Shown here: positions 1 to 58,116 of the stretch, piece after piece
Layout: each line of letters starts with the position of its first letter
Numbering within the stretch: the first letter of the stretch is position 1
From: a virus
DNA length: 58,116 nucleotides
Strand: one strand, 5' to 3'
UHGV virus genome: UHGV-0195737
Program-made: the position numbers and the translations under genes
Notes under the pieces: generated by a model
What the model was told of the DNA's origin: nothing
The model's database searches: none
What the model saw: the letters and a program-made list of their open reading frames with translations, nothing else

Positions 1-61
1 AGATAAAATATATTGAGATAAAACATGATGTTACGAATGATTTTTCACCTTTAATCTTTGA

Positions 62-83
62 TTTGGTCACAATTTGGTACACA
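62..83. repeat. Left copy of imperfect 22-bp direct repeat (putative att-associated)
   Basis: TTTGGTCACAATTTGGTACACA matches 56196-56217 at 20/22 positions. Confidence 0.3.
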
Positions 84-110
84 AAAAGAAACGAGGCGTT
101 AGCCTCGTTT
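81..110 (-). terminator. Rho-independent terminator after tail-fibre gene
   Basis: 9-bp GC-rich stem AAACGAGGC/GCCTCGTTT followed on minus strand by CTTTTTGT. Confidence 0.5.
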
Positions 111-140
111 CGCGCGGCGATGTTCTTCGCACATCACCTC

Positions 141-1643
141 TTATTCTTCGCTTCCGGTTAACTGCTTAACAAGCGCAACCAGTTCGCTAACCTGATTTTC
201 AAGATTGGTGATGCGTTCATCCATGACAGCCGCGCTAGCGCGTAAGTTGGCGTTTTCTTCCTCCAGTGCGGTAACGCGATCATCTGTTTCGCGTGCCACC
301 TGGACAAGCAGACCAGTTACTGCGGCATAGTCTACGTTAAGGTAGCGTGTTTCTTCTCGCAGTTCATGACCGCTTTGTGTCGGGCCTGCCAGTTCTTCAC
401 CGTACTGAATAAACGATCCTACCGCTTCCGGGATGGCCTCCATACATTCCTGAGCGATAACACCAGCGTAAGGCAGGCCGTTTTCTTTCAGGGTGTAGGT
501 GTAACCATTCATTTTGCGGATCGCTGCGGTGGCGTCGCTAATGACCTGGATGTTATCTTTCAAGTCGCGGTCTGAGGATTGAGATAGCGAAGTGCAAGCA
601 ACGCTACCGTTAACATTAAGGGTCTGCGATGTGTCGCTTTGACGTTGAGCGTAAAACAGATAGCCTGTTGAAAGTTTTACCTCAAAGACGCTATAGCGAT
701 CCGAACCTTCGTAACCATCACCCCAGCATTGTACATACATGTCATGGTAAGCGTTACCGCTATTCTGGAGAACAAAAGATTTACCGGACATTCCACTAGG
801 TTGCACCAAATGCAAATCACAGGTAGATGTTAAGCCGCTATCACTAAGCGTTAAAGTCTGCGATGTGCCAGTTTGCCCGCCACTGTAAAGCTGTACAGAT
901 CCGTCGTCGCCATTCAGCATTACACCTTCGCTACCTAAATAATCTTCAAACCATACCTTATACGTCTGGCTCTTATATGTGCCAAGATACCAGCCCATGT
1001 TTTTTCCGGTGGAGTCGTAACCAGTAAGGCCGCAATTCATCGCACTGCGTTTCGACGTGTCGCCGATGATATGCAAATCGCCACCACCAGATCTAACCGC
1101 TGATGTGGTAGTCAGGCTGTTGACTGTTAAGTCAGTGGATGTGCTTAGGTCGTCTGTGGTTAATAAACGCTTCCAGCCATTATCCGTGCCAGCCTCAAAA
1201 GTCCTGGCCCAAAATTGGGATAAGCGCCCGGCAAACTGAACAGCATAGTTACCGCTGAATTGAACATGAAAACCACCGAACACGGTCGGATCTGATGGCC
1301 CATTAGTGCTGCCAGCCATAGGCTTAAATTTGTTTACGTTATCGGATATTTGCCCGCTCCAATCCGCGCCAGTGTGGGTAACGTGACCGCCAGGCGAGTG
1401 AAACGTGCCGTCTTTGTTAAAGTTAAAGAATTTATGTGCGGCGGCGGTTGTGAGATCGCGAACAATTACTTGGCCCTGGTTTTCTCCTGATCTGAATTCA
1501 GCCTGGCCGATTACTGCGCCAGTCGAATCTTTGAGCTTGGAATAAAATGTATTATTAACAACATCAACCCCTTGCGCCGTGAATGAATAACCGGAAAAAA
1601 CACCCTTTTCGGCGGTCACTTTACCTTCTGTTGTAATGCTCAT
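141..1643 (-). CDS. Tail fibre protein with C-terminal intramolecular chaperone (peptidase S74-like) domain
   Basis: 500 aa; SDRDLKDNI autoproteolysis-type motif and C-terminal coiled coil; strong SD AGGGGG upstream. Confidence 0.65.
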   Translation of the reverse strand: MSITTEGKVTAEKGVFSGYSFTAQGVDVVNNTFYSKLKDSTGAVIGQAEFRSGENQGQVIVRDLTTAAAHKFFNFNKDGTFHSPGGHVTHTGADWSGQISDNVNKFKPMAGSTNGPSDPTVFGGFHVQFSGNYAVQFAGRLSQFWARTFEAGTDNGWKRLLTTDDLSTSTDLTVNSLTTTSAVRSGGGDLHIIGDTSKRSAMNCGLTGYDSTGKNMGWYLGTYKSQTYKVWFEDYLGSEGVMLNGDDGSVQLYSGGQTGTSQTLTLSDSGLTSTCDLHLVQPSGMSGKSFVLQNSGNAYHDMYVQCWGDGYEGSDRYSVFEVKLSTGYLFYAQRQSDTSQTLNVNGSVACTSLSQSSDRDLKDNIQVISDATAAIRKMNGYTYTLKENGLPYAGVIAQECMEAIPEAVGSFIQYGEELAGPTQSGHELREETRYLNVDYAAVTGLLVQVARETDDRVTALEEENANLRASAAVMDERITNLENQVSELVALVKQLTGSEE

Positions 1644-1655
1644 TACTACCCCCTA

Positions 1656-1922
1656 TTAAGCCCATGCGCGGACGCCCGGATCTGGAACAATAAAGTCTTC
1701 CAGCGGGGCAATATCAATGTTGTCACTGGTTATGCGCATGTTGACGTAATACCCTTTGCGCTCGATTAAAACCGGGTTTTCACTTTCTGGATCGTCGAAT
1801 ACCAAAACAAAACCAATATCATCAATAAATACGGTTGACGGCTGGGCGTCCAGCCAGCCGCTATTAATCACAATGTCGTTATATTGTTGTTTATCAGTAA
1901 ACTGTAAGCTAATATCTCGCAT
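1656..1922 (-). CDS. Hypothetical protein between fibre genes
   Basis: 88-aa ORF with SD AAGGTGA, ATG start, packed between two fibre genes. Confidence 0.4.
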   Translation of the reverse strand: MRDISLQFTDKQQYNDIVINSGWLDAQPSTVFIDDIGFVLVFDDPESENPVLIERKGYYVNMRITSDNIDIAPLEDFIVPDPGVRAWA

Positions 1923-1931
1923 GTTATCACC

Positions 1932-4900
1932 TTAAACCTTTTCGAATAATTGCCCGTCGGTTAGCGCTTTGTGCCAGATACGGAAATTGCGGATGTGTCC
2001 GAATAAGTGGCGCTCACCTGTTGATGTTTGACCGCCGAATCTGATGTTTTTGTCCTGAGTTACTCCACCGTAAGAACATGTTGCATCTGCAACGGCTACA
2101 CCATTCATGATTACATGGAAAGTATCATCATCTTTAACTACCGCACCAATAATGGCCTTATTTGGCAATACGGAAGCGGCGGCGGAATTGATATAAGCTC
2201 CGTCACTTTTGGATAGAGACATGTAATACTTATCGCTACCACGGTTAACCGCAGCGATAACGCCCTGCCCCGTATTAGCGTTGGCAATATCAAAAACACG
2301 CGGCGCGGCGTTTGGCGCTCTGAACCAGTCCTTGTGAAGCTCGATCAGGAAACTGAACGGAGGACGCGCAAGGTTGTTTTTAGTCGTAATGCTTACTAGA
2401 TCGCTCGCACGGGTAGAAGGAGTTGAACCTGAGCAAATATACGATGATGCATTCGGGCCAAGCTCGACTTGAGGTGTCGCTAGTTCCATGTAGTCGCCGG
2501 ACACGAACGCGCTAACCGGAGCAAGCTGAATTTGTGCAGTAACCAGCGTTACGGTTGATTTATACGTCACCACTGCGCGATTCCATCCGGTGATGTTGTC
2601 TGTTGTTACACTAACAGTGATATTGTCTGCACCGCCGCCTGCTTTCGTTACAGTCATGTCGCTTAGTTTGATATACGCATCACACAGGAATGCCAGGCTG
2701 GAAGTATCTTCACCACCAGCAAAACGGATACGCAACCGGACGTCGCTTGACGAACGAAAACGACAAGAAACCGTGACGTACTGTTCATCGTGCTGAGTAG
2801 TGTCGATAACGTTAGCAGTGATCACTGATGCCATGTTGCAAGCACCAGTACCGCCAACTGCACTGTCGTCGATCACGAATTTTCCGTACAGGAAACCGTA
2901 GCTGTCAGTTTCTGCTGTAGCGGTGATATTAGTTGATCGGCCCCAACTTGCAGGAACGCTACCGTTAATAAAGAAGTTTGTGCGAGTACCTTCAATTAAT
3001 AATCCCTCGCGTTCGAAACGTGGCTCATCAATATCAGCAATGGTTAAAACACCGGATTTATTAATATAAGTCGCAGTGCTGGCGCGGGCGAAGCCCACCA
3101 CTTTATCCGACGGGATGGATGTGGTTTCGTCGTTAACCGTTACTTTCTTATAGCCAGGAGCGAAGCCTGCCAGCATATCAAGTGAATCGTTAAACGGTAT
3201 CCATACGTCAGGAAATGGTGCTTCTTCATGAATAAGTGGATCGGATTCGAATTTAGCCCAATCCGTCCAGGTTTCCAAATTGGCGTAATAGGTGCGCATG
3301 TAATACAAACCCGTCGAATTGTACGGGTAATATAATTGCGTGGCCCCGTTTGTATAGTTGCCGTTTTTCAGTACAACCAGTGCACCACCATATTTGCATG
3401 GGTAATGCAGTTCGGTTGTTGCTTTTGATGATGCGCCCTGCCAGTAAACACCGGAATAAGCGGCGGTAAGCGTATCCAGATCGGTGTCAGCTAGTGAGCT
3501 TTTTTGTTCGTGCATAGCGGCAAGGTTGGTGCGGGCCGTGGCTGCATCGTTTGCACCTGTACCACCATGTGATAAATCAAGCGGAATCCATTTTGATTGA
3601 GTGTCGCTATAACAGCCCCACGATGTTCCAGTAAGCCCTAAACGCATAGATGAATCTGCGTTATATACCCAGGTTTCACTACCCCATTGAGCAAGGCGAT
3701 CTACTTTTAAGTTTTCTCTTGCTTCGTCGACTGTTACAGCCCCTGTGCCGCCCTGTTCAATAGCTAACGCCTTCCAGCAATTATCAACCGGACTGTAATA
3801 ACCCCAGCGGCCCGTCGCGTCGAGCTGAAGATAGCACCCTGCTGTCGAGTCGTCCATAGAATAAACTACTGTCCGATTGCTGCCGCTTTGATTAAATCGA
3901 CTAACCTCATTTTTTCTTGCGTGTCGCGTCCATTGTGGGCCAGTGCTTTCACTCCAACGATAAGTATAAAGCGAGCGTGTCCCCCACCCCTGGAAAATGC
4001 CTGTATATGATGGCGAACCATCGTTTACGCTAATGAAGCCTGTTAGATATGCTTCACCGTCCGCGACGTCTTCGGGCCATCCGGTGACGCCTTCGCGAAT
4101 ACGAATAAAGCCAATGTAAGCGGCGGGATTGCCGGAAATATCGGCGCAATCGCGCGGGGCGTTAGTTAGACCAATGTCACCCAATAACACACCAGAACTA
4201 AGAAAACGCGCCCATTCTGACCATGTGAAAGTTGCCGCATCAAAACTACGAAGATAAAACGAAGCATTATAGTTATAAGGGTAATAAATTTGCGTGCATC
4301 CAGAATCAGTATTAGCACTATTCCCAATCACAACAAGCGCACCCGCATTATTGCACGGATAATGGCGATCAGTAGTAGCTTGCGCGTTGAGTTTTTGGCG
4401 ATAAAAACCGGAATACTCGCCCGTGAGCGTATCCAGATCCGTGTCAGCAAGATCGGTTTTTTGCTCGTACATTACTTGTAAATTTGTGCGGGCTTGTCCG
4501 GCGTTACCGCCGCCCGTACCACCATAATTGATGCCTAACTTAATTGCCCCATCAACTGAATAAGCACCCCACCCCGTATTATTCACGAAGATGTAATTTT
4601 GGCCCACGCCGTCCCATAACTGCGTTTCGCCTGTTGAGTTACTCGTCTGCAATAAGCGGCTTACTTCATCCTTCCGGGCGTGACGTGTCCAGCCGTAAGT
4701 CCCATCGGCATTGTTATACATGTATGTATAAAGTGAGCGCGTGTTAGTTCCCACAAAACAGCCGTTAATGATCAGGCCGTCACCGCGTGCCAGCCAGCCT
4801 ACCAAGTAGACTTCACCGGAAGCGATAGACGGGAAACCCGTTGCGGTCGCCTCTTCCAGACGAACAAAGCCAATATAGGCTGATGGGTTAACTGTGCAAT

Positions 4901-5909
4901 CAGGCCAATCACGGCGATCAGCACCCAGGCCAATAAGAGATAGTGAATCTTCTGATAGTGATTTTGCTTGCTCCATGTAGGTTTTGGCGTTCGCTTCCGA
5001 AAGTGCGGCGGCGGTGGCTGATTCTGCGGCGGCGGCGGCATTAGCTGCAATTTCTTGTTCGTCTTCTGCAACATTGGCGGCGCTTGTTTCGGCAGCAGTG
5101 GCGGCTTCTGTAGCGATGGTGGCTTGTTCGGTTGCTGTGGTCGCTGATTCTGCGGCGTTATTCATCCAGATGTACGCCGTGCCGCGATGATCTTTTGCCT
5201 CTGCGGCGGCGGCCGCGGCGGCGGTGGCTTGTTCGGTCGCTACGGCTGCCTGTTCAGTTGCGACGGTTGCTTGCGCGGCGGCTTCGTCACGGGCCGTTTC
5301 GGTAGCGGTCTGCGCGGTCTGCGCGGCGCTGGCGGCATTAGTGGCGATGGTGGCTTGTTCGGTTGCCGTGGTCGCCTGCGTGGTGGCGGTGGCGGCATGT
5401 TTCCCAGCCAGTACGCTGTAATCTTCTGCGGCATTTTTCGCGGTAATAGCTTCATCCCGCGCGGCGGCGGTTGTTTCAACGTCTGCGGCGGTCGCGGCGG
5501 CGTTGGCGTTTGATTGCGCTGTTTCTGCCTGAATAGCGGCTAACAGTGCTTCAACCTGCGCGGCATCACCATAATTTTTCCAGTATTCGACGGCAGCATA
5601 GATCTCTGATTCTTGTCCGGTGAAATAGCGCAATGCCTCCGCTACGTCCTGGGCCAGCCCGTCAACCGAGATCGAATCGCACAGCAAAATACTGTAAGCA
5701 GTACCCGCCGGAATATCCGGTGATGCTGCCGGGGTTACAGACAATTCCGTTTCACTGACAATTTCAGTGATAGAAAAGATCTGAATGGGGTTACTTTTTA
5801 CGATAACAGTACACCCCACGCGGATCATGGATAGCGGCGCTTTAAAATTCGTACCCGTCCCGGTCAGCGTGTTACCGGATACGGCAATGCTTCCAATGGT
5901 GTAGATCAT
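1932..5909 (-). CDS. Long tail fibre protein, repeat-rich
   Basis: 1325 aa; Ala/Thr/Gln-rich low-complexity segment; two tandem copies of a ~250-aa module (TRHARK-EVSR, HYPC-GALVV-YYPYN). Confidence 0.65.
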   Translation of the reverse strand: MIYTIGSIAVSGNTLTGTGTNFKAPLSMIRVGCTVIVKSNPIQIFSITEIVSETELSVTPAASPDIPAGTAYSILLCDSISVDGLAQDVAEALRYFTGQESEIYAAVEYWKNYGDAAQVEALLAAIQAETAQSNANAAATAADVETTAAARDEAITAKNAAEDYSVLAGKHAATATTQATTATEQATIATNAASAAQTAQTATETARDEAAAQATVATEQAAVATEQATAAAAAAAEAKDHRGTAYIWMNNAAESATTATEQATIATEAATAAETSAANVAEDEQEIAANAAAAAESATAAALSEANAKTYMEQAKSLSEDSLSLIGLGADRRDWPDCTVNPSAYIGFVRLEEATATGFPSIASGEVYLVGWLARGDGLIINGCFVGTNTRSLYTYMYNNADGTYGWTRHARKDEVSRLLQTSNSTGETQLWDGVGQNYIFVNNTGWGAYSVDGAIKLGINYGGTGGGNAGQARTNLQVMYEQKTDLADTDLDTLTGEYSGFYRQKLNAQATTDRHYPCNNAGALVVIGNSANTDSGCTQIYYPYNYNASFYLRSFDAATFTWSEWARFLSSGVLLGDIGLTNAPRDCADISGNPAAYIGFIRIREGVTGWPEDVADGEAYLTGFISVNDGSPSYTGIFQGWGTRSLYTYRWSESTGPQWTRHARKNEVSRFNQSGSNRTVVYSMDDSTAGCYLQLDATGRWGYYSPVDNCWKALAIEQGGTGAVTVDEARENLKVDRLAQWGSETWVYNADSSMRLGLTGTSWGCYSDTQSKWIPLDLSHGGTGANDAATARTNLAAMHEQKSSLADTDLDTLTAAYSGVYWQGASSKATTELHYPCKYGGALVVLKNGNYTNGATQLYYPYNSTGLYYMRTYYANLETWTDWAKFESDPLIHEEAPFPDVWIPFNDSLDMLAGFAPGYKKVTVNDETTSIPSDKVVGFARASTATYINKSGVLTIADIDEPRFEREGLLIEGTRTNFFINGSVPASWGRSTNITATAETDSYGFLYGKFVIDDSAVGGTGACNMASVITANVIDTTQHDEQYVTVSCRFRSSSDVRLRIRFAGGEDTSSLAFLCDAYIKLSDMTVTKAGGGADNITVSVTTDNITGWNRAVVTYKSTVTLVTAQIQLAPVSAFVSGDYMELATPQVELGPNASSYICSGSTPSTRASDLVSITTKNNLARPPFSFLIELHKDWFRAPNAAPRVFDIANANTGQGVIAAVNRGSDKYYMSLSKSDGAYINSAAASVLPNKAIIGAVVKDDDTFHVIMNGVAVADATCSYGGVTQDKNIRFGGQTSTGERHLFGHIRNFRIWHKALTDGQLFEKV
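4990..5520. repeat. GC-rich tandem coding repeats inside fibre gene
   Basis: Repeated GGTGGCTTGTTCGGT-type units encoding AT(E/A)QAT-like repeats. Confidence 0.5.
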
Positions 5910-5952
5910 TGCAATGACTCCATTATGTTAATTAACGGAATAATTCTACCAT

Positions 5953-5968
5953 TTTGTGATCTATGTTA
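5953..5968. promoter_or_regulatory. CRP-like palindrome upstream of lipoprotein gene
   Basis: TGTGA-N6-TTACA about 100 bp upstream of the 6069 start, next to CCATTTTGT/ACAAAATG inverted repeat. Confidence 0.25.
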
Positions 5969-6068
5969 CATTTCTGGTTTATACAAAATGTGTTTGTTGA
6001 TTTACATCAATGTTGTAAAAATGCGGTTTATGGATACTACAACCAACGAAACAACGGAGGGTAAGACA

Positions 6069-6308
6069 ATGAAAGGTTTAAAAAATATCGCTATCGCTGC
6101 AATGGTTGCTGGTCTGGTTGGTTGTGCTGATATGCCAAAACGTGAATGTACAGCAATCTATCAAACTGGCGGTAATGAATATGCGGTTGCAGTCTTTGGC
6201 GTTGCAGATGTTGGCGGTCACAAAATGGTTAAGGCCGGGTATCCGTTCAATTTCCAATGGGTGAGCGTTGACCACTTCAAGAAAACGGATTGCCCGGAAC
6301 TGAATTAA
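6069..6308 (+). CDS. Small lipoprotein (moron; possible superinfection-exclusion lipoprotein)
   Basis: Start moved to internal ATG with SD GGAGGG; signal peptide with lipobox LVGC; opposite strand to flanking tail genes. Confidence 0.5.
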   Translation: MKGLKNIAIAAMVAGLVGCADMPKRECTAIYQTGGNEYAVAVFGVADVGGHKMVKAGYPFNFQWVSVDHFKKTDCPELN

Positions 6309-6904
6309 TCATAGGCGTCGGTTTTAATGGCGGTGATAGCGTTCCCGTGGTTAATGTAGCTGTAAGCCTGCTGCAAGCTACCAACCTGTTTTCCGCGAAT
6401 TCGTGTAGTGCTGCCGTTGTAGTATGCCTCTGTATATATTGTTGCAGAACCCATACCTACAACGGCCCCTAATATCTGAGGCACTACCGCATAAGATCCT
6501 GATAATGTTTGATCGATATAAATCCCCCCGCTCGATCCCGCCGTGCCTACTGTAACAAGGTCGGTTAATATTTTTGATTCATTGGTCAGTACCAATTCCC
6601 CGGAAGCGTTCCAGATAGCCATCCCCCATCTCGGCAGCGATGGCGGGAAGATGCTGAATATATACGCATACCCGTTACCAGGCGGGATCACTACCGTAGA
6701 TGATGATGCGCGATAAGCAAGCCCCGTGGCGGTGTCGTCGGTGTTTTTGATGAATACCATTACAGGCTTGCCGTCGGGTACAGCGATCGTTTGTTGCTGG
6801 CTGGAATTTAAGGCCACCCGCGAATATAAACACATCGGGGTAGAATCCGGCGTCACAAAAATATTGCCATTATCCAGGCGTAAATAAGCGCCAAAAGTAG
6901 CCAT
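6305..6904 (-). CDS. Hypothetical tail-associated protein (MATFG family)
   Basis: 199 aa; shares N-terminal MATFG with the next gene; SD ACGGAG. Confidence 0.4.
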   Translation of the reverse strand: MATFGAYLRLDNGNIFVTPDSTPMCLYSRVALNSSQQQTIAVPDGKPVMVFIKNTDDTATGLAYRASSSTVVIPPGNGYAYIFSIFPPSLPRWGMAIWNASGELVLTNESKILTDLVTVGTAGSSGGIYIDQTLSGSYAVVPQILGAVVGMGSATIYTEAYYNGSTTRIRGKQVGSLQQAYSYINHGNAITAIKTDAYD

Positions 6905-7215
6905 TATGCAATCTCCGTAAAAATAATCAGGTCACATTGTGATGCGGGCCATATATCAGCCCCTACCGTATCCCCTGCTGAGGAAATGGAAACAGTGCCG
7001 CCGGAAATACTAATCTTTCTGCGCGTTGACGATGTTGTACCATAATCAAGCGCCACGCCATAAGATAATTTGCACCCGGTTGGAACGGTAAAAGAATATG
7101 TGCCGGATACTTGCCCGGAAGACAAGGAAATATAGCCAACCACGACGGAAGGTTTGATTCCATAGTTATTAGGATTGCCGTTGGCGTCCCAGGTCGCTAT
7201 GCCGAAAGTAGCCAT
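6904..7215 (-). CDS. Hypothetical tail-associated protein (MATFG family)
   Basis: 103 aa; strong SD AAGGAGGTGA; paralogous N-terminus to 6305-6904. Confidence 0.4.
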   Translation of the reverse strand: MATFGIATWDANGNPNNYGIKPSVVVGYISLSSGQVSGTYSFTVPTGCKLSYGVALDYGTTSSTRRKISISGGTVSISSAGDTVGADIWPASQCDLIIFTEIA

Positions 7216-7265
7216 AATTTCACCTCCTTAATAAAACTGAGGCCGAACAAGTCGGCCCCTTGATT

Positions 7266-10200
7266 TTACCATGATCCGGTAATTCGCCCAATCTGGACGC
7301 GTAACACGCTATTTCCATCTCTGACAGAGATTGTTGTGTTCGTCCATTTCATCGCTCCTTCACCGCTTACTGATCCGTAGTTTTCGAATGTACCGGATTT
7401 ATCCAGCTTCCAGCCAGTACTACCGGAAACATAGTTATTTGACTGGATGTAAGATCCAATTTTCGCGTTAGTGATTGAGGCGTCTTTAATAAACGCTTCG
7501 CGCACATACATTGCACCATTTGTGACATAGAAAGGCGTTGTATATGTGCCGTTTGCCGCTGTCATTAATACAAAGCGGTCAGCAAGGAAAATACATTGCG
7601 ATTGCGTACTCGTACCGCTGCCAGTCAAGCCAAGCGAGATCCCGGAAAAATATTTCATGCCGTTGTTGTCTGCGGCGATCTTAACGCTCCACGTTGCCGA
7701 CATGTCGGTTTCAAGGCCAGCGATGGCGGTTTTATTTTCCTCAATTGATACCGATTGCCCCTCGATTGACGCCGTAATACTTTCAATCTGCGTGGCGGTC
7801 GATTCCTTATAGGTTGTAAACGCTTCGCTCCACTCCGTGATCGACGCCTCGTTTGCTTCCAGCGATGCGCTAATTTCCGCAAACTGAGTAGCATTAGCTT
7901 GTTCATGGGTGGCAAGCGCGGATTGCATTTCGGTAATAGCTGCCGCCACATCGTCGTCTATTTGCGCCTGTAGTTGCTCCAGCTTCTGCGCGGTTGCTTG
8001 TTCATTGGTTGCGATCGTCTGATTAGTTTCAGTGATTGCAGCCTCATTCTCATCAATCTGACTTTGCAGGCTATTAAACTGCGTAGCGTTGGCTTTTTCG
8101 TGGGTAGCGAGTGCTTGCTCCATGTTGCTTATTGCTGACGATATATCACCATCTACTTTAGCCTCAAGGTTGCTAATAGATTCAGATGTGGATGATTCCA
8201 GATCGGTGATCGTCTGGTTAATCTCCGTTATGCTTGCCTGAATATCTTCGTTGACCTGGCTTTCTAATTTTTCGATCGACTGGCTTGTCGAACTTTCAAG
8301 CGTTGCAATGGTTTGTTGCAGTTCGGTTACGTTGGCGCTGATTTCGTCATTGACCTTGCTTTCGAGTGTCGTAAGCGCCTGCGCGGTCGCTTCTTTCTCT
8401 GTAGCGATCACAGTGTCGATGCGCTCAATCTCCGCCTTCGTTTCTGCTTTCTGGTTTTTATACTGTGCCGTCAACGTGGTGCGCGTGCTGGTGTTAGCCA
8501 GTGAGTTATTCATAAGCGCAATAGCTGCGTTTTGCAGGCTGGCGCGTGTCTGGATTAGTTCATTTTCCTGTTCAGTTAACTCGACGCTGATTTCGTTGAT
8601 CTGGCTTTCATGTTCTCCAATTCCATCCTCATTGTTTTTCACGCGTTCTTCCAGGTCTGCGGTCGATTCTTTCAGATCGGTAACAGCCTGGTCAATATCT
8701 ACCGTGGTTTGTTTCAGTTCTTCCACATCGCCCATCAAGCCGCCTGTTACCTCGTCGATGGTTTCTTTAATCATGTCCTGAAATTGCTCACCCTCCATAA
8801 CTTCATTCAGCACGGCATCCGTGATTTCTTCGAAGTTTTCGGACGGCTTACCACTGGCTTCGATAAAGTCAGATACGCCGAAAGCGTTTTTTGTGCGCAC
8901 GTAAACGTAATACGTGTGGCCCGTTGCCATCCCGCCAAAAGTCCACTGATAGCCGCGCCCGGAAAATTGCGCTGATGTTGTTACCAGTGAGAAGTCAGTA
9001 ATCTGGTTTTCTCCAGCGTAATAGAATTCGTAAGTAGTATCAGTCGTTAGCGTGCTGTTGCTGATCGGGTAAACAGTCGCCTGAAAAACACCTGGCACCC
9101 AATTAACACCAGTCGGCGCGGCAGGCGCACCAACAATAAGATCTACCAGTGTTTCCGCTCCCTTCATCCCGGTGTCATTGCGCCCACGAATACCAAGCGA
9201 ATAATTACCGCACTCAAGGCCGAAAAAGTCATACCGGTAATTTTGCGTTTCGTAGCTCGCCACCACGCGCCCGTCGGTGTCATAAATGCGGATCTCAAAG
9301 GTTAATGCGCGGGTAGTGGTTTGAGTTTCCCAGGTGGCGCGGCATTGAACTGTTTCCGATCCAATGTTTATCACTTTCAGGTTTTCGATGTTCGGTACAC
9401 GGAAGTGATTCAGCGTGTCGCTGTTAACCTCAAAGATTGCGCCCTCATCGACAACCGCTTGCTTGTTCGGATCGTGCTGCGCGGCCTCAATGGTGTATAC
9501 GCTGTTATTTTCGGTTTCGGCTACGCTAGTGATTCGACATAAAACGGGTTTTGCCGCTTCGGTTGATACAGCAAATACAGTACCGTTCCGAATCCATGCC
9601 GGGGCCGCCGCTAAGGTGATCTCGTTTCCATTCACTCCGGTGATCTGGTGTTTTTTAAATTTACCATCGCTATCGAGCAAGCTGATGGTGTCGCCTGCCG
9701 TAATGTACTCGCTATCAACCTTATCAACCGTTATCACGTTCCCGTTATTCGCCACGATACGACCGCCTAAACGCGCGCCAGCACGGTTATTATCGAGAAT
9801 CTCGATAATATCCCCTGGTGTAAAGTGAATCGCGTCACGGGCCATTTTAAACGTGAATTTCGACGGCTCGCGTTTTGCTGTTTCTATCAGCCATTTGCCC
9901 GCGCGGTACGCTTGCCCGCGTGATGTACAGCCGAACGCCTCCAGTGTGGTTTCATTGTAACCATCGCGGGCGATTAGCTCATCATCCGCTACATACTCTT
10001 TTGATTGCTCCCAGCCGTTTTCCGGATCAGTCCAGGATACAATCACGGCGTTGTAACATTCCGCACGCGCAATGCTTGAACGGGTGAATGCACCATCAAC
10101 GACGTTTGCGTTTGTGATGGTTGCAATCGGATCTTGCGGTGCATCGAGCATTACAGTAAGTGTTTGACCGTCCCATAACGCAATCCCCCGGAACATTCCG

Positions 10201-11243
10201 GCAATGTTGTCCAGTAAGTCGCGGGCGCTCATTTGCTCCGTAATGTATGCATTAAGCGTCACGCGCGGCTCAAGGCCGCCATAACCATCGTCAACCAACT
10301 GATCGCAGTATTGGGAAAGCGTGTATAATGCGCCGTCGTCAACGTCAATATAACCAGCATGGCGGGCAAGGCCAAAACGCTCGTTTTTAACCAGATACCG
10401 GAAGATCCACGCTGGGTTATTGGTGTACACCTGTTTCATCCCGCCCAGCCATAAACCGGAATAAGTGCGCGTTTCCGGATCGTAGTTATCCGGTACATCA
10501 ACAATCAGGCCACGCATGTGATAAGTGCGTGTCGGCGTGTCGGTATACTGGTCATGATCAATCACCGCGCCCGCTACAGCGGTGTGAGGATAAGACAAGT
10601 TATCGTCGATAATTTCACTGTAGCTATTCCAGCGGGTATCATTCTGCAATAGATCGCCCGTGCTGTCAGGTGTTATGCGGCGAACGCGAATATCGAACGG
10701 TTTTTCGTCCGGCGCATCAATGATGTGTGATTCCAGATATTCACCGCTAATCTTACCCGGACCGATTTGCACGGCCTTAATCGCCGACCAGATTGATGAT
10801 GATGATGGTTTTACATCAATCGCCATAAAAACTGATGTTTCATGCTGGTTTGATTCGCTGTCACTTTCCACCAGTGAATCCACGCCAATATTCAACCGGA
10901 CGCGCGTCACGTTCGGATCTGATACCGTCCTTACCAGTGGCGTGTCATATTTCACCTGCGCGTTAACCATTACCGTAGATTCAATGGCGTTGAAGCCGTT
11001 GATCGGTGACTGGTCGGCAGTACCCGGACGCCAGGCGACGCTAACGCCTGGGATACTGGTATTACCCACGGCATCCGTAACAGGTGTGTCATTAAGCATT
11101 ACGCAGTTTAACGGGGCAGCGGTATTGACCGGACCGTAAATCGGCCCTTCACTCAATATATCCAGAACCCGGTAAAATTGCTTATGAAATAAATTGTCGT
11201 TTATTAATGTTGGTGTTTTTGCTTTACCACCGCCGCCGCCCAT
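7266..11243 (-). CDS. J: Host specificity / tail tip protein J-like
   Basis: N-terminus matches lambda J as recalled (DxxSEGPIxGPV, NDTPV); long central coiled-coil repeat region; position after I. Confidence 0.8.
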   Translation of the reverse strand: MGGGGGKAKTPTLINDNLFHKQFYRVLDILSEGPIYGPVNTAAPLNCVMLNDTPVTDAVGNTSIPGVSVAWRPGTADQSPINGFNAIESTVMVNAQVKYDTPLVRTVSDPNVTRVRLNIGVDSLVESDSESNQHETSVFMAIDVKPSSSSIWSAIKAVQIGPGKISGEYLESHIIDAPDEKPFDIRVRRITPDSTGDLLQNDTRWNSYSEIIDDNLSYPHTAVAGAVIDHDQYTDTPTRTYHMRGLIVDVPDNYDPETRTYSGLWLGGMKQVYTNNPAWIFRYLVKNERFGLARHAGYIDVDDGALYTLSQYCDQLVDDGYGGLEPRVTLNAYITEQMSARDLLDNIAGMFRGIALWDGQTLTVMLDAPQDPIATITNANVVDGAFTRSSIARAECYNAVIVSWTDPENGWEQSKEYVADDELIARDGYNETTLEAFGCTSRGQAYRAGKWLIETAKREPSKFTFKMARDAIHFTPGDIIEILDNNRAGARLGGRIVANNGNVITVDKVDSEYITAGDTISLLDSDGKFKKHQITGVNGNEITLAAAPAWIRNGTVFAVSTEAAKPVLCRITSVAETENNSVYTIEAAQHDPNKQAVVDEGAIFEVNSDTLNHFRVPNIENLKVINIGSETVQCRATWETQTTTRALTFEIRIYDTDGRVVASYETQNYRYDFFGLECGNYSLGIRGRNDTGMKGAETLVDLIVGAPAAPTGVNWVPGVFQATVYPISNSTLTTDTTYEFYYAGENQITDFSLVTTSAQFSGRGYQWTFGGMATGHTYYVYVRTKNAFGVSDFIEASGKPSENFEEITDAVLNEVMEGEQFQDMIKETIDEVTGGLMGDVEELKQTTVDIDQAVTDLKESTADLEERVKNNEDGIGEHESQINEISVELTEQENELIQTRASLQNAAIALMNNSLANTSTRTTLTAQYKNQKAETKAEIERIDTVIATEKEATAQALTTLESKVNDEISANVTELQQTIATLESSTSQSIEKLESQVNEDIQASITEINQTITDLESSTSESISNLEAKVDGDISSAISNMEQALATHEKANATQFNSLQSQIDENEAAITETNQTIATNEQATAQKLEQLQAQIDDDVAAAITEMQSALATHEQANATQFAEISASLEANEASITEWSEAFTTYKESTATQIESITASIEGQSVSIEENKTAIAGLETDMSATWSVKIAADNNGMKYFSGISLGLTGSGTSTQSQCIFLADRFVLMTAANGTYTTPFYVTNGAMYVREAFIKDASITNAKIGSYIQSNNYVSGSTGWKLDKSGTFENYGSVSGEGAMKWTNTTISVRDGNSVLRVQIGRITGSW

Positions 11244-11255
11244 AATAACCCCCTA

Positions 11256-11786
11256 TTAACTTACAACGTCTAAGGCGTCTTTATTGTTGGTTGTATCAAT
11301 ACCCAACGATCCAACGTTCGACCCGATTTTCATTTCGCCAAGTAAAATTGGTACGGGTCGGCCTTGCCCTACTCTGTTTTCTACACTGGTGTAACTGTTG
11401 TTTGTAATGCTGTTATCCTGCGCACTTTCTGCTGATGTTTTCACTTTCATGTTTCGGGCCATAAAAATTGAAAACGCAATACTCGCAACGGAAAGGCCAA
11501 TTAACAGCCAGCCAACCACCCCAATCCCTGCAATACCACCTTCTACCACTGGCGCAACAATAATTGTTGTTCCGTCGGGATATTCATTATTAACGGCGGC
11601 TGGCGCGGTTTTCGCGTCGTAATCCTTTCCGGCAATCCGTAACCGTAATGGCGTACTTAAAAACGCCCGTTTAAATTCCTGATTCTGCGCGGTCAATAAG
11701 CGAAGCCCCTGCGCAGGTGTATTGACGTTTAAACACACCTTGCTGAAATATCTTCGAAGATTGCCCGTAAATCTAAATTTGAGCAT
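11256..11786 (-). CDS. I: Tail assembly protein I
   Basis: 176 aa, hydrophobic glycine-rich centre, overlaps K 3' end as in lambda; position between K and J. Confidence 0.55.
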   Translation of the reverse strand: MLKFRFTGNLRRYFSKVCLNVNTPAQGLRLLTAQNQEFKRAFLSTPLRLRIAGKDYDAKTAPAAVNNEYPDGTTIIVAPVVEGGIAGIGVVGWLLIGLSVASIAFSIFMARNMKVKTSAESAQDNSITNNSYTSVENRVGQGRPVPILLGEMKIGSNVGSLGIDTTNNKDALDVVS

Positions 11787-12460
11787 TTATCAGATCTCCA
11801 TATTGAATGCGTTTGTCGAACATATGCGGGCCGCATTTGCTCGCGGCGGCTCAATAGTCCGGCATGGTCATGATGCAAAACCGTGTTATCACCCAGGTAA
11901 ACCATCGCGTGACATGGGTCCGCGCCTTTAAATGGTTGCCTGATAATCACATCACCCGGCTGGATGTTTTGCGCGTCAACCTGGAAAAACCCGTTTAGCG
12001 GCAAGTTTTTTAAATACAGGTTTTCACCGCGCAACCACCAGCCATCAAGGCGCTCGAAGTCCGGTAGATCCACACCACAAAGGTGATAGGCATCCCGGAA
12101 AAGCGTGTAACAATCCGTTACGCCGTGCACAAACTTACGGCCTAACAGGTGCGCCACCGGGCGAAATCTTTTAATCCTGCCGCCGGAACACAAAAACCAG
12201 GGTAGCCCGGAAATAACTTGCTGTTGTCGATCCCGTGCCGACAATACCGGAATATCATCAACGTGGGAGTGGAAAACGGCGGTTATAACGCCCAATTCGT
12301 CCGCTTTGATGTAATCGTCCGGCGAAATCTTAAAGCTGTTGTACGGCGTTTCAGACACGTTAGCGCACGAAAAAAAATATTCATCATCTATCACCAGTCC
12401 GCATACTTCCTCAAGCGGGTGTGCGGCGGCATAACGCAACATTTTGTCTTCCATCGCCAT
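11729..12460 (-). CDS. K: Tail assembly protein K (MPN/JAMM plus NlpC/P60-like)
   Basis: HSHV JAMM-like motif and DCYTL cysteine motif; position between L and I. Confidence 0.7.
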   Translation of the reverse strand: MAMEDKMLRYAAAHPLEEVCGLVIDDEYFFSCANVSETPYNSFKISPDDYIKADELGVITAVFHSHVDDIPVLSARDRQQQVISGLPWFLCSGGRIKRFRPVAHLLGRKFVHGVTDCYTLFRDAYHLCGVDLPDFERLDGWWLRGENLYLKNLPLNGFFQVDAQNIQPGDVIIRQPFKGADPCHAMVYLGDNTVLHHDHAGLLSRREQMRPAYVRQTHSIWRSDKCSNLDLRAIFEDISARCV

Positions 12461-12462
12461 GA

Positions 12463-13167
12463 TTAACCTACCTTACTGGACCCCGGAAAACAGGAGATTG
12501 GCAGTGCCGCCGGGCGCGGGAAACGTAAACGGCAACCGCTCAAGCGGTGGCTGCACCGATCTAATGTTGGATCATTAGTCGGAACGTCTTTGTCTGTTGC
12601 AACTGGCCCGCCAGCGTAACCACATCCATCACCTTTGTATTGCCACTGGCAAACGTCCGCAAGAATGGTGCGGCCAGGGATAATGGCTTTATCTTCATCA
12701 ATTGGCGTTGCCAGTTCATATTGCACCTGGTCGGCGGTTTCTTCGCTCATAGCTTCAATGACGTAAACCGATACCGCTTCAATAGATGGATCTGCATCGG
12801 GATTGCCATTAGGGAAGTTAATGGCATCCAGATATTTTACCTCCACCTGGCGGCGCGTTACCTTCATCCCCCGAAGGTCGTTGTAATCGGTGTTCATTCC
12901 GGTAATAAGCCCTTCAATGTTGGCTACAGCCATTTGGGGCCGTGAATAAACACCCTCGTTTTTCATTTCGAAGCCTGTCGCCTCGATCGGGTAGCTGTTG
13001 TAAGCTACGCCCTTCCAGATAACCGGGCCGTAATAGCCGTTCGCGCCGGAATGGAAGCGGATAACCTCGCCTCCCAGGGGCGTAAGGTCCAGTTCGAACA
13101 AGTCAATGATTGCGCCGACTCCCGCATCGACGGAATCAATAATCATCTCTGTAGGTATATTGCGCAT
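12463..13167 (-). CDS. L: Minor tail protein L
   Basis: Matches lambda L as recalled (IDLTxxGGE, GDxCGYxG, RCSxxLSGCxxR); start set at ATG with SD instead of track TTG. Confidence 0.75.
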   Translation of the reverse strand: MRNIPTEMIIDSVDAGVGAIIDLFELDLTPLGGEVIRFHSGANGYYGPVIWKGVAYNSYPIEATGFEMKNEGVYSRPQMAVANIEGLITGMNTDYNDLRGMKVTRRQVEVKYLDAINFPNGNPDADPSIEAVSVYVIEAMSEETADQVQYELATPIDEDKAIIPGRTILADVCQWQYKGDGCGYAGGPVATDKDVPTNDPTLDRCSHRLSGCRLRFPRPAALPISCFPGSSKVG

Positions 13168-13299
13168 TTTCTCACCTTTCGATTTTGTGATCTGCGTCAC
13201 GCTAAATCGCGCCAAAATGGATTGATCGCGATTTTTACAATATGTATATTTTACTCAAACGAAGGGGAAGTTAACAAAACGGCATAAAAGGGGTACGGG

Positions 13300-13467
13300 A
13301 TGAACGATAAGCTATGGCGGCTAACCTTGTTTATGAGTAGCGGGCGTGATGTTGAGGCTGAATTCGATAATCCCAGCGACGCATTGGAAACAGCTCTCGA
13401 CCTGTCAGAAAAAGATGATCGCGTCCTGGGCTACCGGATTAAACCGATTAAAAACGGGGATCAGTAG
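13300..13467 (+). CDS. Hypothetical small protein (moron cassette b)
   Basis: 55-aa ORF, not in ORF track; SD AAAGGGG; first gene of plus-strand cassette. Confidence 0.4.
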   Translation: MNDKLWRLTLFMSSGRDVEAEFDNPSDALETALDLSEKDDRVLGYRIKPIKNGDQ

Positions 13468-13468
13468 G

Positions 13469-13819
13469 ATGCAAAAATATAAGCTCGAAGTGTTTACGGA
13501 TCGGTGCAATTGGGAATGTATAGGTTTATATGACACAGACGTTAAAGCACATACGGAAGGGCGAGAACTGCTGCGATGTTGGTCTAATGCCCGCGACTAT
13601 GTGGTCACTCCAGTACAAATAGCGGAAAAGGTGGAAGATATGAAATACGATATTGATAACAATGCTTGTTTTAAAGAAAACCTTGCGGATTCTATGGATC
13701 AATCTTGCCCGGAAATACACGCGCACGGTTTCCCGGCAGACGACCCGAAAGCAAAACAGGAATACGAAAAAGCGGCAAAAGATTTCTGCATCGATAACCT
13801 GGGCGCTTTCAATAAATAA
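13469..13819 (+). CDS. Hypothetical protein (moron cassette b)
   Basis: 116 aa from internal ATG of track ORF 13346-13819; coupled to upstream ORF. Confidence 0.5.
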   Translation: MQKYKLEVFTDRCNWECIGLYDTDVKAHTEGRELLRCWSNARDYVVTPVQIAEKVEDMKYDIDNNACFKENLADSMDQSCPEIHAHGFPADDPKAKQEYEKAAKDFCIDNLGAFNK

Positions 13820-13828
13820 GGTGGCAGT

Positions 13829-14077
13829 ATGGCGCGGCGTAATCACGGAGACTATGTATACACGTTGAAACAAGCCGCCCGCCTTATCGGTTATCATGAG
13901 CACGAATTTATTGATTTGCTGATTGAGCGCGGGATTTTGTACCAGGTCTGTTTAACGCTGTACCCGAAAGCGAAATATTTGCAGGAAAAGTTATTCATCA
14001 TCATGACGGATGAAAACCAGGTTAATCATTCATTCGTCACTGACAAGGGCGTTAATTATCTGCGTGATAACCTGTAG
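13829..14077 (+). CDS. Putative small DNA-binding protein (excisionase/HTH_17-like)
   Basis: 82 aa; YTLKQAARLIGYHEHEFIDLLIERGIL resembles Xis/AlpA-type HTH. Confidence 0.4.
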   Translation: MARRNHGDYVYTLKQAARLIGYHEHEFIDLLIERGILYQVCLTLYPKAKYLQEKLFIIMTDENQVNHSFVTDKGVNYLRDNL

Positions 14078-14085
14078 GACCGCAT

Positions 14086-14289
14086 ATGTTAAAGTACGAC
14101 GGGCAAGAAACAGTCAGGTTTACTGGTTTTACTAAGGGGAACAATAAGGAGCTAACAGAATATTTTAGCTTAGATATTGGCGATGTTTACCGAGTAGAAA
14201 AATACTTACCCTCAATTAATTCTTTCATAATCATTAACAAAGAAAATCAAGGGGTGCTTGTTACATTCAACGAAGTGGAGTTGCCTTAA
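14086..14289 (+). CDS. Hypothetical protein (moron cassette b)
   Basis: 67-aa ORF in operon-like spacing. Confidence 0.4.
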   Translation: MLKYDGQETVRFTGFTKGNNKELTEYFSLDIGDVYRVEKYLPSINSFIIINKENQGVLVTFNEVELP

Positions 14290-14370
14290 ATGAATAGAGT
14301 GGACGAAGTAATTGAAAATGTTCTGGTAGTGGCTGGCGCAATCGCCATTGTTTATGCCTTTCTGAATTAA
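14290..14370 (+). CDS. Putative hydrophobic microprotein (26 aa)
   Basis: ATG overlaps upstream stop (TAAATG); single predicted TM helix. Confidence 0.25.
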   Translation: MNRVDEVIENVLVVAGAIAIVYAFLN

Positions 14371-14381
14371 CGGAGTGAATC

Positions 14382-14519
14382 ATGAAAATCGAAGTTTTAG
14401 CACTAATAGCAATGGGATTGATAGTATTTGGCGTACACGCTGCGGATTTGGACTGGTGCGCAATAGCTGAGAATATGGCACACGCTCACCCAATGGGATT
14501 GATGCACATGAACTTCTAA
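14382..14519 (+). CDS. Putative secreted peptide (45 aa)
   Basis: SD GGAG; N-terminal signal peptide ending VHA-AD; His-rich C-terminus. Confidence 0.35.
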   Translation: MKIEVLALIAMGLIVFGVHAADLDWCAIAENMAHAHPMGLMHMNF

Positions 14520-14528
14520 CACGAAAAA

Positions 14529-14557
14529 CCCCGCTCCGGCGGGGTGTTATTTTATTT
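14529..14557 (+). terminator. Rho-independent terminator of cassette b
   Basis: CCCCGC-TCCG-GCGGGG stem-loop followed by TGTTATTTTATTT. Confidence 0.6.
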
Positions 14558-14639
14558 GTCGTTCCGGCTATCGATTTCGTAAAAAATAGCCATACCTACC
14601 GCGATAATGAATACCATTACTAAACCATCAATCAGCATA

Positions 14640-14825
14640 TTAAACGCCCTCAATCAGAAATAAATACTCCTTCCCTTCGTATGATCTGCATCCCACATAC
14701 CCGTCGCCGTAGTCATGCAGATACCAGGTGTCGCCCTTGTCACTCACTACCGTGAGGTTATCGATCTGATAGTCTTCGAATAGCGTAAATGATTCATCGC
14801 CCGTCTTAACGCACATCCCGTACAT
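14640..14825 (-). CDS. Hypothetical small protein
   Basis: 61-aa ORF immediately downstream of M. Confidence 0.35.
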   Translation of the reverse strand: MYGMCVKTGDESFTLFEDYQIDNLTVVSDKGDTWYLHDYGDGYVGCRSYEGKEYLFLIEGV

Positions 14826-14834
14826 GTTGCCCCC

Positions 14835-15188
14835 TTAATTGATAACTTGTTCAAATGTCGCGGTTAGCGTGTATACAGGGCCGTCTTTCGTCATGTTCCA
14901 TTTTCGGCAGACAAAAAGCCTTTGCTCCCCATCCATTGATGGTGTCCAGTAAAACGCCTCGACCGCGCCGCGCGCCCGTAAAAACGCCTCTGCCTGGACC
15001 GCTGGATTGCCAGCGTCACCACATCCGGCGCTCGAACCTTTAAAAACCACGCTGTAGTCGTCGAGCAAGGGATTAATCCCCTTAACCTGGCGTTGCTCAT
15101 AACCATCACCCAGCTTGACGACCGATACGTTTGGCTCCCTGGTTACGCTGTAGCTTCGCTGCGGCGTCCAGGTAAACACTTCCGGCAT
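14835..15188 (-). CDS. M: Minor tail protein M
   Basis: Matches lambda M as recalled (GDGYxQR, YSV, C-terminal FEQVIN); SD GGGGGAAG. Confidence 0.8.
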   Translation of the reverse strand: MPEVFTWTPQRSYSVTREPNVSVVKLGDGYEQRQVKGINPLLDDYSVVFKGSSAGCGDAGNPAVQAEAFLRARGAVEAFYWTPSMDGEQRLFVCRKWNMTKDGPVYTLTATFEQVIN

Positions 15189-15216
15189 ACTTCCCCCTAT
15201 AAGTTACATTTTGTGT

Positions 15217-15245
15217 ACATCTTTACGCGTTGCTACGCGAAAAAT
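15217..15245. repeat. 29-bp conserved hairpin element, copy 1
   Basis: ACATCTTTACGCGTTGCTACGCGAAAAAT; 28/29 identical to 27307-27335; upstream of M. Confidence 0.5.
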
Positions 15246-15356
15246 GAGATATTCATCACAAGAATTATAACCAGTTTACAAAATGGCTTCACACAGGACG
15301 CAACAAGATGTATATAGAAAGCAAGAAGAAAGCAGTACCAACAAAGGAGGCCCAAG

Positions 15357-15524
15357 ATGAAAGGCAACGATAAACACTACGCAGTCGTAATGCTTAACGA
15401 CGCATTCGAACAAGTAGAAGTAGCGATTGTTAAAGGCTTCGATGATGCGTTCAAAATGGGCCAGTTCTACATGAACGTGAAAGCAAACGAATATCGGGAT
15501 TTCTACCTGAAAGCGGTCAACTAA
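15357..15524 (+). CDS. Hypothetical small protein (moron cassette c)
   Basis: 55-aa ORF with strong SD AAGGAGG; not in ORF track. Confidence 0.45.
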   Translation: MKGNDKHYAVVMLNDAFEQVEVAIVKGFDDAFKMGQFYMNVKANEYRDFYLKAVN

Positions 15525-15542
15525 GGATGATGGGGGTGGGCT

Positions 15543-15797
15543 ATGAAACTGGTAGCGATTGATAAAAACCTGAAAGCACAGAAAAACGCACAGGACCGGA
15601 TCATCAAAAAAGGTAAGGCTTTATTAAACGCTTTCCTGAGAAAAGAAGCCTACCCCAAAAAATTACGCGATGGATACGGCTACAAAATGGATATTAACCC
15701 CGACTGGCGGCTTTACAGTCAGGACTTAAAGGTTTGGTTAATTGTTGAACACCACAAATACAATGAATTATGCGGCGTGCGCGGTTGCCATAAGTGA
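15543..15797 (+). CDS. Hypothetical basic protein (moron cassette c)
   Basis: 84 aa, Lys-rich, C-terminal HHKYNELCGVRGCHK; SD GGGGGTGGG. Confidence 0.45.
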   Translation: MKLVAIDKNLKAQKNAQDRIIKKGKALLNAFLRKEAYPKKLRDGYGYKMDINPDWRLYSQDLKVWLIVEHHKYNELCGVRGCHK

Positions 15798-15805
15798 GGT
15801 GGGAT

Positions 15806-15898
15806 ATGGAAGATGATAAATTTACATGGCGGGAGATCTGGAATATTTGGCAGGTGATTTTCGGAAGGGGATATGTCGCGCGGAATGGTCGATTATAG
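15806..15898 (+). CDS. Putative microprotein (30 aa)
   Basis: SD GAGGTGGG then ATG; Trp-rich. Confidence 0.25.
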   Translation: MEDDKFTWREIWNIWQVIFGRGYVARNGRL

Positions 15899-15904
15899 GG
15901 GTAA

Positions 15905-16087
15905 ATGATGATTATTAATGAAACGGAAGAATGTAGGCGAATCACTCTTAGCATTGAGTATGACGAAAGATTATGGCTTGAAAGCGACTGCGAACTTATC
16001 GTAATAGACAAAAAGCAAGCCGCCGAACTAATAAAAGCATTACAGCTTTATGTAAACAACGAATTTAAAAACGACGAAGTTGAATAA
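15905..16087 (+). CDS. Hypothetical acidic protein (moron cassette c)
   Basis: 60-aa ORF, AT-rich codon usage unlike flanking tail genes. Confidence 0.4.
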   Translation: MMIINETEECRRITLSIEYDERLWLESDCELIVIDKKQAAELIKALQLYVNNEFKNDEVE

Positions 16088-16094
16088 AAGATAA

Positions 16095-16125
16095 CCCCGG
16101 CATTGTACCGGGGTTTTGTTTATTT
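16095..16125 (+). terminator. Bidirectional rho-independent terminator (cassette c / H)
   Basis: CCCCGG-CATTGTA-CCGGGG followed by TTTTGTTTATTT; T-rich on the other strand as well. Confidence 0.6.
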
Positions 16126-18462
16126 GCGGCGTGGTTGCAATATGCCGCCAGGACGCGTGCTTTGTTCTCTGACTACACTCATAGCTACGCGCTTCATTGT
16201 GTCTTCAAGTCTGCGGCTATCATCATCACTAAAACCGTTTGTCGTTTGAACTGTGATACTGACAGGCATGTTGATGCCACCGCTGCCGCCCAGGTCGCGG
16301 CCTGGTGTAACACGCCCACCTTCACCGGGGATCATGTACTGTTTCCCGCCAGTGGTAGTAAACAGTTCTGGTATACCGTGCTCACCAACCCTGTAAAGAT
16401 TGCCACCGTTAACCGCGCCGCCGTTGTAGCGCCCGCCGCCGAAAATCGACGTCGCCAGTGACATGATCGCGGATAGTGCCGCCGCGCCAGCCGCCGCCCA
16501 GCTACCGCCAGTTGACGCCGCTGTCGCCGCTGCCGCCGGGGCCGCTGCCGCTGCAATCTGACCTTGCGCCGCTACCGCGCCAGCCGTGGTGCTGGCTTGC
16601 GTTGCCTTACTCTGACTTTCCATCATGATTTGATCGGCTATCCAGTTCCCGGCAATGTCGGCAAGCCTGTTACCCACCGTACCGAGTATATTGCTTCCCA
16701 GGTTAGCAAACATCTCACTGAGGGATTGCGTACCGTTCAATAATCCGGTGATAGCGTTGCTCATGCCGCCTTTTAAGCCGCTGACGCAATCGCCTATTAG
16801 GGCGTTAGTATCGCTTTGCGCCTGCCATTGTTCCCACTTCAGGTTGGCGATGGTTTGCTCATGCTGGAGTTGTTCAGCCCGGATTTGTGCCTCTGAGGCG
16901 TTCAGATCTAACAACATTTGCTTACGGATGGCCCATTCATTTTGCGCCTGCTGAATGGGATCTACTTGCCCTTTGAGTTTATCCATAGGATTAATCATGT
17001 TATCCCATTTATCTTGCAAGGCTTCGGCTTCAAGTCCAGCCAGCGTGCGATCCCTTTCTTCTCTTATGCCCTTCATAGCGCCTTTGTATTCAAGGAGCGT
17101 GATTTTGCCCTGGGCGAAGGCAGCATCAATGGCCATGCCGCTCTTTAATGCTTTGCGCATGGCGGCGGCGTCTTTGTTGTACTGGTCGGAAACACTGATA
17201 CCCTGATCGCCTAAGCGGTCATAGTCTGATTTTTTCGCTTTCTTCTGTTTTTTCGGCTTGCCAACTGGTTTGTCAAATCCGGTGATACTGCCATCATTAT
17301 TTGAGGCTTGTTCTTCCTTCTGCGCTTCTTCTGTGCGTTTAAGCATTCCTTGATGGTCTTCCCATGCTAACATCGCCCAACCTAAGCGTTTACCGTATTT
17401 CTTGAACGGATCGCTGTTATATTCATCCTTGCTTTTTCCGACCAATTCCTTCGCCCACTTATAAGCATCCATCATTGCCTTAATTGGCGTCACCATTTCG
17501 ATGATCTTGTCGGCAACCTCCTTAGCCTTAACCGCAACATCATCAAACATGTCGATAAACTCACCTCCAGCGCGCTTCAATGTATTAAAGCAGTTAGCTG
17601 CAAAACTCACTTTTTCGCCCAGCCATCGTCCACCAGTGGCAGTATTATCCAGGATAGTGACCACTCTGTCTGACACGCCTAATAGATCATCGAGTTTTTC
17701 AACCAGTCCCATGACTTCGATTTTTAGCGAATTGAACGCAACGCCGGACGTGCGCGGGAGTTGTTCAAATTGCTCGTTTGTTTCTTTCGTTGCCGCCTGG
17801 ATAGCGTTGACCATTCTTTCAGCGGTGATCTTACCTTCCAGCATTTCGGCGCGGAACTGGCCCATTGATAACCCCATTTGTTTTGCCATTGTTTGTACGA
17901 TGGTTGGGGTGTTTTCCAGTAAACTGTTAAATTCTTCCGCACGCAGTACGCCGCCGTCAACCGCCTGCCGGAATTGGCGCATGGAGTTAGACATTTGTTC
18001 GGCTGATGCCCCGCCTAACGCCCCCATTTTTTGAAGCGTGCCTACCAGATTAAGGATCTGCCCTTCGGTGGCAGATGTATTTTTTAATGAGATGGCTAAA
18101 CCTTGCCATAGGTCGGTTGTATCTTTAATACTTTGCCCGGTCTGGTGAGCGATAGATTTAAGGCCATCAAAAACCCGGTTTGCGCTTTCTGCGTCACCTG
18201 TCAGCATTTTGATTTTTATGCGTAGCTGTTTTGCCTGCTCTGCCATGTCAATAAACTGGCGCACGGCCTCCGCTGCGACTAACAGGTGGATAACCCTGGT
18301 CAGTGCTTTGATTGATGTTTTCAGTGTATTAACCTGGCGGTCAGCACGTTTTGCGCCGCGCTCGATACTGTCGAATGTCTGATCGGCCTGTCGCTGTACG
18401 ACAAGGAGTTGCCCTGTTTTGGCGTCGATCTCGTAATAAATTGTACCTAAACTGGTAGCCAT
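16120..18462 (-). CDS. H: Tail tape measure protein
   Basis: 780 aa, long alpha-helical protein with Ala/Gly-rich C-terminal segment; sits between chaperone and M. Confidence 0.85.
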   Translation of the reverse strand: MATSLGTIYYEIDAKTGQLLVVQRQADQTFDSIERGAKRADRQVNTLKTSIKALTRVIHLLVAAEAVRQFIDMAEQAKQLRIKIKMLTGDAESANRVFDGLKSIAHQTGQSIKDTTDLWQGLAISLKNTSATEGQILNLVGTLQKMGALGGASAEQMSNSMRQFRQAVDGGVLRAEEFNSLLENTPTIVQTMAKQMGLSMGQFRAEMLEGKITAERMVNAIQAATKETNEQFEQLPRTSGVAFNSLKIEVMGLVEKLDDLLGVSDRVVTILDNTATGGRWLGEKVSFAANCFNTLKRAGGEFIDMFDDVAVKAKEVADKIIEMVTPIKAMMDAYKWAKELVGKSKDEYNSDPFKKYGKRLGWAMLAWEDHQGMLKRTEEAQKEEQASNNDGSITGFDKPVGKPKKQKKAKKSDYDRLGDQGISVSDQYNKDAAAMRKALKSGMAIDAAFAQGKITLLEYKGAMKGIREERDRTLAGLEAEALQDKWDNMINPMDKLKGQVDPIQQAQNEWAIRKQMLLDLNASEAQIRAEQLQHEQTIANLKWEQWQAQSDTNALIGDCVSGLKGGMSNAITGLLNGTQSLSEMFANLGSNILGTVGNRLADIAGNWIADQIMMESQSKATQASTTAGAVAAQGQIAAAAAPAAAATAASTGGSWAAAGAAALSAIMSLATSIFGGGRYNGGAVNGGNLYRVGEHGIPELFTTTGGKQYMIPGEGGRVTPGRDLGGSGGINMPVSITVQTTNGFSDDDSRRLEDTMKRVAMSVVREQSTRPGGILQPRRK

Positions 18463-18500
18463 GATTTAACCTCATACAAAATGTGATCTGTGCCTCTATT

Positions 18501-18542
18501 TTATACAAAATGGCTTTACTTTACCGACTCCATTTTGTATAA
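18501..18542. promoter_or_regulatory. Perfect 13-bp inverted repeat (putative regulator binding site)
   Basis: TTATACAAAATGG-N16-CCATTTTGTATAA upstream of plus-strand cassette d. Confidence 0.4.
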
Positions 18543-18593
18543 GGAAGTCAAAGGAAAAGATAGTTAAACAAAACAATTAAGTGGGGGTGTTTT

Positions 18594-18818
18594 ATGAAAC
18601 GTTATGATGGTATCTATGAAAAAATTGGTGGCTTCCACAAAGGCGAACAATTTAAAATCATCGACGGCGAAGTGTACGCCGGGAGAAACAATAACAAGGA
18701 ATGGGAGCACATTGATCACCCAGCACAAAAGGAAGCCTGGTTGAGATTAGTTAAAGGGTTTCAAGTCGGCAATAGAATCATTAAAGACAAAAACATTGTA
18801 AAAATTGCTGATATTTAA
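18594..18818 (+). CDS. Hypothetical protein (moron cassette d)
   Basis: 74-aa ORF with SD GTGGGGG. Confidence 0.45.
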   Translation: MKRYDGIYEKIGGFHKGEQFKIIDGEVYAGRNNNKEWEHIDHPAQKEAWLRLVKGFQVGNRIIKDKNIVKIADI

Positions 18819-18829
18819 CGGGGTGTTTT

Positions 18830-19183
18830 ATGAAACGGTTAGCGAAAGTAGTAATGATGGTGGCGCTGGTTGGTTTTGCATTTAACGCCCACGCCGACGA
18901 TAAAATGGATAAGGCTATTTATGAATGCGCTCACGCCGCGCACCTGTACGACATAAGACACGGTGACGGTACGGGGTATAAAGAAATTATTTTTGACATG
19001 GCGTGTAAACAAAAAGCCTTAATACCATTTCTTGACAAGGAAATAGTTAAAGCAAGAAAAATACACGAAAAATACGAAGCATTGAAAGCGGAAAATAAAG
19101 ATCCCGAAGTCGCGGAAGTGTTCAGACATGGAGAAATAAAGGGGCACGCAATCCATAACAGAATCAACGCTGGCGCGGCCTAA
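18830..19183 (+). CDS. Secreted/periplasmic protein of unknown function
   Basis: 117 aa; signal peptide ending AFNAHA-DD; conserved Cys pair. Confidence 0.5.
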   Translation: MKRLAKVVMMVALVGFAFNAHADDKMDKAIYECAHAAHLYDIRHGDGTGYKEIIFDMACKQKALIPFLDKEIVKARKIHEKYEALKAENKDPEVAEVFRHGEIKGHAIHNRINAGAA

Positions 19184-19193
19184 TAAACAAAAC

Positions 19194-19216
19194 GCCCGGA
19201 TCTACCGGGCTTTTTT
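19194..19216 (+). terminator. Bidirectional rho-independent terminator
   Basis: GCCCGGA-TCTA-CCGGGC followed by TTTTTT; T-tract on the other strand too. Confidence 0.6.
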
Positions 19217-19879
19217 CTGCCTGCGATTTTTCATTCTTTCCAGTGCCTTTCTAGCGGCCTCCATTCGCTCGTCATAAACCTGTTTATTTATCTGAACGTT
19301 TGGTTTAGCTTTCTCGTTTTTCGCGTCTGGCGGCATTTTAGCGCGTACAGCGGCCCTATATCCGGTCATGGTCATGGCCCATGCTTCCGATTCAGATAAT
19401 CCCAGGTGAGCAACGGCAGAATAAACGAATTCCAGCACGTTAAAGGCTGGCTTATATTCCCCTTCCGGGATCTCTCCGGCGTCTTCTTCCGGCCCGTCAC
19501 CGATTAGACCGTGGTACATGCAATGCTGTGCCAGCGTGATAATATCTTCGGTTGGCATTAATCCGGGTTTCTGTCGTAGCTTGCCCGCAGGAGTAAATCG
19601 ACATTCGCCCACCAGGTCTGTTATATCGTCGTCAGAGCAACATTTCAGGATATGGATGGACGATTGCACTATCTCACCATAACACCGCGCCAGAATGCGA
19701 TTACGGAGGTCTGGATCGTTAGGCAGGCGGGAGGGATACTTGCTACCGTGAATGGTTGCGAATAACTGGACAAGCTCACGATCGCCGCCAATTTTCGCCA
19801 TTGCAGCGAAGCAGGGGTTAAACACGTAGCGTTTATTATCCACCACCGCCGCAAATTGTCCGGTACGAACATGAATCAT
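19202..19879 (-). CDS. Putative tail assembly chaperone
   Basis: Position between major tail gene and tape measure; start set at ATG with SD GGTGA; no frameshift partner seen. Confidence 0.4.
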   Translation of the reverse strand: MIHVRTGQFAAVVDNKRYVFNPCFAAMAKIGGDRELVQLFATIHGSKYPSRLPNDPDLRNRILARCYGEIVQSSIHILKCCSDDDITDLVGECRFTPAGKLRQKPGLMPTEDIITLAQHCMYHGLIGDGPEEDAGEIPEGEYKPAFNVLEFVYSAVAHLGLSESEAWAMTMTGYRAAVRAKMPPDAKNEKAKPNVQINKQVYDERMEAARKALERMKNRRQKKAR

Positions 19880-19890
19880 AATTATCACCC

Positions 19891-19915
19891 TAAAAGAAAG
19901 GGGCCGGATGGCCCC
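19891..19915 (-). terminator. Terminator/attenuator after major tail gene
   Basis: GGGGCC-GGAT-GGCCCC stem followed by TTTCTTTTA on minus strand. Confidence 0.55.
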
Positions 19916-19923
19916 ATCAAATG

Positions 19924-20436
19924 TTATTCGGTTTGCTGTTCTTCTTCTGTTCCGGCGTCTTCTTCTACCGGAAGATCATCAACGCCTACTTGTCCGGCGC
20001 TTGAACATTCAATAGACCAGGTAGAAACATCATCGTGAGGATTTTCCTCTTCAAAGCTGGTGCAAAGAAATGGGCCTTCGGTCACATCAAGCGGGGAAAC
20101 AATTTTCAACCACACATACGGCTGATTACCAGTGGCCTCGCCTGGCGTCATTACGTGACGTTTTAGTGCCTTCTGGTTATGGATTTCTTCGGTACGGGAT
20201 ACGCCATCACCGGAGAAGGTAACAGATTTGTAAGTTACCATTGATTCCTTTGTGTAATCTGCTGATTTATCAGCGGTGGCGTCGGCAGTTTCCCATTCAA
20301 CGGAAAGCGTTTTACCGCGCATCATGCCTAATGCCTGGTATTCCTCATCGGCTGGCTTCGCATTCGGGCAAGCAATAGCGAAGAATACCGCGACGTCGCG
20401 GCCTGTAAATGTGCCTTTTTCGCAAGTTTGAGACAT
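19924..20436 (-). CDS. Putative major tail tube protein
   Basis: 170 aa with acidic C-terminal tail; strong SD AGAGG; followed by terminator, position upstream of chaperone. Confidence 0.5.
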   Translation of the reverse strand: MSQTCEKGTFTGRDVAVFFAIACPNAKPADEEYQALGMMRGKTLSVEWETADATADKSADYTKESMVTYKSVTFSGDGVSRTEEIHNQKALKRHVMTPGEATGNQPYVWLKIVSPLDVTEGPFLCTSFEEENPHDDVSTWSIECSSAGQVGVDDLPVEEDAGTEEEQQTE

Positions 20437-20449
20437 GTTATTTTACCTC

Positions 20450-20836
20450 TTATCTAGATATGATGGTCTGAAAAGCTACTGTGAAAATAAAGCGCCCTTC
20501 CCTTGTCTGCATCACCGGAATAGCGCCTGTTGGCTTCATGAGTGTAATTTTATCAGTTTTAAATTCACTTAACATACTTTGCCGGATGGCGTCCGCCAGG
20601 TCTTCCACTTCACTGATATTTGCGTCATTACGCGCAGAAATAACCAGTATGCGAAAATAGTCGCGGGTAATGGCTTCCTCTCCCGGTGCGCCGCCGTTCT
20701 GTTGGATTACGATGTATCTGTCATTATTCGAATTACTTCGCTCATTCCAGAAACGGGCCTGCAAAATATAGCCCTCATCGTATCCGTGGGATTGTATCCA
20801 ATCCCTTACATTGTCGTAGACTTCGCTGCGCTTCAT
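20450..20836 (-). CDS. Putative tail completion / tail terminator protein
   Basis: 128 aa; position in head-tail joining block. Confidence 0.4.
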   Translation of the reverse strand: MKRSEVYDNVRDWIQSHGYDEGYILQARFWNERSNSNNDRYIVIQQNGGAPGEEAITRDYFRILVISARNDANISEVEDLADAIRQSMLSEFKTDKITLMKPTGAIPVMQTREGRFIFTVAFQTIISR

Positions 20837-21297
20837 ACTTTGTAACCTTCTACAATCTCTTTATAAATATCATCAGCGTGGTTAGGATCTTCGAATGCCT
20901 TACGCAAAAATCCAGGCTCCGCGTTTGGGTCCCAATATTTATCCTTGCCAGTACCGCCGCCGAAACTAATTACCTGTTTCGGTCCGAAATCTGAAAGGTT
21001 ATTTGTTTTACCGAAATCTTCGCGCGGCTGGCCTTTTAATGTGCCCGGCATATCATGCACCCATTCGGCGTAGCGGGCCGTATACCCCAGGCGCAATTGC
21101 AAGCCTTCCGCCGTCTTGCCTATATATTGGAACTGGCTGTTGATTAAAAAACCCGTATCGACTGGCGTCATATTCGCAGCAAAGCCACCAGCCAGCATAC
21201 CGACACGCCATAAAACCTCATGCGTCTTCTTGTCGGTTATTTCCTTTAATTCCTGCTTCAATCGCTCCCTTACGCGCTTCACTCCCTTAATCGGCAT
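20833..21297 (-). CDS. Head-tail joining protein (HK97 gp10-like)
   Basis: 154 aa; resembles HK97 gp10 family by position and size. Confidence 0.5.
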   Translation of the reverse strand: MPIKGVKRVRERLKQELKEITDKKTHEVLWRVGMLAGGFAANMTPVDTGFLINSQFQYIGKTAEGLQLRLGYTARYAEWVHDMPGTLKGQPREDFGKTNNLSDFGPKQVISFGGGTGKDKYWDPNAEPGFLRKAFEDPNHADDIYKEIVEGYKV

Positions 21298-21299
21298 AA

Positions 21300-21674
21300 T
21301 TAACCCCCTGTCACAATTTTATAATCCGGTGTGTCGTTAAACATGCTCATGTCCCATTCAACAATTCCGGTAATAATATTGGCCCCAGCCGCCAGCGGAT
21401 CGAGAATATCAGTAGTGTCGCCAGTGGCAATCATCCAGCCTTTTTCCGGGCGCTGTACTGGCTGCATATTGTAAAGCAGTTCGGTAAACACGGTTATCGT
21501 ATTGCTAACCTCGTTGCCGTTTGAGTCAGTCGCTGTGCCGTCGGTGCGCTCCCATGCACAGTTAACCAGGTACGGCTCACCGTATACATCGGAGTTTGTC
21601 CAGTCGTCATGCGTCACGGGGTAAATGGTGGCTAATGCCTTGTAGCTGAATCGCGCGATCTTACTCATAACCAT
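21300..21674 (-). CDS. Putative head closure / head-tail connector protein
   Basis: Start set at first ATG (track start is TTG); position after capsid genes. Confidence 0.4.
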   Translation of the reverse strand: MVMSKIARFSYKALATIYPVTHDDWTNSDVYGEPYLVNCAWERTDGTATDSNGNEVSNTITVFTELLYNMQPVQRPEKGWMIATGDTTDILDPLAAGANIITGIVEWDMSMFNDTPDYKIVTGG

Positions 21675-21846
21675 AGCTCCACTTAACAATTTTTGGATGG
21701 GTTTTCGCCACGCGCGGGCAAAGAATTACCCACTGACCAGCATCATTGAGGTAGGCCGCCACCTGTCGCCCGGTGTCAGTCTTCACCCATACGCGGGTAA
21801 ACAGCTTCGGTAATACCGGATTCGGTAACGTTAGGTCATTCCACAT
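21661..21846 (-). CDS. Hypothetical small protein
   Basis: 61-aa ORF in head-tail block. Confidence 0.35.
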   Translation of the reverse strand: MWNDLTLPNPVLPKLFTRVWVKTDTGRQVAAYLNDAGQWVILCPRVAKTHPKIVKWSYGYE

Positions 21847-21848
21847 GG

Positions 21849-22235
21849 TTACATCCTCCCGCTTTTACCAATCCATAGTCCGGCGTGCGCGGTAGCTTCG
21901 GGATCTGCCGGGATTAGTTCGGCTGTGCAATTATGTTTGTCAATTGAGCGAAGCAACGAGCAAGCTGCCTTCCATTTTTTATTGAAATCAACGTAGCGGT
22001 AAGACTGGCTTGCGCCGTTCGGGCCTGTGTGTGAGGAAACGTATTTATTCGCCTGCGTGAGTCCTAACAGGCCAATCAGGTAAAGTTGGATCAATGTTGC
22101 AGTGGAGGCCGGATAATTGGCATCAAGGCATTCATTAACGCTGTTAGCCTGCTCCACCATCAAAGACAAGATAATGTCTGGCAGGTCAATACCCTGGCTT
22201 TCAAGATATTCCCGCGCCTGTTCTGTAGTGACCAT
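21849..22235 (-). CDS. Putative head-tail connector (gp6-like)
   Basis: Start set to ATG with SD GGAG; track start lies inside the upstream terminator hairpin. Confidence 0.45.
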   Translation of the reverse strand: MVTTEQAREYLESQGIDLPDIILSLMVEQANSVNECLDANYPASTATLIQLYLIGLLGLTQANKYVSSHTGPNGASQSYRYVDFNKKWKAACSLLRSIDKHNCTAELIPADPEATAHAGLWIGKSGRM

Positions 22236-22252
22236 TTTGTTTGCTCCACATA

Positions 22253-22281
22253 CAAAAAAAATCCCCGGCATCGCGCCGGGG
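22253..22281 (-). terminator. Terminator after major capsid gene
   Basis: CCCCGG-loop-CCGGGG stem followed by ATTTTTTTTG on minus strand. Confidence 0.55.
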
Positions 22282-22301
22282 AGTTACAGGAAACAGATAG
22301 A

Positions 22302-23351
22302 TTATTCGTGACCGTAAACGACACCGGAACGGCCCAGCATGTCGGAAGTGATTTGTAAACCTTCTGCTGACATGATGCGGAAGTTATAGTTGTCGGTCGG
22401 CATCATACGCGGCAGCGGTACTACACCAGTAGTCATACCGATCAGTGGGGTAACTACATCTTTACGGCGTTGATAGCCGAGAATTTCGTTGCCTTTCAGG
22501 GCGAAGGTCTGAGTAATTTCACCAACCGGGGCAAACGGTTTGATAATATCCAGAACACTACCAACGATAGCACCGTTAACGATGTGCGGACGTGCCAGGT
22601 TAGCCATGATTTCCGGGGATACCCACAGACGATCGTATTTAGCAACGAAGTTGTTGCGGGCCAGTACACCGAATTCACCAACGGTGAAGAAATCGATAAT
22701 CTCTTCAAAGCCTGCGGTAGTCAGGTCAATGGTCAAAGTAAGCTGTTGAGTGTTTTTGTGGTTTTTCAGGCCCATTGCTTTATGACCATCAACAACCATG
22801 CGTTCATTGCCGTTCAGATAAAAATCGACGCGTGCTTTGTTGAATTTTTTCAGTTTCAGGCGCTGGCTATCCAGTGCAAGGTCAATGCCTACGGTATTCA
22901 GGCCAGCGGCATGACGCCAGTTAACACCGTAACCCGCTGCGAACATCGGGATCGGGTCGCCATCGCTACCGTATTCGGTGTGGTCGAAGCCATGCGGAAC
23001 TTGACCGTCCATAGACATTACGACCTCATCGTTAATATCGCCAGCCACGCTGTACATTTTCAGCGTTTTACCGATAGGCAGTACGGTTTGTACAGCCATC
23101 AGGTCGTTGACGATCTCGATACCGATTTCTTCGGTGTTCAGTTCGATGATCTGGTTATCGATTTCTTTCCAGAATTCTTTCTCGAAGCCGCCGACGGCGT
23201 TACATGCCAACATTTCAGTGGTCATGTTTGCTTTGTTAGCTGCAATCATGGCGTTATGCTGAACGTTGAAGATATTACGTTGCGCCCACAGTTCAGCCCA
23301 ATGCGCTTGAAGGCGGCTATTAGCGGCTAAATTTTCTTTAGTAAAGTACAT
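22302..23351 (-). CDS. Major capsid protein
   Basis: 349 aa; follows decoration gene, followed by terminator; SD AAAGGGG. Confidence 0.75.
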   Translation of the reverse strand: MYFTKENLAANSRLQAHWAELWAQRNIFNVQHNAMIAANKANMTTEMLACNAVGGFEKEFWKEIDNQIIELNTEEIGIEIVNDLMAVQTVLPIGKTLKMYSVAGDINDEVVMSMDGQVPHGFDHTEYGSDGDPIPMFAAGYGVNWRHAAGLNTVGIDLALDSQRLKLKKFNKARVDFYLNGNERMVVDGHKAMGLKNHKNTQQLTLTIDLTTAGFEEIIDFFTVGEFGVLARNNFVAKYDRLWVSPEIMANLARPHIVNGAIVGSVLDIIKPFAPVGEITQTFALKGNEILGYQRRKDVVTPLIGMTTGVVPLPRMMPTDNYNFRIMSAEGLQITSDMLGRSGVVYGHE

Positions 23352-23368
23352 GTTTTTCCCCTTTTAAA

Positions 23369-23740
23369 TTAAGCAATGCGGACGCGGACGAAATCAACGT
23401 CTTCTAAGGTGACGTTTTCCTGGCAGAAAGCAACGGTTACTTCACCCAGCTTGATAGCCTGGTCTTTCACGTATTCACCAGCATCAAGGCGCATAGCGAA
23501 CTCGCGACCTTCTTCCACGTAATCAGCTACAACCGTTTCACCTGCTGCGATGGCGTCACCAATACCTTTTCCTTCATGGTATGCAGGGTTAACGATATAC
23601 AGGCGGCCCGTTGCGTCAGTAGCGTTTACGAACACACCATCAACCAGGGCAACCAGTTTTCCCGGCAATACTTCTTCGCCTGCTGCGTAGGTTTCGGTAA
23701 TGGATTTACCATCAATATTTACACGACGAAAACGAAACAT
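23369..23740 (-). CDS. Head decoration protein (D-like)
   Basis: 123 aa immediately upstream of capsid gene. Confidence 0.5.
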   Translation of the reverse strand: MFRFRRVNIDGKSITETYAAGEEVLPGKLVALVDGVFVNATDATGRLYIVNPAYHEGKGIGDAIAAGETVVADYVEEGREFAMRLDAGEYVKDQAIKLGEVTVAFCQENVTLEDVDFVRVRIA

Positions 23741-23756
23741 TGTGATCCCCTCTTAA

Positions 23757-25040
23757 TTAGAAATAAGTGTTAAAGTCTGGTACTTCGCCTTTTTTGCCTT
23801 CATCAGCGGCATTGGTTGCCAGCGGCGCGGCTTTGCCCAGGTTTTTAAACATTTCCTCTAACGCTTCACCACTCAAAGCGTTAGCAACAATTTCGCCGTG
23901 AACTTTTGCTACTGCGGCGCGTTTTTCTTCGACTTCTTTATTTGCGTTGGCTGCAATTTCTTCTTTAATTGCTTTCTGATTGGTCTGTAATTCTTCTACG
24001 CTTGCCTGTACTGGTTTTAATGCTTCTGCTACTGCATTAGCGATATTAGCGGCTAAACCTTCGTTAATTTCTTTTACCAGTTCGGCGCGTTCTTCTTTGG
24101 TCAAAGGCATGTCGAGATCCTCTTTTTTGTTGGCCTGGATTTTTTCTTTCAGGATGAATAAATCAGATAGGTGTTCAGCGAATTGAGTAAACCAGGATTT
24201 CGATTCCTCGTTAGTTTGCAGTTCGCCATCATTGAGAATTATTTTATCAGCCTGTTTTTCGTAGTTGTATCTTTCCGCACAGTTTTCATTGGTGGCGATT
24301 GTCACCTCTTTATCAGTGAAGTCCACCACGTATACGTAATCAGCATCAGGGAACATTTCCCGCGCGGCGGCGGTTAACTGTTTTTCAAGCGTGCGATAGC
24401 TGTTTTCTTTCATTGCCACTGCCATTAATGGTGTAGCTTGTTCAGTATTAACCATCAGGCCGACACCTTGTTCCGGCGATGCGGCTGGCGGCTCATGCAG
24501 TAAAATAGCGTCATGGTCGATCGACATGATTTTCACTACATGGTCAGCACCCTGGGCTTTCATTTCTTCGGTAGCTGGCATACGTTGACGATATACAGCA
24601 ACGGAGGACCAGATCGGATCTTTGCTTTCTCCTTTCTCCAGTGCTTCCAGTCGGGTTAATAATTCGCGGCCCTGTTCTGAATGGCTGGCGGTTTCTACGT
24701 CCACCCATTTTTCCACATAAACACGGTTGCCGCGTAATTCCACATTTCTATTCCACGCCCCACAAAAACCCGTGTTTAATCCTTCCGGGCTAAATGCGGA
24801 AACGAATTTACCATCAACGGTGGGATGGCCCAGCGGGGCAAGTGTTCCCTCCAGTGACTGATAGTTAGCGATAATTTCAGTTTCCGGGTAATACTCCCGA
24901 TTCATAACGATATTGAATGGCAACGTGTAGGACGGAACGACAATATGTTCGCGCCCGTTATACGTTTCCCGGCGAATGGTATTAGCGGTTAATTTGGTGT
25001 TAACCTGAATCAATTCTTTTTCCACGGTTATTACTCCCAA
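23757..25040 (-). CDS. Putative prohead scaffolding/protease protein
   Basis: 427 aa; C-terminal third is Ala/Glu/Lys-rich coiled coil typical of scaffolds; track start is TTG, a GTG with SD GGGAG lies 15 nt downstream. Confidence 0.45.
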   Translation of the reverse strand: MGVITVEKELIQVNTKLTANTIRRETYNGREHIVVPSYTLPFNIVMNREYYPETEIIANYQSLEGTLAPLGHPTVDGKFVSAFSPEGLNTGFCGAWNRNVELRGNRVYVEKWVDVETASHSEQGRELLTRLEALEKGESKDPIWSSVAVYRQRMPATEEMKAQGADHVVKIMSIDHDAILLHEPPAASPEQGVGLMVNTEQATPLMAVAMKENSYRTLEKQLTAAAREMFPDADYVYVVDFTDKEVTIATNENCAERYNYEKQADKIILNDGELQTNEESKSWFTQFAEHLSDLFILKEKIQANKKEDLDMPLTKEERAELVKEINEGLAANIANAVAEALKPVQASVEELQTNQKAIKEEIAANANKEVEEKRAAVAKVHGEIVANALSGEALEEMFKNLGKAAPLATNAADEGKKGEVPDFNTYF

Positions 25041-25978
25041 TCATTACCATATTTAGCGTGCGCTACCTTATAGTTTTCTTGCGCCCGTTCTAAAATTCGT
25101 TTGTTTAATATATTACCGTCTTCATCCACCAATACGGTAATCGTGCTGCATTTACAGTTAATTGAGTTAGGAGATCTGCTCCACCATTCGCGCTGCTCAT
25201 CTATGGTGTATGTCTTTCCGTGCCGCTGTGCGTGTGATAGCCTGGTTGTCGGTGATAATGCCGAGATATGCATTTGCTTAGTGCGGAGGTTGAATTCTTC
25301 CGTCGCCGCTTCAGCCTCATCCATACGCGCTGTGCGTAACGCTGTGCATATTTCCGTTCGGGCAATACGTTTGCACCTGTACAGGGGCAATTGCGTTTCC
25401 TGCTGCAATGTGCGCGCTATTTCTAGTGGATTTAAGCCACGGGCCATCCCTTCCGTTAGCCGTCGGGCCATATCCTTTTTGATCTGTGCGGTCAGCCCGC
25501 GCATTTCCTCAAATACACGTGTCCGGACCAGGGCAAGGCGTATGCGATAAGGTGTACTGGATAACACCGCCGACACTTCCGGGTAAGCCCTGGCGTATGT
25601 AACCGACTGGTTGGCAAGGTTGGCATATTCCTGTGCCGTGCCGCGCTGATAGGCGACCTTCACGTAATCCTGCCAAAACCAGAATGAATCAGGATCTGAC
25701 AGTTCGAATATCTCGTCAATCATTCGACCAGCATCATCCAGGAGATCATGCAGTTCATCCATGTAAATCTGGAATGAGTATTTCTTATTCACCGAAAGGC
25801 TGTGCGGTATCTTGTCCAGTATATCGACATAAGGTTGGGCCACCTTCTTTAAGCACGCCTTAAATCGCTTGTTAGCGCCCGACCGTAACTTACCTGTCAT
25901 GGTCGGGTCTTCGGTGTTATTTGGCATTATTGCGGACGGCGGAATCTTTTTGATTATTCTCTTTACCTTCATCTTCAT
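25031..25978 (-). CDS. Head morphogenesis protein (SPP1 gp7 / Mu F-like)
   Basis: 315 aa; position after portal, overlaps portal 3' end. Confidence 0.55.
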   Translation of the reverse strand: MKMKVKRIIKKIPPSAIMPNNTEDPTMTGKLRSGANKRFKACLKKVAQPYVDILDKIPHSLSVNKKYSFQIYMDELHDLLDDAGRMIDEIFELSDPDSFWFWQDYVKVAYQRGTAQEYANLANQSVTYARAYPEVSAVLSSTPYRIRLALVRTRVFEEMRGLTAQIKKDMARRLTEGMARGLNPLEIARTLQQETQLPLYRCKRIARTEICTALRTARMDEAEAATEEFNLRTKQMHISALSPTTRLSHAQRHGKTYTIDEQREWWSRSPNSINCKCSTITVLVDEDGNILNKRILERAQENYKVAHAKYGNDWE

Positions 25979-27290
25979 CGTCCTCGTCTTCCAGTTCTAC
26001 TTCCTGCGTCGGGCCTTCGTATCCGGCAGCTTCGCGGATTTCTTCACCGTCGAATATTTGCTCCCCGGTGGCTAAACATGCCTGGTTAATCTGTGCCATC
26101 TTATGTGCCGCTTCCAACATTTCGGCTTTCGTCATGGCGTTAAGATCATCCCATATCACTGATATATCGATCGGCATTGCAATCAGACGAAGATCAGCCA
26201 GCTTACGGAACAGAATTTCAATCTCCCCGCCGATTTCCTCGCGTCTGGTCATACAGCGGTTATTGAAGTAGCGGAGGTCTTCGGTTGATGCGCGTTCACC
26301 CTGTTGATTCCCAACAAGAATACGCGTTGGAATGTCAATCCCGGCGGCGGCGGTTTGCAGGTTGACGTCATAGGTTGCCGATGGATCGGCTACGGTAGTG
26401 ACCAGTGGGTTAACGGTAGCGCCTTGTAACGCCATCATCACGTCATTACCCCTGTTCATTTCAGCGGTGGCCTCGTTGAATTTCTCGCGTAGCTCTGTAA
26501 CATCGCAATCATACGTCGCGGCCAAGGAACGGAAATCAATTTCCTTATCGAATGAGATAGCCAGTTGGCGTGCTGCGTTTTTCAGGAAAGATTCACCGCT
26601 ACCGCCTTCCACTTTCTCCAGTGAAACAAAGGCGTTATAGGACGGCTCAAGGAATGCAATGGCGTCTTCGGAATAGTCACCGAAGATGAAAATACGGTCA
26701 GCGTGGATCTTCCGGTTTATGGTTTTCCCGTTGATACGCTCCTTGTACTCCCACCAGGTAGGCAGGCCATAGGTTTCGCTATCCGGGTTTTCATCGAAGT
26801 CTTTCGGTGTCAGTGCGCCCGCCCATACAGGTGAAAACTTCTCGATCGCCGTTCCCTTAGTCACTGGTTTTTCCCACGGCTGATTATCTTTGACGTGGAT
26901 TAACAGGCCAGCATAACGACCAATCAGGCGGCGGCGGTCGCATTCTGAGATAGTGCGCCAGAAACGATTGTCAAATTGCTTTTTAATTGCCCTTTCCCAT
27001 GCCGTTTCCTTTTCAGCACGCTCGTCTTCTGTACCCTCGATAATAACCGGGGGAGTGCGCCAGCAAGTACCTACTATCTTCTCGATGGCCCCGTGAGCGA
27101 TACCACCGCGACGATACAGCTTATATAAATCGCTGTAGGTAATTTCTTCTTTAAATCCGTATTCACTCCATGCTGCGTGGCGTTTTGCATCAATACCCAT
27201 TGAGAATGGATGTGCGGCAGCGTAGCGGGTCATTGCTGCGTGGCGTTGTTCCATTGCAGCATTAACCGCCAATTCTAAATTGGATGGCAT
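25917..27290 (-). CDS. Portal protein
   Basis: Position directly after terminase large subunit; start set to second ATG with SD AGGAG. Confidence 0.7.
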   Translation of the reverse strand: MPSNLELAVNAAMEQRHAAMTRYAAAHPFSMGIDAKRHAAWSEYGFKEEITYSDLYKLYRRGGIAHGAIEKIVGTCWRTPPVIIEGTEDERAEKETAWERAIKKQFDNRFWRTISECDRRRLIGRYAGLLIHVKDNQPWEKPVTKGTAIEKFSPVWAGALTPKDFDENPDSETYGLPTWWEYKERINGKTINRKIHADRIFIFGDYSEDAIAFLEPSYNAFVSLEKVEGGSGESFLKNAARQLAISFDKEIDFRSLAATYDCDVTELREKFNEATAEMNRGNDVMMALQGATVNPLVTTVADPSATYDVNLQTAAAGIDIPTRILVGNQQGERASTEDLRYFNNRCMTRREEIGGEIEILFRKLADLRLIAMPIDISVIWDDLNAMTKAEMLEAAHKMAQINQACLATGEQIFDGEEIREAAGYEGPTQEVELEDEDDEDEGKENNQKDSAVRNNAK

Positions 27291-27306
27291 AATGTTTACT
27301 CCTGAA

Positions 27307-27335
27307 TACATGTTTACGCGTTGCTACGCGAAAAA
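27307..27335. repeat. 29-bp conserved hairpin element, copy 2
   Basis: ACATGTTTACGCGTTGCTACGCGAAAAAT between terminase and portal genes. Confidence 0.5.
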
Positions 27336-27368
27336 TAGAAAAATTTGTGGGGGATTGTGAGGCAGATT

Positions 27369-28853
27369 TTAAAATCCACGCAGGCGCTTAGGTAACATAA
27401 GGCCCATAGCCTGTGGCTGGCTTAATTCAGTGATACCCCATACCATTGCGTCGAGTCGGTCCGGGGATTTTTTAGCGGTAGCTGGCACGTATTCCATCAT
27501 TTGGTTTTCCAGCGTGTACAGTTCGCCAGTGTGAGCGACCTTACCTTGCGCATACAGTGCTGATATTGGCTCTGCACGGGCGAATTTACCCTTACTGGCG
27601 TGCACCTTAACGATGCGACCATCGAAGCGGGCGTTGCGTAAGGTTGCCTCCGCCATCTCCCCGCCCTGGTTGGTTTCGATAACTATCGCATCAGCTTCGT
27701 GGATCTTGTAAGCGCGTATTGCAGTTTGTGCCCAATCGTTAGGCGACATGCGGCCTGAGTAGTCACCATCGACCGAGTACTGCGCATACTTCCCGCCACC
27801 ATAAGCGGAACACGCCACAATTCCGGTTTCGTCCGATTCTTCCGATGATGTTGTCGCCGGGTCGATAGCAATTACCGTGCGGATCTTGTCCTGCGTTATC
27901 TGCATCCGGTGCGCAGCGGTTATCATCGCTTCCGTCCATAATGCGCCTTCCTCGTCGAATTTACGCGGGCGCTGCATATATTGGGCTTCGAATGATCTGC
28001 GGTGCGCTCTTAGTCCGGCTTCATGGCTATCATTGTGCTTCTTAGGCCATAGCCAGCCATCCGGCAGGTTGTGAGCAATAGGAATGGCGAATTCGTTTTC
28101 AGGGTACAGATCCCAATAACCCAGGCTGTTGTCAATCTTCACGGGCAGATTAAGGTGATGCCACTTCTCACCACTCCCGCCGCGTAGCAGGTAGCCGGAT
28201 AAATCATCGTAATGGATACGCTGCATAATGACGATAACGGGCGTCGCTTGCACTGCCAGACGTGATGCCAGTGTGTCGTTGTAGTTGGTGTTAACCTGCG
28301 TCCTGACCACATCAGAGTAAGCGTCAGCGGGTTTTAATGGGTCGTCAATGATTAACGCACCGTTAAAGCCGGACTCCATATATCCGGCCCTGAATCCTGT
28401 CACCTGCCCTAACGAAGACGTTGCATATACACCGCCGCCGTGTTCCGTCCACCACATCGATTTGGAATTGGCATCATTGCGGATCTTCATAGGCCACATC
28501 GCCTGATATTCCGGCGTACAAATCATACTTCTGACTGTCGATGAATTGAGTAATGCCAGGTTGTTGGAATAGGAAACATGAAGGAAGCGTGTGCGGGGAT
28601 TTATTGCGAGGGAACGCGCCATCATATTGATGGTCGCAATCATGGTTTTACCGTACCCTGGGGGAATGTTAACGATAAGCCGGGTAATCTCACCGTTAAT
28701 AACGCGTTGCAGTGCATCACGGATAGCTAAATGATGGCCTGCGATAAACATCTTCGTTCCGTTGGCCTGCTTATAGAAATAGCGGTTGAAGAACAGGCCG
28801 TCGTTTTCACATTTGGATTGGATAACCCTTTCTTTAATCGTCAACACAATCAC
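27369..28853 (-). CDS. Terminase large subunit
   Basis: 494 aa; Walker A-like PPGYGKT; GTG start overlapping small-subunit stop. Confidence 0.8.
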   Translation of the reverse strand: MIVLTIKERVIQSKCENDGLFFNRYFYKQANGTKMFIAGHHLAIRDALQRVINGEITRLIVNIPPGYGKTMIATINMMARSLAINPRTRFLHVSYSNNLALLNSSTVRSMICTPEYQAMWPMKIRNDANSKSMWWTEHGGGVYATSSLGQVTGFRAGYMESGFNGALIIDDPLKPADAYSDVVRTQVNTNYNDTLASRLAVQATPVIVIMQRIHYDDLSGYLLRGGSGEKWHHLNLPVKIDNSLGYWDLYPENEFAIPIAHNLPDGWLWPKKHNDSHEAGLRAHRRSFEAQYMQRPRKFDEEGALWTEAMITAAHRMQITQDKIRTVIAIDPATTSSEESDETGIVACSAYGGGKYAQYSVDGDYSGRMSPNDWAQTAIRAYKIHEADAIVIETNQGGEMAEATLRNARFDGRIVKVHASKGKFARAEPISALYAQGKVAHTGELYTLENQMMEYVPATAKKSPDRLDAMVWGITELSQPQAMGLMLPKRLRGF

Positions 28854-29335
28854 ACCTCGTCTTCCACTTCCTGGACGATGCGGGCGATCTCTTCTTTCGA
28901 TACCTCCGCTACCTGAACGGGCGCTTCTTCCTTGTTGCCGACGATCTCCTGTGTGACGCGTTCACCGTATTTGCGCGGCTGGAGTTTTGCCAGTAGCCAC
29001 TTGCGGGTATCAATCATCAGTTGATGGCGGCGCAATTCCTCCGCTTTGATGTTTTCTGCGGCGTCAGAAAGATCGATAATTTCATCAGCCAATACCTCAA
29101 AGCCGATCTCCTTCGCGTGCGCGTACATGACCGAGAATTCTGGTATATCTCTAAACCATTTCAAGATTGTGGAACGGGTAGGCATACCGGGCATTTTCGA
29201 AATTTTATTAATGCTCTGACCGTCCGCCACCAGTTCGCAGATCTCTAACGCTTTTTCTTCGGTATAACCATGCGGACGGCCCACCTTTTTAACGGCAGGC
29301 TCTTTATCAACCTTTGCCTTTTTAGTGCGGGCCAT
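28850..29335 (-). CDS. Terminase small subunit
   Basis: 161 aa; N-terminal HTH, acidic C-terminus; SD GAGAGGTGA. Confidence 0.7.
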   Translation of the reverse strand: MARTKKAKVDKEPAVKKVGRPHGYTEEKALEICELVADGQSINKISKMPGMPTRSTILKWFRDIPEFSVMYAHAKEIGFEVLADEIIDLSDAAENIKAEELRRHQLMIDTRKWLLAKLQPRKYGERVTQEIVGNKEEAPVQVAEVSKEEIARIVQEVEDEV

Positions 29336-29345
29336 ATTTCACCTC

Positions 29346-30108
29346 TCAATATTTATTGATGATATATACGCAAGCAACAAAACTTGCACAGTATGTAAAC
29401 ACTTCCAACCAGTCGAATAATTCTTTCATTGTTTACCCTTAAATCTCTGTTTTACTTCTTTGTGAATGAGCGCACCAATCATTACAATCACGTATGCGCA
29501 TAACATTATCGCGACAATAAGCAGACCAGAACAAAGCAAGAACATAAGCAGATCAAGAAACTCGAACATGATATTCCCCTACTGGCTATTTAATATCGTT
29601 AATTCTTGGAAGCGCATAAAATGCGCGTCCGGGCTAAATGGCGAAAGCCAGGGCGATAATGACAATAGCTAAAACCATGCACCAAAAATCTGATTCTTTC
29701 ATTCTTTAAGCTCCCGGTAAACATCCACAGCAATAACCACAACGACTGCCACCAGTAATAACATTTCATATGCGTTCATGCTTTCACCTATACGACGTTT
29801 TTCCACCAGAAATACAGGACACAGGCAAAGGCCACACACGCTATAATTTCGTGAAGCTCCATTGCGTCACCATAATCTATAAATATTCACGCCAATACCC
29901 ACGATAAGCACCAACAACCAGATGAGATCGTAGGCGTTCATAATTTACCTCGTTATAACATCGAACAATGCAAGGCCAACAAACAACAAAACTATCAGTA
30001 ACAGGAAGTCGCCCATAATTACCTCTGCATAGACATGACTACCAGAAACAGGCAAAGAATAAATCCAGCCGCCATACCGCCAATGAATGTTAATATCGAT
30101 GCAACCAT
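29346..30108 (-). other. Tandem array of 8 small hydrophobic ORFs (22-47 aa)
   Basis: Starts near 30108, 30016, 29941, 29862, 29779, 29702, 29569, 29429; each one predicted TM helix; several ATGA overlaps or AGAGGTAA-nn-ATG junctions; two begin MNAY. Confidence 0.35.
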
Positions 30109-30110
30109 AA

Positions 30111-30665
30111 TCAGCCTCGTTTAAAGCTCATAACGCGCGGTACAAGCGCTTCTTTTGCTTTTGCCTTACGTTTCCCTTTCTTCGTGGGTTTTTCTTCTTC
30201 CTGCGGTTGTTCTGCCTGTTCTAACGCCTGTTCTAACGCTTGCTCCACCACTTCTGCTGCCTGTTGTGCTGCAATTTCCGCTTCGTTTGATTCAGCCAGG
30301 ATAGGGAAGAAAGTGTCAAACATGCGCCCGATCATGTAGGCGTAAGTTTCATTCGCCGGATGTTCTGGACTGGTAGTTGCCAACACACCGACGTCACTTA
30401 GGCAATGGAATGTCGCATGAGCAATTTCATGGACCAGCGTACCCATCTCATGATCGAATACAGCTACAACATAGAAGTTGCCGCCGTTCTCACCAGTACA
30501 GGTTAACGTCAGGCCGCCAGCCAGTTCGAAATCAGGCTCGATTGGAATATGTGCACGCTCGCAGAAGTCATAAAAGATTTCGCGGGTCGGGCAAAAGAAA
30601 ACGGTTGTATGCTCAAAGAGCGGGATCTTGAAGTGAGGCAATTTTAAGCCTTTACCCTTAGCCAT
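30111..30665 (-). CDS. Putative zinc metallopeptidase-like protein (HExxH)
   Basis: 184 aa; LVHEIAHATFH motif; Gln/Glu/Ala-rich and Lys-rich C-terminus; SD AGGAG. Confidence 0.45.
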   Translation of the reverse strand: MAKGKGLKLPHFKIPLFEHTTVFFCPTREIFYDFCERAHIPIEPDFELAGGLTLTCTGENGGNFYVVAVFDHEMGTLVHEIAHATFHCLSDVGVLATTSPEHPANETYAYMIGRMFDTFFPILAESNEAEIAAQQAAEVVEQALEQALEQAEQPQEEEKPTKKGKRKAKAKEALVPRVMSFKRG

Positions 30666-30941
30666 CAGAATATTCTCCTACGTTGGAAAATATAACCCCC
30701 GTAAATTTTGATACCATCGGGGAGTAAAACAGATATAAAACACTGAAAACGGCGCTTATCAGTACCGTTTCCAGAATTTTATAAATTGGTGGATGGCGCT
30801 TTCTTCTACCCAGGTAGCGCCGACCTGTTAATGGGATGGATGATCCGGTATTACGTGTTTTTGACTATTCCGCCGTCGCTCGCGGGAAGGATTGGCCCGG
30901 TTATGGCTGGCTGGCGGAAACGGCGACACGTCCACGCGCTG

Positions 30942-31424
30942 TTATTCTTTGCGTAAGCACTGCGTATTAATGTAGTCCTGCAATCCGGTGATCTTCGCGT
31001 CTTTCTCTTTTAGCTGCTCTCTGAGGGATAGATAAGCCGATTCAGCGTCGGGAGTGAGTCTACAGGCGGTTCCATCAATGGTGCTGGCGGTGGCGGTGGC
31101 GTCGGACACTCGCACGGGTATTGCGTTGACGTGCAACCGGATAGCACCGCTATTAATACCGCTACGCAGATCGGCAATGTCAGACCTGATAGCTTTAATT
31201 TCATCGTGATACCTCTTATCAAGTTTTGACAGTTCGGCGTTTCGCTCCTTCATTTGCTGTATGGTGTTACTTGCGGTTTTTAAAGCGCCTTGCGTTGTCG
31301 TTAGTTCAGTCTGTAACGTGTTTACAGTTGACTGGTAGTGACAAAGCGCGGCGGTGAGTCCGGCAACAATGCAAACAACCACGGCGATGATTAACGCCTT
31401 TATCTTGTCCACGTTTCCCCCCAT
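30942..31424 (-). CDS. Rz: Rz-like i-spanin
   Basis: N-terminal TM helix then coiled coil; directly after endolysin. Confidence 0.65.
31010..31204 (-). CDS. Rz1: Rz1-like o-spanin (embedded, +1 frame)
   Basis: Embedded in Rz; lipobox LSGC; proline-rich mature region. Confidence 0.55.
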   Translation of the reverse strand: MKLKLSGLTLPICVAVLIAVLSGCTSTQYPCECPTPPPPPAPLMEPPVDSLPTLNRLIYPSESS

Positions 31425-31891
31425 TCGCAGACGGCATATTCAACATCACGGCGGTTAATTAAACCTTGCCATTTCTGACCACCAGCATATATCCAGCGTT
31501 TAAGCTGGGCGCACGCCTCTGATTTCTTGCCGTCATTGAGTAGTTTTAGTAAGGTTGATGTTTTGAAGTTGGTAGCGCCTACGTTATAGGCGAATGAGTA
31601 AAGCGCGGCGCGGGTAAAGTCGGAGATCTCGACCTTGATATATGGGTCAATAGCTTTCGCCACTTTGTGAAGATCTTTATTGAGTAATGCCTCGCATTCC
31701 GCAGGGGTGTAAGCCTTACCCAACATAATGTCTTTTCCGGTGTGACCATAACAAACGGTCCAGACACCGATAACATCACGATAGGGATCGTACTCCACGC
31801 CCTCCAGCGGTTTAATCATCACGGCAGCAATTGCTATTGCCCCACCCGCCGCTGCCGCCAGAATCTGGCGCTTTAGCGTTTTGCTGATCAT
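31400..31891 (-). CDS. SAR endolysin (T4-lysozyme-like, GH24)
   Basis: N-terminal Ala/Gly-rich SAR helix; lysozyme-type EG...D...T...GHT signature. Confidence 0.8.
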
Positions 31892-32100
31892 AATTTTTTC
31901 ATCTCCAGGTTGTGCCTTTCCTGCTCCCGCTTATTCTCCTGTCGCTTGTAATACCAGTTAACCGCGAAAGTGCCTATCGTGCACCCGATACCAACTATCA
32001 CGGCTATGTCATTCAGGGATAAACCGCCAATTATGGTTGTCAGAATACCAGCTACATAGCTTGCGGCCTCCCTTGTTCGCGTAATTAACGTGGCGATCAT
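31888..32100 (-). CDS. Holin (pinholin-like, class II)
   Basis: 70 aa, two TM helices, charged C-terminus; overlaps endolysin start. Confidence 0.65.
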
Positions 32101-32110
32101 TTATTCCCCC

Positions 32111-32140
32111 AACAAAGCAAAAACCCGGCGCGGGGCCGGG
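32111..32140 (-). terminator. Late-leader terminator (tR'-like)
   Basis: CCCGGCCCCGCGCCGGG stem followed by TTTTTGCTTTGTT, just upstream of holin. Confidence 0.55.
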
Positions 32141-32379
32141 TGAATACAATTTCGCATTGTTAGGAAATATTTTAATCCGTTTGTTTAACCTATACAAACA
32201 CGGCTTATAGCTACAAATCACCAACCTTGCGCCAGGTCCGCTTCGATGCCTTTGATGGTGTTTACATATTCGCGTTTCATTTTCTTATCTCCCCTTCCGT
32301 CTTTCCTTGACTTATATATAACAAAACGGCACTGCCGGAACAATGCCATTTTGTAAACTTTGCGGGGTAGATCACGCTT
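32141..32379 (-). promoter_or_regulatory. Putative late promoter / Q-utilisation region
   Basis: Only sizeable non-coding gap between Q and holin; contains CCATTTTGT motif and a 20-aa SD-preceded mini-ORF. Confidence 0.3.
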
Positions 32380-32604
32380 TTATTCATCCTGCTTAAAGGC
32401 CACTACAACCGCGCGATCGTCATTCTGAATCAGCCACCAGCCACGCGCCTTGCTGGGCGCTGCATACCATAAGTGACCGTAAGCATCTGTGACGACTAAA
32501 AACGGATTTTTCGGTAATCCGCCTGGCTTTTCCGCTTCGTACTGGCAACCGTCCTCGAAACAATCAAGATCAGATCCGTGACACGTTAAAATAGTCATTA
32601 TCAT
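32380..32604 (-). CDS. Small protein, paralogue family member 1
   Basis: PKNPFLVVTDAYGHLWYA matches family motif; start at internal ATG. Confidence 0.4.
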   Translation of the reverse strand: MIMTILTCHGSDLDCFEDGCQYEAEKPGGLPKNPFLVVTDAYGHLWYAAPSKARGWWLIQNDDRAVVVAFKQDE

Positions 32605-32849
32605 ACCCCCACATACGAAAATGCAGCAAAAGCGCCGCCACCAGTACGCGCATAAACAAGCGCCGTGCCACACCCCATCTTATAAAAGCGCCATAGCTGG
32701 CCCTGGTCGTCAGTAATGGCGTGGATATATTCCTGATCCTTCGCGTCAACCAATGCCGCGCTGACTTCGTAGATCTTGCCATTCTTAAAAAACGCGCTGC
32801 ATCGTGAATACGTGCATTGATACCTGTGATTCCGACTCATAACAACCAC
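32601..32849 (-). CDS. Small protein, paralogue family member 2
   Basis: FFKNGKIYEV...AITDDQGQLWRF. Confidence 0.45.
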   Translation of the reverse strand: MVVMSRNHRYQCTYSRCSAFFKNGKIYEVSAALVDAKDQEYIHAITDDQGQLWRFYKMGCGTALVYARTGGGAFAAFSYVGV

Positions 32850-33101
32850 CTATTCCGGTTTACTGCCTTCGCGGTCACAAAATACAGCTACGCCCTGGAA
32901 GTCATGCACGATGCGATAATAAACCTTGTCAGTGTGTGGAAAGCGTGTGACATAAGCAAAATAAACCTTATCATCATCGCCAGTTATCGCCATCGCCTCA
33001 CCGCCCGGTGCACCGTGGATTTGAACGCCGCAATAAATCTTTCCTTCTTCGAATATGTCGCGATCGCGCGTCTGTACTACCTCAAAATATAAATGTTTCA
33101 T
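32850..33101 (-). CDS. Small protein, paralogue family member 3
   Basis: FEEGKIYCGV...AITGDDDKVYFAY; SD AAAGGGG. Confidence 0.45.
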   Translation of the reverse strand: MKHLYFEVVQTRDRDIFEEGKIYCGVQIHGAPGGEAMAITGDDDKVYFAYVTRFPHTDKVYYRIVHDFQGVAVFCDREGSKPE

Positions 33102-33111
33102 GGTTACCCCT

Positions 33112-33324
33112 TTAATAACGTTCGAAGCTGGCAACAAAACCCACGCCGGATATTTCGCCGCCCTGATAGCTTGGCCTGAACATCCAGATCTCATCATGGT
33201 TATCAATTAAGGCGAGGCAGTTATTCATTGTGTGATTTTCATTGCCATAAACGATGTGAACGTCATAAATTCGCCCAATCGTGAAAACGCTGTCATTGCT
33301 TGAGTATGAACATTTAACCTGCAT
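33112..33324 (-). CDS. Small protein, paralogue family member 4
   Basis: FTIGRIYDV...ALIDNHDEIWMF. Confidence 0.45.
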   Translation of the reverse strand: MQVKCSYSSNDSVFTIGRIYDVHIVYGNENHTMNNCLALIDNHDEIWMFRPSYQGGEISGVGFVASFERY

Positions 33325-33598
33325 TATCAGCCACCTTTAAATAATTTTTTACATCAACATCAGCCGGGTATCTGGAAAATTGCGCTAACCATTGTCCGGT
33401 AATGTTTTTCACCAGTGCATAATCAAGATCGCCGCAGTAGAATACCTGATACATTACCCCTTCGTTATCACTCGCAACGAATACCATCGGGTCAGTAGTC
33501 GCATTGCGCAATCTGTGAATTGTGTACGCCTGCCCCGTGGTAAATTTATATTCGTTACAAGTTGTGCGGCAAAACATCCGATCAAAATAGCTTTCCAT
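33314..33598 (-). CDS. Small protein, paralogue family member 5
   Basis: FTTGQAYTI...VASDNEGVMYQVFY. Confidence 0.45.
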   Translation of the reverse strand: MESYFDRMFCRTTCNEYKFTTGQAYTIHRLRNATTDPMVFVASDNEGVMYQVFYCGDLDYALVKNITGQWLAQFSRYPADVDVKNYLKVADNAG

Positions 33599-33849
33599 CA
33601 GAATATTCCCTTATAATCGACCGTGTATTTTGCTATCAGATTCCAGTCGCAATAATTAAGCATGTCGCGCGGTTGCCAACCTTTCATCCCGACCGCGCCG
33701 CGCGCAGCGTGACGACGATAATCATCGTTATAGTCAGCCATGCACCACGGCTGGAGAACAAACATATAATTTGCTTCATTAACCAGGATAGCCACACGCT
33801 TTCCTGTTGCTTTATCTTTCGCTCTGAAATAATTCACTTTCATTTTCAT
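33598..33849 (-). CDS. Hypothetical small protein
   Basis: 83-aa ORF, start overlaps upstream stop. Confidence 0.4.
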   Translation of the reverse strand: MKMKVNYFRAKDKATGKRVAILVNEANYMFVLQPWCMADYNDDYRRHAARGAVGMKGWQPRDMLNYCDWNLIAKYTVDYKGIF

Positions 33850-34061
33850 TTCAATACCTCGTCGATCAACATTTCTTCTTCCAGGTTAGCCGGACGTTTA
33901 CGGAATATCCCGGCAAAAACCAGATCATCAAGTAGGTCTTTACGCTTGAATAACCACTCCTTCATTATCACCCCGTCGTCACTGCGGCATACGACGCCGT
34001 TTTTCAGAAAATAAAAGGTGTGGGTATTCGTCTGTAGGTATAAATCCTCGTAAACGTCCAT
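33846..34061 (-). CDS. Hypothetical small protein
   Basis: 71-aa ORF in compact same-strand array. Confidence 0.4.
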   Translation of the reverse strand: MDVYEDLYLQTNTHTFYFLKNGVVCRSDDGVIMKEWLFKRKDLLDDLVFAGIFRKRPANLEEEMLIDEVLK

Positions 34062-34065
34062 GATA

Positions 34066-34293
34066 TTAACCCTCGACTACTTGCAGGCCGCGCCCCTTAT
34101 CACCTACGAAATCCCCCAGGCTGAATGTATACGACCACGCCGGGTTAATGTAGTGATCATCAGCACCATGAGCGATGAGGTCTTTACCCATAATGACGCA
34201 GGTCACATCATCAGAATGAACTACGTCTACCACTTCCCCTACTACGCGTTTTAATGATGGGTATCCGTGGTCATGCAGGAATTTAACTTTCAT
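34066..34293 (-). CDS. Hypothetical small protein
   Basis: Start set at internal ATG (MKVKF). Confidence 0.4.
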   Translation of the reverse strand: MKVKFLHDHGYPSLKRVVGEVVDVVHSDDVTCVIMGKDLIAHGADDHYINPAWSYTFSLGDFVGDKGRGLQVVEG

Positions 34294-34576
34294 ATTTTTT
34301 ACCCTTATAAGTAACAGCATCAGCGATCAACAATACCGCCAACATTTCACCGTCATGTAACGGATCTGGAATAGCAAAAAATATGTCGCTGTTTTTGTCC
34401 GGCACTACGACACGCATATTTCCCTGTTTATCTTCATGAACAAACCACGGCTTTTCGTGTGGTTCAAACATACCAAAAAGCAATTTAAGATCTATTTCTT
34501 CACCCTTCGTGAATAACGATACATCCGTTGTGGCGATAACCAACGCTTTCTTATCTGCTGCTTTCTTCGTTTTCAT
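34283..34576 (-). CDS. Hypothetical small protein
   Basis: 97-aa ORF. Confidence 0.4.
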   Translation of the reverse strand: MKTKKAADKKALVIATTDVSLFTKGEEIDLKLLFGMFEPHEKPWFVHEDKQGNMRVVVPDKNSDIFFAIPDPLHDGEMLAVLLIADAVTYKGKKYES

Positions 34577-34806
34577 TCCTCTGCCTCCCAGCGGTCAATG
34601 CTGATTAAAAAATCACGGATAGCGTGGCGCTCGTCGTGCGTCGGTTTGCGCTTCCGGTAAATCTTGAAATCAAACCACTCCTTTTCTTGCTCGAAATCCA
34701 GGTCGTAAGCAAGCGCCTCAATATACCCGCAGTCGTGATACTGGTACGCCACGCCAGCACGAACAAAAAAGCGGGTTTTATCCCGCTTGTGCTCATAGAT
34801 ACGCAT
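34573..34806 (-). CDS. Hypothetical small protein
   Basis: ATG with SD GGGGTGA; track start is GTG. Confidence 0.4.
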   Translation of the reverse strand: MRIYEHKRDKTRFFVRAGVAYQYHDCGYIEALAYDLDFEQEKEWFDFKIYRKRKPTHDERHAIRDFLISIDRWEAEE

Positions 34807-34816
34807 ATTCACCCCG

Positions 34817-35047
34817 CTATGCAGTTGTGTAGCTGTCGGTTAATATTTCATCTTTCATTCTGGCAAGCTGGGCGATGTTCATCGTGTAGCCATCGTCAGA
34901 GAAAAGCCACTCCGCAGCTTTGCGACGAAAAACAATATCATCATGGTTATGCGTCCATGTAGCGATCACTACGCGCTTTCCATCAGTGGCAAACATACTT
35001 AACTCATTGTCAACTACGTCGATAGCACGCCAGATCTTTAGCTCCAT
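34817..35047 (-). CDS. Hypothetical small protein
   Basis: 76-aa ORF with SD GGAGG. Confidence 0.4.
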   Translation of the reverse strand: MELKIWRAIDVVDNELSMFATDGKRVVIATWTHNHDDIVFRRKAAEWLFSDDGYTMNIAQLARMKDEILTDSYTTA

Positions 35048-35403
35048 GATTTACCTCCGTAAATTTTAAATAATTCCCGTGCTTCCTGGTCTTCAAAGAG
35101 ATTCATATGCAGGTTATGCAGGCGGCGCATTGTGCGGAAGCGTGGTCGGAATTCTTGACCCCTTTTAATGTATTTATCGCCAATTGAATAAATATGACCG
35201 TATGCATACCATCTATTCCCGACCCAAATTAGATAAATTTCACCCTCATAATTAAATTTGATTGTAAGCTCGTCAACCTCCATTATTAATCCTTTATCGA
35301 GAATATCGTTTAGCATCGAATCCCATTCTTTAAGAAATGGTTGTTGATAAAAGCCAAAAATTGTATTGAATACATGGCAAAGGTAATCAATGATTATTTG
35401 CAT
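35038..35403 (-). CDS. Hypothetical protein
   Basis: 121-aa ORF. Confidence 0.4.
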   Translation of the reverse strand: MQIIIDYLCHVFNTIFGFYQQPFLKEWDSMLNDILDKGLIMEVDELTIKFNYEGEIYLIWVGNRWYAYGHIYSIGDKYIKRGQEFRPRFRTMRRLHNLHMNLFEDQEARELFKIYGGKSWS

Positions 35404-35407
35404 ATTA

Positions 35408-35620
35408 TCACCACATCATATAGTAAATGTTATCATCAGCTAATGCGTCGGCGTCTTCCTGCGTCATATGCCGCGCTTCCAGGAAGAAATCATCATCATG
35501 CCATTCACTAACAAAAAATCGCGCCCACTTGCGGCGCTGGCGCTTATTGTGTCGCAGATCATCAAAAGCCTTTAACGCTTTGTCATACGCCCTTACCAGG
35601 CGTTTACGGTTACTTTTCAT
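35408..35620 (-). CDS. Hypothetical basic small protein
   Basis: 70 aa, Arg/Lys-rich N-terminus. Confidence 0.4.
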   Translation of the reverse strand: MKSNRKRLVRAYDKALKAFDDLRHNKRQRRKWARFFVSEWHDDDFFLEARHMTQEDADALADDNIYYMMW

Positions 35621-35924
35621 CGCTCCCCCACCTTAACATCCAATTCACATCACATTTAATTGCGAATACTTTCACCGGATCAGGGCCGAATAATGGATGT
35701 GTGATAATTTTCACTTCATACCCAAAATAAGGAAGGTTTATGATCCGGTGCGCTTCGTGGCTGGCTGGATACCCCAGCTTAATAATCAGGCGTTCATATT
35801 CCCGCCCCTCCAGGCGCTTGCGCCAATAGTCATTATAAAGCCGGTATTCCTCCACCTTCTTTCCCGCCCGGATGGCGTAAAAGTATTCTCCTTTCAGGTT
35901 TAAATGTAGATCTTTACTTGCCAT
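35610..35924 (-). CDS. ASCH/PUA-like domain protein
   Basis: LKGEYFYAIRAGKKVEEYR pattern typical of ASCH-like folds; first ATG (track start is TTG). Confidence 0.4.
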   Translation of the reverse strand: MASKDLHLNLKGEYFYAIRAGKKVEEYRLYNDYWRKRLEGREYERLIIKLGYPASHEAHRIINLPYFGYEVKIITHPLFGPDPVKVFAIKCDVNWMLRWGSDEK

Positions 35925-36186
35925 CGCTATGATCCTGTAAACAGTCGTTATAGCCTTCAATATATCCGGTTAATCCGGTATTACTTACTGACCATTCAGC
36001 AGTCCGGCGCTTGATGGCCTTGTCCATCGTCATTTCGTCACCCGGCCCGCCAGGCTCAATATATTTTTTCAAATCCCTTGCTATCCACGCCCGTAATTGT
36101 TGTGTATCACCACACAACCGCGCTGATAACGTCAGGTCATTAACAAGTTTTGCAAAAAGATGTTCTTTTAATTTAGGCTTCATCAT
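35914..36186 (-). CDS. Hypothetical protein
   Basis: ATG with SD GGGGTGA; track start is GTG. Confidence 0.4.
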   Translation of the reverse strand: MMKPKLKEHLFAKLVNDLTLSARLCGDTQQLRAWIARDLKKYIEPGGPGDEMTMDKAIKRRTAEWSVSNTGLTGYIEGYNDCLQDHSDGK

Positions 36187-36373
36187 CGTCACCCCGTTTG
36201 TAAATATGGACTGGCTTAACAGGGATGGCAGGTAACTCGCCGTCGTGTAACGCGCTTGCTATTTTCAAAATTAAATGCGCTTCTGTACCAGTGACTTTCT
36301 TACACCATGCGCCGCCTGTTTTATCTTCGAACAAGATAACAGCGAACTGATCGTTTATTTCCAGCTTATCCAT
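36173..36373 (-). CDS. Hypothetical small protein
   Basis: 66 aa; start overlaps Q stop. Confidence 0.4.
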   Translation of the reverse strand: MDKLEINDQFAVILFEDKTGGAWCKKVTGTEAHLILKIASALHDGELPAIPVKPVHIYKRGDDDEA

Positions 36374-37095
36374 TATTCACCCCGTGTCACTCGCTTGATT
36401 TCGCTTTCCGCGCGGGCTTCCTCTTTGAATAGCTCCGCTATGGCGTCCTCATAGAAAACCCGATATTTTTTCCACCACGTTGATCGGCTTACCGGAAAAA
36501 CAAGCTGATTAACCGCCTGCCGAACAAGATCTACCGGGAAACGTGAGTACCCACGCCCGCCGCAGTGCTGGCACGTTTTGAAAACTGGCATTTCCGCCGC
36601 GTTGCTGGCTGCTTTATCCGGTATCTCGCCGCGCCCTTTGCATTGTTTACAATGGTTGCGAACTTTCCCATGCCCCTTGCATTTTTTGCAAAGGTGTTTT
36701 TCCCCGTAGTCGTCAAACGTAAATTTATATCCGCCGCACTCCATACAAGTTTTTTCCGTAGCGGCGCTTTGGCAATAATCCCTAAACGCGAAAACGGCAA
36801 CAAGAATAATAAGTCCATTGCGCTGATCCTCGTTTAACTCCATGACGTATTCGTAATCTTTTGCCATAGCCCTTAAACGCTCTGTAAGCAATACTACGGC
36901 CTTGTGTTTTTCGGCTTGCGATAGTTCCATCTTCCCTAAAAAAGCGCTATAGCCAAGCTCTACGCGCGATTGCGCCATACCAGCGGCGGTAAGTGCATCC
37001 GTCGTATTAAGCGCATCCGGGGATGTTCCCCGGCTTTCGTCTGACAATCGCGGTGATTTAGGAAAGTGGAATTTTAGAATGGATTCTAAATTCAT
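36373..37095 (-). CDS. Q: Late-gene antiterminator Q
   Basis: N-terminus close to lambda Q as recalled (LESxxKFHxPKSPxxSD, AxGMAQS); CxxCxGxG zinc-finger repeats. Confidence 0.75.
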   Translation of the reverse strand: MNLESILKFHFPKSPRLSDESRGTSPDALNTTDALTAAGMAQSRVELGYSAFLGKMELSQAEKHKAVVLLTERLRAMAKDYEYVMELNEDQRNGLIILVAVFAFRDYCQSAATEKTCMECGGYKFTFDDYGEKHLCKKCKGHGKVRNHCKQCKGRGEIPDKAASNAAEMPVFKTCQHCGGRGYSRFPVDLVRQAVNQLVFPVSRSTWWKKYRVFYEDAIAELFKEEARAESEIKRVTRGE

Positions 37096-37277
37096 TATTT
37101 ACCCCCGTAACGCGCCGCCAGGTGTTTACGGTCAGAAATGGATTGCACCATCTTTCGCTCAAGCTCTTTTAGCGCAAGCAATTCGCGCATATGAAAAGCC
37201 TGGATTTGTCGGATTGTTTCTAAATCATGTTCCTCACGCTGAATATCTATTTGCAGATCTTTAATTTCGTTTTTCAT
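37095..37277 (-). CDS. Hypothetical coiled-coil small protein
   Basis: 60 aa; overlaps Q start. Confidence 0.35.
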   Translation of the reverse strand: MKNEIKDLQIDIQREEHDLETIRQIQAFHMRELLALKELERKMVQSISDRKHLAARYGGK

Positions 37278-37681
37278 TGCTCACCCCACATATTAGTCGC
37301 GTATTCGTCAATATCCGGTAGCAGGTCGCCGCGTTCGCGTACCTTAATAAACAATCGCCCGCCTTTTACCTTCCGGCAGCGTACAATTTTTATTGCGTCG
37401 ATTTGTCCATCATCTTTCCAGAATCCGGCATAAGTAAGGCTATCAAAAAGGCATTTAGGGAGATTATCGAGATCCCTGGTCCGGTTATCCGGCGGCGCGG
37501 CATAAATGGCGATTGCCAGTCGGCAAGATAGGTTAATATTTAAATTCAATAGCTCGATAATGTCTTTTACTTGCTCCCGGTACTCCTTCCCCACTTTGCT
37601 GATATAGTGAAAACCGCGCGAATGCCTGTAATAGCGGTTATTGGATGGCGGGTAAGGCAGGCTAAAAGTATATTCATTCAT
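37274..37681 (-). CDS. rusA: Holliday junction resolvase RusA
   Basis: LPYPPSNNRYYRHSRG and RDLDNL motifs. Confidence 0.8.
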   Translation of the reverse strand: MNEYTFSLPYPPSNNRYYRHSRGFHYISKVGKEYREQVKDIIELLNLNINLSCRLAIAIYAAPPDNRTRDLDNLPKCLFDSLTYAGFWKDDGQIDAIKIVRCRKVKGGRLFIKVRERGDLLPDIDEYATNMWGEQ

Positions 37682-38283
37682 GCTGCCTTTCTCCTTAAGG
37701 CGTCCAATTTCGCCTGATAGATGTTTATTAACTCCTTACATTCTGCGATCGTCCATTTATGCGTATCGTTGTTGTTCTCCAGTGCTACCACCCTAGCGAG
37801 GCCAATTTTTCGAATCAGTGCCGGGCGATACCCTCCTATGTTTCCGTCTAATGTCTGGTTGCAGTGCCTGCATTGTTTATGGCAATTATCCTCGTTAAAG
37901 CGAAGGTGTCCGGCGGCGGCAACCGTTCTGTAGTGGCCTGCATCCCACCCGCATTGCTCACCGTAGTAAGTCCCGCAGGATATACACGGCAACCGCGCAT
38001 CACGTTCGCGGATATAGGCATTGAATACATTTTGAACTTGTTTGATCCAATAACTACGCGGATTTAACTGTTTACGCTTCCGGTTGCGTTCTTCCCGCTG
38101 GCTATCACGGCGTTTCTTCCGTTCCATAGCCTTCATAGCCTTCTCACGGTCGCGGCATAGCTGGTCAAATTTCAATTCTTCCAGGCATTCGTCACTGCAC
38201 CACGTCTGGTTGTGATATTTAGGCTCAAAAAAAACGCCGCAGCACTTGCAACGGCGTCTTATGGGTTTTTTAGGGTTTTGCAT
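37678..38283 (-). CDS. ninG: NinG/Rap-like recombination protein
   Basis: RRRCKCCGxxF start and CISCG, NEDNCHKQCRHCN Cys motifs; start at internal ATG with SD GGGGTGGA. Confidence 0.7.
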   Translation of the reverse strand: MQNPKKPIRRRCKCCGVFFEPKYHNQTWCSDECLEELKFDQLCRDREKAMKAMERKKRRDSQREERNRKRKQLNPRSYWIKQVQNVFNAYIRERDARLPCISCGTYYGEQCGWDAGHYRTVAAAGHLRFNEDNCHKQCRHCNQTLDGNIGGYRPALIRKIGLARVVALENNNDTHKWTIAECKELINIYQAKLDALRRKAA

Positions 38284-38297
38284 AAAGTCCACCCCAA

Positions 38298-38474
38298 TTA
38301 TTTTCGATATTCGATTTCGTTCGGCTTTGCGGCGGCTCCGGCCCTTAGCCAATGATCTACGCATTTGTTGCACTCGTTACAATCTCCTTTGTCGGGGTTA
38401 CATAAATTGCACATTGCCCGCATTACGCATTCGCGCTCGTAGTCGTCATGCCACGCGTACCTATCATCGTTCAT
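38298..38474 (-). CDS. Small Cys-rich protein (putative zinc-binding)
   Basis: 58 aa, not in track; strong SD AAGGAG; CxxC-type cysteines. Confidence 0.4.
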   Translation of the reverse strand: MNDDRYAWHDDYERECVMRAMCNLCNPDKGDCNECNKCVDHWLRAGAAAKPNEIEYRK

Positions 38475-38556
38475 GATTTATTCTCCTTCTGTCAGGTGAT
38501 ATATTTCCGCATTTCAGCGGGGCCAGGTTTTTAAAGAGCATTTCGTTTGATTGCAG

Positions 38557-38635
38557 TATACAAAATGGATACGCCCGGACAAGATGAAAAGCGCCATTAT
38601 GTGACGCTCATCACACAATGACGCCATTTTGTAAA
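38557..38635. promoter_or_regulatory. Intergenic element A with CRP-consensus palindrome
   Basis: TACAAAATGG...TGTGACGCTCATCACA...CCATTTTGTA; ~80% identical to element at 42417-42475. Confidence 0.4.
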
Positions 38636-38637
38636 CA

Positions 38638-39402
38638 TCAATCCGGTAAAACACGGTTAAGCGTAGTGCGAGTGATTGCCCGGTCGTTAGCCAGGAATAC
38701 AGCACGGGCAAAGCCGCGCGGCGTTAGTGAGCGGATCATCTTAGTGCGCTTCGACTTTCCGCCCAACTTCGCGTGCTGCTTACTATCTTCCCATTCATCC
38801 GGCATCGGTACAGGCCGGAATAGCGGCTGTTTAAATCCATTCCCACACCAGATACATGTTTTCTTCGTGTAGGCGTCGCGGTCGGCGATGTATTCCGGGA
38901 AAGCAGGATGTTTATCATCTTCCGGCAGGTAGCCACCGTAAGCGCACGGATTAAAGATAAAATCCGGTTTACGCCATAACGTTGACAGTGCGCCTACCGG
39001 ATTTTCCACCATCCACGGGACGTTATACATACTCGCCAGCATTTCTACTAACTTTGCGTTGTACGCTGCTTTCTGCTGAAAGTAAGGATCTTTCTTCCGC
39101 TTATCAGCAAACCAGCGAGCGCCGGATACCGCGAGATCGTCGCACGGAGGAAAGCCCAGGATAATGTCAGGATCTGGATAAACAGACAATTCAGGGGAGA
39201 ACATTACCAGGAAATGGCTGTCAATCCATACGTTAACGTATTCGATATTCGGATGAATGATTTTTACGCCTTCGTAATCGCCGTGATTAGCGCCGTCATA
39301 GTTGAAGCAATAGCACTTATATCCAGCTTCCGCCCAATCCTTAACGGCGTACCCGCTGCCGTCGTACAGCGACCACACAACCCAATTTCTAAGCCCTTTC
39401 AT
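38638..39402 (-). CDS. Atypical C5-cytosine methyltransferase-like protein
   Basis: C5-MTase-like motifs in order: LYDGSGY (I), GFPPCDD (IV-like, PCD not PCQ), ENPVG (VI-like); only 254 aa, no obvious target-recognition domain. Confidence 0.45.
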   Translation of the reverse strand: MKGLRNWVVWSLYDGSGYAVKDWAEAGYKCYCFNYDGANHGDYEGVKIIHPNIEYVNVWIDSHFLVMFSPELSVYPDPDIILGFPPCDDLAVSGARWFADKRKKDPYFQQKAAYNAKLVEMLASMYNVPWMVENPVGALSTLWRKPDFIFNPCAYGGYLPEDDKHPAFPEYIADRDAYTKKTCIWCGNGFKQPLFRPVPMPDEWEDSKQHAKLGGKSKRTKMIRSLTPRGFARAVFLANDRAITRTTLNRVLPD

Positions 39403-39902
39403 TTCCTGCCCTCAAACGTAAAATAGCGGCGCATGATGATAGTAATCACCGTTACCGCTGCCATTTTTGAGATGAATTGCATAGCTGATATTTCCGGCAT
39501 AAATGCCACAAACGATAGCGTAGGAAAAATTAACGCATCACCAATGGCGGACGCTATATTTGCAGGCCAGCGTTTAGAATCGAAATCACCAGGTAAAACC
39601 CGGTAAACGCCGCCAGAAATAAGCGCACCGGAAACAACCGCGACAAACGACGCGATCGCCACCATTCCGGCGTCGTAATTTATCAGCACCGTGATCGCGC
39701 CAGCTATAGCGCATGTTGTAGCCGACCATTTCAGGCCGCCGTCATATAACAGGAAGTCACGGATCATCATATTGACACACACAGCGGCTACCGTGGTGAC
39801 TGGAATTACCCACGGGCCGCAATGGTTAACAATAAGATTGATGATCACAAAAACGGCGACATAAACGCAGGCTAATAACCTGTCAATTGTCACCCTTTTC
39901 AT
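39399..39902 (-). CDS. Multi-pass inner membrane protein
   Basis: 4-5 predicted TM helices; start at internal ATG with SD GAAGGA. Confidence 0.45.
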   Translation of the reverse strand: MKRVTIDRLLACVYVAVFVIINLIVNHCGPWVIPVTTVAAVCVNMMIRDFLLYDGGLKWSATTCAIAGAITVLINYDAGMVAIASFVAVVSGALISGGVYRVLPGDFDSKRWPANIASAIGDALIFPTLSFVAFMPEISAMQFISKMAAVTVITIIMRRYFTFEGRK

Positions 39903-40374
39903 TTTTATGATCCTTCGGTGAATACAATAAAGCCTCTTTATTAAACCGCCAGCCGTTACCAAGCTGGAGGCTACCATTCATTATTACTTCGCCACTAGCG
40001 ATCAGGTCGCCTGGTATCGAGGTTTTTTTACAGCCGCAATTTAACGGCATATCAAAAACAGCCTGTTTCTTACTTTGTTCTTCCTCCCGATCCGTTAATA
40101 TTTGCTCTGCTTTTAGCGCGTTATAGCTAATCAAATCAATCAACGTGTCTGTCGGATCTGTTCCGTTGCTTAAAATGGCCCCTAAACGCGCTTCTTTGAG
40201 GCAAATCAGTAGATCCCATACATCAAGCGGGGTTAAATCGGCTCCCTTCTTAGCGTTGTAAATAGTGGCTATTTTTGGCGCTGATTTTTCCTCTTTTTTG
40301 TCGTAGCCGTTTTGCTTACCTCTTTGCTCTATGGTTTCCGCTGCGAGTCTTAATAAATCTGCTGCCTTAGTCAT
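39883..40374 (-). CDS. Hypothetical protein
   Basis: 163-aa ORF between membrane protein and Dam genes. Confidence 0.4.
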   Translation of the reverse strand: MTKAADLLRLAAETIEQRGKQNGYDKKEEKSAPKIATIYNAKKGADLTPLDVWDLLICLKEARLGAILSNGTDPTDTLIDLISYNALKAEQILTDREEEQSKKQAVFDMPLNCGCKKTSIPGDLIASGEVIMNGSLQLGNGWRFNKEALLYSPKDHKNEKGDN

Positions 40375-40907
40375 TATTCTGCACCTCTTGCATATAGCTC
40401 TTTACGTGTTATCTGCGTGAAAATACATTCATGCCTGCATCGTGGATGCCAGATCAAGAACAAGCTACCCTTATTGTTCCCGCTCGCTGGCTTACCAGTC
40501 GCAGCATTAATAAACGCCAGCCGCCCGCGCGTGATCAAGCGACATTCGTTTGCCGTTTCCAGGCCGTTCATAAACCAGTTAACAGAAATATCAGCGGGCA
40601 ATAACATTACACATCCGATATGATTTTGATGGTGCTCAAGTGCCGCCTTATCAACGAATGGCCCCGGATTAGAATATGGTGGATTCATCCAGACATACTC
40701 ACCAGGCATCGCCACCGCTCCCCACGGATAATGTAGTGTGTTCATTTCTTCGGTTATATATCGCGGAACTAATGCGTTTGCCTTGTTTGCCGCCACATCG
40801 GCGACGAATTCGAATTCCCGATCCATTCCTCTAAATACGGGCTTCGGCGTTTGCCAGAGATCCTTAATTTCCTTCGGCGTGTGGCTGCCGCCGTAATCAT
40901 TTTTCAT
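40374..40907 (-). CDS. DNA N6-adenine methyltransferase (phage Dam-type)
   Basis: 177 aa; NPPY catalytic motif; size typical of small phage Dam family. Confidence 0.7.
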   Translation of the reverse strand: MKNDYGGSHTPKEIKDLWQTPKPVFRGMDREFEFVADVAANKANALVPRYITEEMNTLHYPWGAVAMPGEYVWMNPPYSNPGPFVDKAALEHHQNHIGCVMLLPADISVNWFMNGLETANECRLITRGRLAFINAATGKPASGNNKGSLFLIWHPRCRHECIFTQITRKELYARGAE

Positions 40908-40916
40908 TATACCCCC

Positions 40917-41150
40917 TTAAAAATAATCCTGTTCCGTCCCCCAGCGGTTGTTTAAATACCCCACCAACCACACAAACCGCTCAATACTGATTAGCGGGGC
41001 GACCTTGCGATAATGCCTATCGAGTATCAGCCGCGTGGCTTTATCGCTATAGCCGTTTCTTTCTACCTCCGCTTTGCAGGCAGAAAGCGCCGCGCGGGCA
41101 GCAGTTTTAACGGCGTTAAATTGCGGCTCTGACAGGTTGAATAAAGCCAT
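40917..41150 (-). CDS. Hypothetical protein
   Basis: Start set at internal ATG with SD GGTGA. Confidence 0.35.
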   Translation of the reverse strand: MALFNLSEPQFNAVKTAARAALSACKAEVERNGYSDKATRLILDRHYRKVAPLISIERFVWLVGYLNNRWGTEQDYF

Positions 41151-41154
41151 ATAA

Positions 41155-41391
41155 TCACCACGGATCATCCCAATCAGGTGCGGCAGCCCAACAAAAACCC
41201 ATGAAAACACTAAAAGCGATTAGCACGCGTACACCAAAAAACAATTCCGCCCACGGTCGAATATCAGGAAGCGACCATGTGATAAACATTGCACCGACAA
41301 TCAAAACAGCAATAATGACAGTGCACCCCAGGAAAACAAAAAGCGCGGCTAAAAGCCACGCCCCCAAGAAATGAAACAGTTCTCTTAACAT
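41155..41391 (-). CDS. Small membrane protein (2 TM)
   Basis: 78 aa, two hydrophobic helices. Confidence 0.4.
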   Translation of the reverse strand: MLRELFHFLGAWLLAALFVFLGCTVIIAVLIVGAMFITWSLPDIRPWAELFFGVRVLIAFSVFMGFCWAAAPDWDDPW

Positions 41392-41595
41392 TTAAACGTC
41401 CTCAATCACCCCGCCTTTCACGCGCTCTTTAATATCCCACACATGAGGCATACACATTTCCTGATAATAGTGATCCGGCCTGCTGCCGAAATACCATTTG
41501 CCATCCATGTAAAAATAAACGCCCGAAAAATTACCAGGTGCGGCCTTTGTTGCTGCTTCTGGAATTTTCCATTCTCTGTAATGTTTAAACCGCAT
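41392..41595 (-). CDS. Hypothetical small protein
   Basis: 67-aa ORF. Confidence 0.4.
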   Translation of the reverse strand: MRFKHYREWKIPEAATKAAPGNFSGVYFYMDGKWYFGSRPDHYYQEMCMPHVWDIKERVKGGVIEDV

Positions 41596-41779
41596 GTAAC
41601 GATACCTCCCGGATAAGTTTGCTCAATTCAACATCTGGTAGCCTGCGAAAATGCTGTACACCATCGACAAAGCGCACGCAATAAACATCGCCTATATTGT
41701 TGTAGTAATAACAGCCACTAAAACCAATCCCGGCTAATTTGGCGTTGTCCGGTAATGTATAGCCACCAACCTTTTTCAT
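41585..41779 (-). CDS. Hypothetical small protein
   Basis: ATG start (track start is GTG). Confidence 0.4.
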   Translation of the reverse strand: MKKVGGYTLPDNAKLAGIGFSGCYYYNNIGDVYCVRFVDGVQHFRRLPDVELSKLIREVSLHAV

Positions 41780-41797
41780 ATTCAGCCTCACAAATAT

Positions 41798-41965
41798 TTT
41801 TCAATCACCCAGCGGAGAAACAAACCGACCATTACGATCCCCCAGCAACAAGCCATAAACATCAATTCAGCGTCCATTGTGTTTTCCTTCTTCCCAGGCG
41901 AAATAACAAACAAAGCCAACCAGGGCGAACAACCAACAACCCAGGATTAAATCAATCAGCCACAT
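41798..41965 (-). other. Two coupled hydrophobic microprotein ORFs (about 29 and 32 aa)
   Basis: MWLIDLILGCWLFALVGFVCYFAW with SD GGAGG; overlapping start of MDAELMFMACCWGIVMVGLFLRW. Confidence 0.3.
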
Positions 41966-41967
41966 AA

Positions 41968-42186
41968 TCACGCCTCCAGTAAGCCATAATCGAATTTTCC
42001 AAGATATTGCTCGATACCAATCATCTCGACACCCTGGACTTCCGCGCCCCATACAGTTACGTGATAAGCGTCCTCCCGCCATTGTTCGTGGCTTAACACT
42101 TCGTTTGCCGGATATTTCCGCCCGGCGACGTAAGCGCCCGGACCTACGCCACCCTCTACGCAATGCAGCATGATTTGGTTTTCCAT
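41968..42186 (-). CDS. Hypothetical protein
   Basis: ATG with SD GGGGTGGA; the overlapping Arg-rich track ORF 41867-42163 is judged spurious. Confidence 0.4.
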   Translation of the reverse strand: MENQIMLHCVEGGVGPGAYVAGRKYPANEVLSHEQWREDAYHVTVWGAEVQGVEMIGIEQYLGKFDYGLLEA

Positions 42187-42196
42187 ATCCACCCCG

Positions 42197-42379
42197 CTAA
42201 TAGCAAACCGCGTACATACAGATCCCGTTGTTGAAGGCTTTGATAATCAGGTCAATGATCATGTAAACGAGCATTACAGCCGCCGCCGGGACCAGAATCG
42301 CGAATAGTCCGCCTAACGTGCGCTCAATGATGAAGTGCGGGTTTAGTTTGCTTTTGTGGTTACGTTCAAAGTTTGTCAT
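42197..42379 (-). CDS. Small membrane protein
   Basis: About 60 aa from internal ATG; one TM helix. Confidence 0.35.
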   Translation of the reverse strand: MTNFERNHKSKLNPHFIIERTLGGLFAILVPAAAVMLVYMIIDLIIKAFNNGICMYAVCY

Positions 42380-42416
42380 TTTCCCGCCCTCCGTTCTGTA
42401 TACCTTTCGATTTAAG

Positions 42417-42475
42417 TTTACAAAACGGATACAGCAGGACAAGACAAAATGTATATTTATGTGATCGCAATCACG
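42417..42475. promoter_or_regulatory. Intergenic element B (homologue of element A)
   Basis: TACAAAACGGATAC...TGTGATCGCAATCACG; near-CRP palindrome. Confidence 0.4.
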
Positions 42476-42478
42476 CTG

Positions 42479-43099
42479 TTAATGAAGTACGCGTTTTTCC
42501 GGCTCATGAATAGGCTGTGCGTTTTTCCGTGCATCATTAAGCACAGCGATAGCCGCCTGTACGCCTAATTCATTAGCTCGCATATCATCGCCAACGAAAT
42601 TTCCGTAAAGCACCGGAATAAACGCCTTAACGTTCACTTCTTCGTGTCCTTCCTCAACAAATTTCTGTAACATCTTAACCTCAAAGATGCCTTTCATCAG
42701 TTCGCGCATACAATGCAGTGAAGCACTACCGAACTGATCCTTACTTAACGGGAAAATAACAGCACTTCCGAACGCGAGCGGATCAACTTCCTCCGGTACT
42801 GGTACGCGTCCGAATTCTTCCTCCATGCGTTTTACAAAAGAAAGGCAGAACACATAACGCGCAATATCTGTTTTTTCTTCCAGGCTTAAATCAACGTAAT
42901 CGCGGATTGATGCATCCATCATAATATCAACAATCTGTAGCGCCAGGTTTAAATCGGCGTCATACGCGCCAGCGTTCATATCTTTTAATACTTCGTGATA
43001 ATCCTTCGTTTCCACTTCATGAAAACTTGCGTCCTCCGCGTAGCGAGTGATTAACATGCCGTCGCTGCCGAGTGAATAAGCTGTTTTGATATTGTTCAT
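42479..43099 (-). CDS. Hypothetical protein (early operon)
   Basis: 206 aa from ATG with SD AAGGA. Confidence 0.45.
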   Translation of the reverse strand: MNNIKTAYSLGSDGMLITRYAEDASFHEVETKDYHEVLKDMNAGAYDADLNLALQIVDIMMDASIRDYVDLSLEEKTDIARYVFCLSFVKRMEEEFGRVPVPEEVDPLAFGSAVIFPLSKDQFGSASLHCMRELMKGIFEVKMLQKFVEEGHEEVNVKAFIPVLYGNFVGDDMRANELGVQAAIAVLNDARKNAQPIHEPEKRVLH

Positions 43100-43110
43100 A
43101 ATATTTATCC

Positions 43111-43443
43111 TTATAGTGGATGATGCCATTTCATTTCAGTTTCTGGATTGAACGGGTTTCCTTCGCTTGAAAGGAATAAATCACGCTCCCGTTTCAGTTC
43201 TTCCGGGCTTATTTCCATTTCGTCAATCTGACCGAACGATCCCGGCATCATTCGTTTTAAATCAGATAGCGGACGCATAAGGCCACAGCCACGTAACAGC
43301 ATATCTACCGCAAATTGTCGCCGCCCGCCAGCATCATTGAAGCGACGCGCCCACGGCACACACACGATCCGGCGTTCGAATTCAATGAATAGAGATAGCT
43401 TGTTTGTGTTAGCGTCATACGCTTTGTGGAATTTAATTTTCAT
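43111..43443 (-). CDS. Hypothetical protein
   Basis: 110-aa ORF. Confidence 0.4.
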   Translation of the reverse strand: MKIKFHKAYDANTNKLSLFIEFERRIVCVPWARRFNDAGGRRQFAVDMLLRGCGLMRPLSDLKRMMPGSFGQIDEMEISPEELKRERDLFLSSEGNPFNPETEMKWHHPL

Positions 43444-43626
43444 TTATAACACCTCGACATATTGTTCAAGATGCCATTGGCCTACCTCGTCGTAATCTTC
43501 ATCGAATATTGTTACCTGACCCCCTGGCCCGAAATAAAAGGCAGTAGCAATAAATTCATATCCCCACCACGCGCGGATCTTCTCACCGCCTTTCAGGTCT
43601 TTAACCTTCACCAATTTTATAGCCAT
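43444..43626 (-). CDS. Hypothetical small protein
   Basis: 60-aa ORF. Confidence 0.35.
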   Translation of the reverse strand: MAIKLVKVKDLKGGEKIRAWWGYEFIATAFYFGPGGQVTIFDEDYDEVGQWHLEQYVEVL

Positions 43627-43889
43627 ACGCCGAACATCCCATTTAGACCAGCGAACAACCGCCGCCAGTGGTTTTCAACATAAGCCCGGAACGGCTTAAC
43701 ACGAACATTGCGGGCCGTTAGTACGATACTATCGAAGTAGCGCGGCTCGATCAGCGTGCCATCTAAATATTGAACAAGTAACGGTCGTTCAAGATCGCTA
43801 CATGTTTTATTCAGCACGACCAGGCCAGGATCACTACGATATGCAGGCAAAACAACGAGATCACCCGCCTTTGCATCCCAAATCATCAT
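43617..43889 (-). CDS. Hypothetical protein
   Basis: First ATG (track start is GTG). Confidence 0.4.
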   Translation of the reverse strand: MMIWDAKAGDLVVLPAYRSDPGLVVLNKTCSDLERPLLVQYLDGTLIEPRYFDSIVLTARNVRVKPFRAYVENHWRRLFAGLNGMFGVWL

Positions 43890-44130
43890 CACATTAACCC
43901 CTTACCAATAAAGCTAATCACCGCCGCCAGTGCGCCGCAAAACACAACCGTAAACAGGAAGCAAATAACGCAAAACGCAACCCTTACAATATCCTTACCG
44001 ACTTTCATAATTGGCCTCACATATTAGTAATCAGTTTGATGATCGCCACCGTGATATAAAGCGAAACACTGAGATACAGCACCGCCACTGCTACCGCCGC
44101 GAGCAATGCGGCAATTTTTGCGAGATTCAT
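43889..44130 (-). other. Two coupled hydrophobic microprotein ORFs (about 37 and 39 aa)
   Basis: MNLAKIAALLAAVAVAVLYLSVSLYITVAIIKLITNM and MKVGKDIVRVAFCVICFLFTVVFCGALAAVISFIGKGLM; ATGA overlap with upstream gene. Confidence 0.3.
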
Positions 44131-44393
44131 TTGCCACCCTCCGCAATGAATTTATCAAGCCATTTATTATTCGCCAGACGTTCGGCGTCTTCGCCAAATG
44201 ATTTACGGTTACTTAATTCCTGGCGAGTAGGGAAAGGCCATTTATCCACCCACCCCGCAGACGTTTCGAATTCATAGTTACCGCCGCCGAAATCAATAAA
44301 GACGTCACTATCATCAAGACTTTCCGCAGTCCTCTGAAAACCTCTGCCGTTATTTTCGCTTAATGTTGTAGCTGTCATGATTCGATACCTCAT
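44127..44393 (-). CDS. Hypothetical protein
   Basis: 88-aa ORF. Confidence 0.4.
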   Translation of the reverse strand: MRYRIMTATTLSENNGRGFQRTAESLDDSDVFIDFGGGNYEFETSAGWVDKWPFPTRQELSNRKSFGEDAERLANNKWLDKFIAEGGK

Positions 44394-44671
44394 TAATCGT
44401 TAATAACCTGGCCCATACGCCCGCGATATTTGCGCATACGTGGATCGACATATTCAGGCCACTGCATATCCGGTTTTCTTTGCAGCGGGTAAAAACTCGC
44501 TTGCCAGTTGTCAAACCAGATTTGCTTTGCGTACAGGTCACTAAATCTTTTCGCCATTCGTTCCGCTGCCGTGCCACATAAAAAAAGCCCCCGATCGATT
44601 TGATCGCGGGCTTCTTTTAATACTTGCTCTTTTGTTCGTGGCGGCGGTGGCGGTTTTAAATAATCACCCAT
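44393..44671 (-). CDS. Hypothetical protein
   Basis: 92-aa ORF; Pro-rich N-terminus. Confidence 0.4.
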   Translation of the reverse strand: MGDYLKPPPPPRTKEQVLKEARDQIDRGLFLCGTAAERMAKRFSDLYAKQIWFDNWQASFYPLQRKPDMQWPEYVDPRMRKYRGRMGQVIND

Positions 44672-44687
44672 CGCTAACCTATTGATT

Positions 44688-45107
44688 CTAAAAAGGAATA
44701 TCGTCGTCGAAGTCCATCGGCGGAGGATTGTTCCCGTTATTATTCTGCTGCTGCGGCGGCGCTTTCTGCTGCTGGCCTTGCTGCTGGCCCTGCTGGTTAA
44801 CGTTCATGAATTCGAATTCACTGACCGCTACTTCTACAGCCGTTCCCTTCGTGCCGTCGTTCCGGTCATATTGCCGAACATCCAGGCGACCGCTTACCAC
44901 TATCTTTCCGCCCTTGCGGATATGCGGCGCTAATTTTTCCGCACGCTCACCAAATACCAGGCAAGTGATCCACATTGTCCGCTTATTATCGCCGTAGCCA
45001 TTCGTTACAGCTAACGAGAAACTACCAATCGCTTTTCCGTTTTGCGTGTAGCGAATTTCCATGTCGTTTCCGATATTTCCGCCCAGCGTGATTGAATTTA
45101 AACTCAT
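44688..45107 (-). CDS. ssb: Single-stranded DNA-binding protein
   Basis: OB-fold-sized N-terminus, Gln/Gly-rich linker, canonical acidic tail DFDDDIPF. Confidence 0.85.
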   Translation of the reverse strand: MSLNSITLGGNIGNDMEIRYTQNGKAIGSFSLAVTNGYGDNKRTMWITCLVFGERAEKLAPHIRKGGKIVVSGRLDVRQYDRNDGTKGTAVEVAVSEFEFMNVNQQGQQQGQQQKAPPQQQNNNGNNPPPMDFDDDIPF

Positions 45108-45748
45108 TAATTAATCTCCCCGTTAAGCTCTTTTAAGCGAATGTCATAAACGTCTTTCGCTTTTTGTTGTTGTTCTGAATCTTTAGGCAGTAGCTTCCAG
45201 CACTTGCCGAAGATCTCGCGCAATTTGTTCGCGTCCGGCGCTTTCGCTGCCGCATCACAGAAACGTGCTAACACTTCATCAGGATTTGGTGGCGCTTTCT
45301 GCTGCTGCGGTTGTTGTTTTGGCGGGTTTTTCTGCTGGCGTGGCTGTTGATTTGTCTGTTTAGCATAAGCATCAGTATCAGCGTCTTTCGCGTCGTCTAT
45401 GCAGAATAAACCGTTCAAGGCATATTTCCGCGCGTAACTTGATGTTGCTCCTGTTAGCTGGCTTGCATCCATACCGCGCTTGTTTTCTTCCTCCCTTGCG
45501 TAAGCAGTTACCGCTATTGCGTCCTCGCCGTCGCTTAATGTCGCAGTGGCTTTAACGTAATAACGCTCACCAATCAGGATAATTTCATCATTCAGCGTTA
45601 GTGTGACATTTTGAAGTAGCGGTTTAACCGCTTCCAGAATATCCTCCGCTGAACGATAGCTATAACCCCCGAAGTTATTACGCTGATTCTTAGGCGCGTT
45701 AAGCGTCTGCTGAATCGTCCACAGTTTCTTGTGTAGCTCTGTTTTCAC
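45107..45748 (-). CDS. erf: Erf-family single-strand annealing protein
   Basis: GGYSYRSAEDI-type ERF signature; Gln/Pro-rich linker; GTG start with SD AAGGAG. Confidence 0.65.
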   Translation of the reverse strand: MKTELHKKLWTIQQTLNAPKNQRNNFGGYSYRSAEDILEAVKPLLQNVTLTLNDEIILIGERYYVKATATLSDGEDAIAVTAYAREEENKRGMDASQLTGATSSYARKYALNGLFCIDDAKDADTDAYAKQTNQQPRQQKNPPKQQPQQQKAPPNPDEVLARFCDAAAKAPDANKLREIFGKCWKLLPKDSEQQQKAKDVYDIRLKELNGEIN

Positions 45749-45858
45749 CCTTTAATCTCCTTCGCTGTTAATACCACATACAAGGCTTTATTCGCGGCGC
45801 TCCACATTTCGGCATCGTGAAGCATTTCCGCTACCGCCAGTTTGAATTGAAGCGCCTG
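45736..45858 (-). CDS. Hypothetical small protein (40 aa)
   Basis: Strong SD AGGAGGTGA; not in track. Confidence 0.35.
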
Positions 45859-45897
45859 GATAACCATAATGTCACCTCCTGTTGTTTACGTTATGTA

Positions 45898-46188
45898 TTA
45901 ATGGTATCGGACTTTATCGAGGGGTTTTTCCCCAAGCTGGCGCGGCTGCGTTGCGTGAAAGTAGTTGCCGCTTTCATTTTCCTGATACCATTTTGTTGCT
46001 CCCTTGCGACGTCCTTTAACGCTATTTGGTTCGCATTTTTCCTCATTTGCAAAGCGAATAGCTTTTTCCACTCTATCAACCTTCTGTATGTGCGGGCCTT
46101 CATCTTGCTCTGCTGCCCGTTTCATCCGTCGGCGGGCGCGGGCGTTAAGTTTGCTCTCACAGTTACCGTAAGTAATTTTCGCATTCAT
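45898..46188 (-). CDS. N: N-like transcription antiterminator
   Basis: Arg-rich motif ARARRRMKRAAEQ near N-terminus; resembles P22 gp24 as recalled; nut-like site upstream. Confidence 0.5.
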   Translation of the reverse strand: MNAKITYGNCESKLNARARRRMKRAAEQDEGPHIQKVDRVEKAIRFANEEKCEPNSVKGRRKGATKWYQENESGNYFHATQPRQLGEKPLDKVRYH

Positions 46189-46218
46189 AATCTTATTTCC
46201 TTAGTTGAAATTTATGTC

Positions 46219-46252
46219 TGCACATTTCAGTGCAACCGGATTGTTAAAGAGC
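46219..46252 (-). promoter_or_regulatory. nutL-like site (boxA + boxB hairpin)
   Basis: Minus strand reads GCTCTTTAACAAT (rrn/lambda boxA-like), then hairpin TGCAC-TGAAAT-GTGCA, about 30 nt before N start. Confidence 0.45.
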
Positions 46253-46417
46253 ATTTTCAAACTTCCTTTTTTCTACTGCCTTCCCTCCTTTGACTCGCAA
46301 TATACGCCCCGTGATATGTTGAGTCAATCCATTTTGTATACTTTTTTAAAATATTTTCTATCTCATTGATATTCAAACAATAAAAACTGTTTTCGGTTTA
46401 CGTTTTGGTGCTTTCCG

Positions 46418-46444
46418 GGCAAAGAAAAGCCGCCATCCGGCGGC
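46418..46444 (-). terminator. Terminator after repressor gene
   Basis: GCCGCC-GGAT-GGCGGC stem followed by TTTTCTTT on minus strand. Confidence 0.55.
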
Positions 46445-46450
46445 TAATGT

Positions 46451-47098
46451 TTATGGCAGGTTTACGATCTTTGCATCCACCACCACGCCAATAATTTTTG
46501 ATTCAGGGTTTAGCGGGATTGGTGGGTACAGCGGATTAAGCGAACGTAAAAGCCTTTGACCTCCATCAATGATTAACTGTTTAAACGTCGGCGTTTGCCC
46601 TTCCTCCAGTTGGGCTATAACCAGTTTGCCGTCAATAGCTGGCGCGTGCGGATCGACAAGTATCATCGTCCCTGCCGGGATACTTAATCCCTGCGGTGCG
46701 TTCATTGACTCACCTTTTGCGACCAGCCAATAACTATCATCCGAACAAATCACGCTCGTGTTAACGTGTGGTAGTAATGCGCGTTTTGCTTCTTCCATGT
46801 AGTTTCCTGCGTCTTTCCAGTCAATAACCGGATAACGTCCCACGTCGAGCGGCGGCGCTCCCGGCAACGTATTTGAAACTGAATCATCGATAACCATCCC
46901 GTCATGAGTGACCGTAAACTGCCGACGACCAAGCGCCCGCATAATCCGCGCAATATCTTCAAGATTTGGCTCGCGGCGACCATTCAGCCAGTGAGATAAG
47001 CCGCCTTTTGTGATCCCCATGAGATCCGCCAATGAATCCTGGCTCATGCCTTGCGCCCGCATGAGTTGTTTTGCTAAGTCATACCATTTTGTTTTCAT
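46451..47098 (-). CDS. CI-like repressor (HTH plus LexA-type S24 peptidase domain)
   Basis: N-terminal HTH (QDSLADLMGITKGGLSHWLNG); C-terminal AKGESM serine motif and downstream Lys. Confidence 0.75.
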   Translation of the reverse strand: MKTKWYDLAKQLMRAQGMSQDSLADLMGITKGGLSHWLNGRREPNLEDIARIMRALGRRQFTVTHDGMVIDDSVSNTLPGAPPLDVGRYPVIDWKDAGNYMEEAKRALLPHVNTSVICSDDSYWLVAKGESMNAPQGLSIPAGTMILVDPHAPAIDGKLVIAQLEEGQTPTFKQLIIDGGQRLLRSLNPLYPPIPLNPESKIIGVVVDAKIVNLP

Positions 47099-47126
47099 AT
47101 CGCTACCCTATCGCCCTAAAAAGTTT

Positions 47127-47222
47127 GATGCAAGTCACAAAATGTATTTTTCAAGCCTTGACCGAAAAACACCATTCTGTAAACTTGCAGACAAGGTAAA
47201 GCCGGACTTGCAAAGACGCAAG
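47127..47222. promoter_or_regulatory. Operator/divergent promoter region
   Basis: Inverted repeats TCAAGcCTTGA, CTTGcagaCAAG, CTTGCaaagacGCAAG, plus TGCAAGTCA/GACTTGCA pair. Confidence 0.4.
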
Positions 47223-47265
47223 AAAAAAGATGAGGGAATAGCACAAAAAGGCGCATACCTTAAAA

Positions 47266-47298
47266 GCTCTTTAAAAACCTGGTGTCGCTGCGAAGCGA
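47266..47298 (+). promoter_or_regulatory. nutR-like site (boxA + boxB hairpin)
   Basis: GCTCTTTAA then 10 nt then TCGCT-GCGA-AGCGA hairpin, upstream of the first plus-strand gene. Confidence 0.4.
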
Positions 47299-47405
47299 AA
47301 AACAAATATCACGCAACGGCGGGATCTGTTGAGCGGTCAATCACTGCTACCTAATGCTAATGGGATACCCGCCCGCGCGTTCATTTTAACCATAGGAGAA
47401 ACACA

Positions 47406-47660
47406 ATGAGTATGCACATGATGAATGAGGCTTGGAAAGTGGAACTTAACAGCCCGATTCAAAAACTTGTCTTAATGGCTCTGGCTGAAAAGGCAGATAA
47501 TCGCCGCCACGCCAGGGTATCACACCAAGAAATCGCAAAAATGTGTGAAATTCCTGTAAGTACGGTGATACTTGCTATCAACGGATTAACACACAAAGGA
47601 TTTATTTGTAACCCTTACCCGGTAAATGACGTTTACCTGGTAATGCTGCCGGAGGAATAG
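47406..47660 (+). CDS. Winged-helix regulatory protein (Cro/CII position)
   Basis: 84 aa; HTH-like segment SHQEIAKMCEIPVSTVILAINGL; first gene of rightward operon. Confidence 0.45.
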   Translation: MSMHMMNEAWKVELNSPIQKLVLMALAEKADNRRHARVSHQEIAKMCEIPVSTVILAINGLTHKGFICNPYPVNDVYLVMLPEE

Positions 47661-47662
47661 AA

Positions 47663-48775
47663 ATGAAGTGGTTTAAGCATGATAGCGATGCGAACCGCGA
47701 TGAAAAACTTCAAAACGTTTTGCTTGATTATGGCCTGGAAGGATACGGGCTTTATTGGTATTGCATCGAGTTAATAGCCTACGAAGTAGATCAACATAAT
47801 CTGACATTCGAACTAAAACACGATGCAAGAATCATTGCCCGGAACGTAGGATCAAGTCCGAAACGTGTAGAAGAAATGATGAGATACTTCATCGAAGTTG
47901 GCTTGTTCGACTGCTCACATGGCGTTGTAAGATGCCTGTCGTTAGCAAAAAGACTTGATCAATCAATGGCTTCGTCAAAAAGCGAATTTAGAGAGGCAAT
48001 TAAAAGGCTAAACGTCAAAAAAAATAAAAAGTTAGATAATCCTTTAGTGGAAGTAAATAATTCACCAGATACAGAAAAAGAAAAACCATGGCACAACCAT
48101 GATGCAGCCATGGCACAACCATGGCACAACCATGGATTAGAAGTAGAAGTAGAAGAAGAAATAGAAACAGAAGAAGAAAAGAAAAATATAAAAAGAAAAG
48201 AAGTCAATCAGGACGGTGACTTTCAGATAAGCGAATCTGCATTGCGTTGCCTGGCTTTCTACAACGAAAAGGCAGGATGCAAATGTCGTGATACTAAGCC
48301 ATTCATCGAACTACTGACAGAAACAAAAACACGTAAGGCATACACGGAGGATGAGATCACATTAGTAATTGAGTGGGCTTTGACGCAATGGCGTAGCCGT
48401 GGTGGAGTGCCTAAGCCTGTTAACATTTGCCGGGTAACTAAGTTTGATGGGTATCTGGCTGATGCTGAACAATGGCGCAAGCTGTCAGCTACTGTAAACG
48501 CTGCCGACGTGGTGGAAGCATTTAACAGCACGTTTGACGGCCTGTTACCACCTGCCGAACTGGATCGGGATATTGAACGTAAGATCCATTCGCTATCTGA
48601 CTACCTGAAAGACAAAAGCGTTGACAGCTTTATTGCTTACTTCCAGAAATTTAAAGCTGATGCGCCGAACTTCTATTTCGGTGAGAATGAAAGCGGCTGG
48701 CTGGCTGATATAGATTTTCTGTTGAAGCCGGAAACGCTCCGCAAGACGCGTAACTTCCAACATATACCATCATGA
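47663..48775 (+). CDS. Replication initiation protein (replisome organiser-like)
   Basis: 370 aa; N-terminal phage replisome-organiser-like region; iterons plus AT-rich tract inside the gene; upstream of DnaB. Confidence 0.6.
   Translation: MKWFKHDSDANRDEKLQNVLLDYGLEGYGLYWYCIELIAYEVDQHNLTFELKHDARIIARNVGSSPKRVEEMMRYFIEVGLFDCSHGVVRCLSLAKRLDQSMASSKSEFREAIKRLNVKKNKKLDNPLVEVNNSPDTEKEKPWHNHDAAMAQPWHNHGLEVEVEEEIETEEEKKNIKRKEVNQDGDFQISESALRCLAFYNEKAGCKCRDTKPFIELLTETKTRKAYTEDEITLVIEWALTQWRSRGGVPKPVNICRVTKFDGYLADAEQWRKLSATVNAADVVEAFNSTFDGLLPPAELDRDIERKIHSLSDYLKDKSVDSFIAYFQKFKADAPNFYFGENESGWLADIDFLLKPETLRKTRNFQHIPS
48086..48200. repeat. Putative origin: iterons plus AT/purine-rich tract
   Basis: CCATGGCACAA x3 plus degenerate copy, then GAAGTAGAAG...AAAAATATAAAAAG. 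Confidence 0.45.
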
Positions 48776-48899
48776 ATTACCAAAAATCCAAAATTACCCA
48801 CAAAACAAGCTCACCAGCGAGCTAAATCGCATTGGGTGCTACACTTGCTTACCTTTTTGCGATTAGCTCGTCAGAGAGCGTTACAGAGAGGATTTTAAA

Positions 48900-49001
48900 A
48901 TGGACGGTAAACACGTTTTCGCCCTGGCTTTTGCCATCGCTGCGGCAATCGCTGTTAACGTCGCCTTGTTCGGCGGTTTGTTCCTTCTAGTCAATCCATA
49001 A
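48900..49001 (+). CDS. Putative hydrophobic microprotein (33 aa)
   Basis: MDGKHVFALAFAIAAAIAVNVALFGGLFLLVNP; SD GAGAGG. Confidence 0.3.
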   Translation: MDGKHVFALAFAIAAAIAVNVALFGGLFLLVNP

Positions 49002-49133
49002 CCTACCTACCAGTCTGTAAATCGAAAATTAGCCACCTGATAGCGTTTCTGACGCAATAAGACACTGCAACCTGTGCAAACGGGTTACGCGGTGGGATTT
49101 TTGCGTTGTAGCGCGTTTTACGGAGAAATTACA

Positions 49134-49904
49134 ATGTCTGAATTAATGGTTTTTGATAACGTTAAAATGAATAGTATTGAAATTTCAGAGTTGGTTGGTA
49201 AGCGTCATGATAACGTAAAACGCACTATCGAGACGCTTGCTAATAATGGGATTATCCGACTTCCTCAAATTGAGGTTTTCGGAAAAATCAATAACTTAGG
49301 ATTGATTCGTGGCGTGGACGCTTACGTTTTTGAAGGGGAGGAAGGCAAGCGAGATAGTATTATTGTGGTCGCACAGCTTTGCCCTGAACTTACGGCGCGG
49401 ATCGTTGACCGCTGGCAGGAACTTGAAAACGCAGTCCGGCAAAATGCTGTTCCAAATTACGGTAACACACAGATCAGTAATGTTCTTGCTTTTGCTGAAA
49501 CGGCGGGCCGAATGCTGAATATGAGTAATTCAGGTAAGTTAGGTATGCTACAGAAGATTGAGAAGGAATATAATATTCCTCCTATCCTTCCGCATTACGC
49601 TATTGACGCTCCTTCTGATGCTGTGGACGGATCAAGCCGCGTGACCAAATCACTGACAGCATTGTTAGAAGAAAATAACGTTGGCATGACTGCGCGTGAA
49701 GTTTACCCAATCCTTGAACGCAAAGGCATTGTCGATCGCAAGTATCGTAAAGCAAAATGCGGAGAAAAAAGATTCTGGAATGTAACTGTGTATGGTCTGC
49801 GATACGGAAAAAATATAACCAACCCATCTAATCAGAGAGAAACACAGCCGCATTTTTATGAATCAAGATTTAAAGAGTTATTGAATATTATTTTTTCTGA
49901 ATGA
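49134..49904 (+). CDS. Rha-family phage regulatory protein
   Basis: N-terminal SELVGKRHDNVKRTIETL matches Rha family signature; SD GGAGAA. Confidence 0.6.
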   Translation: MSELMVFDNVKMNSIEISELVGKRHDNVKRTIETLANNGIIRLPQIEVFGKINNLGLIRGVDAYVFEGEEGKRDSIIVVAQLCPELTARIVDRWQELENAVRQNAVPNYGNTQISNVLAFAETAGRMLNMSNSGKLGMLQKIEKEYNIPPILPHYAIDAPSDAVDGSSRVTKSLTALLEENNVGMTAREVYPILERKGIVDRKYRKAKCGEKRFWNVTVYGLRYGKNITNPSNQRETQPHFYESRFKELLNIIFSE

Positions 49905-49937
49905 GTATACATTCCGTAAACCGGAGGAAATAACGTT

Positions 49938-51056
49938 ATGTCACAGAGAAAGATCAGCGATGAGCAACTGATCGCTGAGTACAACAAGGGGAAGACTTAC
50001 AAGCAAATAGCCGAAGAATATGGAATGGCAAAACGCAACGTCGAACGCCTGGGCGCACGGCTGGCTAAGCGCGGTTTAATATCCACGCGCCGCGCTCCTG
50101 GCTTCGGTGTTAACGGTGAATCATTGCTCGTTGATAAGGATGGCAATGTAATCATGCGCTGGATTAAAACGGCCCGTGACCGTGAGGAAATGGAAAGGCT
50201 AACGCAAGCGGCTTGCGACGCATTCACGGAAGAAATACCACGCGCGGAGGTAGTGCCAGTGCCGGAAATTGATTTCCAAAAAAGCCTGGCCCTTTATCCG
50301 GTATTCGATCTGCATATCGGGGCGCTTGCACATAAAGCTGAATGCGGAGAAAGCTACGACACCGGGATCGCCGAACGCGTGCTAAATGACTTCTTCGACT
50401 ACGCGGTAGGCGCTGCACCAACGTCTGAGAAGGCTGTTTTGCTTCTCGGAGGCGATCTACTTCACTCTGACGGGATGATCCCGGTTACACCGACAAGCGG
50501 GCATATTCTTGATCAGGATAGCCGCTACGCAAAACTTGTTTATGTGGCGATCCGGTCGGTCCGGCGTGCGGTGGGGAAAATGTTGTTAAACCATAAGGAC
50601 GTCGAGATACAAGTGTTATCCGGCAATCACGATCAGTCGGGGATGATCTGGCTACGTGCGGCGCTGGCGGCTTTTTACGAGGATGAACCGCGCGTAACGG
50701 TTGATGTATCACCTGCTATCGTCCACCACACGCAGTACGGTAAAACATTCCTTGCTTATCATCACGGGCACACCATCAAAAAACCCGAAAATTTGTTAGC
50801 TGCCTGTGTTTCTGACTGGCGGGAGGACTTCGGCAAGTCGGCGGCGGTTTACGCTCACACGGGGCATCTGCATCATCAATCTGTCGTAGAAACATCATTA
50901 GGGATCGTTGAGCACCACGGCACGTTAGCGGGTAAAGACGCTTATTCAACGAATGGCGGTTGGCGGTCGCGGCGGCTGGCGGCGGTGATAATTTACAGCC
51001 CGGATTATGGGGAAATCGGGCGCTTTGTTTATTACCCTGAATATTCCATTTTGTAA
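49938..51056 (+). CDS. HTH - metallophosphoesterase fusion protein
   Basis: N-terminal HTH (YKQIAEEYGMAKRNVERL); calcineurin-like phosphoesterase motifs DLH, GGDLLH, GNHD, HHGH, GHLHH. Confidence 0.55.
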   Translation: MSQRKISDEQLIAEYNKGKTYKQIAEEYGMAKRNVERLGARLAKRGLISTRRAPGFGVNGESLLVDKDGNVIMRWIKTARDREEMERLTQAACDAFTEEIPRAEVVPVPEIDFQKSLALYPVFDLHIGALAHKAECGESYDTGIAERVLNDFFDYAVGAAPTSEKAVLLLGGDLLHSDGMIPVTPTSGHILDQDSRYAKLVYVAIRSVRRAVGKMLLNHKDVEIQVLSGNHDQSGMIWLRAALAAFYEDEPRVTVDVSPAIVHHTQYGKTFLAYHHGHTIKKPENLLAACVSDWREDFGKSAAVYAHTGHLHHQSVVETSLGIVEHHGTLAGKDAYSTNGGWRSRRLAAVIIYSPDYGEIGRFVYYPEYSIL

Positions 51057-51074
51057 ACCGGAGGCGACGCCATA

Positions 51075-52496
51075 ATGATAACTGAGCAAGTAAACTCATT
51101 GCGGCAAGAAAGGGAATCGGCGGTTATTGGTGGACTTCTGTTAGGCGGGCTTACCCCTAACGCGCAAGATGTTCTTGCTACACTCGATCCAGAAGTTTTC
51201 ACTATTCCGCTATACAGACGGGCGTTCGAAATTATCCGGGCGCAAGCCAGAAACAGAAATCTCATCGATGCGTTATTGGTTGGCGATGAAATCGGTAACG
51301 AAAACTTCATACCGCTGATGCAAACGGCGCGATCGTGTCCTTCGGCTGCCAACCTGAAAGGGTATGCCGAATTATTGCAGGAAGAACACCAGCGGCGGCA
51401 AATGTTGGACCTGATAGAAGATATTCGCTACAAACTGGAAACGGGTACGCTTGAAGTTGTCAGGGAAACGATGAAAGATTTTGATTCCCGGTATTCAAAA
51501 TTAAAAGTAACGAAAGGCGAAATCCTCCCGGTGCTGTTGCGCGACGCGGTGCAGGAATACACGGAAGTGCTAAGTAAGCGCATGGAATGCGGCGTAAACT
51601 CCGACAACATCAAAACAGGGATTGACCCACTCGACGAAATGTTAGGCGGCATTAACGCCACTGATTTAGTGCTCATCGCCGGACGTCCGGGATCTGGTAA
51701 ATCGGCGTTAGCGTTGGCAATTGCCCGCGCGGCGGCTGAGAGACCTTACCCTGGCGGCGAAGGAAATCGTGTCGGTGTTTTGCTCTTTACGCTTGAAATG
51801 TCGCTCGATCAAATAACTGAGCGGGCCATCGCTGGTGCGGGGAATTTATCAACGGATTGTTTGCGTAATCCGGTAAAACTTGACGATGAGGGGTGGGCGC
51901 ACGTCGCCCAGGGTATGAGCGCCCTCGCCGATCTCGACGTATGGATTGTTGACGCATCGCAGTTAACGGTCGAGGAAATACGCGCCACCACCGAACGTAT
52001 GAAACAGGACCATCCCAACCTGGGAATGGTAATGATTGACTACATCGGGTTAATGAAGCTGGCTAAGGCCGAACGTCATGATCTTGCCGTAGGGCAATTG
52101 TCGCGGTCATTGAAAATGATGGCGAAGGAATTGCGCGTACCAGTGGCGGCGCTGGCGCAATTATCCCGCCGCGTTGAGGAACGACCGAACAAGCGCCCGA
52201 ACAATTCTGATCTGCGTGATTCCGGTAATCTGGAGCAAGATGCGGACCGGATCATCATGGTCTACCGTGATGGCTACTACAACGAACAATCTGTTGCCCG
52301 CGAATATATGGAGATCATCGTTTCAAAAAACCGTCACGGGAAAACGGGCACTGTTTACCAGCGGTTTGACGACAACGGCAATATCTTACCATGTGACCAG
52401 GCCCGCGCGGCGTCCGCTTGCATCCAGTCAATGCAACAACGTCCGGCGGCAAGCCGATTCTCCCCACGAAACAACCAGAATAACTCATCCTTTTAA
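51075..52496 (+). CDS. dnaB: Replicative DNA helicase (DnaB family)
   Basis: Walker A GRPGSGKS, Walker B LGMVMIDY; 473 aa. Confidence 0.85.
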   Translation: MITEQVNSLRQERESAVIGGLLLGGLTPNAQDVLATLDPEVFTIPLYRRAFEIIRAQARNRNLIDALLVGDEIGNENFIPLMQTARSCPSAANLKGYAELLQEEHQRRQMLDLIEDIRYKLETGTLEVVRETMKDFDSRYSKLKVTKGEILPVLLRDAVQEYTEVLSKRMECGVNSDNIKTGIDPLDEMLGGINATDLVLIAGRPGSGKSALALAIARAAAERPYPGGEGNRVGVLLFTLEMSLDQITERAIAGAGNLSTDCLRNPVKLDDEGWAHVAQGMSALADLDVWIVDASQLTVEEIRATTERMKQDHPNLGMVMIDYIGLMKLAKAERHDLAVGQLSRSLKMMAKELRVPVAALAQLSRRVEERPNKRPNNSDLRDSGNLEQDADRIIMVYRDGYYNEQSVAREYMEIIVSKNRHGKTGTVYQRFDDNGNILPCDQARAASACIQSMQQRPAASRFSPRNNQNNSSF

Positions 52497-52575
52497 TTAA
52501 CTTGAGTAAACGGCTTACCGGAAAGCTGACCGCTTTCTGGTGGCTGTTTTCGCGCTTAAATCGAGGCTAAAAACA

Positions 52576-53103
52576 ATGAAAACCACTTATAAAACACAAA
52601 TAGCGAATTTTTTACAGGATGCTACTGTCGCGGGTGAAGCAACAATCATTAAATCTATTCCAGGTCCTGAAATCGAGATTGTTAACAGTTTGCGTGATAT
52701 GGTTTCTGACGGCGCTATTATTCCTGTGGAAATGGGAGGACCACGGTTATCATATTGCTTGAAGTCAGTGCGCGAAATGGCAATAAAAAAAATCATGCCT
52801 TTATTTCTGAATAGTAGCGATTATTTTTCTGCTGAGGATGTTAAGAAGAAATTAAAACTCGAAATAAAACAGAGAAAAATCTGTCGGGTTTTAAAGATGT
52901 TAGGTAGTGAAAATTTATTAACTGTCAATAAATTTGACGGGAAATATTTTTTTAGATCAGCTCGCTTCTATGGTTGTTCAAGTCCTATCGTATTTGAATT
53001 TAACAGCCGCCTGAACGAATACCGGAAAAATAACGGCTTGTTACCGGATAAACCAGCATTTGAAATCGAAAAACTTAACGGTGAAACGGGGTTAGAATTA
53101 TGA
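52576..53103 (+). CDS. Hypothetical protein (AT-rich accessory gene)
   Basis: 176 aa from first ATG; markedly AT-rich relative to flanking replication genes. Confidence 0.4.
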   Translation: MKTTYKTQIANFLQDATVAGEATIIKSIPGPEIEIVNSLRDMVSDGAIIPVEMGGPRLSYCLKSVREMAIKKIMPLFLNSSDYFSAEDVKKKLKLEIKQRKICRVLKMLGSENLLTVNKFDGKYFFRSARFYGCSSPIVFEFNSRLNEYRKNNGLLPDKPAFEIEKLNGETGLEL

Positions 53104-53306
53104 GACGGGTAATCTTTTATTCAGTTGAAACATTCATTGATGAATCACATTTCCGTTTTCCATGCAATTCTTGTGGCGCAATGGTTTATACACCTCCGCT
53201 AATGCGCAAATACAGACACGTAAGATTTAGCTGGGCTTTCGTTCCAATTCGTGAGGCGTTGCGGGCGCTGCGTGGGGAATTAAGAAACACAATGCGGATT
53301 GTGTAA
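53100..53306 (+). CDS. Hypothetical small protein
   Basis: 68 aa; start overlaps upstream stop. Confidence 0.35.
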   Translation: MRRVIFYSVETFIDESHFRFPCNSCGAMVYTPPLMRKYRHVRFSWAFVPIREALRALRGELRNTMRIV

Positions 53307-53315
53307 GGGGGAGTT

Positions 53316-53513
53316 ATGAACAAGGATTTAGAATTGACCGTGGAGGATTTAAGCACTATTGCGGAATACAAGCGCCGCGGTGATCCTGATATGCCTGTTA
53401 CGGTTGATATGGAATATTTAAAAGGCGCTTTTATGACAAGCTCGCGGCTAATTTCTTTGCAGGCGATTATGTACGCGCGCGCACAATGGAAAAATAGCAA
53501 CGGTGTATTATGA
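53316..53513 (+). CDS. Hypothetical small protein
   Basis: 65 aa; SD GGGGAG. Confidence 0.4.
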   Translation: MNKDLELTVEDLSTIAEYKRRGDPDMPVTVDMEYLKGAFMTSSRLISLQAIMYARAQWKNSNGVL

Positions 53514-53941
53514 GGCAAATTAGATTTGAGATAGTTAACGACGCCGTGAAAGAAAATGCTATCAGGCAGATAAGGGAGATCCAGCCTGATAGCAAAAGCC
53601 CGCTGATAATTACCATTCAGGAGAAAACCCGCTCACTGAGTCAAAATGCGTTGTTATGGGCGCTACTAACCGATGTTAGCGATCAGGTTAACTGGTACGG
53701 CAAGAAGCTGTCGCCGGAAGACTGGAAAGCAGTATTTACTGCCGGGCTTAAGAAATATGGCGTCGTCCCCAATCTGGATAAATCCGGCTTCGTTGTATTG
53801 GGAACATCCACCAGTCGAATGAGTAAATCAGAATTCAGCGAACTAATCGAATTGATTTATTCGTTCGGCGCGGAGCATGGCGTTCAGTGGTCAGGTGATA
53901 CGAAATTAAACGAGGAATTTATAAAACGCTGGGGGCAATAA
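53510..53941 (+). CDS. ninB: NinB/Orf-family recombination mediator
   Basis: RSLSQNALLWALLTDVSDQ and SPEDWK motifs typical of NinB. Confidence 0.65.
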   Translation: MRQIRFEIVNDAVKENAIRQIREIQPDSKSPLIITIQEKTRSLSQNALLWALLTDVSDQVNWYGKKLSPEDWKAVFTAGLKKYGVVPNLDKSGFVVLGTSTSRMSKSEFSELIELIYSFGAEHGVQWSGDTKLNEEFIKRWGQ

Positions 53942-54117
53942 TGGTTAGTTATTACAAAGCTAAGGTTACTGGTATCCTGTACAAAATAGAAAACCATACA
54001 GTTTATTATTTTAGTAGACCAGCAAATGAATGGCGTGAATGTTTTTCTAAGTTTAAATCTGAAATAGAAAACAACCCTGAATATTATATCAAGGTTGACA
54101 ATGTAACCGTGGCGTGA
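53941..54117 (+). CDS. Hypothetical small protein (58 aa)
   Basis: ATG overlaps NinB stop; not in track. Confidence 0.3.
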   Translation: MVSYYKAKVTGILYKIENHTVYYFSRPANEWRECFSKFKSEIENNPEYYIKVDNVTVA

Positions 54118-54131
54118 CTGAGGATAAGCAA

Positions 54132-54788
54132 ATGAATAAATCAAAAGTAATCGGTATAATTAGCCATCGCACTAACCCTGAATGCTACCCATCGTTCGAA
54201 GTATCGACATGCAGGGAAGAATATAATTTTGGATCATGCTATTTAGTTGGTGTCCGCGCTGATACTCGCGGCACTTATTCTGTTATGGCGGCAAGCTGGA
54301 AGTTTGATAAATATGCCAATTTATCTAATAAAGATGATGATGGCATGAATAAAGAAAGTGAAATCATTGACGAATTAATCGAAGATGAGCGGCATGATTG
54401 CGATACGCCAGAAGTTACGGAATGGATGGCAGGAGAAAAGCCGCCATGCGGAGTATGGCTTGAGCTTCTAGATCCTGTCGATGGTCGGAAATATGTTATT
54501 CTGAAATACAAGTATATAAGTGATCGCCTTGCTCTTTTTGTAGAAATGGATGCGCCTGATTTTGAACAAGCCGGGGAATGGAAGCCTTTCGCTCATAAGT
54601 TGTATGTAGATCCGAAAGAAAAAATACTGGCTGAAATTGCGTTTGCACTTGCCACTAAGGTTATCGGTGAAGACGCAGCAAAAGAAATTAATTTTAACCG
54701 CGACAATGAGTTTTCACACGATTATCGCAACATGGCGCAAGCTATTATTGATGGATGTATCGGACACGTCGAATACACGGGGAAATGA
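54132..54788 (+). CDS. Hypothetical protein near int
   Basis: 218 aa from ATG with SD GAGGA; acidic. Confidence 0.4.
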   Translation: MNKSKVIGIISHRTNPECYPSFEVSTCREEYNFGSCYLVGVRADTRGTYSVMAASWKFDKYANLSNKDDDGMNKESEIIDELIEDERHDCDTPEVTEWMAGEKPPCGVWLELLDPVDGRKYVILKYKYISDRLALFVEMDAPDFEQAGEWKPFAHKLYVDPKEKILAEIAFALATKVIGEDAAKEINFNRDNEFSHDYRNMAQAIIDGCIGHVEYTGK

Positions 54789-55027
54789 ATATGATCAGCG
54801 ATAAGGAAACGACGATACTAATCACGACGGAAAATATCTGTAAGATGTTAGGTGGCATTAGCCGGGGAACGTTTTACAAGTGGCGTAAAGCGTGGAAGAA
54901 CAGCGGAACACCATTCCCCGCGCCCGCTGCTCTCCCCTTCCCCGGATGTAACCACCTTTACCGCTATCAGGACGTTATGCGGTTTTTTCATGAGCGCGGC
55001 TTAATCTCAACCAGGGATAAAACATAA
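54785..55027 (+). CDS. xis: Excisionase / AlpA-like DNA-binding protein
   Basis: ICKMLGGISRGTFYKWRK HTH typical of Xis/AlpA; convergent overlap with int. Confidence 0.6.
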   Translation: MNMISDKETTILITTENICKMLGGISRGTFYKWRKAWKNSGTPFPAPAALPFPGCNHLYRYQDVMRFFHERGLISTRDKT

Positions 55028-56181
55028 TCAGCCCACTTATTCATCGCTTCTTTTTGCTCATCAATGTAGTCATATTTATCATAAACGGCTAACACGCCTG
55101 ATAGGGCGTGGCCTAATACTTTCTCCGCTATGTGCGGTGCTACTCCTATAGCTGCTAAATGAGTGCGGCATGTCCGGCGCAAGTCATGACATGACCATGC
55201 CTCACAATTCATTATGCTGTAAACGGATAGCGCCGCTTTCTTGATTACGGTTTTACACGCTGGCTTATCTTCCTGTGATCTCGCAGGGGGTAACAGGTGC
55301 TCTTTATCATGCGCCGCCATAATTTCACGCAATAAAGAGACGGCGTAATCAGATAATCCCCTTCTAATCAGTCGCCGGGTTTTTGATATTTCAGCCGGGA
55401 CCGTCCACACACCATTGTCTAAATCAAAATGCGATCTCTTTGCATCCCTCAATTCAATGACACGGCAACCAGTAAGTAACAGCAATTTAAGCGCGTACTT
55501 ATGCAGGCTGTAGATCCTCGACCTTTCCACGGCACGCCAGAACTCCACAATTTCATCCGTTGATAAATACCGCTCACCGACGCCGGGCGTGTTTCCAATA
55601 TCAATAACGCGAACATTTTTTATTGACTGGCTTGTAACCATATCTCGCCTGATGGCGTTATCAATTACGATCTTCATTCGCTTTAACACTATTCCGGCCT
55701 GTACGGGGTAGCCCGCCTCCGTTATCTTCGAAAATATATCCATCCATTGACGCGTCGTTATATCGTCAACGATATAAAAACCGTAGTCTTTCACTACATA
55801 GCGTTGTAGAAAACTTTTAATATCCCTGTAGTTAACAAGTTTTTTGACGTTGGTCATTGAGAGATAATCATCAATCACATCACTGATCGTCTTCTTCTCC
55901 TTCTCCCCTTCTATCCGCTGCTTCAATACTGTTGCCGGATTCTTCCCCTCCGCGAGTATCTCCTTGCATTCTGCCACCGCCGCGCGGGCTTCTTTTAGCG
56001 ACATGATGCCATAGTCGCCCAGCTTCAAGCGCACTGGTTTACCATTGAAACGATAGCGGTACTGGAATGTAATTTTCCCCTTCGCACTTACCCTGGCTGA
56101 TAGTCCGCCAGCGTCCGCCAGTTCATCCGGCCCGGTGTACGCCTTCCCGGCGATGGCTCGTAATTTCGTATCAGACAACAT
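54988..56181 (-). CDS. int: Tyrosine integrase (phage integrase family, arm-binding N-domain)
   Basis: C-terminal HDLRRT, LGH and Tyr motif; N-terminal arm-binding-like domain. Confidence 0.85.
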   Translation of the reverse strand: MLSDTKLRAIAGKAYTGPDELADAGGLSARVSAKGKITFQYRYRFNGKPVRLKLGDYGIMSLKEARAAVAECKEILAEGKNPATVLKQRIEGEKEKKTISDVIDDYLSMTNVKKLVNYRDIKSFLQRYVVKDYGFYIVDDITTRQWMDIFSKITEAGYPVQAGIVLKRMKIVIDNAIRRDMVTSQSIKNVRVIDIGNTPGVGERYLSTDEIVEFWRAVERSRIYSLHKYALKLLLLTGCRVIELRDAKRSHFDLDNGVWTVPAEISKTRRLIRRGLSDYAVSLLREIMAAHDKEHLLPPARSQEDKPACKTVIKKAALSVYSIMNCEAWSCHDLRRTCRTHLAAIGVAPHIAEKVLGHALSGVLAVYDKYDYIDEQKEAMNKWADYVLSLVEIKPRS

Positions 56182-56195
56182 GTTTCCCCCTTCGT

Positions 56196-56217
56196 TTTGG
56201 TCACGTTTTGGTACACA
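56196..56217. repeat. Right copy of imperfect 22-bp direct repeat (putative att-associated)
   Basis: TTTGGTCACGTTTTGGTACACA, 15 bp from int start. Confidence 0.3.
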
Positions 56218-56329
56218 CTTTTCGTTAAACGGATATTAACAGCAATGTACGTAAGAAGACACACTACGGCTAAAAAATAATCTAAGCTGTTGTTTTTGAT
56301 AGGGATTAGTGAACAGGGATGAACGCGAA

Positions 56330-56503
56330 TGAACGCGAATAAACAAGGCGAGATCCTTTTTGGCGAAGTGGTATCAGCAGCGGCAGACGCACGGGTATTT
56401 GTCGAAGGCCGCTGGCAGTTTGATGATGATAAGCTCAATACGTTGCATCATTTAGGTGCTGGCACGTTTGTTACCAGTGGTAAGCGAGTTACCGCGGGCT
56501 AAA
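56330..56503 (+). CDS. Hypothetical small protein (flank)
   Basis: 57-aa ORF MNANKQGEILFGEVV...; outside prophage. Confidence 0.25.
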
Positions 56504-56567
56504 GAATCATATGCAGCAACCAAGTTGTTTAAGCAATGTTTCCATATGAGTTAAAGCATATTTTATC

Positions 56568-57034
56568 TCACGATTGCATATTTTTAGTGAAGATTAATTT
56601 ATCCTCACCAACATCATAGTAATTGCGTATTATCGCCTCATTGATAAAGCCCTGTTTTGTATAAAATGCGCGGGCGGCACTAAAATCGATATGGCTGGCG
56701 GTCTCTACTAATAGTAGTCTTGCCTGTTTAATTGTGAGCTCTTTTCTATTTCGTTAATCAGCAGATGTCTCACTCCCTGGCGCTGATGGGAAGGACTGAT
56801 CCAGAGCATTAATAAATTTCAGACATCATTTGTCATCATTTCAGAAGCACAGTAGGCAATCCCTGCCAGTCCCAAGTGTTCTGCACTAAACCATAAATCG
56901 GCAGATTGACCTGAGAAATAATGTGTTAGTGTTTTTTGTACATGATGAAGGCCATCTTGATCAAATTGATCCCTGTCAAGCAGCATATCCATTAATGGTT
57001 CAACATCTGAAGGTTTGACTGGTCGTATAAACAT
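56568..57034 (-). pseudogene. GNAT-family acetyltransferase, frameshifted
   Basis: N-terminal fragment (track ORF 56819-57034) and C-terminal fragment with ARAFYTKQGF motif in a different frame. Confidence 0.45.
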
Positions 57035-57111
57035 GGAACTCCTTATTTATTGATGAATATTTGAAAATTGTTTGCATGGAACGCGGTTAATCTGAATTTT
57101 CAGCGGAAGTT

Positions 57112-57255
57112 TCACTCAAAGGCTTTATTAATCCGCTCCTTATGTCCTTTTACAGCAAATAAATAATTACCTCCCTGTTTTTGTATCTTCTCTGCAATAT
57201 CTTTCTGGCAACCCATCGCATCAGTTGTGATAATTTCACCTTTAATATCCAACAT
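57112..57255 (-). pseudogene. ISAs1-family (H-repeat-associated) transposase remnant
   Basis: 48-aa fragment [27 protein letters not shown] matches conserved ISAs1 transposase core. Confidence 0.5.
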
Positions 57256-57493
57256 GTTAGTATCAATTATTGAACATAAAATGTAAATTATTTAGTGCAA
57301 AAAATCGGCGCACCGTGTTCTTTCCCATATTCCTAATATGGCAACTTTAAGTTATCGCCGTCTATACTTATAGAAATTTCATCAGGGGTGACGTAAATAG
57401 AATTTTTTTCATCCTCAATTGCCCATAACTGATTAATAAAAAAGTGTTTTTTCATCTAATAACAAATTATTACATGTAGTAAAATTATTAATA

Positions 57494-57961
57494 TCAAAAA
57501 AAATCATCAGCACAATTAATTTTTAAATTTAAAAAATAAAGAAAAATATTATTGATTGATTTGAGTGTAAACCACTTGTCATTAACAAATTTATAGCCAG
57601 ATGGTTTTATAAAATAATAATTATCTCCTGGTATAAAGGCATACATATCATTTAAGGTTATACTCAACAAAAAACTACGACCTGGTTTAATAGTATTCCA
57701 CCGTTCAGGATTCGTATTAATTTCAAAAGGACATGAACCACCTAAGTAGTCCAACGTGATATTCCCAGAGTTGATTCTGAATGGTTTTTTGCATATCGCA
57801 TCATATTCATCTCCTTTTCCATCTTTTACTTTCATAGGTAGATAATATTTAGAAAAAAAATACGTGGTAGAGCTATTGTTAGTAAAGGTTATGTTAGCAA
57901 AAATCCTGTTATTTTTTTTACTCATAGCTAATTGAGCATTGACATCCGCTATATAATTCAT
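57494..57961 (-). CDS. Hypothetical protein in AT-rich flank
   Basis: 155-aa ORF, very AT-rich, Asn/Lys/Phe-rich. Confidence 0.35.
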   Translation of the reverse strand: MNYIADVNAQLAMSKKNNRIFANITFTNNSSTTYFFSKYYLPMKVKDGKGDEYDAICKKPFRINSGNITLDYLGGSCPFEINTNPERWNTIKPGRSFLLSITLNDMYAFIPGDNYYFIKPSGYKFVNDKWFTLKSINNIFLYFLNLKINCADDFF

Positions 57962-58116
57962 ATGATTGTATTTTTTCTTACACTCATCATAATTTTCGAT
58001 AGGATAAATTAATGGCCTTCCTTTGATATCTCTCTCAAGCCCAAACCCGTATTTTTTATTAAAACCATTTCATCCGCAGTCGATTGAAAGGAATAGAAAA
58101 ATATAATATTTACGAT

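Follow-up and report, generated by a model that had tools for sequence, protein, structure and literature searches.

Two probable orphan DNA methyltransferases, one of them a compact Dcm-like C5-cytosine enzyme, in the distal delayed-early operon of an mEp021-like temperate coliphage

Introduction

Among phage-encoded cytosine methyltransferases, the Dcm-like enzyme of phage K42 provides the closest described system to the one reported here. Mutations in the 711-bp dcm gene of K42, a phage 95.4% identical to Bas06, lead to escape from the retron Ec86 (10.1101/2023.08.16.553469, published as Wang et al., Cell Rep 2024;43:114857). In the same study, expression of K42 Dcm was toxic solely in the presence of Ec86 and raised the level of 5-methylcytosine (5mC) in the Ec86 msDNA, as detected by LC-MS, while a C82A/E128A/K175A/K176A mutant was inactive and gave no 5mC rise. 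The authors' AlphaFold model of K42 Dcm superposes on DNMT3A, and a Dcm-like enzyme is encoded by 34 of the 35 Ec86-sensitive phages. The CCWGG specificity of the enzyme was assumed from its name and from a mutation in the msDNA stem, and was not mapped (10.1101/2023.08.16.553469). The corresponding gene in phage KarlJaspers (Bas06, MZ501090) is bas06_0055, a 711 bp gene that encodes the 236 aa protein gp55.

Here, we describe a relative of this enzyme in a viral genome from the UHGV collection. The locus probably forms the distal portion of a delayed-early operon in an mEp021-like temperate coliphage, and carries two independent orphan DNA methyltransferases: a Dam enzyme and a compact Dcm-like C5 enzyme that would make 5mC. 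At this locus, the reading draws on homology, fold, conserved catalytic residues, gene context and operon structure, and purifying selection; the dependence of 5mC formation on the catalytic residues comes from the work of others on a 60%-identical homologue.

Results

Gene layout and phage group

The window, by which we mean the whole 58,116-nucleotide stretch of UHGV virus genome UHGV-0195737 that was analysed, is related to the mEp021/mEpimmI temperate coliphages. The region of interest (38638-40907) contains four ORFs, all on the minus strand, and is followed by a hairpin. In order of transcription, the features are:

40374..40907, minus strand: Dam-type N6-adenine DNA methyltransferase, 177 aa (Pfam PF05869, TIGR01712, phrog_111, NPPY motif)
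39883..40374, minus strand: DUF6378-domain protein, 163 aa (Pfam PF19905, phrog_9871, phrog_474)
39399..39902, minus strand: predicted six-helix membrane protein, 167 aa (start as annotated in mEp021 and MagusPhagus)
38638..39402, minus strand: predicted compact Dcm-like C5-cytosine DNA methyltransferase, 254 aa (homology to Bas06 gp55, phrog_757)
38590..38625, minus strand: terminator-like hairpin (16-bp stem, then a T-run)

The region shares 84-91% DNA identity with the mEp021/mEpimmI group, its nearest relative being MagusPhagus, and prophages of this group were found in 35 of 5426 complete E. coli genomes. The four genes are tightly packed: the Dam and DUF6378 genes have position 40374 in common, the DUF6378 and membrane-protein genes overlap by 20 nt (39883-39902), and the membrane-protein and C5 genes share an ATGA overlap (39399-39402). 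They precede NinF, NinG, RusA and Q in the order Dam, DUF6378, membrane protein, C5-like. The hairpin at 38625-38590 lies directly 3' of the stop codon of the C5 methylase gene, at a position equivalent to the annotated TERM_4 of mEp021, and closes this part of the early operon; according to the mEpimmI paper, nutR2 lies just 3' of the C5 methylase gene. Purifying selection acts on all four genes (dN/dS 0.03-0.34). The two genes that the preliminary description had placed between the methylases, a 163-aa protein of no assigned family and a multi-pass membrane protein, are indeed present as ORFs at those positions.

The Dam adenine methylase

The product of the first gene had been described as a small phage Dam enzyme with an NPPY motif, and profile searches bear this out. 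The protein gives a full-length match to Pfam PF05869 (E 4.7e-52; 176.5 bits, cutoff 28.1), scores 142.2 bits against TIGR01712 phage_N6A_met (cutoff 97.05), is assigned to phrog_111, and carries NPPY at residues 75-78, within WMNPPYS. Its gene has a dN/dS of 0.03-0.07, and we regard it as an ordinary phage Dam gene. Phage Dam enzymes of the T1/933W class are probably GATC-specific, and by analogy the same specificity would be expected of the window enzyme.

Motifs and family of the C5 methylase

The 254 aa product of the last gene contains the C5-methyltransferase motifs in the expected order, as previously claimed: motif I DGSG at residues 14-17, FPPC at 84-87 within GFPPCDD (83-89, with Cys87), and ENP at 133-135 (with Glu133, in the context ENPV). 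The two unusual spellings, GFPPCDD and ENP, are therefore genuine features of the protein. Ahead of the last core strand (182-187), Lys180-Lys181 stands in place of the RxR of motif VIII. From this strand to the last helix (229-239) there are merely ~40 residues (~188-228), which agrees with the earlier remark that no target-recognition domain (TRD) is obvious; canonical enzymes carry the TRD insert in this strand-to-helix interval (PMC6316889). The C-terminal motif of the protein is IRSLTPRGFARAVFLAN / IRSLTPRGFA. IRSLTPRGFA may correspond either to motif IX or to motif X.

Standard resources recognize this protein poorly. Searches of Pfam, NCBIfam and PDB with the sequence gave no match, and PF00145 in particular was not matched even at E<=10, but PHROG 757 (phrog_757, 'DNA methyltransferase') was matched with an E of 3e-88. 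Among 28 close relatives, 12 match PF00145 at E<=1, and three of six relatives examined score 24.7-28.5 bits against the cutoff of 22, with matches confined to profile positions 4-94 of 324. When a profile of the close relatives was compared with PDB, a marginal match to DNMT3B was obtained (E 0.27, motifs I-IV only), and a profile of the wider family gave generic Rossmann/SDR matches only. PADLOC returned only weak generic methylase matches, and literature searches turned up nothing specific on phage methylases that lack a TRD or resemble DNMT3. The predicted fold of the window protein is closest to that of DNMT3.

The family to which the protein belongs is large. A word-indexed search yielded 2400 clusters of homologues and an exhaustive search 2126 clusters at 50% identity (E<=1e-3), nearly all of them 210-260 aa in length; among 50,697 phage genome records, 1520 contain a homologue, the majority of these being from phages of Escherichia, Klebsiella and Salmonella. 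In 80 diverse representatives, Cys87, Glu133, Pro135, Pro152, Tyr178, Trp185 and Pro193 are invariant, so that the motif matches are not spurious. Near-invariant positions are Phe84, Pro85, Asn134, Asp176, Lys180 (79 of the 80), Thr182, Arg224, Ser225, Pro228 and Gly230. The residue after the catalytic Cys is Thr (PC-T-D) in 71 representatives, making Asp88 of the window protein a minority variant, and ENP(V) is universal. Thus PC(T/D)D, ENP, Lys-Lys for RxR and a TRD remnant of ~40 residues are the norm of this family. The gene itself has a dN/dS of 0.05-0.2. Some family members are fused to a D12 adenine methylase or, judging by structural matches, form part of helicase-containing giant phage proteins; these fusion partners fit DNA as the substrate.

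The window protein further belongs to a subfamily with its own peculiarities. Position 34 is Asp in 76 of the 80 wider-family representatives and Asn in the subfamily; position 59 is Asp in 54 of the 80 and Trp in the subfamily, which also contains a DHGxY insertion. Positions 34 and 59 are the usual contacts with the ribose and the adenine of SAM. Bas06 gp55 shares the subfamily segments CFNYD, DHGDY and VNVWID with the window protein, to which it is 60% identical over 232 aa (BLASTP, E 7e-101), and its residues C82/E128/K175/K176 align, at identical spacing, with C87/E133/K180/K181. The homologues in the BASEL phages are annotated as 'Dcm-like C5 cytosine methyltransferase'. By sequence homology, then, the window protein belongs to the compact phage Dcm-like family (K42/Bas06 gp55 type; PHROG 757). 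Formation of 5mC, an activity shown for the K42 homologue only, would by analogy extend to it.

Chemistry of the C5 enzyme

The preliminary description had suggested that the atypical motifs might signify an altered chemistry or substrate. This suggestion is not supported, as the odd motifs turn out to be standard across a large family of phage proteins, of which a 60%-identical member from the same subfamily makes 5mC in DNA. In a specific form of the idea, the enzyme would add a non-methyl group to C5 (for example, a carboxymethyl group from Cx-SAM supplied via host CmoA, as in CmoX) or would carry out a SAM-free deamination or aldehyde addition. The non-canonical Asn34, Trp59 and DHGxY insertion at the places of the SAM contacts speak for such a reaction, as does the near-invariant Arg224-Ser225 pair in the C-terminal motif, which may equal motif X, where CmoX has its carboxylate-binding Arg. 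However, the K42 enzyme of the same subfamily yields 5mC by LC-MS, and Asn34, Trp59 and DHGxY are compatible with SAM-dependent 5mC formation because the active Bas06/K42 enzyme shares them. CmoX is further recognized by an Arg at the position of HhaI Asn304, to which Arg224 may or may not correspond. The CmoX signature is SPPC, whereas FPPC is found here, and neither a cmoA nor an amide-ligase gene is annotated in a related prophage. We consider an altered chemistry extremely unlikely, and CmoX-like carboxymethylation was rejected on the grounds of motif, missing cmoA annotation and the product of the homologue.

One module or a mosaic

The two methylase genes and the two genes between them had been proposed to form an anti-restriction module. 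To define the genomic contexts of the C5 gene, we fetched 80 viral loci, of which ~55 hold C5 homologues of 52-61% identity. In every one of these ~55 loci, the membrane-protein gene is absent from the 5 kb around the C5 homologue, and a Dam gene together with a DUF6378 gene is found nearby in ~7. In other phages (loci L078-L085), a Dam gene is close to a DUF6378 gene. The C5 gene stands alone in T7-like Salmonella phages (between the ligase gene and gene 2), in phage SSE121 (among replication genes) and in rV5-like phages, and distant family members are found in other phage contexts, sometimes adjoining a D12 adenine methylase.

A natural deletion bears on the same point. In the IMG/VR contig L009, an in-frame deletion joins residues 1-36 of Dam to the C-terminal half of the membrane protein, destroying the Dam, DUF6378 and membrane-protein genes, and the 254-aa C5 gene is left intact at 96% identity; the Dam-membrane fusion protein was seen on seven contigs. 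The occurrence of the C5 gene without the other three in this deletion variant, together with the usual absence of the membrane-protein and DUF6378 genes, indicates a co-transcribed mosaic and not an obligate module. The proposal of a dedicated four-gene anti-restriction module is not supported by the gene's contexts elsewhere or by the deletion.

We nevertheless weighed a version of the module in which the membrane protein would bring a cofactor or a precursor into the cell for one or both methylases, with the DUF6378 protein as an accessory. The translational coupling and co-transcription of the genes are in keeping with it, as are the Dam-DUF6378-membrane-C5 order, which is kept in a divergent relative (L088) at 52-64% protein identity, and the strong purifying selection on the membrane protein (dN/dS 0.04-0.10). 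However, shared ancestry alone may explain the gene order within one phage lineage, and the K42/Bas06 enzyme is active when expressed alone in E. coli, Bas06 being without a membrane-protein neighbour. Taken with the solitary C5 genes, the deletion that spares the C5 gene and the moderate confidence of the membrane-protein model (pLDDT 71), this makes such a functional module very unlikely, and we retain the reading of two independent methylases within a co-transcribed mosaic.

The DUF6378 protein and the membrane protein

The DUF6378 protein matches Pfam PF19905 (E 4.5e-7) and falls into phrog_9871 and phrog_474; its N-terminal ~100 aa are conserved and its C-terminal part is variable. A sequence search of PDB gave no match.

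The ORF of the membrane protein spans 39399-39977, and an in-frame upstream ATG at 39977 would give a product of 192 aa, but the ATG at 39902 (167 aa) is more likely to be the true start, as in mEp021 and MagusPhagus. Six helices are predicted. Its predicted structure is similar to that of ECF-transporter S-components and Vut-family proteins; designed helical bundles score equally well against the model, and the match to Vut_1 (PF02592) is 11 bits, far under the Pfam cutoff. Only 12 clusters of this protein were found in 5.8 billion proteins, and these appear to be limited to the mEp021-like lineage. The likeness to YhhQ/Vut proteins raised the idea of a 7-deazaguanine (preQ0) DNA modification, which was rejected because the Vut_1 match is only 11 bits and the annotation of a related prophage includes neither a DpdA/TGT gene nor one of the queuosine pathway. 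It is also highly improbable, in our estimation, that the mEp021-like membrane protein is an importer (for example, of a methyl-donor precursor) that supports DNA methylation while the C5 methylase has a target other than CCWGG, read by a DNMT3-like core with a TRD remnant.

Target sequence and role

None of the neighbouring genes (DUF6378, membrane protein, NinF/NinG, RusA and Q) encodes a restriction-endonuclease domain, as would be expected of a type II restriction-modification system; both methylases are therefore orphans. The composition of the window shows no avoidance of either candidate site: there are 145 CCWGG sites against 150 expected under a Markov model, and 276 GATC sites against 282 expected (observed/expected 0.98). 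The k-mer statistics of the window gave no signal on the methylase target.

For either methylase by itself, protection against restriction would be a reasonable role. An alternative is that the C5 enzyme methylates cytosine with a main role other than self-protection from restriction, acting on host DNA, on RNA or tRNA, or on the timing of phage gene expression. In its favour, the T7-like carriers of the C5 gene are nearly devoid of sites, with three CCWGG in 10.7 kb where 22-31 are expected and one GATC in the same 10.7 kb; in these site-poor phages, the enzyme must either have a different target or not serve self-protection. In the BASEL study, the Vequintavirinae and related phages proved very susceptible to restriction systems, and C5 homologues are carried by relatives of this group, so that broad protection is not evident. 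Nor did the BASEL authors see a simple relationship between the presence of methylase genes and resistance to restriction in the Drexlerviridae. On the other side, the sole direct data concern methylation of DNA, namely the msDNA stem; the neighbours of the gene are DNA-metabolism genes and the fusion partners are DNA methylases or helicases; and the true target is perhaps not CCWGG, which alone would remove the argument from the T7-like phages. On balance, we judge a main role of this other kind unlikely.

Discussion

Our data are consistent with a model in which an mEp021-like phage produces two independent orphan methylases during lytic growth, which would modify the replicating phage DNA as well as that of the host. 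The Dam protein would act as an N6-adenine methylase of the T1/933W class. In the C5 enzyme, the target cytosine would be flipped out, attacked at C6 by Cys87 and held in place by Glu133 of the ENP motif and by Lys180/Lys181, and SAM would donate the methyl group that is added at C5 to give 5-methylcytosine. Recognition of DNA may be achieved by the ~40-residue region 188-228, which replaces the TRD on a DNMT3-like core, perhaps aided by oligomerization as in DNMT3. For the window protein, we infer the use of SAM, the target sequence and the anti-restriction role. The likeliest benefit would be protection from restriction enzymes, and a known cost of this type of methylase is that it triggers the retron Ec86/Eco1 abortive-infection system. 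We predict that the C5 gene causes phages of the mEpimmI group to set off retron Ec86/Eco1 in hosts such as E. coli B strains.

Overall, the outcome is mostly one of correct annotation and not of discovery, as it places a gene of the mEpimmI group in the compact Dcm-like methylase family. Depending on the E. coli genome, PGAP labels this gene either 'hypothetical protein' or 'DNA cytosine methyltransferase'. Enterobacterial phages very commonly carry members of the family; in the window protein, it is missed by Pfam and NCBIfam.

Comparison with known systems

The Dam protein has both the NPPY motif and the full-length profile match in common with the small phage Dam methylases (PF05869/TIGR01712), and no difference from them was found. 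The membrane protein resembles ECF S-components and the Vut/YhhQ family by predicted fold, a likeness from which a substrate cannot be inferred.

The C5 protein has the C5 fold of the canonical C5 methyltransferases (M.HhaI, M.HaeIII and E. coli Dcm; PF00145), with PC (motif IV) and the ENV-type motif VI in order. Unlike these, it has no PF00145 match, is ~100-220 residues shorter, and lacks the separate small domain with motif IX and the QxRxR of motif VIII. The sequence likeness to the catalytic domains of DNMT3A and DNMT3B (PDB 6u8p, 4u7t) is marginal, resting on the profile match to motifs I-IV described above, and the window protein differs in being without regulatory domains, in its TRD remnant and in having Lys-Lys instead of RxR. 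CmoX, a phage DNA cytosine C5-carboxymethyltransferase (PDB 8yf3), is defined by SPPC and Arg350 and is usually linked to cmoA.

The closest counterpart is K42/Bas06 gp55, which is of the same size class (236 aa versus 254 aa) and has the same DNMT3-like predicted fold, and which, like the window protein, is encoded by a stand-alone phage gene. The two differ in that gp55 comes from a virulent Drexlerviridae phage and the window gene from a temperate mEp021-like phage, in the residue after the catalytic Cys (PCTD in gp55, PCDD in the window protein), in an extra tail of ~15 residues on the window protein, and in the membrane-protein gene that precedes the window C5 gene and has no equivalent beside that of Bas06.

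Site counts in carriers and in the window

Among the T7-like carriers of the Dcm-like gene, we counted recognition sites in two Salmonella phage loci, L004 and L006 (OR513093 and OR485017). Although they carry the gene, these phages strongly avoid CCWGG, with 3 sites in 10.7 kb where 22-31 would be expected. GATC is avoided as well, with 1 site where 36-42 would be expected. This pattern is at odds with a self-protective CCWGG methylase.

The 58 kb window contained no AAGCTT, GGATCC, GGCGCC or GCCGGC site, where 12-23 were expected, and only 1 GATATC (18 expected) and 3 TCCGGA (38 expected). GAATTC showed no avoidance in the window, with 19 sites observed and 16 expected. The missing or rare 6 bp palindromes may reflect restriction-site avoidance or an E. 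coli-like background composition.

Neighbouring genes and a natural deletion

Directly upstream of the window Dam gene lies a homologue of ipe, the ‘inducer of pleiotropic effects’ gene that is gp29 in mEp021. The positions of this gene and of the Dam-membrane protein fusion described below are as follows:

Window 40917-41210, minus strand: ipe homologue, 84-97% identity to mEp021 gp29
L009 4657-5004: Dam-membrane protein fusion, IMG/VR contig UViG_3300045988_049781; also protein P0278

The DUF6378 proteins (window 39883-40374, minus strand; viral loci L078-L085 and L088) share a conserved N-terminal domain of approximately 100 aa followed by a variable tail, and the L088 protein is 99 aa in total. 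Genes of this family were found repeatedly close to Dam genes in unrelated phages (L078-L085). The PHROG label ‘phosphofructokinase’ carried by some relatives looks like a propagated misannotation.

In L009, a natural in-frame deletion joins residues 1-36 of Dam to the C-terminal half of the membrane protein (approximately 79 residues), at an FVA microhomology common to both proteins. The deletion removes DUF6378 but does not affect the Dcm-like gene downstream, which remains intact. Seven contigs carry the fusion product.

Putative cofactor contacts and distribution of the C5 domain

In the family alignments (A1 and A2; window protein numbering), the enterobacterial subfamily carries Asn34 and Trp59 where the wider family has Asp (in 76 and 54 of 80 representatives, respectively). 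The ribose and adenine of SAM are usually contacted at these two positions. The subfamily also has a conserved DHGxY...H insertion at positions 37-50. The active K42/Bas06 enzyme, a homologue of the window protein, likewise shows Asn34/Trp59-type substitutions and the DHGxY insertion.

Elsewhere, the compact C5 domain occurs in fusions (examples are proteins P0249 and P0258, and BFVD entries A0A6J5SE15 and A0A6J5NPY6), including one of 563 aa with a D12 N6-adenine methylase and one of 348 aa with an HNH_2 nuclease. Structural matches also place it within phage proteins 1100-1400 aa long; a helicase/UvrB N-terminal domain is annotated in one of these. Lastly, on two metagenomic contigs (L091 and L092), an HTH_3 gene is followed by a distant family member of 224 aa and an unannotated gene of approximately 150 aa, a layout reminiscent of controller-methylase-nuclease cassettes.

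Follow-up and report, generated by a model that had tools for sequence, protein, structure and literature searches.

Five candidate microprotein genes in two early operons

The DNA analysed here, the 58,116-nt virus genome UHGV-0195737 (the window, to which all positions refer), is an E. coli prophage of the mEpimmI group (mEp021/mEp010-like, ca. 84% nucleotide identity) and carries five short ORFs that each encode a single predicted transmembrane (TM) helix. Four of them lie on the minus strand as two adjacent pairs, C37 (44017–44130, 37 amino acids, MNLAKIAALLAAVAVAVLYLSVSLYITVAIIKLITNM) with D39 (43889–44008, 39 amino acids, MKVGKDIVRVAFCVICFLFTVVFCGALAAVISFIGKGLM) and A32 (41867–41965, 32 amino acids, MWLIDLILGCWLFALVGFVCYFAWEEGKHNGR) with B29 (41788–41877, 29 amino acids with an acidic N-terminus and an RW.IE tail, MDAELMFMACCWGIVMVGLFLRWVIEKYL), and the fifth, E33, encodes an Ala-rich helix on the plus strand (48900–49001, 33 amino acids, MDGKHVFALAFAIAAAIAVNVALFGGLFLLVNP). 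All five had been listed in a first-pass annotation of the window and were found in the sequence, with the boundary of the first pair moved from 41798 to 41788. The start codon of D39 is the ATG at 44008 and not the GTG at 44020, which is out of frame in type II relatives.

The first-pass annotation had described these ORFs as linked to their neighbours by ATGA overlaps or Shine-Dalgarno (SD) sequences, and A32, B29, C37, and D39 indeed sit at tight, conserved junctions. The ATG of C37 overlaps the stop codon of an 88-aa gene of unknown function (phrog_28542; 44127–44393, minus strand) as ATGA with a GGAGG 7 nt upstream, as read from the sequence. C37 and D39 are separated by an 8-nt spacer, with a GAGG overlapping the C37 stop, and the D39 stop in turn overlaps the start of a 90/91-aa gene (phrog_28396; 43617–43892, minus strand; GTGA/TGATG). 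At the other pair, a 74-aa gene (phrog_28996; 41968–42192, minus strand) precedes A32 with a 2-nt gap and a GGAGG upstream, A32 and B29 overlap by 11 nt (ATGGACGCTGA), and an 8-nt gap with GAGG leads from B29 to a 64-aa gene (41585–41779, minus strand). Most relatives lack A32, and in these the 74-aa gene couples directly to B29. E33 had been placed after the initiator gene, and this position holds (124 nt downstream of the stop codon of the replication-initiator gene), but it is not a coupled gene: It is linked to no neighbour, has its own SD (GAGAGGA), and stands alone in the plus-strand replication early operon, whereas the other four belong to the minus-strand early operon. Ribosomes may reach A32, B29, C37, and D39 through termination–reinitiation or SD-led initiation at their conserved junctions, and E33 would be translated on its own from its SD, behind the initiator in the divergent replication operon.

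The mEpimmI group comprises mEp021-like phages (Negrete-Mendez 2025; PMC11893012). The window is similar to mEp021/mEp010 at the nucleotide level and syntenic with them, down to its cI-like repressor, N-like Gp17, Erf/SSB module, and small-gene order, which are the features by which membership in this group is recognised, and its annotated gene order is the same as in mEp021-like phages. Its segment 41100–45800 shares 82% to 87% nucleotide identity over 75% to 97% with seven full-genome phage records, beside which one partial mEp021 fragment also matched, and with 35 E. coli genomes; phages of the group, which are gut coliphages, thereby occur in 35 of 5,426 complete E. coli genomes (about 0.6%). 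From its promoter beside the repressor gene, the minus-strand operon continues with the N-like antiterminator, a Kil-like ORF (40 codons, 45745–45867; its weak match to PF06301 scores 21.1 bits, below the cut-off of 27.6), Erf, SSB, an Abc2-like gene, and several small genes in a row. Among sigma-70-like promoters of the region, the best (TTGACT-17-TATATT; 46299–46327, minus strand) is located ahead of the N-like gene and likely serves as the early promoter of this operon. The operon logic is modelled on antitermination by Gp17 in mEp021 (PMC11893012). Both early operons are repressed in the lysogen, so that synthesis of the peptides would be expected upon induction or infection.

Small membrane proteins of phages often mediate exclusion, as is the case for T4 Imm, HK97 gp15, and P22 SieA, and the minus-strand operon follows the repressor gene in the same orientation, making read-through from it conceivable. 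We nevertheless consider it improbable that the lysogen makes the microproteins for lysogenic conversion or superinfection exclusion. Directly behind the repressor gene lies a strong hairpin with a U-run terminator (46445–46428), the sense strand near the ORFs has no promoter-like site, and genes behind an early promoter and an N-like antiterminator should be off in lysogens. Moreover, C37, D39, B29, and E33 are near-core genes and not variable morons, and experiments have assigned exclusion in these phages to Lpp lipoproteins (PMC11893012).

Annotation status and database searches

PGAP skips these ORFs, which are also missing from the mEp021 reference record and from RefSeq/PGAP genomes; in PHANOTATE and TPA records they appear as "hypothetical protein". 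With this name in several public records, the ORFs are under-annotated and not undiscovered. Direct homologues in mEpimmI phages (mEp010_29, _30, _37, and _14, their counterparts in mEp013/044/515/554 and MagusPhagus, and the TPA records DAI96667/8/76) are syntenic with the ORFs of the window, agree with them in length and junctions, and share 45% to 100% amino acid identity. None of these differ in kind from the ORFs of the window, and their records say no more than "hypothetical protein". We found no papers that discuss these ORFs, and the supplements of PMC11893012 are also silent on them.

Searches of Pfam, PHROG, NCBIfam, and PADLOC returned nothing significant for the small ORFs, their divergent alleles, or a fused form described below, and Rfam gave no match at the gathering or E ≤ 1 threshold; no homologue of known function emerged from the family searches for any of the five. 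This includes the known type I toxin families (Hok_Gef, Ldr, Ibs, TisB, and others; no match in Pfam, NCBIfam, or PADLOC at E ≤ 0.01–0.1), holins (no match in Pfam or PHROG), and the lambda Kil family (PF06301). A tblastn search of the phage collection with E33 came back empty, probably because of low-complexity masking.

Conservation and purifying selection

We compared about 40 related phage loci, with denominators given as the loci that cover each site. C37, D39, and B29 are present in 38 of 38 loci and E33 is intact in 29 of 30, each with its ATG start codon, SD, and length kept across relatives, and the E33 site stays in place while the initiator and downstream genes vary among loci. These genes are represented by 17 protein variants of C37 (one copy is frameshifted, L015), 24 of D39, and 13 of B29 (one copy is truncated, L027). 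A32 is lineage-specific, with four of the initial ca. 40 loci carrying it and four further loci carrying the fused form. Homologues of D39, searched with a 43-aa GTG-extended query, fall into 47 database clusters that all measure 37 to 40 amino acids and all derive from E. coli or phages, and the exact C37 sequence is found on 451 public contigs. At the junction of the 88-aa gene with C37, the ATGA and GGAGG are invariant in 23 unique sequences, and the junctions of D39 and the other coupled genes are likewise conserved among relatives.

Tree-based omega (dN/dS) amounts to 0.32 for C37 (p = 4e-15), 0.34 for D39 (p = 5e-11), 0.22 for B29 (p = 4e-12), 0.19 for E33 (p = 2e-12), and 0.16 for A32 (p = 8e-4, with only three unique sequences), similar to the 0.24 to 0.28 of flanking genes. 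The neutral expectation behind these values ignores transition/transversion and codon bias and has shifted frames as its sole control, which in the sense direction give an omega of about 0.5 to 6. Among all six frames, omega is lowest in the annotated one, followed by the wobble-sharing antisense frame, as in flanking genes. Judging from these substitution patterns, purifying selection acts on all five genes, and it is very likely that A32, B29, C37, D39, and E33 are real protein-coding genes. Conservation, which the first-pass annotation had named as a test of its proposal, is thus clear for the ORFs, their junctions, and their reading frame.

T-rich frames easily give hydrophobic ORFs, and the silence of PGAP, the original mEp021 annotation, and the family databases would be expected if these were chance ORFs or RNA-level elements that are not translated. 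Opposite D39 and E33, the antisense frames likewise contain no stop codons, so that for these two the openness of the ORF is weak evidence in itself. Yet the starts, SDs, and lengths are conserved, the shortage of non-synonymous changes is specific to the frame, and the hairpins discussed below are not conserved, while the fusion of A32 with B29 has been kept in frame in independent lineages. In addition, such ORFs are enriched over simulations, with 11 strictly TM-like ATG ORFs of 25 to 45 amino acids in the window against 1.5 ± 1.3 in Markov-1 simulations. We therefore see only the slightest chance that the ORFs are untranslated. Antisense coding was also considered and rejected, given that the open antisense frames have a higher omega and run against the orientation of the operon, and that the only ORF with a start codon in them is a TTG ORF opposite E33.

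The tight and conserved junctions (ATGA, TGATG, and spacers of 2 to 8 nt) would also suit ORFs that merely serve as translation relays, crossed by ribosomes so that downstream genes stay translated or that Rho or terminators are blocked. Antitermination is needed for the operon (PMC11893012), and in some alleles a terminator-like hairpin lies inside C37. However, pure relays should evolve with an omega near 1, whereas the observed values of 0.16 to 0.34 match those of the flanking genes, and TM character is retained in alleles with as little as 47% to 54% amino acid identity. E33 is coupled to nothing, and the direct coupling of the 74-aa gene to B29 in most relatives without A32 indicates that a relay is unnecessary there. 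A role as translation relay only is therefore very improbable.

Predicted membrane helices

The first-pass annotation had read the ORFs as hydrophobic single-helix proteins, and hydropathy-scale prediction supports this reading in every variant, with KD17 values of 2.1 to 3.3 that are all TM-like. Uncharged cores span 17 to 29 residues, with that of E33 split by N20. Where alleles have diverged to 58% to 64% nucleotide identity between flanks that are 93% to 94% identical, they still encode TM peptides of 35 to 39 amino acids. Small and polar residues within the helices hardly vary: G25-A-x-A-A29 of D39 is nearly invariant, and N20 and G25-G26 of E33 and Y19, S23, and Y25 of C37 are invariant. 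P33 of E33 is invariant as well. Variability follows a helical periodicity in B29 (p = 0.009) and at p = 0.056 in C37, and the same analysis was not significant for D39 and E33. Based on these predictions, the peptides are likely inserted in the membrane. Mass spectrometry of mEp021 covered virion proteins only (PMC11893012).

Putative RNA elements at C37 and toxin-like features

A hairpin at 44096–44112, within codons 7 to 12 of C37, can be read on either strand and is recorded as TERM_2 in the mEp021 GenBank record. In the window, its sense strand has no U-tail and its antisense strand ends in an A2T5 tail; across alleles, the U-tail is present in some only and the hairpin is not conserved. 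This element, annotated elsewhere as a terminator, could add constraint at the RNA level. RNA structure was rejected as the main cause of conservation, because wobble co-variation in the C37 hairpin arises easily from Ala codons and a hairpin in E33 is not conserved. Antisense to C37, a promoter-like site with 9 of 12 matching positions (43983–44011) together with the T5-tailed hairpin could yield an RNA of ca. 100 nt that covers C37.

It might be proposed that the peptides damage membranes in the manner of type I toxins or holins, oligomerising in the inner membrane and depolarising or permeabilising the host in early lytic growth, which would serve host shut-off, exclusion of other phages, or an abortive outcome, with C37 maybe under antisense RNA control. 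Like Hok/Gef, Ldr, Ibs, TisB, ShoB, and ZorO, which are hydrophobic peptides of 19 to 60 amino acids with one TM helix and are sometimes carried by prophages, the ORFs have the size (<60 amino acids), composition, and single TM helix of type I toxins, prophage-borne examples of which are known from B. subtilis and C. difficile (PMC12648545). The Asn in the middle of the E33 helix and the GAxAA of D39 are compatible with oligomerisation, and PGAP names the 91-aa neighbour of D39 a "toxin-antitoxin system toxin subunit".

On balance, we regard such toxins as an unlikely explanation. The PGAP name is unverified and finds no HMM or PDB support; the AF2 model of this protein has a pLDDT of 50, and its sole match in a scan with one genome per species was an unrelated Bacilli protein. 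The promoter-like site antisense to C37 is of a kind that is no commoner in the region than in shuffled sequence (9 matches versus 13.6), and its –10 element varies, reading CATAAT in fewer than half of the alleles and mostly CATGAT in the others. Unlike type I toxin genes, which form stand-alone units, the ORFs overlap or abut their neighbours in a long, repressed polycistronic operon, where they have neither a promoter nor a long 5' UTR of their own, no antitoxin sRNA recognised by Rfam at either threshold, and no match to the Hok/Ldr/Ibs/TisB-type families in Pfam. A role as holins is argued against by the absence of matches to holin families and by their location away from the endolysin and spanin genes, since the actual lysis cassette with endolysin and Rz-like genes (30942–31891) lies ca. 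10 kb away.

Split and fused forms of A32 and B29

Other E. coli prophages encode A32 and B29 as one 58-aa fusion protein with two helices, known in two versions (P0053 and P0054) that arose by two independent 1-nt deletions. The fused loci (L089 to L092) come from four samples and are syntenic with the A32–B29 site, and all four differences between the A-part of the fused allele and A32 of the window are synonymous. The linker between the two helices is acidic in one version (WEEGNT) and basic in the other (WKKGNT), which makes the charge distribution an ambiguous guide to the topology of the two halves. Because the fused form has arisen by two independent 1-nt deletions, A32 and B29 are probably both translated and act together. 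Adjacent genes for membrane proteins of one or few helices that also exist as one fused gene have been described for dual-topology families. A32 and B29 resemble these in being adjacent overlapping genes here and a single two-helix ORF elsewhere, but they are much smaller. The split and fused forms provide a natural handle on the interaction of the two peptides.

Possible functions

With some reservation, we favour the interpretation of all five ORFs as early lytic-cycle, single-pass inner-membrane microproteins that work through helix–helix contacts. After insertion into the inner membrane, they may contact host or phage membrane proteins and act as small modulators, with A32 and B29 working together as a two-helix unit and C37 probably pairing with D39, and they would represent conserved early functions of the mEpimmI group and not lysogenic-conversion morons. 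That they are partner-binding modulators rather than plain membrane toxins has, in our estimate, just short of an even chance. A more specific and doubtful scenario would have C37 with D39, A32 with B29, and E33 as inner-membrane effectors, the former two acting as two-peptide units, that are needed for efficient lytic development because they bind specific inner-membrane machines of the host and switch them off. If true, these mEpimmI effectors would constitute a new family of phage "microprotein inhibitors", with C37 maybe also tuned by the antisense RNA or the intragenic hairpin.

Small accessory genes of lambdoid and P22-like early-left operons include kil, cIII, and the ea genes, and phiX174 E and other single-gene lysis proteins inhibit host membrane enzymes. 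Like these accessory genes, A32, B29, C37, and D39 are small and early and have recombination and host-takeover genes as neighbours downstream of an N-type antiterminator; lambda Kil and cIII differ from them in not being TM peptides. The phiX174 E type sets a precedent for a single TM helix that inhibits a host membrane protein, though these single-gene lysis proteins show no homology to the ORFs studied here, which lie outside any lysis context.

Among bacterial proteins, the closest parallels are chromosomally encoded small membrane proteins of E. coli with fewer than 50 amino acids (of the AcrZ, MgtS, MgrB, CydX, and YohP type; PMC12648545), which share the size, single TM helix, and SD-led starts. 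Like hydrophobic smORFs more generally, which are common under purifying selection in intergenic regions of Enterobacteriaceae (PMC11188072), they are omitted by standard annotation and bear a signature of purifying selection. Small membrane proteins usually bind larger membrane proteins (PMC12648545), and this mode of action is likely shared. In contrast to the chromosomal proteins, with which they have no sequence homology, the microproteins described here are encoded by a phage and, in the case of the minus-strand genes, are translationally coupled in adjacent pairs within a repressed early operon.

Small unannotated phage genes are well known, and genes of the present kind are common in phages but frequently lack annotation. 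The five microproteins are very likely real but ordinary, belonging to a known kind of gene, and they overturn nothing. As mEp021 and mEp010 grow on K-12, they nonetheless form a ready and well-defined set for testing early phage membrane microproteins.

Further small hydrophobic proteins in the window

Together with an array of eight hydrophobic ORFs of 22 to 47 amino acids (a1 to a8; 29346–30108, minus strand) upstream of the small-terminase gene, the first-pass annotation had counted more than a dozen candidate membrane microproteins in the prophage, a count that is borne out by the eight array ORFs, the five ORFs discussed above, and two further genes, F60 and G78. Seven of the eight array ORFs have an omega of 0.23 to 0.31, with too few relatives available for a2, and a7 is the only one among them with a holin PHROG match, which is weak (E = 0.0024). 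G78 (41155–41391, minus strand) encodes a 78-aa hydrophobic protein in the same operon as A32, B29, C37, and D39, is found in 38 loci with an omega of 0.59, and probably has two TM segments, as judged by eye from the sequence. Each phage of the group carries more than a dozen conserved genes for predicted single-helix microproteins, of which RefSeq leaves out at least the four from the early operon that were checked.

F60 (42197–42379, minus strand), a lineage-specific gene between the two pairs, encodes a 60-aa single-TM protein with an omega of 0.07; it was absent from the first-pass annotation, and PGAP annotates it as a hypothetical protein. A scan of the window for an ATG, an SD, and a TM segment without a larger overlapping ORF recovered only the set of the first-pass annotation, F60, and three ORFs at 14290–14638.

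The prophage and its early operons

The 58-kb window is a prophage within the E. coli chromosome, and its right flank (56300-58116) shows a 99.8% match to the E. coli yddH region. At 82-87% identity, the region 41100-45800 is matched by seven full-genome records of mEp021/mEp010 "mEpimmI" phages and one partial mEp021 fragment, and likewise in 35 of 5,426 complete E. coli genomes. The mEpimmI phages, a group described in Negrete-Mendez et al. 2025 (PMC11893012), are Nus-dependent temperate siphophages of a non-lambdoid kind that encode a cI-like repressor and, as antiterminator, the N-like Gp17. In the window, the repressor gene (46451-47098, minus strand) is directly followed by a strong terminator hairpin, and the region's best promoter-like site (46299-46327, minus) lies upstream of an N-like gene (45898-46188, minus). 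Right after this gene comes a non-hydrophobic 40-aa ORF (45745-45867, minus) with a sub-threshold match to Pfam Lambda_Kil (E 2e-4) that is probably the "Kil-like" core gene of PMC11893012, followed on the same strand by Erf, SSB and an Abc2-like gene. Farther along the operon lie densely packed small genes, among them two pairs of microprotein ORFs, A32/B29 and C37/D39 (numbers give lengths in aa), while a fifth, E33, lies in the divergent plus-strand operon that starts at 47406 and comprises genes for a Cro-like HTH protein, the initiator (47663-48775), E33, a Rha-like protein and a DnaB-type helicase.

These five ORFs had been reported by the first-pass annotation, and all are present, though the first pair ends at 41788, 10 nt off the 41798 given there. 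A32 (41867-41965) begins 2 nt after a 74-aa gene (41968-42192) with GGAGG upstream and overlaps B29 (41788-41877) by 11 nt (41867-41877); B29 in turn is separated by 8 nt, with GAGG, from a 64-aa gene (41585-41779). C37 (44017-44130) shares a common ATGA with the preceding 88-aa gene (44127-44393) and has GGAGG 7 nt upstream, and an 8-nt spacer with a GAGG overlapping the stop leads to D39 (43889-44008), whose TGA shares bases with the start of the following gene. The suggested linkage to neighboring genes by ATGA overlaps or SD sequences is real for these four; E33 (48900-49001) differs in having its own GAGAGGA SD and in being flanked on either side by ca. 125-130 nt without coding sequence. 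Scale-based hydropathy predicts one segment of transmembrane (TM) length in each peptide. Under a strict definition, 11 TM-like ATG ORFs of 25-45 aa are found in the window versus 1.5 +/- 1.3 in Markov simulations, and a scan for ATG, SD and TM segment outside larger ORFs recovered only the previously noted ORFs, F60 (a 60-aa single-TM gene between the pairs; 42197-42379) and three ORFs at 14290-14638.

Conservation and selection

The comparison drew on three annotated records, 36 IMG/VR loci surrounding the 91-aa gene downstream of D39 (among them L005, whose sequence is the same as that of the window) and 47 loci from around the small-terminase gene. Conservation, proposed earlier as a check, is extensive: C37, D39 and B29 occur in 38/38 loci covering their sites and E33 in 29 of 30, while A32 and F60 are confined to four of these loci that represent the window's sub-lineage. 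ATG, SD and length are conserved (37-39 aa for C37, 38-40 for D39, 29-30 for B29 and 33 for E33) across 17, 24, 13 and 16 distinct proteins, respectively; C37 is frameshifted at an A5 run in L015, and B29 is truncated in L027. Tree-based dN/dS (omega), with substitutions counted on NJ trees and codons reconstructed by Fitch, is 0.32 for C37 (p 4e-15), 0.34 for D39 (p 5e-11), 0.22 for B29 (p 4e-12), 0.16 for A32 (p 8e-4) and 0.19 for E33 (p 2e-12), next to 0.28 for the 91-aa gene, 0.24 for the 74-aa gene and about 0.5-6 in the two shifted sense frames. With omega so far below 1, it is unlikely that these ORFs serve purely as a translation relay. Pairwise pN/pS is lowest of all six frames in the annotated one and second-lowest in the usual mirror frame on the opposite strand, a pattern shared by the flanking genes.

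The locus is a mosaic with sharp transitions at gene borders. In the homologs of window 43617-44393, L016 and L031 share 93-94% identity across the flanking genes versus 58% in C37 and 64% in D39, yet both cassette alleles encode predicted TM peptides, and in type II alleles C37 alone is replaced. TM-like character is retained in all variants and the coupling junctions in every allele. Within 48776-49133, E33 is better conserved at the amino acid level (76-100%) than the upstream initiator (54-100%) and the variable downstream genes. By comparative criteria, A32, B29, C37, D39 and E33 are real genes: at the sequence level they are shown to be conserved, to evolve under purifying selection, to retain their initiation signals and coupling, and to encode putative hydrophobic helices of TM length.

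Split and fused forms of A32-B29

An exact-sequence look-up revealed 58-aa members in the 90% cluster of B29. Two such proteins, P0053 (...AWEEGNTMDAE...) and P0054 (...AWKKGNTMDAE...), are A32 fused to B29. In the alignment, the P0054 fusion results from a 1-nt deletion in TGGG, whereas P0053 needs another 1-nt deletion, in an A-run, so that two independent in-frame fusions exist. The P0054 loci (L089-L092) stem from four independent samples and show synteny with the window; among E. coli prophages, the split and the fused form are both in circulation. All four changes between the A-part of the fused allele and the window are synonymous (4/4), which, together with the independent fusions, argues that A32 and B29 are both translated and may act together as a two-helix unit. 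Their adjacency is not obligatory, since L006 carries an inserted gene between them. The five ORFs belong to a well-documented class: Enterobacteriaceae have an abundance of hydrophobic smORFs that evolve under purifying selection (PMC11188072). Several records already carry the five as hypothetical proteins; the split/fused pair is the single detail beyond routine.

Possible functions

The position of the operon and the literature on mEp021 suggest that the peptides are made early after induction or infection and are absent in the lysogen, given that the operon lies behind a repressor-controlled promoter and an N-like antiterminator and that the post-repressor terminator should block read-through. 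A role in exclusion, which would call for expression in the lysogen, is unlikely in light of this context and because, for mEpimmI phages, exclusion has been attributed to Lpp lipoproteins (PMC11893012). The peptides may insert into the inner membrane and act via helix-helix contacts, as suggested by invariant residues in D39 (a nearly invariant G-A-x-A-A), E33 (N20, G25-G26 and P33) and C37 (K5, Y19, S23 and Y25) and by helical periodicity of variability in B29 (p 0.009) and C37 (p 0.056); D39 and E33 show no such periodicity. The main alternative is a toxin-like, depolarising role, and small membrane proteins have been reviewed as modulators or toxins (PMC12648545). Searches of Pfam, PHROG, NCBIfam and PADLOC matched no family, the known type I toxins and holins among them, with divergent alleles and the fusion included among the queries. 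Among 5.8 billion database proteins, every relative of D39 is 37-40 aa long and comes from E. coli or mEpimmI phages, and those in the phage collection come only from the seven full-genome mEpimmI records. Overall, both the observation and the interpretation of the first-pass annotation are essentially right.

Rfam detected no family within the window. A hairpin in C37 codons 7-12 (44096-44112) is listed as the terminator TERM_2 in the mEp021 GenBank record; its U-tail exists in some alleles only and is absent in the window. Among alleles, the hairpin's Ala codons show co-variation at the wobble position (C:G, A:T, G:C), which is easily explained by the Ala codons themselves. Antisense to C37, a promoter-like site (43983-44011) and the hairpin with T5 (44096-44112) lend weak support to a possible antisense RNA.

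Annotation status and other small elements

PHANOTATE-based GenBank records contain homologs (mEp010_29, _30, _37 and _14) as "hypothetical protein", and exact window peptides are found in nr as TPA "hypothetical protein [Caudoviricetes sp.]" (DAI96667, DAI96668 and DAI96676); the exact C37 sequence occurs in 451 contigs. No genes are annotated in these stretches in the mEp021 reference record or by PGAP/RefSeq (gaps 1177-1364 and 3286-3522 of L003), and PMC11893012, the only paper on the mEpimmI group, does not discuss the five ORFs. The neighboring 91-aa gene (43617-43892, minus; 90/91 aa) bears the PGAP name "toxin-antitoxin system toxin subunit", which looks unsupported: its product matches nothing in Pfam, NCBIfam or PDB, and the AF2 model is poor (pLDDT 50).

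Elsewhere, eight hydrophobic ORFs of 22-47 aa (a1-a8; 29346-30108, minus) form a head-to-tail array that separates a 184-aa gene from the small-terminase gene. The array is conserved in related phages with variable content, and omega is 0.23-0.31 for the seven ORFs that could be tested. A common MNxY(D/E) start suggests that a3, a5 and the relatives' a4 are tandem paralogs. A moron-like insert in the tail module (13829-14653), with genes on both strands, includes three SD-led TM micro-ORFs of 26 aa (14290-14370, plus), 45 aa (14382-14519, plus) and 28 aa (14552-14638, minus). Finally, a non-coding spacer of ca. 100 nt (42380-42478) follows a 216-aa gene; in its mEp010 equivalent, PHANOTATE calls a doubtful non-hydrophobic 33-aa ORF. 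The spacer contains the near-palindrome GTGATTGCGATCAC (42461-42474), conserved without change in 14 related loci, and may be a regulatory site.

Follow-up and report, generated by a model that had tools for sequence, protein, structure and literature searches.

Which functions are encoded by the compact early genes that follow ssb in the virus genome UHGV-0195737? For this stretch of DNA (58,116 nt, referred to below as the window), an earlier note had proposed that anti-defence factors are to be expected at this place, by analogy to the position of host-interaction genes in lambda and P22. The window is an E. coli prophage of the mEp021 group (mEpimmI) and a more divergent member of that group, as its nucleotide identity to the sequenced phages and to prophages of E. 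coli is about 82–88% in all cases. A search of 5,426 complete E. coli genomes recovered phages of the mEp021 type in 35 of them, and in human faecal samples their frequency reportedly equals that of lambdoid phages (PMC11893012).

Gene content and conservation of the block

The interval from 42479 to 44671 is filled by eight consecutive genes, all on the minus strand. Together with neighbouring features, they are:

46327-46299, minus strand: pL-type promoter (TTGACT-17-TATATT, 10/12 matches)
45898-46188, minus strand: N-like antiterminator (phrog_271, E=3.8e-9)
45745-45867, minus strand: Kil-like 40 aa gene (Lambda_Kil, 21 bits; phrog_2055)
45107-45748, minus strand: erf (PF04404 ERF, E=2.2e-42)
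44688-45107, minus strand: ssb (PF00436 SSB, E=6.3e-25)
44393-44671, minus strand: Abc2-like protein, 92 aa, putative RecBCD modulator, orthologue of mEp021 gp21 (phrog_656)
44127-44378, minus strand: 83 aa protein (88 aa for the ORF up to 44393), putative remote relative of DUF2737/P22 orf56, orthologue of mEp021 gp22 (phrog_28542)
44017-44130, minus strand: single-pass membrane peptide, 37 aa (GRAVY 1.84, hydrophobic span at about residues 6-31)
43889-44008, minus strand: single-pass membrane peptide, 39 aa (43 aa ORF from the GTG at 44020; GRAVY 1.6)
43617-43889, minus strand: basic protein, 90 aa, orthologue of mEp021 gp23 (phrog_28396, E=3.5e-52)
43444-43626, minus strand: acidic protein, 60 aa, coupled to the 90 aa gene by a ATGGCTATAA overlap (phrog_34199, E=5.9e-37)
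43111-43443, minus strand: 110 aa protein, first gene of a trio, orthologue of mEp021 gp24 (phrog_34371, E=1.1e-74)
42479-43099, minus strand: acidic 206 aa protein, second gene of the trio, orthologue of mEp021 gp25 (phrog_1515, E=1.5e-55)
42197-42379, minus strand: variable slot flanked by the 206 aa and 72 aa genes, with a membrane-type ORF of 60 aa (81 aa from a TTG)
41968-42186, minus strand: acidic 72 aa protein, third gene of the trio, beyond the block (phrog_28996)

The gene calls on an identical public contig comprise the same eight genes, with products of 92, 83, 37, 39, 90, 60, 110, and 206 aa. Shine-Dalgarno motifs are present at most starts, and stop and start codons along the block abut or overlap. 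The genes are under purifying selection, with pN/pS values of 0.12–0.34 in a pooled comparison with 8 relatives, and of 0.13–0.38 for 14–53 distinct orthologous DNA sequences per gene, close to the values of the neighbouring genes erf (0.14) and ssb (0.09). In windows of 15 codons the highest value across the block was 0.50, and diversifying selection was detected in no stretch. Taken together, the selection values, the Shine-Dalgarno motifs, the coupled stops and starts, and the public gene calls show that all eight ORFs are real genes and more than chance ORFs, in agreement with the at least eight compact genes described earlier.

Several starts were revised. The 216 aa ORF yields a protein of 206 aa in every homologue, starting at an internal ATG at 43099, and the ORFs of 88, 43, and 91 aa most likely encode proteins of 83 aa (start at 44378), 39 aa (ATG at 44008), and 90 aa, respectively. 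Of the lengths given before, 206, 110, 60, and 92 aa were thus retained, and 91 and 88 aa were replaced by 90 and most likely 83 aa. The block had been placed between ssb and the methyltransferase genes; it covers only the first half of the interval between ssb and Dam, the remainder of which holds seven further small genes between 42479 and 40907. Rfam matches, tRNAs, and meaningful repeats were not found in the region.

In mEp021 (MH706966; PMC11893012), gp21 to gp25 and the unannotated peptides encoded between gp22 and gp23 are orthologues of the block genes in the same order, with 68–93% amino acid identity. Unlike mEp021, the window has an additional gene in the slot that separates the 206 aa gene from the 72 aa gene. 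This additional gene is rare, being present in 4 of 55 and 3 of 43 related loci; the distance between the two flanking genes varies from 98 to 293 nt. The block itself is invariant. Its genes are colinear and constantly spaced in all of the 43 loci that were found with the N-like gene as an independent anchor, each on a contig long enough to show the block, and the 206 aa gene is present in 42 of them. With other anchors, the block from abc2 to the 206 aa gene was kept in 54–55 of 55 loci. No cassette exchange or insertion between abc2 and the 206 aa gene was observed in these loci, and the variable accessory slots adjoin the block but lie outside it. Conservation as strict as this throughout the group could also be explained by a role in DNA metabolism of the phage itself.

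Outside the group, the seven genes downstream of abc2 are hardly represented. In tblastn searches, homologues were present on none of 72,556 plasmids and in 7 of 50,697 phage records, none of which lay outside the mEp021 group. Among the matches listed from an index of 5.8 billion proteins there were only relatives with at least 70% identity, and IMG/VR, the GTDB genomes, and the JGI metagenomes yielded close relatives or nothing. Functional work on the block genes was not found in the literature; the papers on mEp021 do not discuss them, and six orthologues of the strain E. coli UMNK88, looked up by RefSeq accession, are mentioned in no paper.

The two genes next to ssb

The 92 aa product of the first gene is, judged from its sequence, a diverged Abc2 anti-RecBCD protein. 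It matches phrog_656 ('abc2 anti-RecBCD') with E=1.5e-31 and shares 40% identity (BLASTP, E=1e-18) with the protein in the abc2 position of a Lederbergvirus. A profile built from the mEp021 group only aligned with the Abc2 profile of P22, Sf6, and JEP4 over 81 columns (hhalign, 97.5%, E=5.7e-12), and a local profile of the 92 aa family recovered P22 Abc2 at E=6.5e-4. In an alignment of 7 proteins, which includes Sf6 gp25 and JEP4_30, P62 of the 92 aa protein is invariant and aligned to P68 of P22 Abc2, the proline located in the PpiB active site of the complex (PMC9836394). P72, Y74, D76, R78, R80, Y82, R83, R85, G87, and D92 are likewise invariant among these 7 proteins, and the C-terminal motif PEY(V/I)DPR(M/L)R.YR.R.G..ND is kept. 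The Pfam model PF11043 was matched at E<=1 by 4 of the 7 aligned proteins; the 92 aa protein of the window alone had no match at this value, remaining below the gathering threshold, and did not reach PDB entry 8B1T in a phmmer search against the PDB.

The likeness to P22 Abc2 (PF11043; PDB 8B1T/8B1U) thus comprises the length (92 versus 97 aa), the location in the early operon beside its recombination partners ssb and erf, the latter coding for an annealase, the proline of the PpiB site, and the common C-terminal motif PEYxDPRxRxYRxRxGxxxD. However, the identity to Abc2 proteins of Lederbergviruses is only about 31–41%, and the N-terminal half, which in P22 provides the helices that bind RecC, is only weakly conserved. 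The gene order also differs: the window gene directly follows ssb, without equivalents of abc1 or arf, so that erf, ssb, and abc2 are contiguous as in Sf6 and L011, whereas P22 has erf-abc1-abc2. The annotation of mEp021 gp21 already reads 'putative anti-RecBCD protein'. A diverged Abc2 subfamily that is missed by the Pfam model can now be recognised.

The second gene encodes the 83 aa protein, which matches phrog_28542 with E=3.8e-37 and has a pN/pS of 0.22. Its orthologues scored 18.2, 16.9, and 12.8 bits with PF10930 (DUF2737), below the cut-off of 25, and the window's own 83/88 aa protein had no match to this model in the Pfam scan. Comparison of the 83 aa family with JEP4_29/Sf6 gp23 by hhalign gave 83% and E=9e-6 over a short alignment of 33 columns, and the top three weak matches of the 83/88 aa profile were the DUF2737 ORFs of P22 (orf56), Sf6, and JEP4 (E=0.016–0.22). 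True DUF2737 genes are situated just downstream of abc2 in JEP4, Sf6, and P22, a synteny that is shared with the window. In addition to this location immediately or nearly immediately downstream of abc2, the DUF2737 proteins P22 orf56, Sf6 gp23, and JEP4_29 and the window protein have the C-terminal motif P-x-P-[ST]-R-[QE]-E-L-x-x-R-x-S-F...N-K-[WY]-L in common; in contrast, the window protein is longer (83 versus 55–60 aa), its N-terminal half is unrelated, and it is sub-threshold in Pfam. The literature on DUF2737 was found to contain mentions of the domain but no characterisation. The absence of recognisable motifs claimed for the whole block therefore does not hold for the 92 aa protein, an Abc2 homologue, and the 83/88 aa protein with its DUF2737 C-terminal motif.

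The six group-specific genes

For the remaining six genes (37, 39, 90, 60, 110, and 206 aa), no match was obtained in Pfam, NCBIfam, PADLOC, or the PDB, and they are found only in the mEp021 group. In a PHROGs scan of the block and its flanks, Abc2 was the only named match within the block, and the other genes matched unnamed PHROGs. PDB searches with single sequences and family profiles returned nothing for the families of 206, 110, 90, and 83 aa. The families of the 206 aa and 90 aa proteins were modelled with AlphaFold2 from alignments of 19–20 close homologues, and the resulting models (pLDDT 61.6 and 47.6, respectively) were too low in quality to interpret; Foldseek searches with both models against the PDB, and with the 206 aa model against BFVD, gave no match below E=0.2. 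Because the models are poor, these Foldseek negatives do not count against an anti-defence function.

It seems extremely unlikely that some of the small ORFs, above all those of the two membrane peptides, are chance ORFs over a regulatory region. The mEp021 record could be read in this way, as a terminator (TERM_2) is annotated there within the 37 aa ORF while neither of the peptides is called, and the TERM_2 hairpin is conserved in the window. However, the window copy of the hairpin lacks a U-tract, and both ORFs are intact in all 43 anchor-independent loci, with pN/pS values of 0.24 and 0.38 despite pS values of 0.3–0.5. Across the comparisons, pN/pS was 0.17–0.24 for the 37 aa gene, with pS up to 0.74, and 0.34–0.38 for the 39 aa gene. 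Both genes also have good Shine-Dalgarno motifs and coupled starts: the 37 aa gene has a strong one (GGAGGG) and an ATG that overlaps the stop of the upstream gene, and the start of the 39 aa gene, the ATG at 44008, is preceded by GAGG at a distance of 7 nt. Moreover, the peptides are called in MagusPhagus, mEp010, and mEp554, and on contigs with an identical 206 aa gene. As small single-pass hydrophobic peptides, here encoded in an early lytic operon, they resemble Kil of lambda and P22 and type I toxins such as Hok and TisB. This is a resemblance only: no similarity to any such family was detected in Pfam, PHROGs, or NCBIfam, and the phage has its Kil-like gene in another ORF (45745–45867).

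The 90 aa orthologues carry the label 'toxin-antitoxin system toxin subunit' in PGAP and mEp021 annotations. A basic 90 aa gene that overlaps an acidic 60 aa gene, and a label propagated on many RefSeq proteins, would be in line with a toxin-antitoxin module, but we regard this reading as very improbable. No Pfam, NCBIfam, PADLOC, or PDB model backs the name, and the 60 aa partner (pI 4.7, net charge −4, pN/pS 0.26–0.28) has no HTH, RHH, or AbrB-type domain according to Pfam and NCBIfam. A promoter-like site on the minus strand was not found upstream of the pair, which sits in a repressed lytic operon. The pair occurs only at a fixed position and only in the mEp021 group: the 60 aa gene is present in 43 of 43 loci at a constant spacing of −4 nt from the 90 aa gene, and all 46 clusters of 90 aa homologues are at least 70% identical and derive from E. 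coli prophages. Nor are the weak Foldseek neighbours of the poor 90 aa model MazF, CcdB, or RelE, although at a pLDDT of 47.6 the fold comparison has no weight of its own. The toxin-antitoxin assignment was consequently rejected for want of a toxin family model, an own promoter, a DNA-binding antitoxin, and varied contexts, which corrects an unsupported label that has spread through the databases. The best Foldseek match of the 90 aa model had E=1.1, none being below E=1; its weak neighbours are Tudor/PWWP/KOW-like, a hint that the protein may adopt an SH3-like barrel.

The 110 aa protein is the best conserved of the products without assigned function (pN/pS 0.13, median identity in the group 94%), whereas the 206 aa protein diverges faster (median 78%). 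Among the best 120 of 452 homologues of the latter, identities were 76–100%, most proteins had a length of 206 aa, and the sources were E. coli or gut phage contigs; a phmmer search over 1.84 billion representatives found only one distant relative, with 25% identity. The 206 aa model, at its low pLDDT, predicts an N-terminal three-stranded sheet followed by helices, and its best Foldseek matches had E=0.32 (PDB) and 0.22 (BFVD). Ocr has a pI of about 4.0. The same level, that of a DNA mimic, is found for gp5.9 (PMC9836394); a DNA-mimic role of the 206 aa protein was rejected as unsupported, its pI of 4.75 and net charge of about −15 being modest.

A divergent metagenomic contig, L012, encodes a 108 aa counterpart of the 110 aa protein (54% identity) directly upstream of a 218 aa homologue of the 206 aa protein (26% identity), which is followed by a 70 aa gene whose product is 40% identical to the 72 aa protein (E=3e-13). 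There, the trio follows a different, unrelated gene, on a contig too short to show any nearby Rec module. The trio is thus conserved as a unit in the mEp021 group and in one divergent lineage. It might represent a new multi-subunit factor directed against a host complex of defence or DNA repair, which it would bind and neutralise, although we consider this rather unlikely; as the 110 aa subunit is well kept and the 206 aa subunit diverges fast, it is the latter that would face the target in that case. With still less support, the membrane peptides or the 90/60 aa pair could be further new host-takeover effectors.

Operon setting and possible roles

Several features suggest that the block lies in the middle of an early operon, with the Dam and Dcm methyltransferase genes downstream. 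The mEp021 orthologue of the N-like gene, Gp17, is an experimentally characterised antiterminator (PMC11893012), and, because a hairpin terminator is annotated inside the 37 aa ORF of mEp021, read-through of the block would depend on antitermination. Ipe, which is encoded downstream in the same operon (40917–41210 in the window, 87% identical), has been found experimentally to perturb the host (PMC11893012), so early proteins that act on the host are indeed encoded by the operon.

In P22 the gene order is 24-ral-17-c3-kil-arf-erf-abc1-abc2-orf56-ea genes-xis-int. In the window, the Kil-like gene is upstream of erf and does not belong to the block; what corresponds to the seven genes downstream of abc2 is therefore orf56 and the 'ea' region of P22, and not gam, kil, ral, or arf. 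Family HMMs of the seven, searched without filtering against every ORF in the early-left regions of P22, Sf6, JEP4, and L011, gave no match below E=0.08 except DUF2737/orf56. In these searches, and in tblastn for lambda, no homology was revealed to Gam, Arf, Abc1, Ral, Kil, C3, the gene 17 product, or Ea proteins. The positional analogy to lambda and P22 drawn earlier is therefore inexact: one gene, that of the Abc2 type, belongs to the host-interaction genes listed, whereas the other seven match the orf56/ea position and showed no similarity to Arf, Abc1, Ral, or Kil. Like the ea genes of P22 and the ea and b-region genes of lambda, the block genes are small, mostly without assigned function, and located downstream of the recombination module in an N-antiterminated early transcript. 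They differ in having no sequence relationship to the P22 ea genes, and in their invariance across the phage group, the ea regions of lambdoid phages being mosaic and variable. A neighbouring 68 aa gene outside the block shows a weak match to P22 EaF.

We consider it probable that the block is the mid-stretch of an N-antiterminated early operon that encodes Abc2, a counterpart of orf56, and group-specific core early proteins. Transcription would start at the pL-type promoter beside the cI-like repressor gene, and the N-like protein would render the transcript terminator-resistant, allowing it to run through the kil-like gene, erf, ssb, and the eight coupled genes to Dam and Dcm. By homology, the 92 aa protein may bind the RecC subunit of the host RecBCD, which would spare phage DNA ends and redirect RecBCD to Erf/SSB-mediated recombination. 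P22 orf56/DUF2737, the gene that usually comes next after abc2, would have its counterpart in the 83 aa protein. The other six products, the two inner-membrane peptides, the 90/60 aa pair, and the 110/206 aa pair, would be positional equivalents of the P22/lambda ea genes, and are most likely small protein-binding or membrane-acting host-takeover factors in lytic growth. As six of the eight proteins have no function-bearing homology or fold match, the term 'host takeover' is based on position, size, and precedent.

That several of the seven genes form an anti-defence island, inhibiting restriction or other defences alongside Abc2, Dam, and Dcm, is possible but doubtful. Consistent with such an island, the genes are early, small, and lineage-restricted, and lie between a RecBCD modulator and two DNA methyltransferase genes; several products are acidic (206 aa, −15; 60 aa, −4; 72 aa, −8), and the 206 aa protein changes more quickly than those encoded next to it. 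Anti-defence genes typically, though not obligatorily, show a patchy distribution or diversifying selection; here, however, an invariant core in fixed order was found, with no cassette exchange and the variable slots outside, low pN/pS values, and no 15-codon window above 0.5. Homologues were not found on the plasmids or in the other phage groups searched, and the acidity is far from DNA-mimic levels. Pfam includes Ocr, ArdA, and many Acr families, and none of the seven has sequence similarity to described families in Pfam, annotated PHROGs, NCBIfam, PADLOC, or the PDB. The anti-defence factors expected previously are hence represented by Abc2; for the other genes, without a family match and part of an invariant core, such a role is plausible but unsupported. 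The block should be regarded as a 'known unknown' rather than as an anti-defence island that has been demonstrated, and the results are no discovery of a new system yet.

The seven genes might instead encode accessory factors of the phage's own recombination or replication, functional analogues of P22 Arf and Abc1 that aid Erf, SSB, and Abc2. They are contiguous and co-conserved with erf-ssb-abc2 in every genome, the DUF2737-type gene keeps its place beside abc2 across two phage groups, and strong purifying selection is typical of core functions. But neither Pfam nor NCBIfam revealed a domain for nucleic acid binding or enzymatic activity, membrane peptides account for two of the products, the profiles have no similarity to Arf or Abc1, and the trio on L012 stands behind an unrelated gene, albeit on that short contig; this explanation therefore appears improbable.

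The accessory variability of the mEp021 group can be located beside the block and not within it, and experiments can be narrowed to three units, namely the 110/206/72 aa trio, the 90/60 aa pair, and the two membrane peptides. Every member of this phage group carries the seven early genes as a fixed set.

Coding capacity of the block

The region from 42479 to 44671 is filled by eight back-to-back minus-strand ORFs. The same series of genes (92, 83, 37, 39, 90, 60, 110, and 206 aa, in transcription order) was called on a public contig with an identical 206 aa gene (JGI metagenome 3300045988), and a 54.6 kb IMG/VR contig from the same metagenome is 97–100% identical in every protein tested. A Shine-Dalgarno motif is found at most of the gene starts, and adjacent genes are coupled: the 37 aa gene begins with an ATG that overlaps the 83 aa stop, ATGGCTATAA is shared by the genes for the 90 and 60 aa products, and the 110 aa start abuts the stop of the 60 aa gene. 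The genes listed in the earlier note are present, and four ORF lengths need small corrections (216 to 206, 88 to 83, 43 to 39, and 91 to 90 aa).

All eight ORFs, including both micro-ORFs (37 and 39 aa), are genes. An intact orthologue of every ORF is present in eight relatives, with pooled pN/pS values of 0.12–0.34, and the values for all collected loci (14–53 distinct DNA sequences per gene) are 0.13–0.38, both micro-ORFs included; erf, by comparison, has 0.14 and ssb 0.09. No 15-codon window across the block genes had a pN/pS above 0.5. The block of compact genes that had been proposed is real, with purifying selection on each of its eight ORFs.

One of these ORFs coincides with an annotated regulatory element. 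The mEp021 annotation places a terminator hairpin, TERM_2, within the ORF of the 37 aa membrane peptide (44097–44113 (−) in the window; 5709–5725 in L001, the related locus carrying it). The ORF is under purifying selection despite the hairpin (pS of about 0.5). In the window copy the stem is kept, but GGTAGCAG stands in place of the U-tract after the hairpin. Two explanations fit: a terminator that is not conserved, or a stretch that serves in mEp021 both as coding sequence and as terminator. No strong intrinsic terminator was found within the block.

Phage group and operon layout

The region is 82–88% identical at the DNA level to seven sequenced coliphages (mEp021, mEp010, mEp013, mEp044, mEp515, mEp554, and MagusPhagus), and prophages with the region at the same identity occur in 35 of 5,426 complete E. 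coli genomes. The mEp021 group, also called "mEpimmI," consists of temperate phages that are non-lambdoid and Nus-dependent (PMC11893012). The block adds one more member to a phage group already in the literature, and its orthologues have been deposited as hypothetical proteins.

Early operon, read in transcription direction (right to left in the window)
46451–47098, cI-like repressor with its own terminator, first in order
46327–46299, pL-type promoter (TTGACT-17-TATATT), after the repressor
45898–46188, N-like antiterminator, orthologue of the characterised Gp17
45745–45867 (−), Kil-like gene, 40 aa, just upstream of erf
between the Kil-like gene and the block, erf, then ssb
42479–44671 (−), the eight block genes, after ssb
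downstream of the block, seven further small genes, an Ipe homologue among them
downstream of these seven, Dam and Dcm methyltransferases

The Kil-like ORF reaches 21 bits with Pfam Lambda_Kil (cut-off 27.6) and E = 1.3e-3 with the Kil family phrog_2055, is 43% identical to Sf6 gene 31, and is highly conserved (pN/pS 0.09). The Ipe homologue (40917–41210 (−)) is 87% identical to mEp021 Ipe, the "inducer of pleiotropic effects," whose overexpression was reported to lead to haemolysis and cell death (PMC11893012).

Nearly all large ORFs between the pL-type promoter and the left end of the window (141–46327) are on the minus strand, a run of early genes, methyltransferases, and apparently also lysis, packaging, and structural genes; rightward transcription is confined to the replication block (47.4–54.8 kb). 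Two ORFs in the tail region have exactly the same length, 1325 aa (1932–5909 and 7266–11243, both (−)). They are not paralogues, having in common only low-complexity similarity rich in Ala, Thr, and Glu (E = 0.006). In the last kilobase (57–58 kb), the GC content falls to 0.30, and this may be a prophage/host junction.

Abc2, the DUF2737-like protein, and the comparison with P22

The earlier note had found no recognisable motifs in the block; two of its products, of 92 and 83 aa, are nevertheless recognisable. The 92 aa protein matched phrog_656, "abc2 anti-RecBCD," with E = 1.5e-31. By tblastn it is 37–40% identical to the genes at the abc2 position of Lederbergvirus and Stx phages, and BLASTP against one such protein gave 40% identity (E = 1e-18). 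When a profile built from mEp021-group sequences only was aligned by hhalign with a profile of only the P22, Sf6, and JEP4 Abc2 proteins, the probability was 97.5% (E = 5.7e-12, residues 12–92). The C-terminal motif PEYxDPRxRxYRxRxG..D is invariant in the 92 aa protein and the aligned Abc2 proteins. Also invariant is P62, the counterpart of P22 Abc2 P68, which occupies the PpiB active site in the RecBCD-Abc2-PpiB structure (PMC9836394). Judged from its sequence, the 92 aa protein represents a diverged Abc2 subfamily, because on its own it had no match to Pfam PF11043, and PDB 8B1T was not reached by phmmer. We infer that it would bind RecC. Together, erf, ssb, and abc2 make up a recombination module that combines anti-RecBCD, SSB, and annealase, a type catalogued for lambdoid phages (PMC12315714).

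The window also contains five Chi octamers (GCTGGTGG), at 2713, 12035, 21185, 31479, and 32434, all on the minus strand; 1.05 were expected from shuffles, and none of 100 shuffles reached five. Such an excess in one orientation is of interest for a phage encoding an Abc2-type modulator of RecBCD.

Some RefSeq orthologues of the 83 aa protein carry the name DUF2737. Its orthologues score 18 bits with Pfam DUF2737, under the 25-bit cut-off, compared with 107 and 109 bits for the true DUF2737 proteins JEP4_29 and Sf6 gp23. The genes for these two proteins lie just downstream of abc2, as does P22 orf56, and hhalign of the 83 aa family with DUF2737 (83%, E = 9e-6) covered a C-terminal motif of just 33 columns. 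We read the 83 aa gene as a probable remote DUF2737 relative that has retained its position.

The early-left order of P22 is 24, ral, 17, c3, kil, arf, erf, abc1, abc2, orf56, eaE-eaC, xis, int. The Kil-like gene and abc2 of the window are at the positions expected from this order. The block had been likened to the position of gam, kil, ral, and arf in lambda and P22; the seven genes after abc2 are instead the counterparts of orf56 and the "ea" region. Family HMMs of the seven revealed no Arf, Abc1, Ral, Kil, C3, gene 17, or Ea homologue. Among the uncharacterised genes of the operon, the only link found to the P22 ea genes is a 68 aa gene outside the block (41585–41791 (−)), whose family profile, in a local search of limited size, weakly matches EaF (E = 2.8e-4) and which has at least two very divergent alleles across the group (46–95% identity).

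Narrow families, fixed gene order, and variable slots

The 37 and 39 aa products are single-pass membrane peptides, a basic protein of 90 aa is coupled with an acidic one of 60 aa, and the 110 aa gene is followed by the gene for an acidic 206 aa protein (net charge of about −15). The families of these six are extremely narrow. None matched Pfam, NCBIfam, PADLOC, or PDB, and only unnamed PHROGs were assigned. In an index of 5.8 billion proteins, the matches listed were all at least 70% identical and came from E. coli or gut phage contigs; tblastn of 50,697 phage records found the six only in the seven mEp021-group records; 72,556 plasmids yielded no homologue and the GTDB species representatives no relatives; and scans of IMG/VR and JGI metagenomes returned only relatives of 87–100% identity. 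The PGAP and mEp021 label of the 90 aa protein, "toxin-antitoxin system toxin subunit," was rejected, there being no model, structure, or context behind it. AlphaFold2 models had a pLDDT of 61.6 for the 206 aa family, confident only over the first 45 residues (one helix and a sheet of three strands), and of 47.6 for the 90 aa family. Foldseek searches of PDB and BFVD gave no E-value lower than 0.2, which is uninformative because the alignments behind the models are shallow.

When the 206 aa protein was run by phmmer against all 1.84 billion representatives, one distant relative (25% identity) emerged, on a 1.8 kb ENA contig. There it is preceded by a 108 aa gene, 54% identical to the 110 aa protein, and followed by a 70 aa gene, 40% identical to the 72 aa gene that comes directly after the block; farther upstream on this contig lies a gene with no relation to those for the 90 and 60 aa proteins. 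By this gene order and these identities, the 110, 206, and 72 aa genes behave as a unit, in which the acidic middle protein (206 aa) diverges much faster than both partners.

For an anchor outside the block, we used the N-like protein, which retrieved 43 IMG/VR contigs. The block genes were in the same order in 43 of 43 (the 206 aa gene in 42, the remaining contig ending early), the intergenic distances between abc2 and the 206 aa gene were essentially constant across loci, and 55 loci collected by other anchors agreed. Insertions and cassette exchange in related loci were found only outside the block.

Variable slots around the block
40 aa gene/erf, insert of about 460 nt, HNH endonuclease in E. 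coli E21845/O/A
erf/ssb, insert of about 585 nt
ssb/abc2, insert of about 540 nt, "endonuclease VII" in mEp554
206 aa/72 aa genes, 42197–42442 (−), ORF of 81 aa from TTG, called as 60 aa (42197–42379)

In relatives, the ssb/abc2 slot holds HNH and endonuclease VII genes. Comparison of 44671–45900 with L003, L006, and other related loci revealed that the window has none of the three inserts flanking the recombination genes. The ORF between the 206 and 72 aa genes has a hydrophobic C-terminus of membrane type and is present in only 4 of 55 and 3 of 43 related loci, and the two genes are separated by 98 to 293 nt, depending on the locus. The real variable "moron" slot of this region lies here, and accessory exclusion or counter-defence genes are better sought in it than in the core block.

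A patchy, fast-turnover pattern is common among counter-defence genes. The block, with its fixed core and pN/pS of at most 0.5 per 15-codon window, is unlike this pattern, and the fact that all seven genes after abc2 belong to the core argues mildly against an anti-defence role. However, core counter-defence genes also exist, Abc2 being an example. The host-interaction or anti-defence role expected in the earlier note holds for one gene, abc2, and is for the rest a reasonable expectation without support; we consider it rather unlikely that any of the seven truly inhibits a defence system. The reading that we favor, with moderate confidence, is that the block is a segment of a pL-driven, N-antiterminated early operon in which an Abc2-type protein would redirect RecBCD for Erf/SSB recombination, followed by seven group-specific core early proteins that probably act on host proteins or the membrane.

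Follow-up and report, generated by a model that had tools for sequence, protein, structure and literature searches.

The stretch of DNA analysed here (58,116 nucleotides, from the virus UHGV-0195737; hereafter the window) is very probably an E. coli prophage that belongs to the mEp021-like "mEpimmI" phages, with its modules in the order that is conserved throughout that group. The unusual gene order is real but ordinary: it is the published layout of the mEpimmI temperate E. coli phages, an architecture that has been in GenBank since 2018 (MH706966) in a group described in 2023-2025. It is therefore not the peculiarity of a single sequence as which it was initially presented, being conserved in a described set of phages that includes mEp010, mEp013, mEp044, mEp515, mEp554, MagusPhagus and about 40 E. 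coli prophages (Front Microbiol 2025, PMC11893012).

Modules and strands of the two arms

The strand and identity of all modules named in the preliminary description were checked with Pfam and PHROGs (Table 1). The minus strand was found to hold cI, the N-like gene, erf, ssb, abc2, ninG, rusA and Q as well as the genes for lysis, terminase, head and tail. Replication genes, NinB and a putative xis are encoded on the plus strand, in an array that ends at a convergent integrase. Wrong strand assignment, which had been named as a possible refutation, was not encountered: strong domain matches on both strands upheld the claim that the late and structural genes share the strand of N, erf and ssb with replication running opposite, and the strand calls likewise agreed with everything except the replication arm being co-directional with cI and N. 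Of the divergent replication/NinB/xis operon that was proposed to end at a convergent int, the array and the convergence stand; xis is putative, its matches being weak, and the array may form a single operon.

The long (minus) arm runs in the order: N-like gene, erf-ssb-abc2, accessory genes and methyltransferases, terminator, third nut site, ninG-rusA-Q, lysis and head/tail. Small ORFs fill the ~4 kb from Q to the holin gene, starting directly after Q without a gap, and several terminators lie among them. Each arm has terminators on its sense strand, and one terminator, at 88-111, stands between the late operon and int in the circular phage. For a late (Q-dependent) promoter no position in the window could be assigned. 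The tail region is broken by a few short plus-strand gene islets. Two 1325-aa ORFs were considered as a duplication and rejected as such, since they are J and the side fibre, which are unrelated proteins.

Table 1. Features located in the window, with strand and supporting matches (E-values where given)
Feature	Position	Strand	Evidence or remark
Lysis, terminase, head and tail genes	141..32100	-	co-directional with N and Q
Islet, Cor-like	5925-6308	+
J tail tip protein	7266-11243	-
Further islets in tail region	13346-14289; 15543-16087; 18594-19183	+
Large terminase	27369-28853	-
Lysozyme	31400-31891	-
ninG, rusA, Q block	36373..38373	-
Q antiterminator	36373-37095	-	Pfam Antiterm 1e-28
RusA	37274-37681	-
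NinG	37678-38373	-	1.4e-66
Third nut site	38507..38539	-	boxA GCTCTTTAAAAA + boxB CCGC-TGAAAT-GCGG
Strong intrinsic terminator before nin-Q block	38590..38625	-	16-pair stem; matches TERM_4 of mEp021
erf-ssb-abc2 recombination module	44393..45748	-	directly downstream of N
abc2	44393-44671	-
SSB	44688-45107	-	6.3e-25
ERF	45107-45748	-	2.2e-42
N-like antiterminator, Gp17 homologue	45898..46188	-	phrog_271 3.8e-9
nut site, N arm	46219..46252	-	boxA TGCTCTTTAACAA + boxB hairpin TGCAC-TGAAAT-GTGCA
Predicted sigma-70-like early promoter, N arm	46299..46327	-	TTGACT, 17 nt, TATATT; 10/12 matches
Intrinsic terminator, end of cI transcript, before N-arm promoter	46428..46445	-	matches TERM_1 of mEp021
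CI-type repressor, immunity I type	46451..47098	-	HTH_3 2.7e-13; Peptidase_S24 7.4e-20
Predicted sigma-70-like early promoter, replication arm	47158..47185	+	TTGACC, 16 nt, TAAACT; 9/12 matches
nut site, replication arm	47266..47298	+	boxA GCTCTTTAAAAA + boxB TCGC-TGCGAA-GCGA
84-aa stand-alone winged-helix protein	47406..47660	+	HTH_36, N-terminal domain type of O-like initiators; phrog_4617 2e-17
Replication initiator	47663..48775	+	Lin1244/DUF4373 N-terminus; lambda O / P22 gp18-like C-terminus
Putative origin, within initiator gene	48084..48199		4.7 copies of 11-bp unit AACCATGGCAC
Rha/KilAC antirepressor-like protein	49074..49904	+
Metallophosphoesterase / DNA repair exonuclease-like	49938..51056	+	phrog_704 2.4e-140; RefSeq name
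DnaB-type replicative helicase	51075..52496	+	DnaB_C 1.2e-76
NinB/Orf recombination mediator	53510..53941	+	4.5e-47; apart from other nin genes
Putative excisionase (HTH)	54755..55027	+	phrog_1553 4.3e-6; HTH_17 0.0035
Tyrosine integrase	54988..56181	-	Arm-DNA-bind_3 (PF13356); convergent with replication arm
Right prophage/host junction	56358..56362		inside E. coli yddH

On the short (plus) arm, neither cro nor cII was recognisable in the window at the canonical place divergent from cI, and no ORF lies between the replication-arm promoter and the nut site. The first gene divergent from cI encodes an initiator-type HTH_36 domain. As judged from its sequence, this 84-aa protein is not a Cro homologue; it shares only 33-37% identity between phages whose repressors are 92-93% identical, and its divergence while the repressors stay alike argues against the sharing of operators with cI. 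PDB sequence searches with this protein and with the xis-like protein retrieved nothing informative. The 11-bp repeats in the initiator gene (48084-48135) are followed by a purine- and AT-rich tract and constitute a putative origin, by analogy with lambda, where ori lies inside gene O.

The presence on this arm of its own initiator, putative origin, helicase and putative xis, next to an integrase whose Arm-DNA-bind_3 domain we take to recall the integrases of P4-like satellites and islands, could suggest that the arm and int are a separate integrative replicon (satellite or island) that adjoins a prophage. We consider this highly improbable, as packaged phages of roughly 54 kb (mEp021, MagusPhagus) carry the arm, the minus-strand ORFs that were examined included no identifiable replication gene, the promoter of the arm adjoins the phage repressor gene and its nut site matches the N-like protein of the other arm.

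Comparison with other temperate phages

The module order had been described as unlike that of lambda and P22, and it indeed differs. The window does not have the lambda-type order int-xis-recombination-N-cI / cro-cII-O-P-nin-Q-lysis-structural, and the synteny comparison that had been advised gave collinearity with mEp021, whereas the canonical order was found in Cronobacter phage ENT47670. The latter has RecT, N and CI in one direction and replication, DnaB, NinB, RusA, Q and lysis in the other; in the window RusA, Q and lysis come after N and erf. What is shared with the lambdoid phages includes: the gene families, among them N- and Q-type antitermination genes; a CI-type repressor between divergent early promoters; boxA/boxB nut sites for N-type antitermination; Q ahead of the lysis and structural genes; and an O-like initiator with the (putative) origin inside its gene. 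The DnaB-type helicase and the erf/abc2 recombination module are shared with P22. The differences are that the segment formed by recombination, N, cI, initiator, helicase and NinB lies opposite relative to ninG-rusA-Q-lysis-structural and xis, that there are three nut sites instead of two, that cro and cII are absent and that int is convergent with xis, whereas the lambdoid int is co-transcribed with it.

An ordinary lambdoid prophage of which genes or strands had been mis-assigned is barely credible as an explanation: cI, N-like, erf, abc2, O-like, DnaB, NinB, NinG, RusA and Q do come from the lambdoid gene pool, but strong domain matches support the strand calls on both strands, RusA, Q and lysis are on the replication side in the canonical ENT47670, and the group is classed as non-lambdoid by its authors (PMC11893012). 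The same paper reports that the group neither hybridises nor recombines with lambda.

A short early operon for replication and excision, divergent from the repressor and separate from the late genes, is found in P2 and 186. In these phages the first gene (cox or apl) encodes a dual Cro/excisionase protein, replication relies on another type of genes, an Ogr/B-type activator turns on the late genes and int is co-transcribed with the repressor. The window would resemble them only in the short arm divergent from the repressor, with its replication and putative excision functions; the other P2/186 features appear to be absent.

The early region showed 84-87% nucleotide identity over 48-67% of its length to seven phages (mEp554, mEp010, mEp044, mEp515, mEp013, mEp021 and MagusPhagus), beyond which no early-region match was found among 50,697 phage records. 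Over the compared span of mEp021, the window was collinear from ~8.3 to 56.2 kb (tblastx), and a megablast match ran down to window position 61. The annotations of mEp021, mEp010 and MagusPhagus have the order and strands of the window, and the agreement extends to 44 of 44 loci in IMG/VR whose repressor shares 90% identity or more. One locus was 100% identical at all markers within its span, its contig stopping before xis and int; the order was unchanged in a more divergent metagenome contig with an N-like protein of 64% identity, and three window proteins have matches of 100% identity in a public metagenome phage. The GC skew ranges from -0.09 to -0.20 across 32-46 kb and from +0.08 to +0.105 across 48-54 kb, with its sign flipping at the strand switch; as it tracks the strand of each arm, the orientation is old. 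The skew switch, the collinearity with mEp021 and the agreement of the IMG/VR loci together show that the layout is neither chance nor assembly error. A misassembly, or an inversion that arose recently in this strain alone, has a practically negligible probability as the explanation of the reversed replication arm and is refuted by the collinearity and the 44 loci. Nothing specific speaks for it other than that an 8-9 kb opposite-strand block is a pattern that misassembly could give, but seven independently sequenced phages and the 44 contigs have the identical order, the skew follows each arm and the promoter/nut region is continuous and 88% conserved across the switch point.

Of the features tested for membership of the mEpimmI group, the repressor type, the Gp17-type N, three nut sites and core-gene synteny were found in the window, and integration at one of the mapped sites was not. 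Gene order and strands are alike genome-wide, as are Q, lysis, the siphovirus structural genes and the convergence of int with the xis-like gene, whose 3' ends overlap (by 40 bp in the window and likewise in mEp021 and mEp010). Nus dependence, Rep021 exclusion and siphovirus morphology are traits reported for the group (PMC11893012). Unlike mEp021, the window has an 84-aa HTH protein and an initiator N-terminal domain of another type (36% identity), for which MagusPhagus is closer (61% and 70%); it has a Rha/KilAC gene, in a slot that is variable within the group, where mEp021 has the zinc-ribbon gene gp12; its cI-N spacer is without the ~240-bp insert and gp16 of mEp021; and its integrase is only ~61% identical. 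As the named phages share only ~85% identity with it, and this over roughly two thirds of the region, the window is, by this measure, a distinct species within the group.

The right flank matched the yddH locus of the E. coli chromosome with 99.8% identity, and yddH is none of the three sites mapped for the group (ydaM, abgT or mppA, with integrase types I-III; a group property and no strict criterion; PMC11893012). The window integrase falls in a 7-member cluster and may be the unmapped type IV of that paper.

Control region and nut sites

The repressor is 93% identical over 198 aa to Rep021 of mEp021, which confers immunity (PMC11893012), with an identical HTH region. The predicted early promoters on either side of it belong to a class of matches that is no commoner in the window than in shuffled sequence; the hexamers of the N-arm promoter are kept in the alignment of related phages, the replication-arm promoter is conserved in four of four aligned phages, and the regulatory intergenic regions are 88% conserved in the four-phage alignment. 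Repeats and four-phage alignments yielded no convincing repressor operators: ACAAAATGKAT (three copies), CTTGCA/TGCAAG and the inverted repeat TTGACTC...GAGTCAA over the N-arm promoter were each unconvincing in the alignments. The repressor search retrieved no relatives among the GTDB species-representative genomes. A locus with a distant cI relative (L053) carries cro and cII divergent from cI.

The N-like protein is 72% identical to Gp17 of mEp021, which is reported to be an N-like antiterminator that acts on three nut sites (PMC11893012). A Gp17-type N-like protein with conserved arginines 17, 19, 20 and 24 is a criterion for the group (PMC11893012), and the translated arginine-rich motif of the window protein has R17, R19, R20, R21 and R24. 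There are five copies of the boxA core GCTCTTTAA (0.57 expected), three of which are on the sense strand with boxB hairpins. The other two, at 17140 and 41424 (+), are antisense to the local genes and without boxB hairpin, and were taken as chance matches. The position of the N-arm nut site is conserved in relatives, the replication-arm site is invariant in the four-phage alignment, and the third site is alignable with the latter over ~50 nt. Among the sites nutL, nutR1 and nutR2 of the group, one separates the repressor from the divergent arm, one precedes the N-like gene and one comes after the methyltransferase genes (PMC11893012); the three sites in the window sit at these positions, and so do those in other loci. 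A search of Rfam with the 36-58 kb segment (E up to 1) gave no matches. The search with the N-like protein retrieved only 48 clusters; their identity was 60% or more throughout, their sources were E. coli or gut metagenomes, and there were no distant relatives with which the layout could be tested outside the mEpimmI group.

Proposed circuit and origin of the layout

From these elements we infer the operon extents and the following circuit, with its possible consequences for the timing of induction and excision. A CI-type repressor would lie between two divergent early promoters, each directly followed by a nut site, and upon loss of the repressor both promoters would fire. The long arm would supply the N-like protein, which would join RNA polymerase, together with host Nus factors, at each of the three nut sites. 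It would, on the long arm, take transcription past the terminators to Q and hence to the late genes and, in the circular phage, this arm would continue across attP into int on the same strand. On the short arm, N-dependent read-through of the terminators that follow the initiator gene and dnaB would lead to NinB and xis. With two such N-dependent arms, replication and excision would be carried by a different transcript from the one that leads from N through Q to the late genes; lambda, in contrast, has one PR transcript for replication and Q alike.

Compared with ENT47670, the layout resembles an inversion of the whole early segment. We tentatively raise the possibility, for which the chances seem rather less than even, that one inversion of this entire control segment turned a lambdoid genome of the P22/HK97 kind into the mEpimmI layout, with breakpoints that parted ninB from ninF/ninG on one side and xis from the distal end of the N operon on the other. 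If so, N came to be on the transcript with Q and the late genes, replication and excision on the opposite N-dependent transcript, and the switch became CI-based without Cro or CII; the third nut site, which looks like a duplicate of the one on the replication arm, would have been added to carry antitermination across the ~8 kb to Q. In PMC11893012 the word 'inversion' has no matches, and 'cro' occurs only in domain names and in background on lambda.

The layout itself adds little beyond the published mEpimmI description. The group would represent a natural rewiring of the lambda circuit, useful as a comparison when asking which share of lambda's decision circuit can be dispensed with. For annotation, an expectation of lambda order would lead to the first plus-strand gene being mislabelled as cro and to replication being placed upstream of Q.

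Genome layout and membership of the mEpimmI group

The ORF listing and domain searches of the window yielded the gene layout collected in the table, in which modules and strands are as the preliminary description had put them: late and structural genes on the strand of N, erf and ssb, with the replication genes running the other way. Its further claim, that replication genes, NinB and xis form a divergent operon ending at a convergent int, held for the layout (the 3' ends of the integrase and xis-like genes overlap by 40 bp), with xis as a putative excisionase (weak matches only). In MagusPhagus the last tail-fibre gene is directly followed by int in the same direction, and the circular phage genome of the window reads likewise, with a strong terminator (111-88) between these two genes; only the replication arm of ~8 kb thus opposes the rest of the genome. 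GC skew, positive across 48-54 kb, is negative wherever early and late genes lie on the minus strand, so the orientations are of long standing.

Features of the window, by strand and function
Feature	Position	Strand	Remarks
CI-type repressor	46451-47098	-	HTH_3 + Peptidase_S24
Intrinsic terminator	46445-46428	-	between repressor and N-like gene
Predicted promoter, N arm	46327-46299	-	TTGACT-17-TATATT, consensus-like
Nut site before N-like gene	46252-46219	-	boxA + boxB
N-like antiterminator	45898-46188	-	
erf, ssb, abc2	downstream of N-like gene	-	domain searches
Accessory genes, ~5 kb	between abc2 and ninG	-	incl. two DNA methyltransferases
Terminator-like hairpins, long arm	41365-41339; 38625-38590	-	second: 16 pairs
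Third nut site	38539-38507	-	boxA + boxB; before ninG-rusA-Q
ninG, rusA, Q	36373-38373	-	
Small ORFs, ~4 kb	between Q and holin	-	
Holin, lysozyme	after small ORFs	-	
Terminase, head, tail genes	last (tail-fibre) gene ends at 141	-	
Tyrosine integrase	54988-56181	-	Arm-DNA-bind_3
Predicted promoter, replication arm	47158-47185	+	TTGACC-16-TAAACT, consensus-like
Nut site before replication genes	47266-47298	+	boxA + boxB
Winged-helix protein, 84 aa	first gene of replication arm	+	
Initiator, 370 aa	second gene	+	Lin1244/DUF4373 N-terminus
Rha/KilAC-like protein	after initiator	+	
Metallophosphoesterase/exonuclease	after Rha/KilAC-like gene	+	
DnaB helicase	after metallophosphoesterase gene	+	
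MarR-like protein	between DnaB helicase and NinB	+	
NinB	after MarR-like gene	+	
HTH protein, 90 aa (xis-like)	last gene of arm	+	weak excisionase similarity
Terminator-like hairpins, short arm	48960-48977; 52515-52543	+	

The same order and strands were found in the synteny comparison, both in the GenBank annotations of mEp021, mEp010 and MagusPhagus (int; on the opposite strand xis-like, NinB, helicase and initiator; then repressor, N-like, erf, ssb, ninG, rusA, Q, lysis and structural genes) and, for the markers that each contig spans, in all 44 IMG/VR loci collected with the repressor as anchor (≥ 90% identity). Megablast of both window halves against 50,697 phage records matched seven genomes and no others (mEp554, mEp010, mEp044, mEp515, mEp013, mEp021 and MagusPhagus; 80-87% identity), and by tblastx the window is collinear with mEp021 in reverse orientation from ~8.3 kb to 56.2 kb, the span corresponding to the portion of mEp021 included in the comparison. 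These phages belong to the mEpimmI group, described as Nus-dependent and non-lambdoid and comprising 48 genomes whose architecture is conserved, with a CI-like repressor shown to confer immunity (Rep021) and an N-like protein reported active at three nut sites (Gp17) (PMC11893012); UV induction is reported to be lacking. Identity to Rep021 is 93% for the window repressor; the N-like protein, whose arginine-rich motif is intact, shares 72% with Gp17. Its family is a small one of 48 clusters, none below 60% identity and each from E. coli or gut metagenomes, and a divergent member shows the same local layout. One IMG/VR relative (L008) is 100% identical at all markers within its span, its contig stopping before xis and int, and the integrase, N-like protein and initiator are identical to DAI96609.1, DAI96681.1 and DAI96684.1 of a public metagenome-assembled phage. 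As an architecture, the layout has been described before and is the hallmark of a known phage group; the sequence, too, was public beforehand.

The GenBank start of the mEp021 repressor (gp15, 11218-11814 in locus L001) leaves out 17 N-terminal residues that complete HTH_3; the 215-aa form annotated in MagusPhagus and mEp010 corresponds to the window ORF. The minus-strand tail region is broken by short plus-strand islets (5925-6308, 13346-14289, 15543-16087 and 18594-19183), one of which carries the gene for a Cor-like superinfection exclusion protein; 13829-14077 encodes 82 aa that match mEp021 gp71 (annotated 'putative antirepressor') at 100% identity. Two ORFs of exactly 1325 aa encode unrelated proteins whose equal length is a coincidence: 1932-5909 a side tail fibre with a C-terminus that is lectin-like, 7266-11243 the tail tip protein J.

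Control elements of the two arms

The repressor gene is flanked by the two predicted promoters, both kept in the four-phage alignment, and a nut site lies directly 3' of each. Five occurrences of the boxA core GCTCTTTAA in the window compare with an expectation of 0.57. Of these, three are in the sense orientation and lead into a short boxB hairpin whose loop is TGAAAT or TGCGAA. The resulting nut sites, the third of which is immediately 3' of the 16-pair terminator, match nutR1, nutL and nutR2 of mEp021 as PMC11893012 summarises them, and their relative placement recurs in other loci. Both arms carry terminator-like hairpins in the sense orientation, among them those in the table. From this arrangement we infer that loss of the repressor would open both promoters, and that the N-like protein, a product of the long arm, would modify polymerase on both arms, allowing read-through to Q and hence the late genes on the long arm, and to helicase, NinB and the putative xis on the short one. 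The layout may plausibly affect the timing of induction and excision, as proposed beforehand.

The cI-N spacer (46189-46450) is ~240 bp shorter than in mEp021 (11815-12317 in L001) and MagusPhagus; it is without their small gp16 ORF, the nut site directly following the promoter. At the position of this nut site mEp021 has a degenerate boxA, its own nutR1 being further downstream.

The first divergent gene and the replication arm

The initial contrast with lambda and P22, in which replication, nin, Q, lysis and structural genes 'all follow cro', implied a cro gene, and none is present: the stretch from the plus-strand promoter to the nut site holds no ORF, and there is no cro or cII homologue anywhere around the repressor (47099-47405 and 46189-46450). 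The first plus-strand gene begins at a distance of 307 bp from the start codon of the repressor, and its 84-aa product (Pfam HTH_36) is not a Cro homologue: the match is to the DNA-binding domain at the N-terminus of O-like initiators (phrog_4617 at 2e-17, over residues 1-69 in each). Across relatives the identity of this product ranges over 33-100% against 90-100% for the repressor. Its type switches in step with the initiator N-terminal domain, and such variation points to an origin-specificity module rather than to a protein that shares operators with the repressor. In the control, a distant repressor relative (L053; repressor 38% identical), a canonical cro (HTH_3) and cII (Phage_CP76) precede an HTH_36/DnaT initiator. 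The group description (PMC11893012) does not discuss an absent cro and mentions no cro or cII homologue for these phages.

At its C-terminus the initiator shows homology to lambda O, HK97 gp54 and P22 gp18. Its gene contains 4.7 tandem copies of the 11-bp unit AACCATGGCAC (48084-48135), with a purine- and AT-rich tract after them; together (48084-48199) they form a candidate origin, which would resemble the lambda origin-within-initiator arrangement. The ~360-nt gap 3' of the initiator gene (48776-49133; no Rfam match) is kept in mEp021, although the next gene differs. It holds the hairpin at 48960-48977 and a hydrophobic 33-aa ORF (48901-49002); the matching gap of MagusPhagus and mEp010 has annotated ORFs of equal length.

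Relation to the lambda plan and the integration site

The closest NinB outside the group (59% identity) is that of Cronobacter phage ENT47670, which has the canonical order: RecT, N-like and CI on one strand and replication protein, DnaB, NinB, RusA, Q, holin and endolysin on the other. Compared with it, the block of erf, N and cI with initiator, DnaB and NinB is reversed in the window relative to ninG-rusA-Q-lysis and xis. A single inversion would interconvert the two orders and account for the split of NinB from the other nin genes; its two breakpoints would separate ninB from ninF/ninG, and xis from the far end of the N operon. The third nut site can be aligned with the replication-arm nut site over ~50 nt, closer than either is to the N-arm site, consistent with a duplication that restored antitermination en route to Q. 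A simple inversion leaves the convergent int unexplained, which would have to be a separate change. The group description does not discuss an inversion (PMC11893012); the residual novelty is modest and lies in reading the layout as inverted and Cro-less, and in attachment at yddH.

The right prophage/host junction was located at 56358-56362, inside E. coli yddH, and the right flank shares 99.8% identity with the E. coli chromosome, which identifies the host as E. coli. Attachment sites mapped for the group are only ydaM, abgT and mppA, with integrase type IV (ctx8n3, BK020724.1) left unmapped (PMC11893012). The window integrase, identical to DAI96609.1, belongs to a 7-member cluster, so yddH may be the type IV site. 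Copies of the motif TTTGGTCACNNTTTGGTACACA flank the attachment region on either side (62-83 and 56196-56217), one of them just 15 bp ahead of the int start codon; the two probably serve integrase binding as arm-type sites, and int could be autoregulated through them. The host flank (56819-58116) carries AT-rich hypothetical genes (GC 0.37) and an ISAs1-family transposase remnant, because of which it matches thousands of E. coli records.
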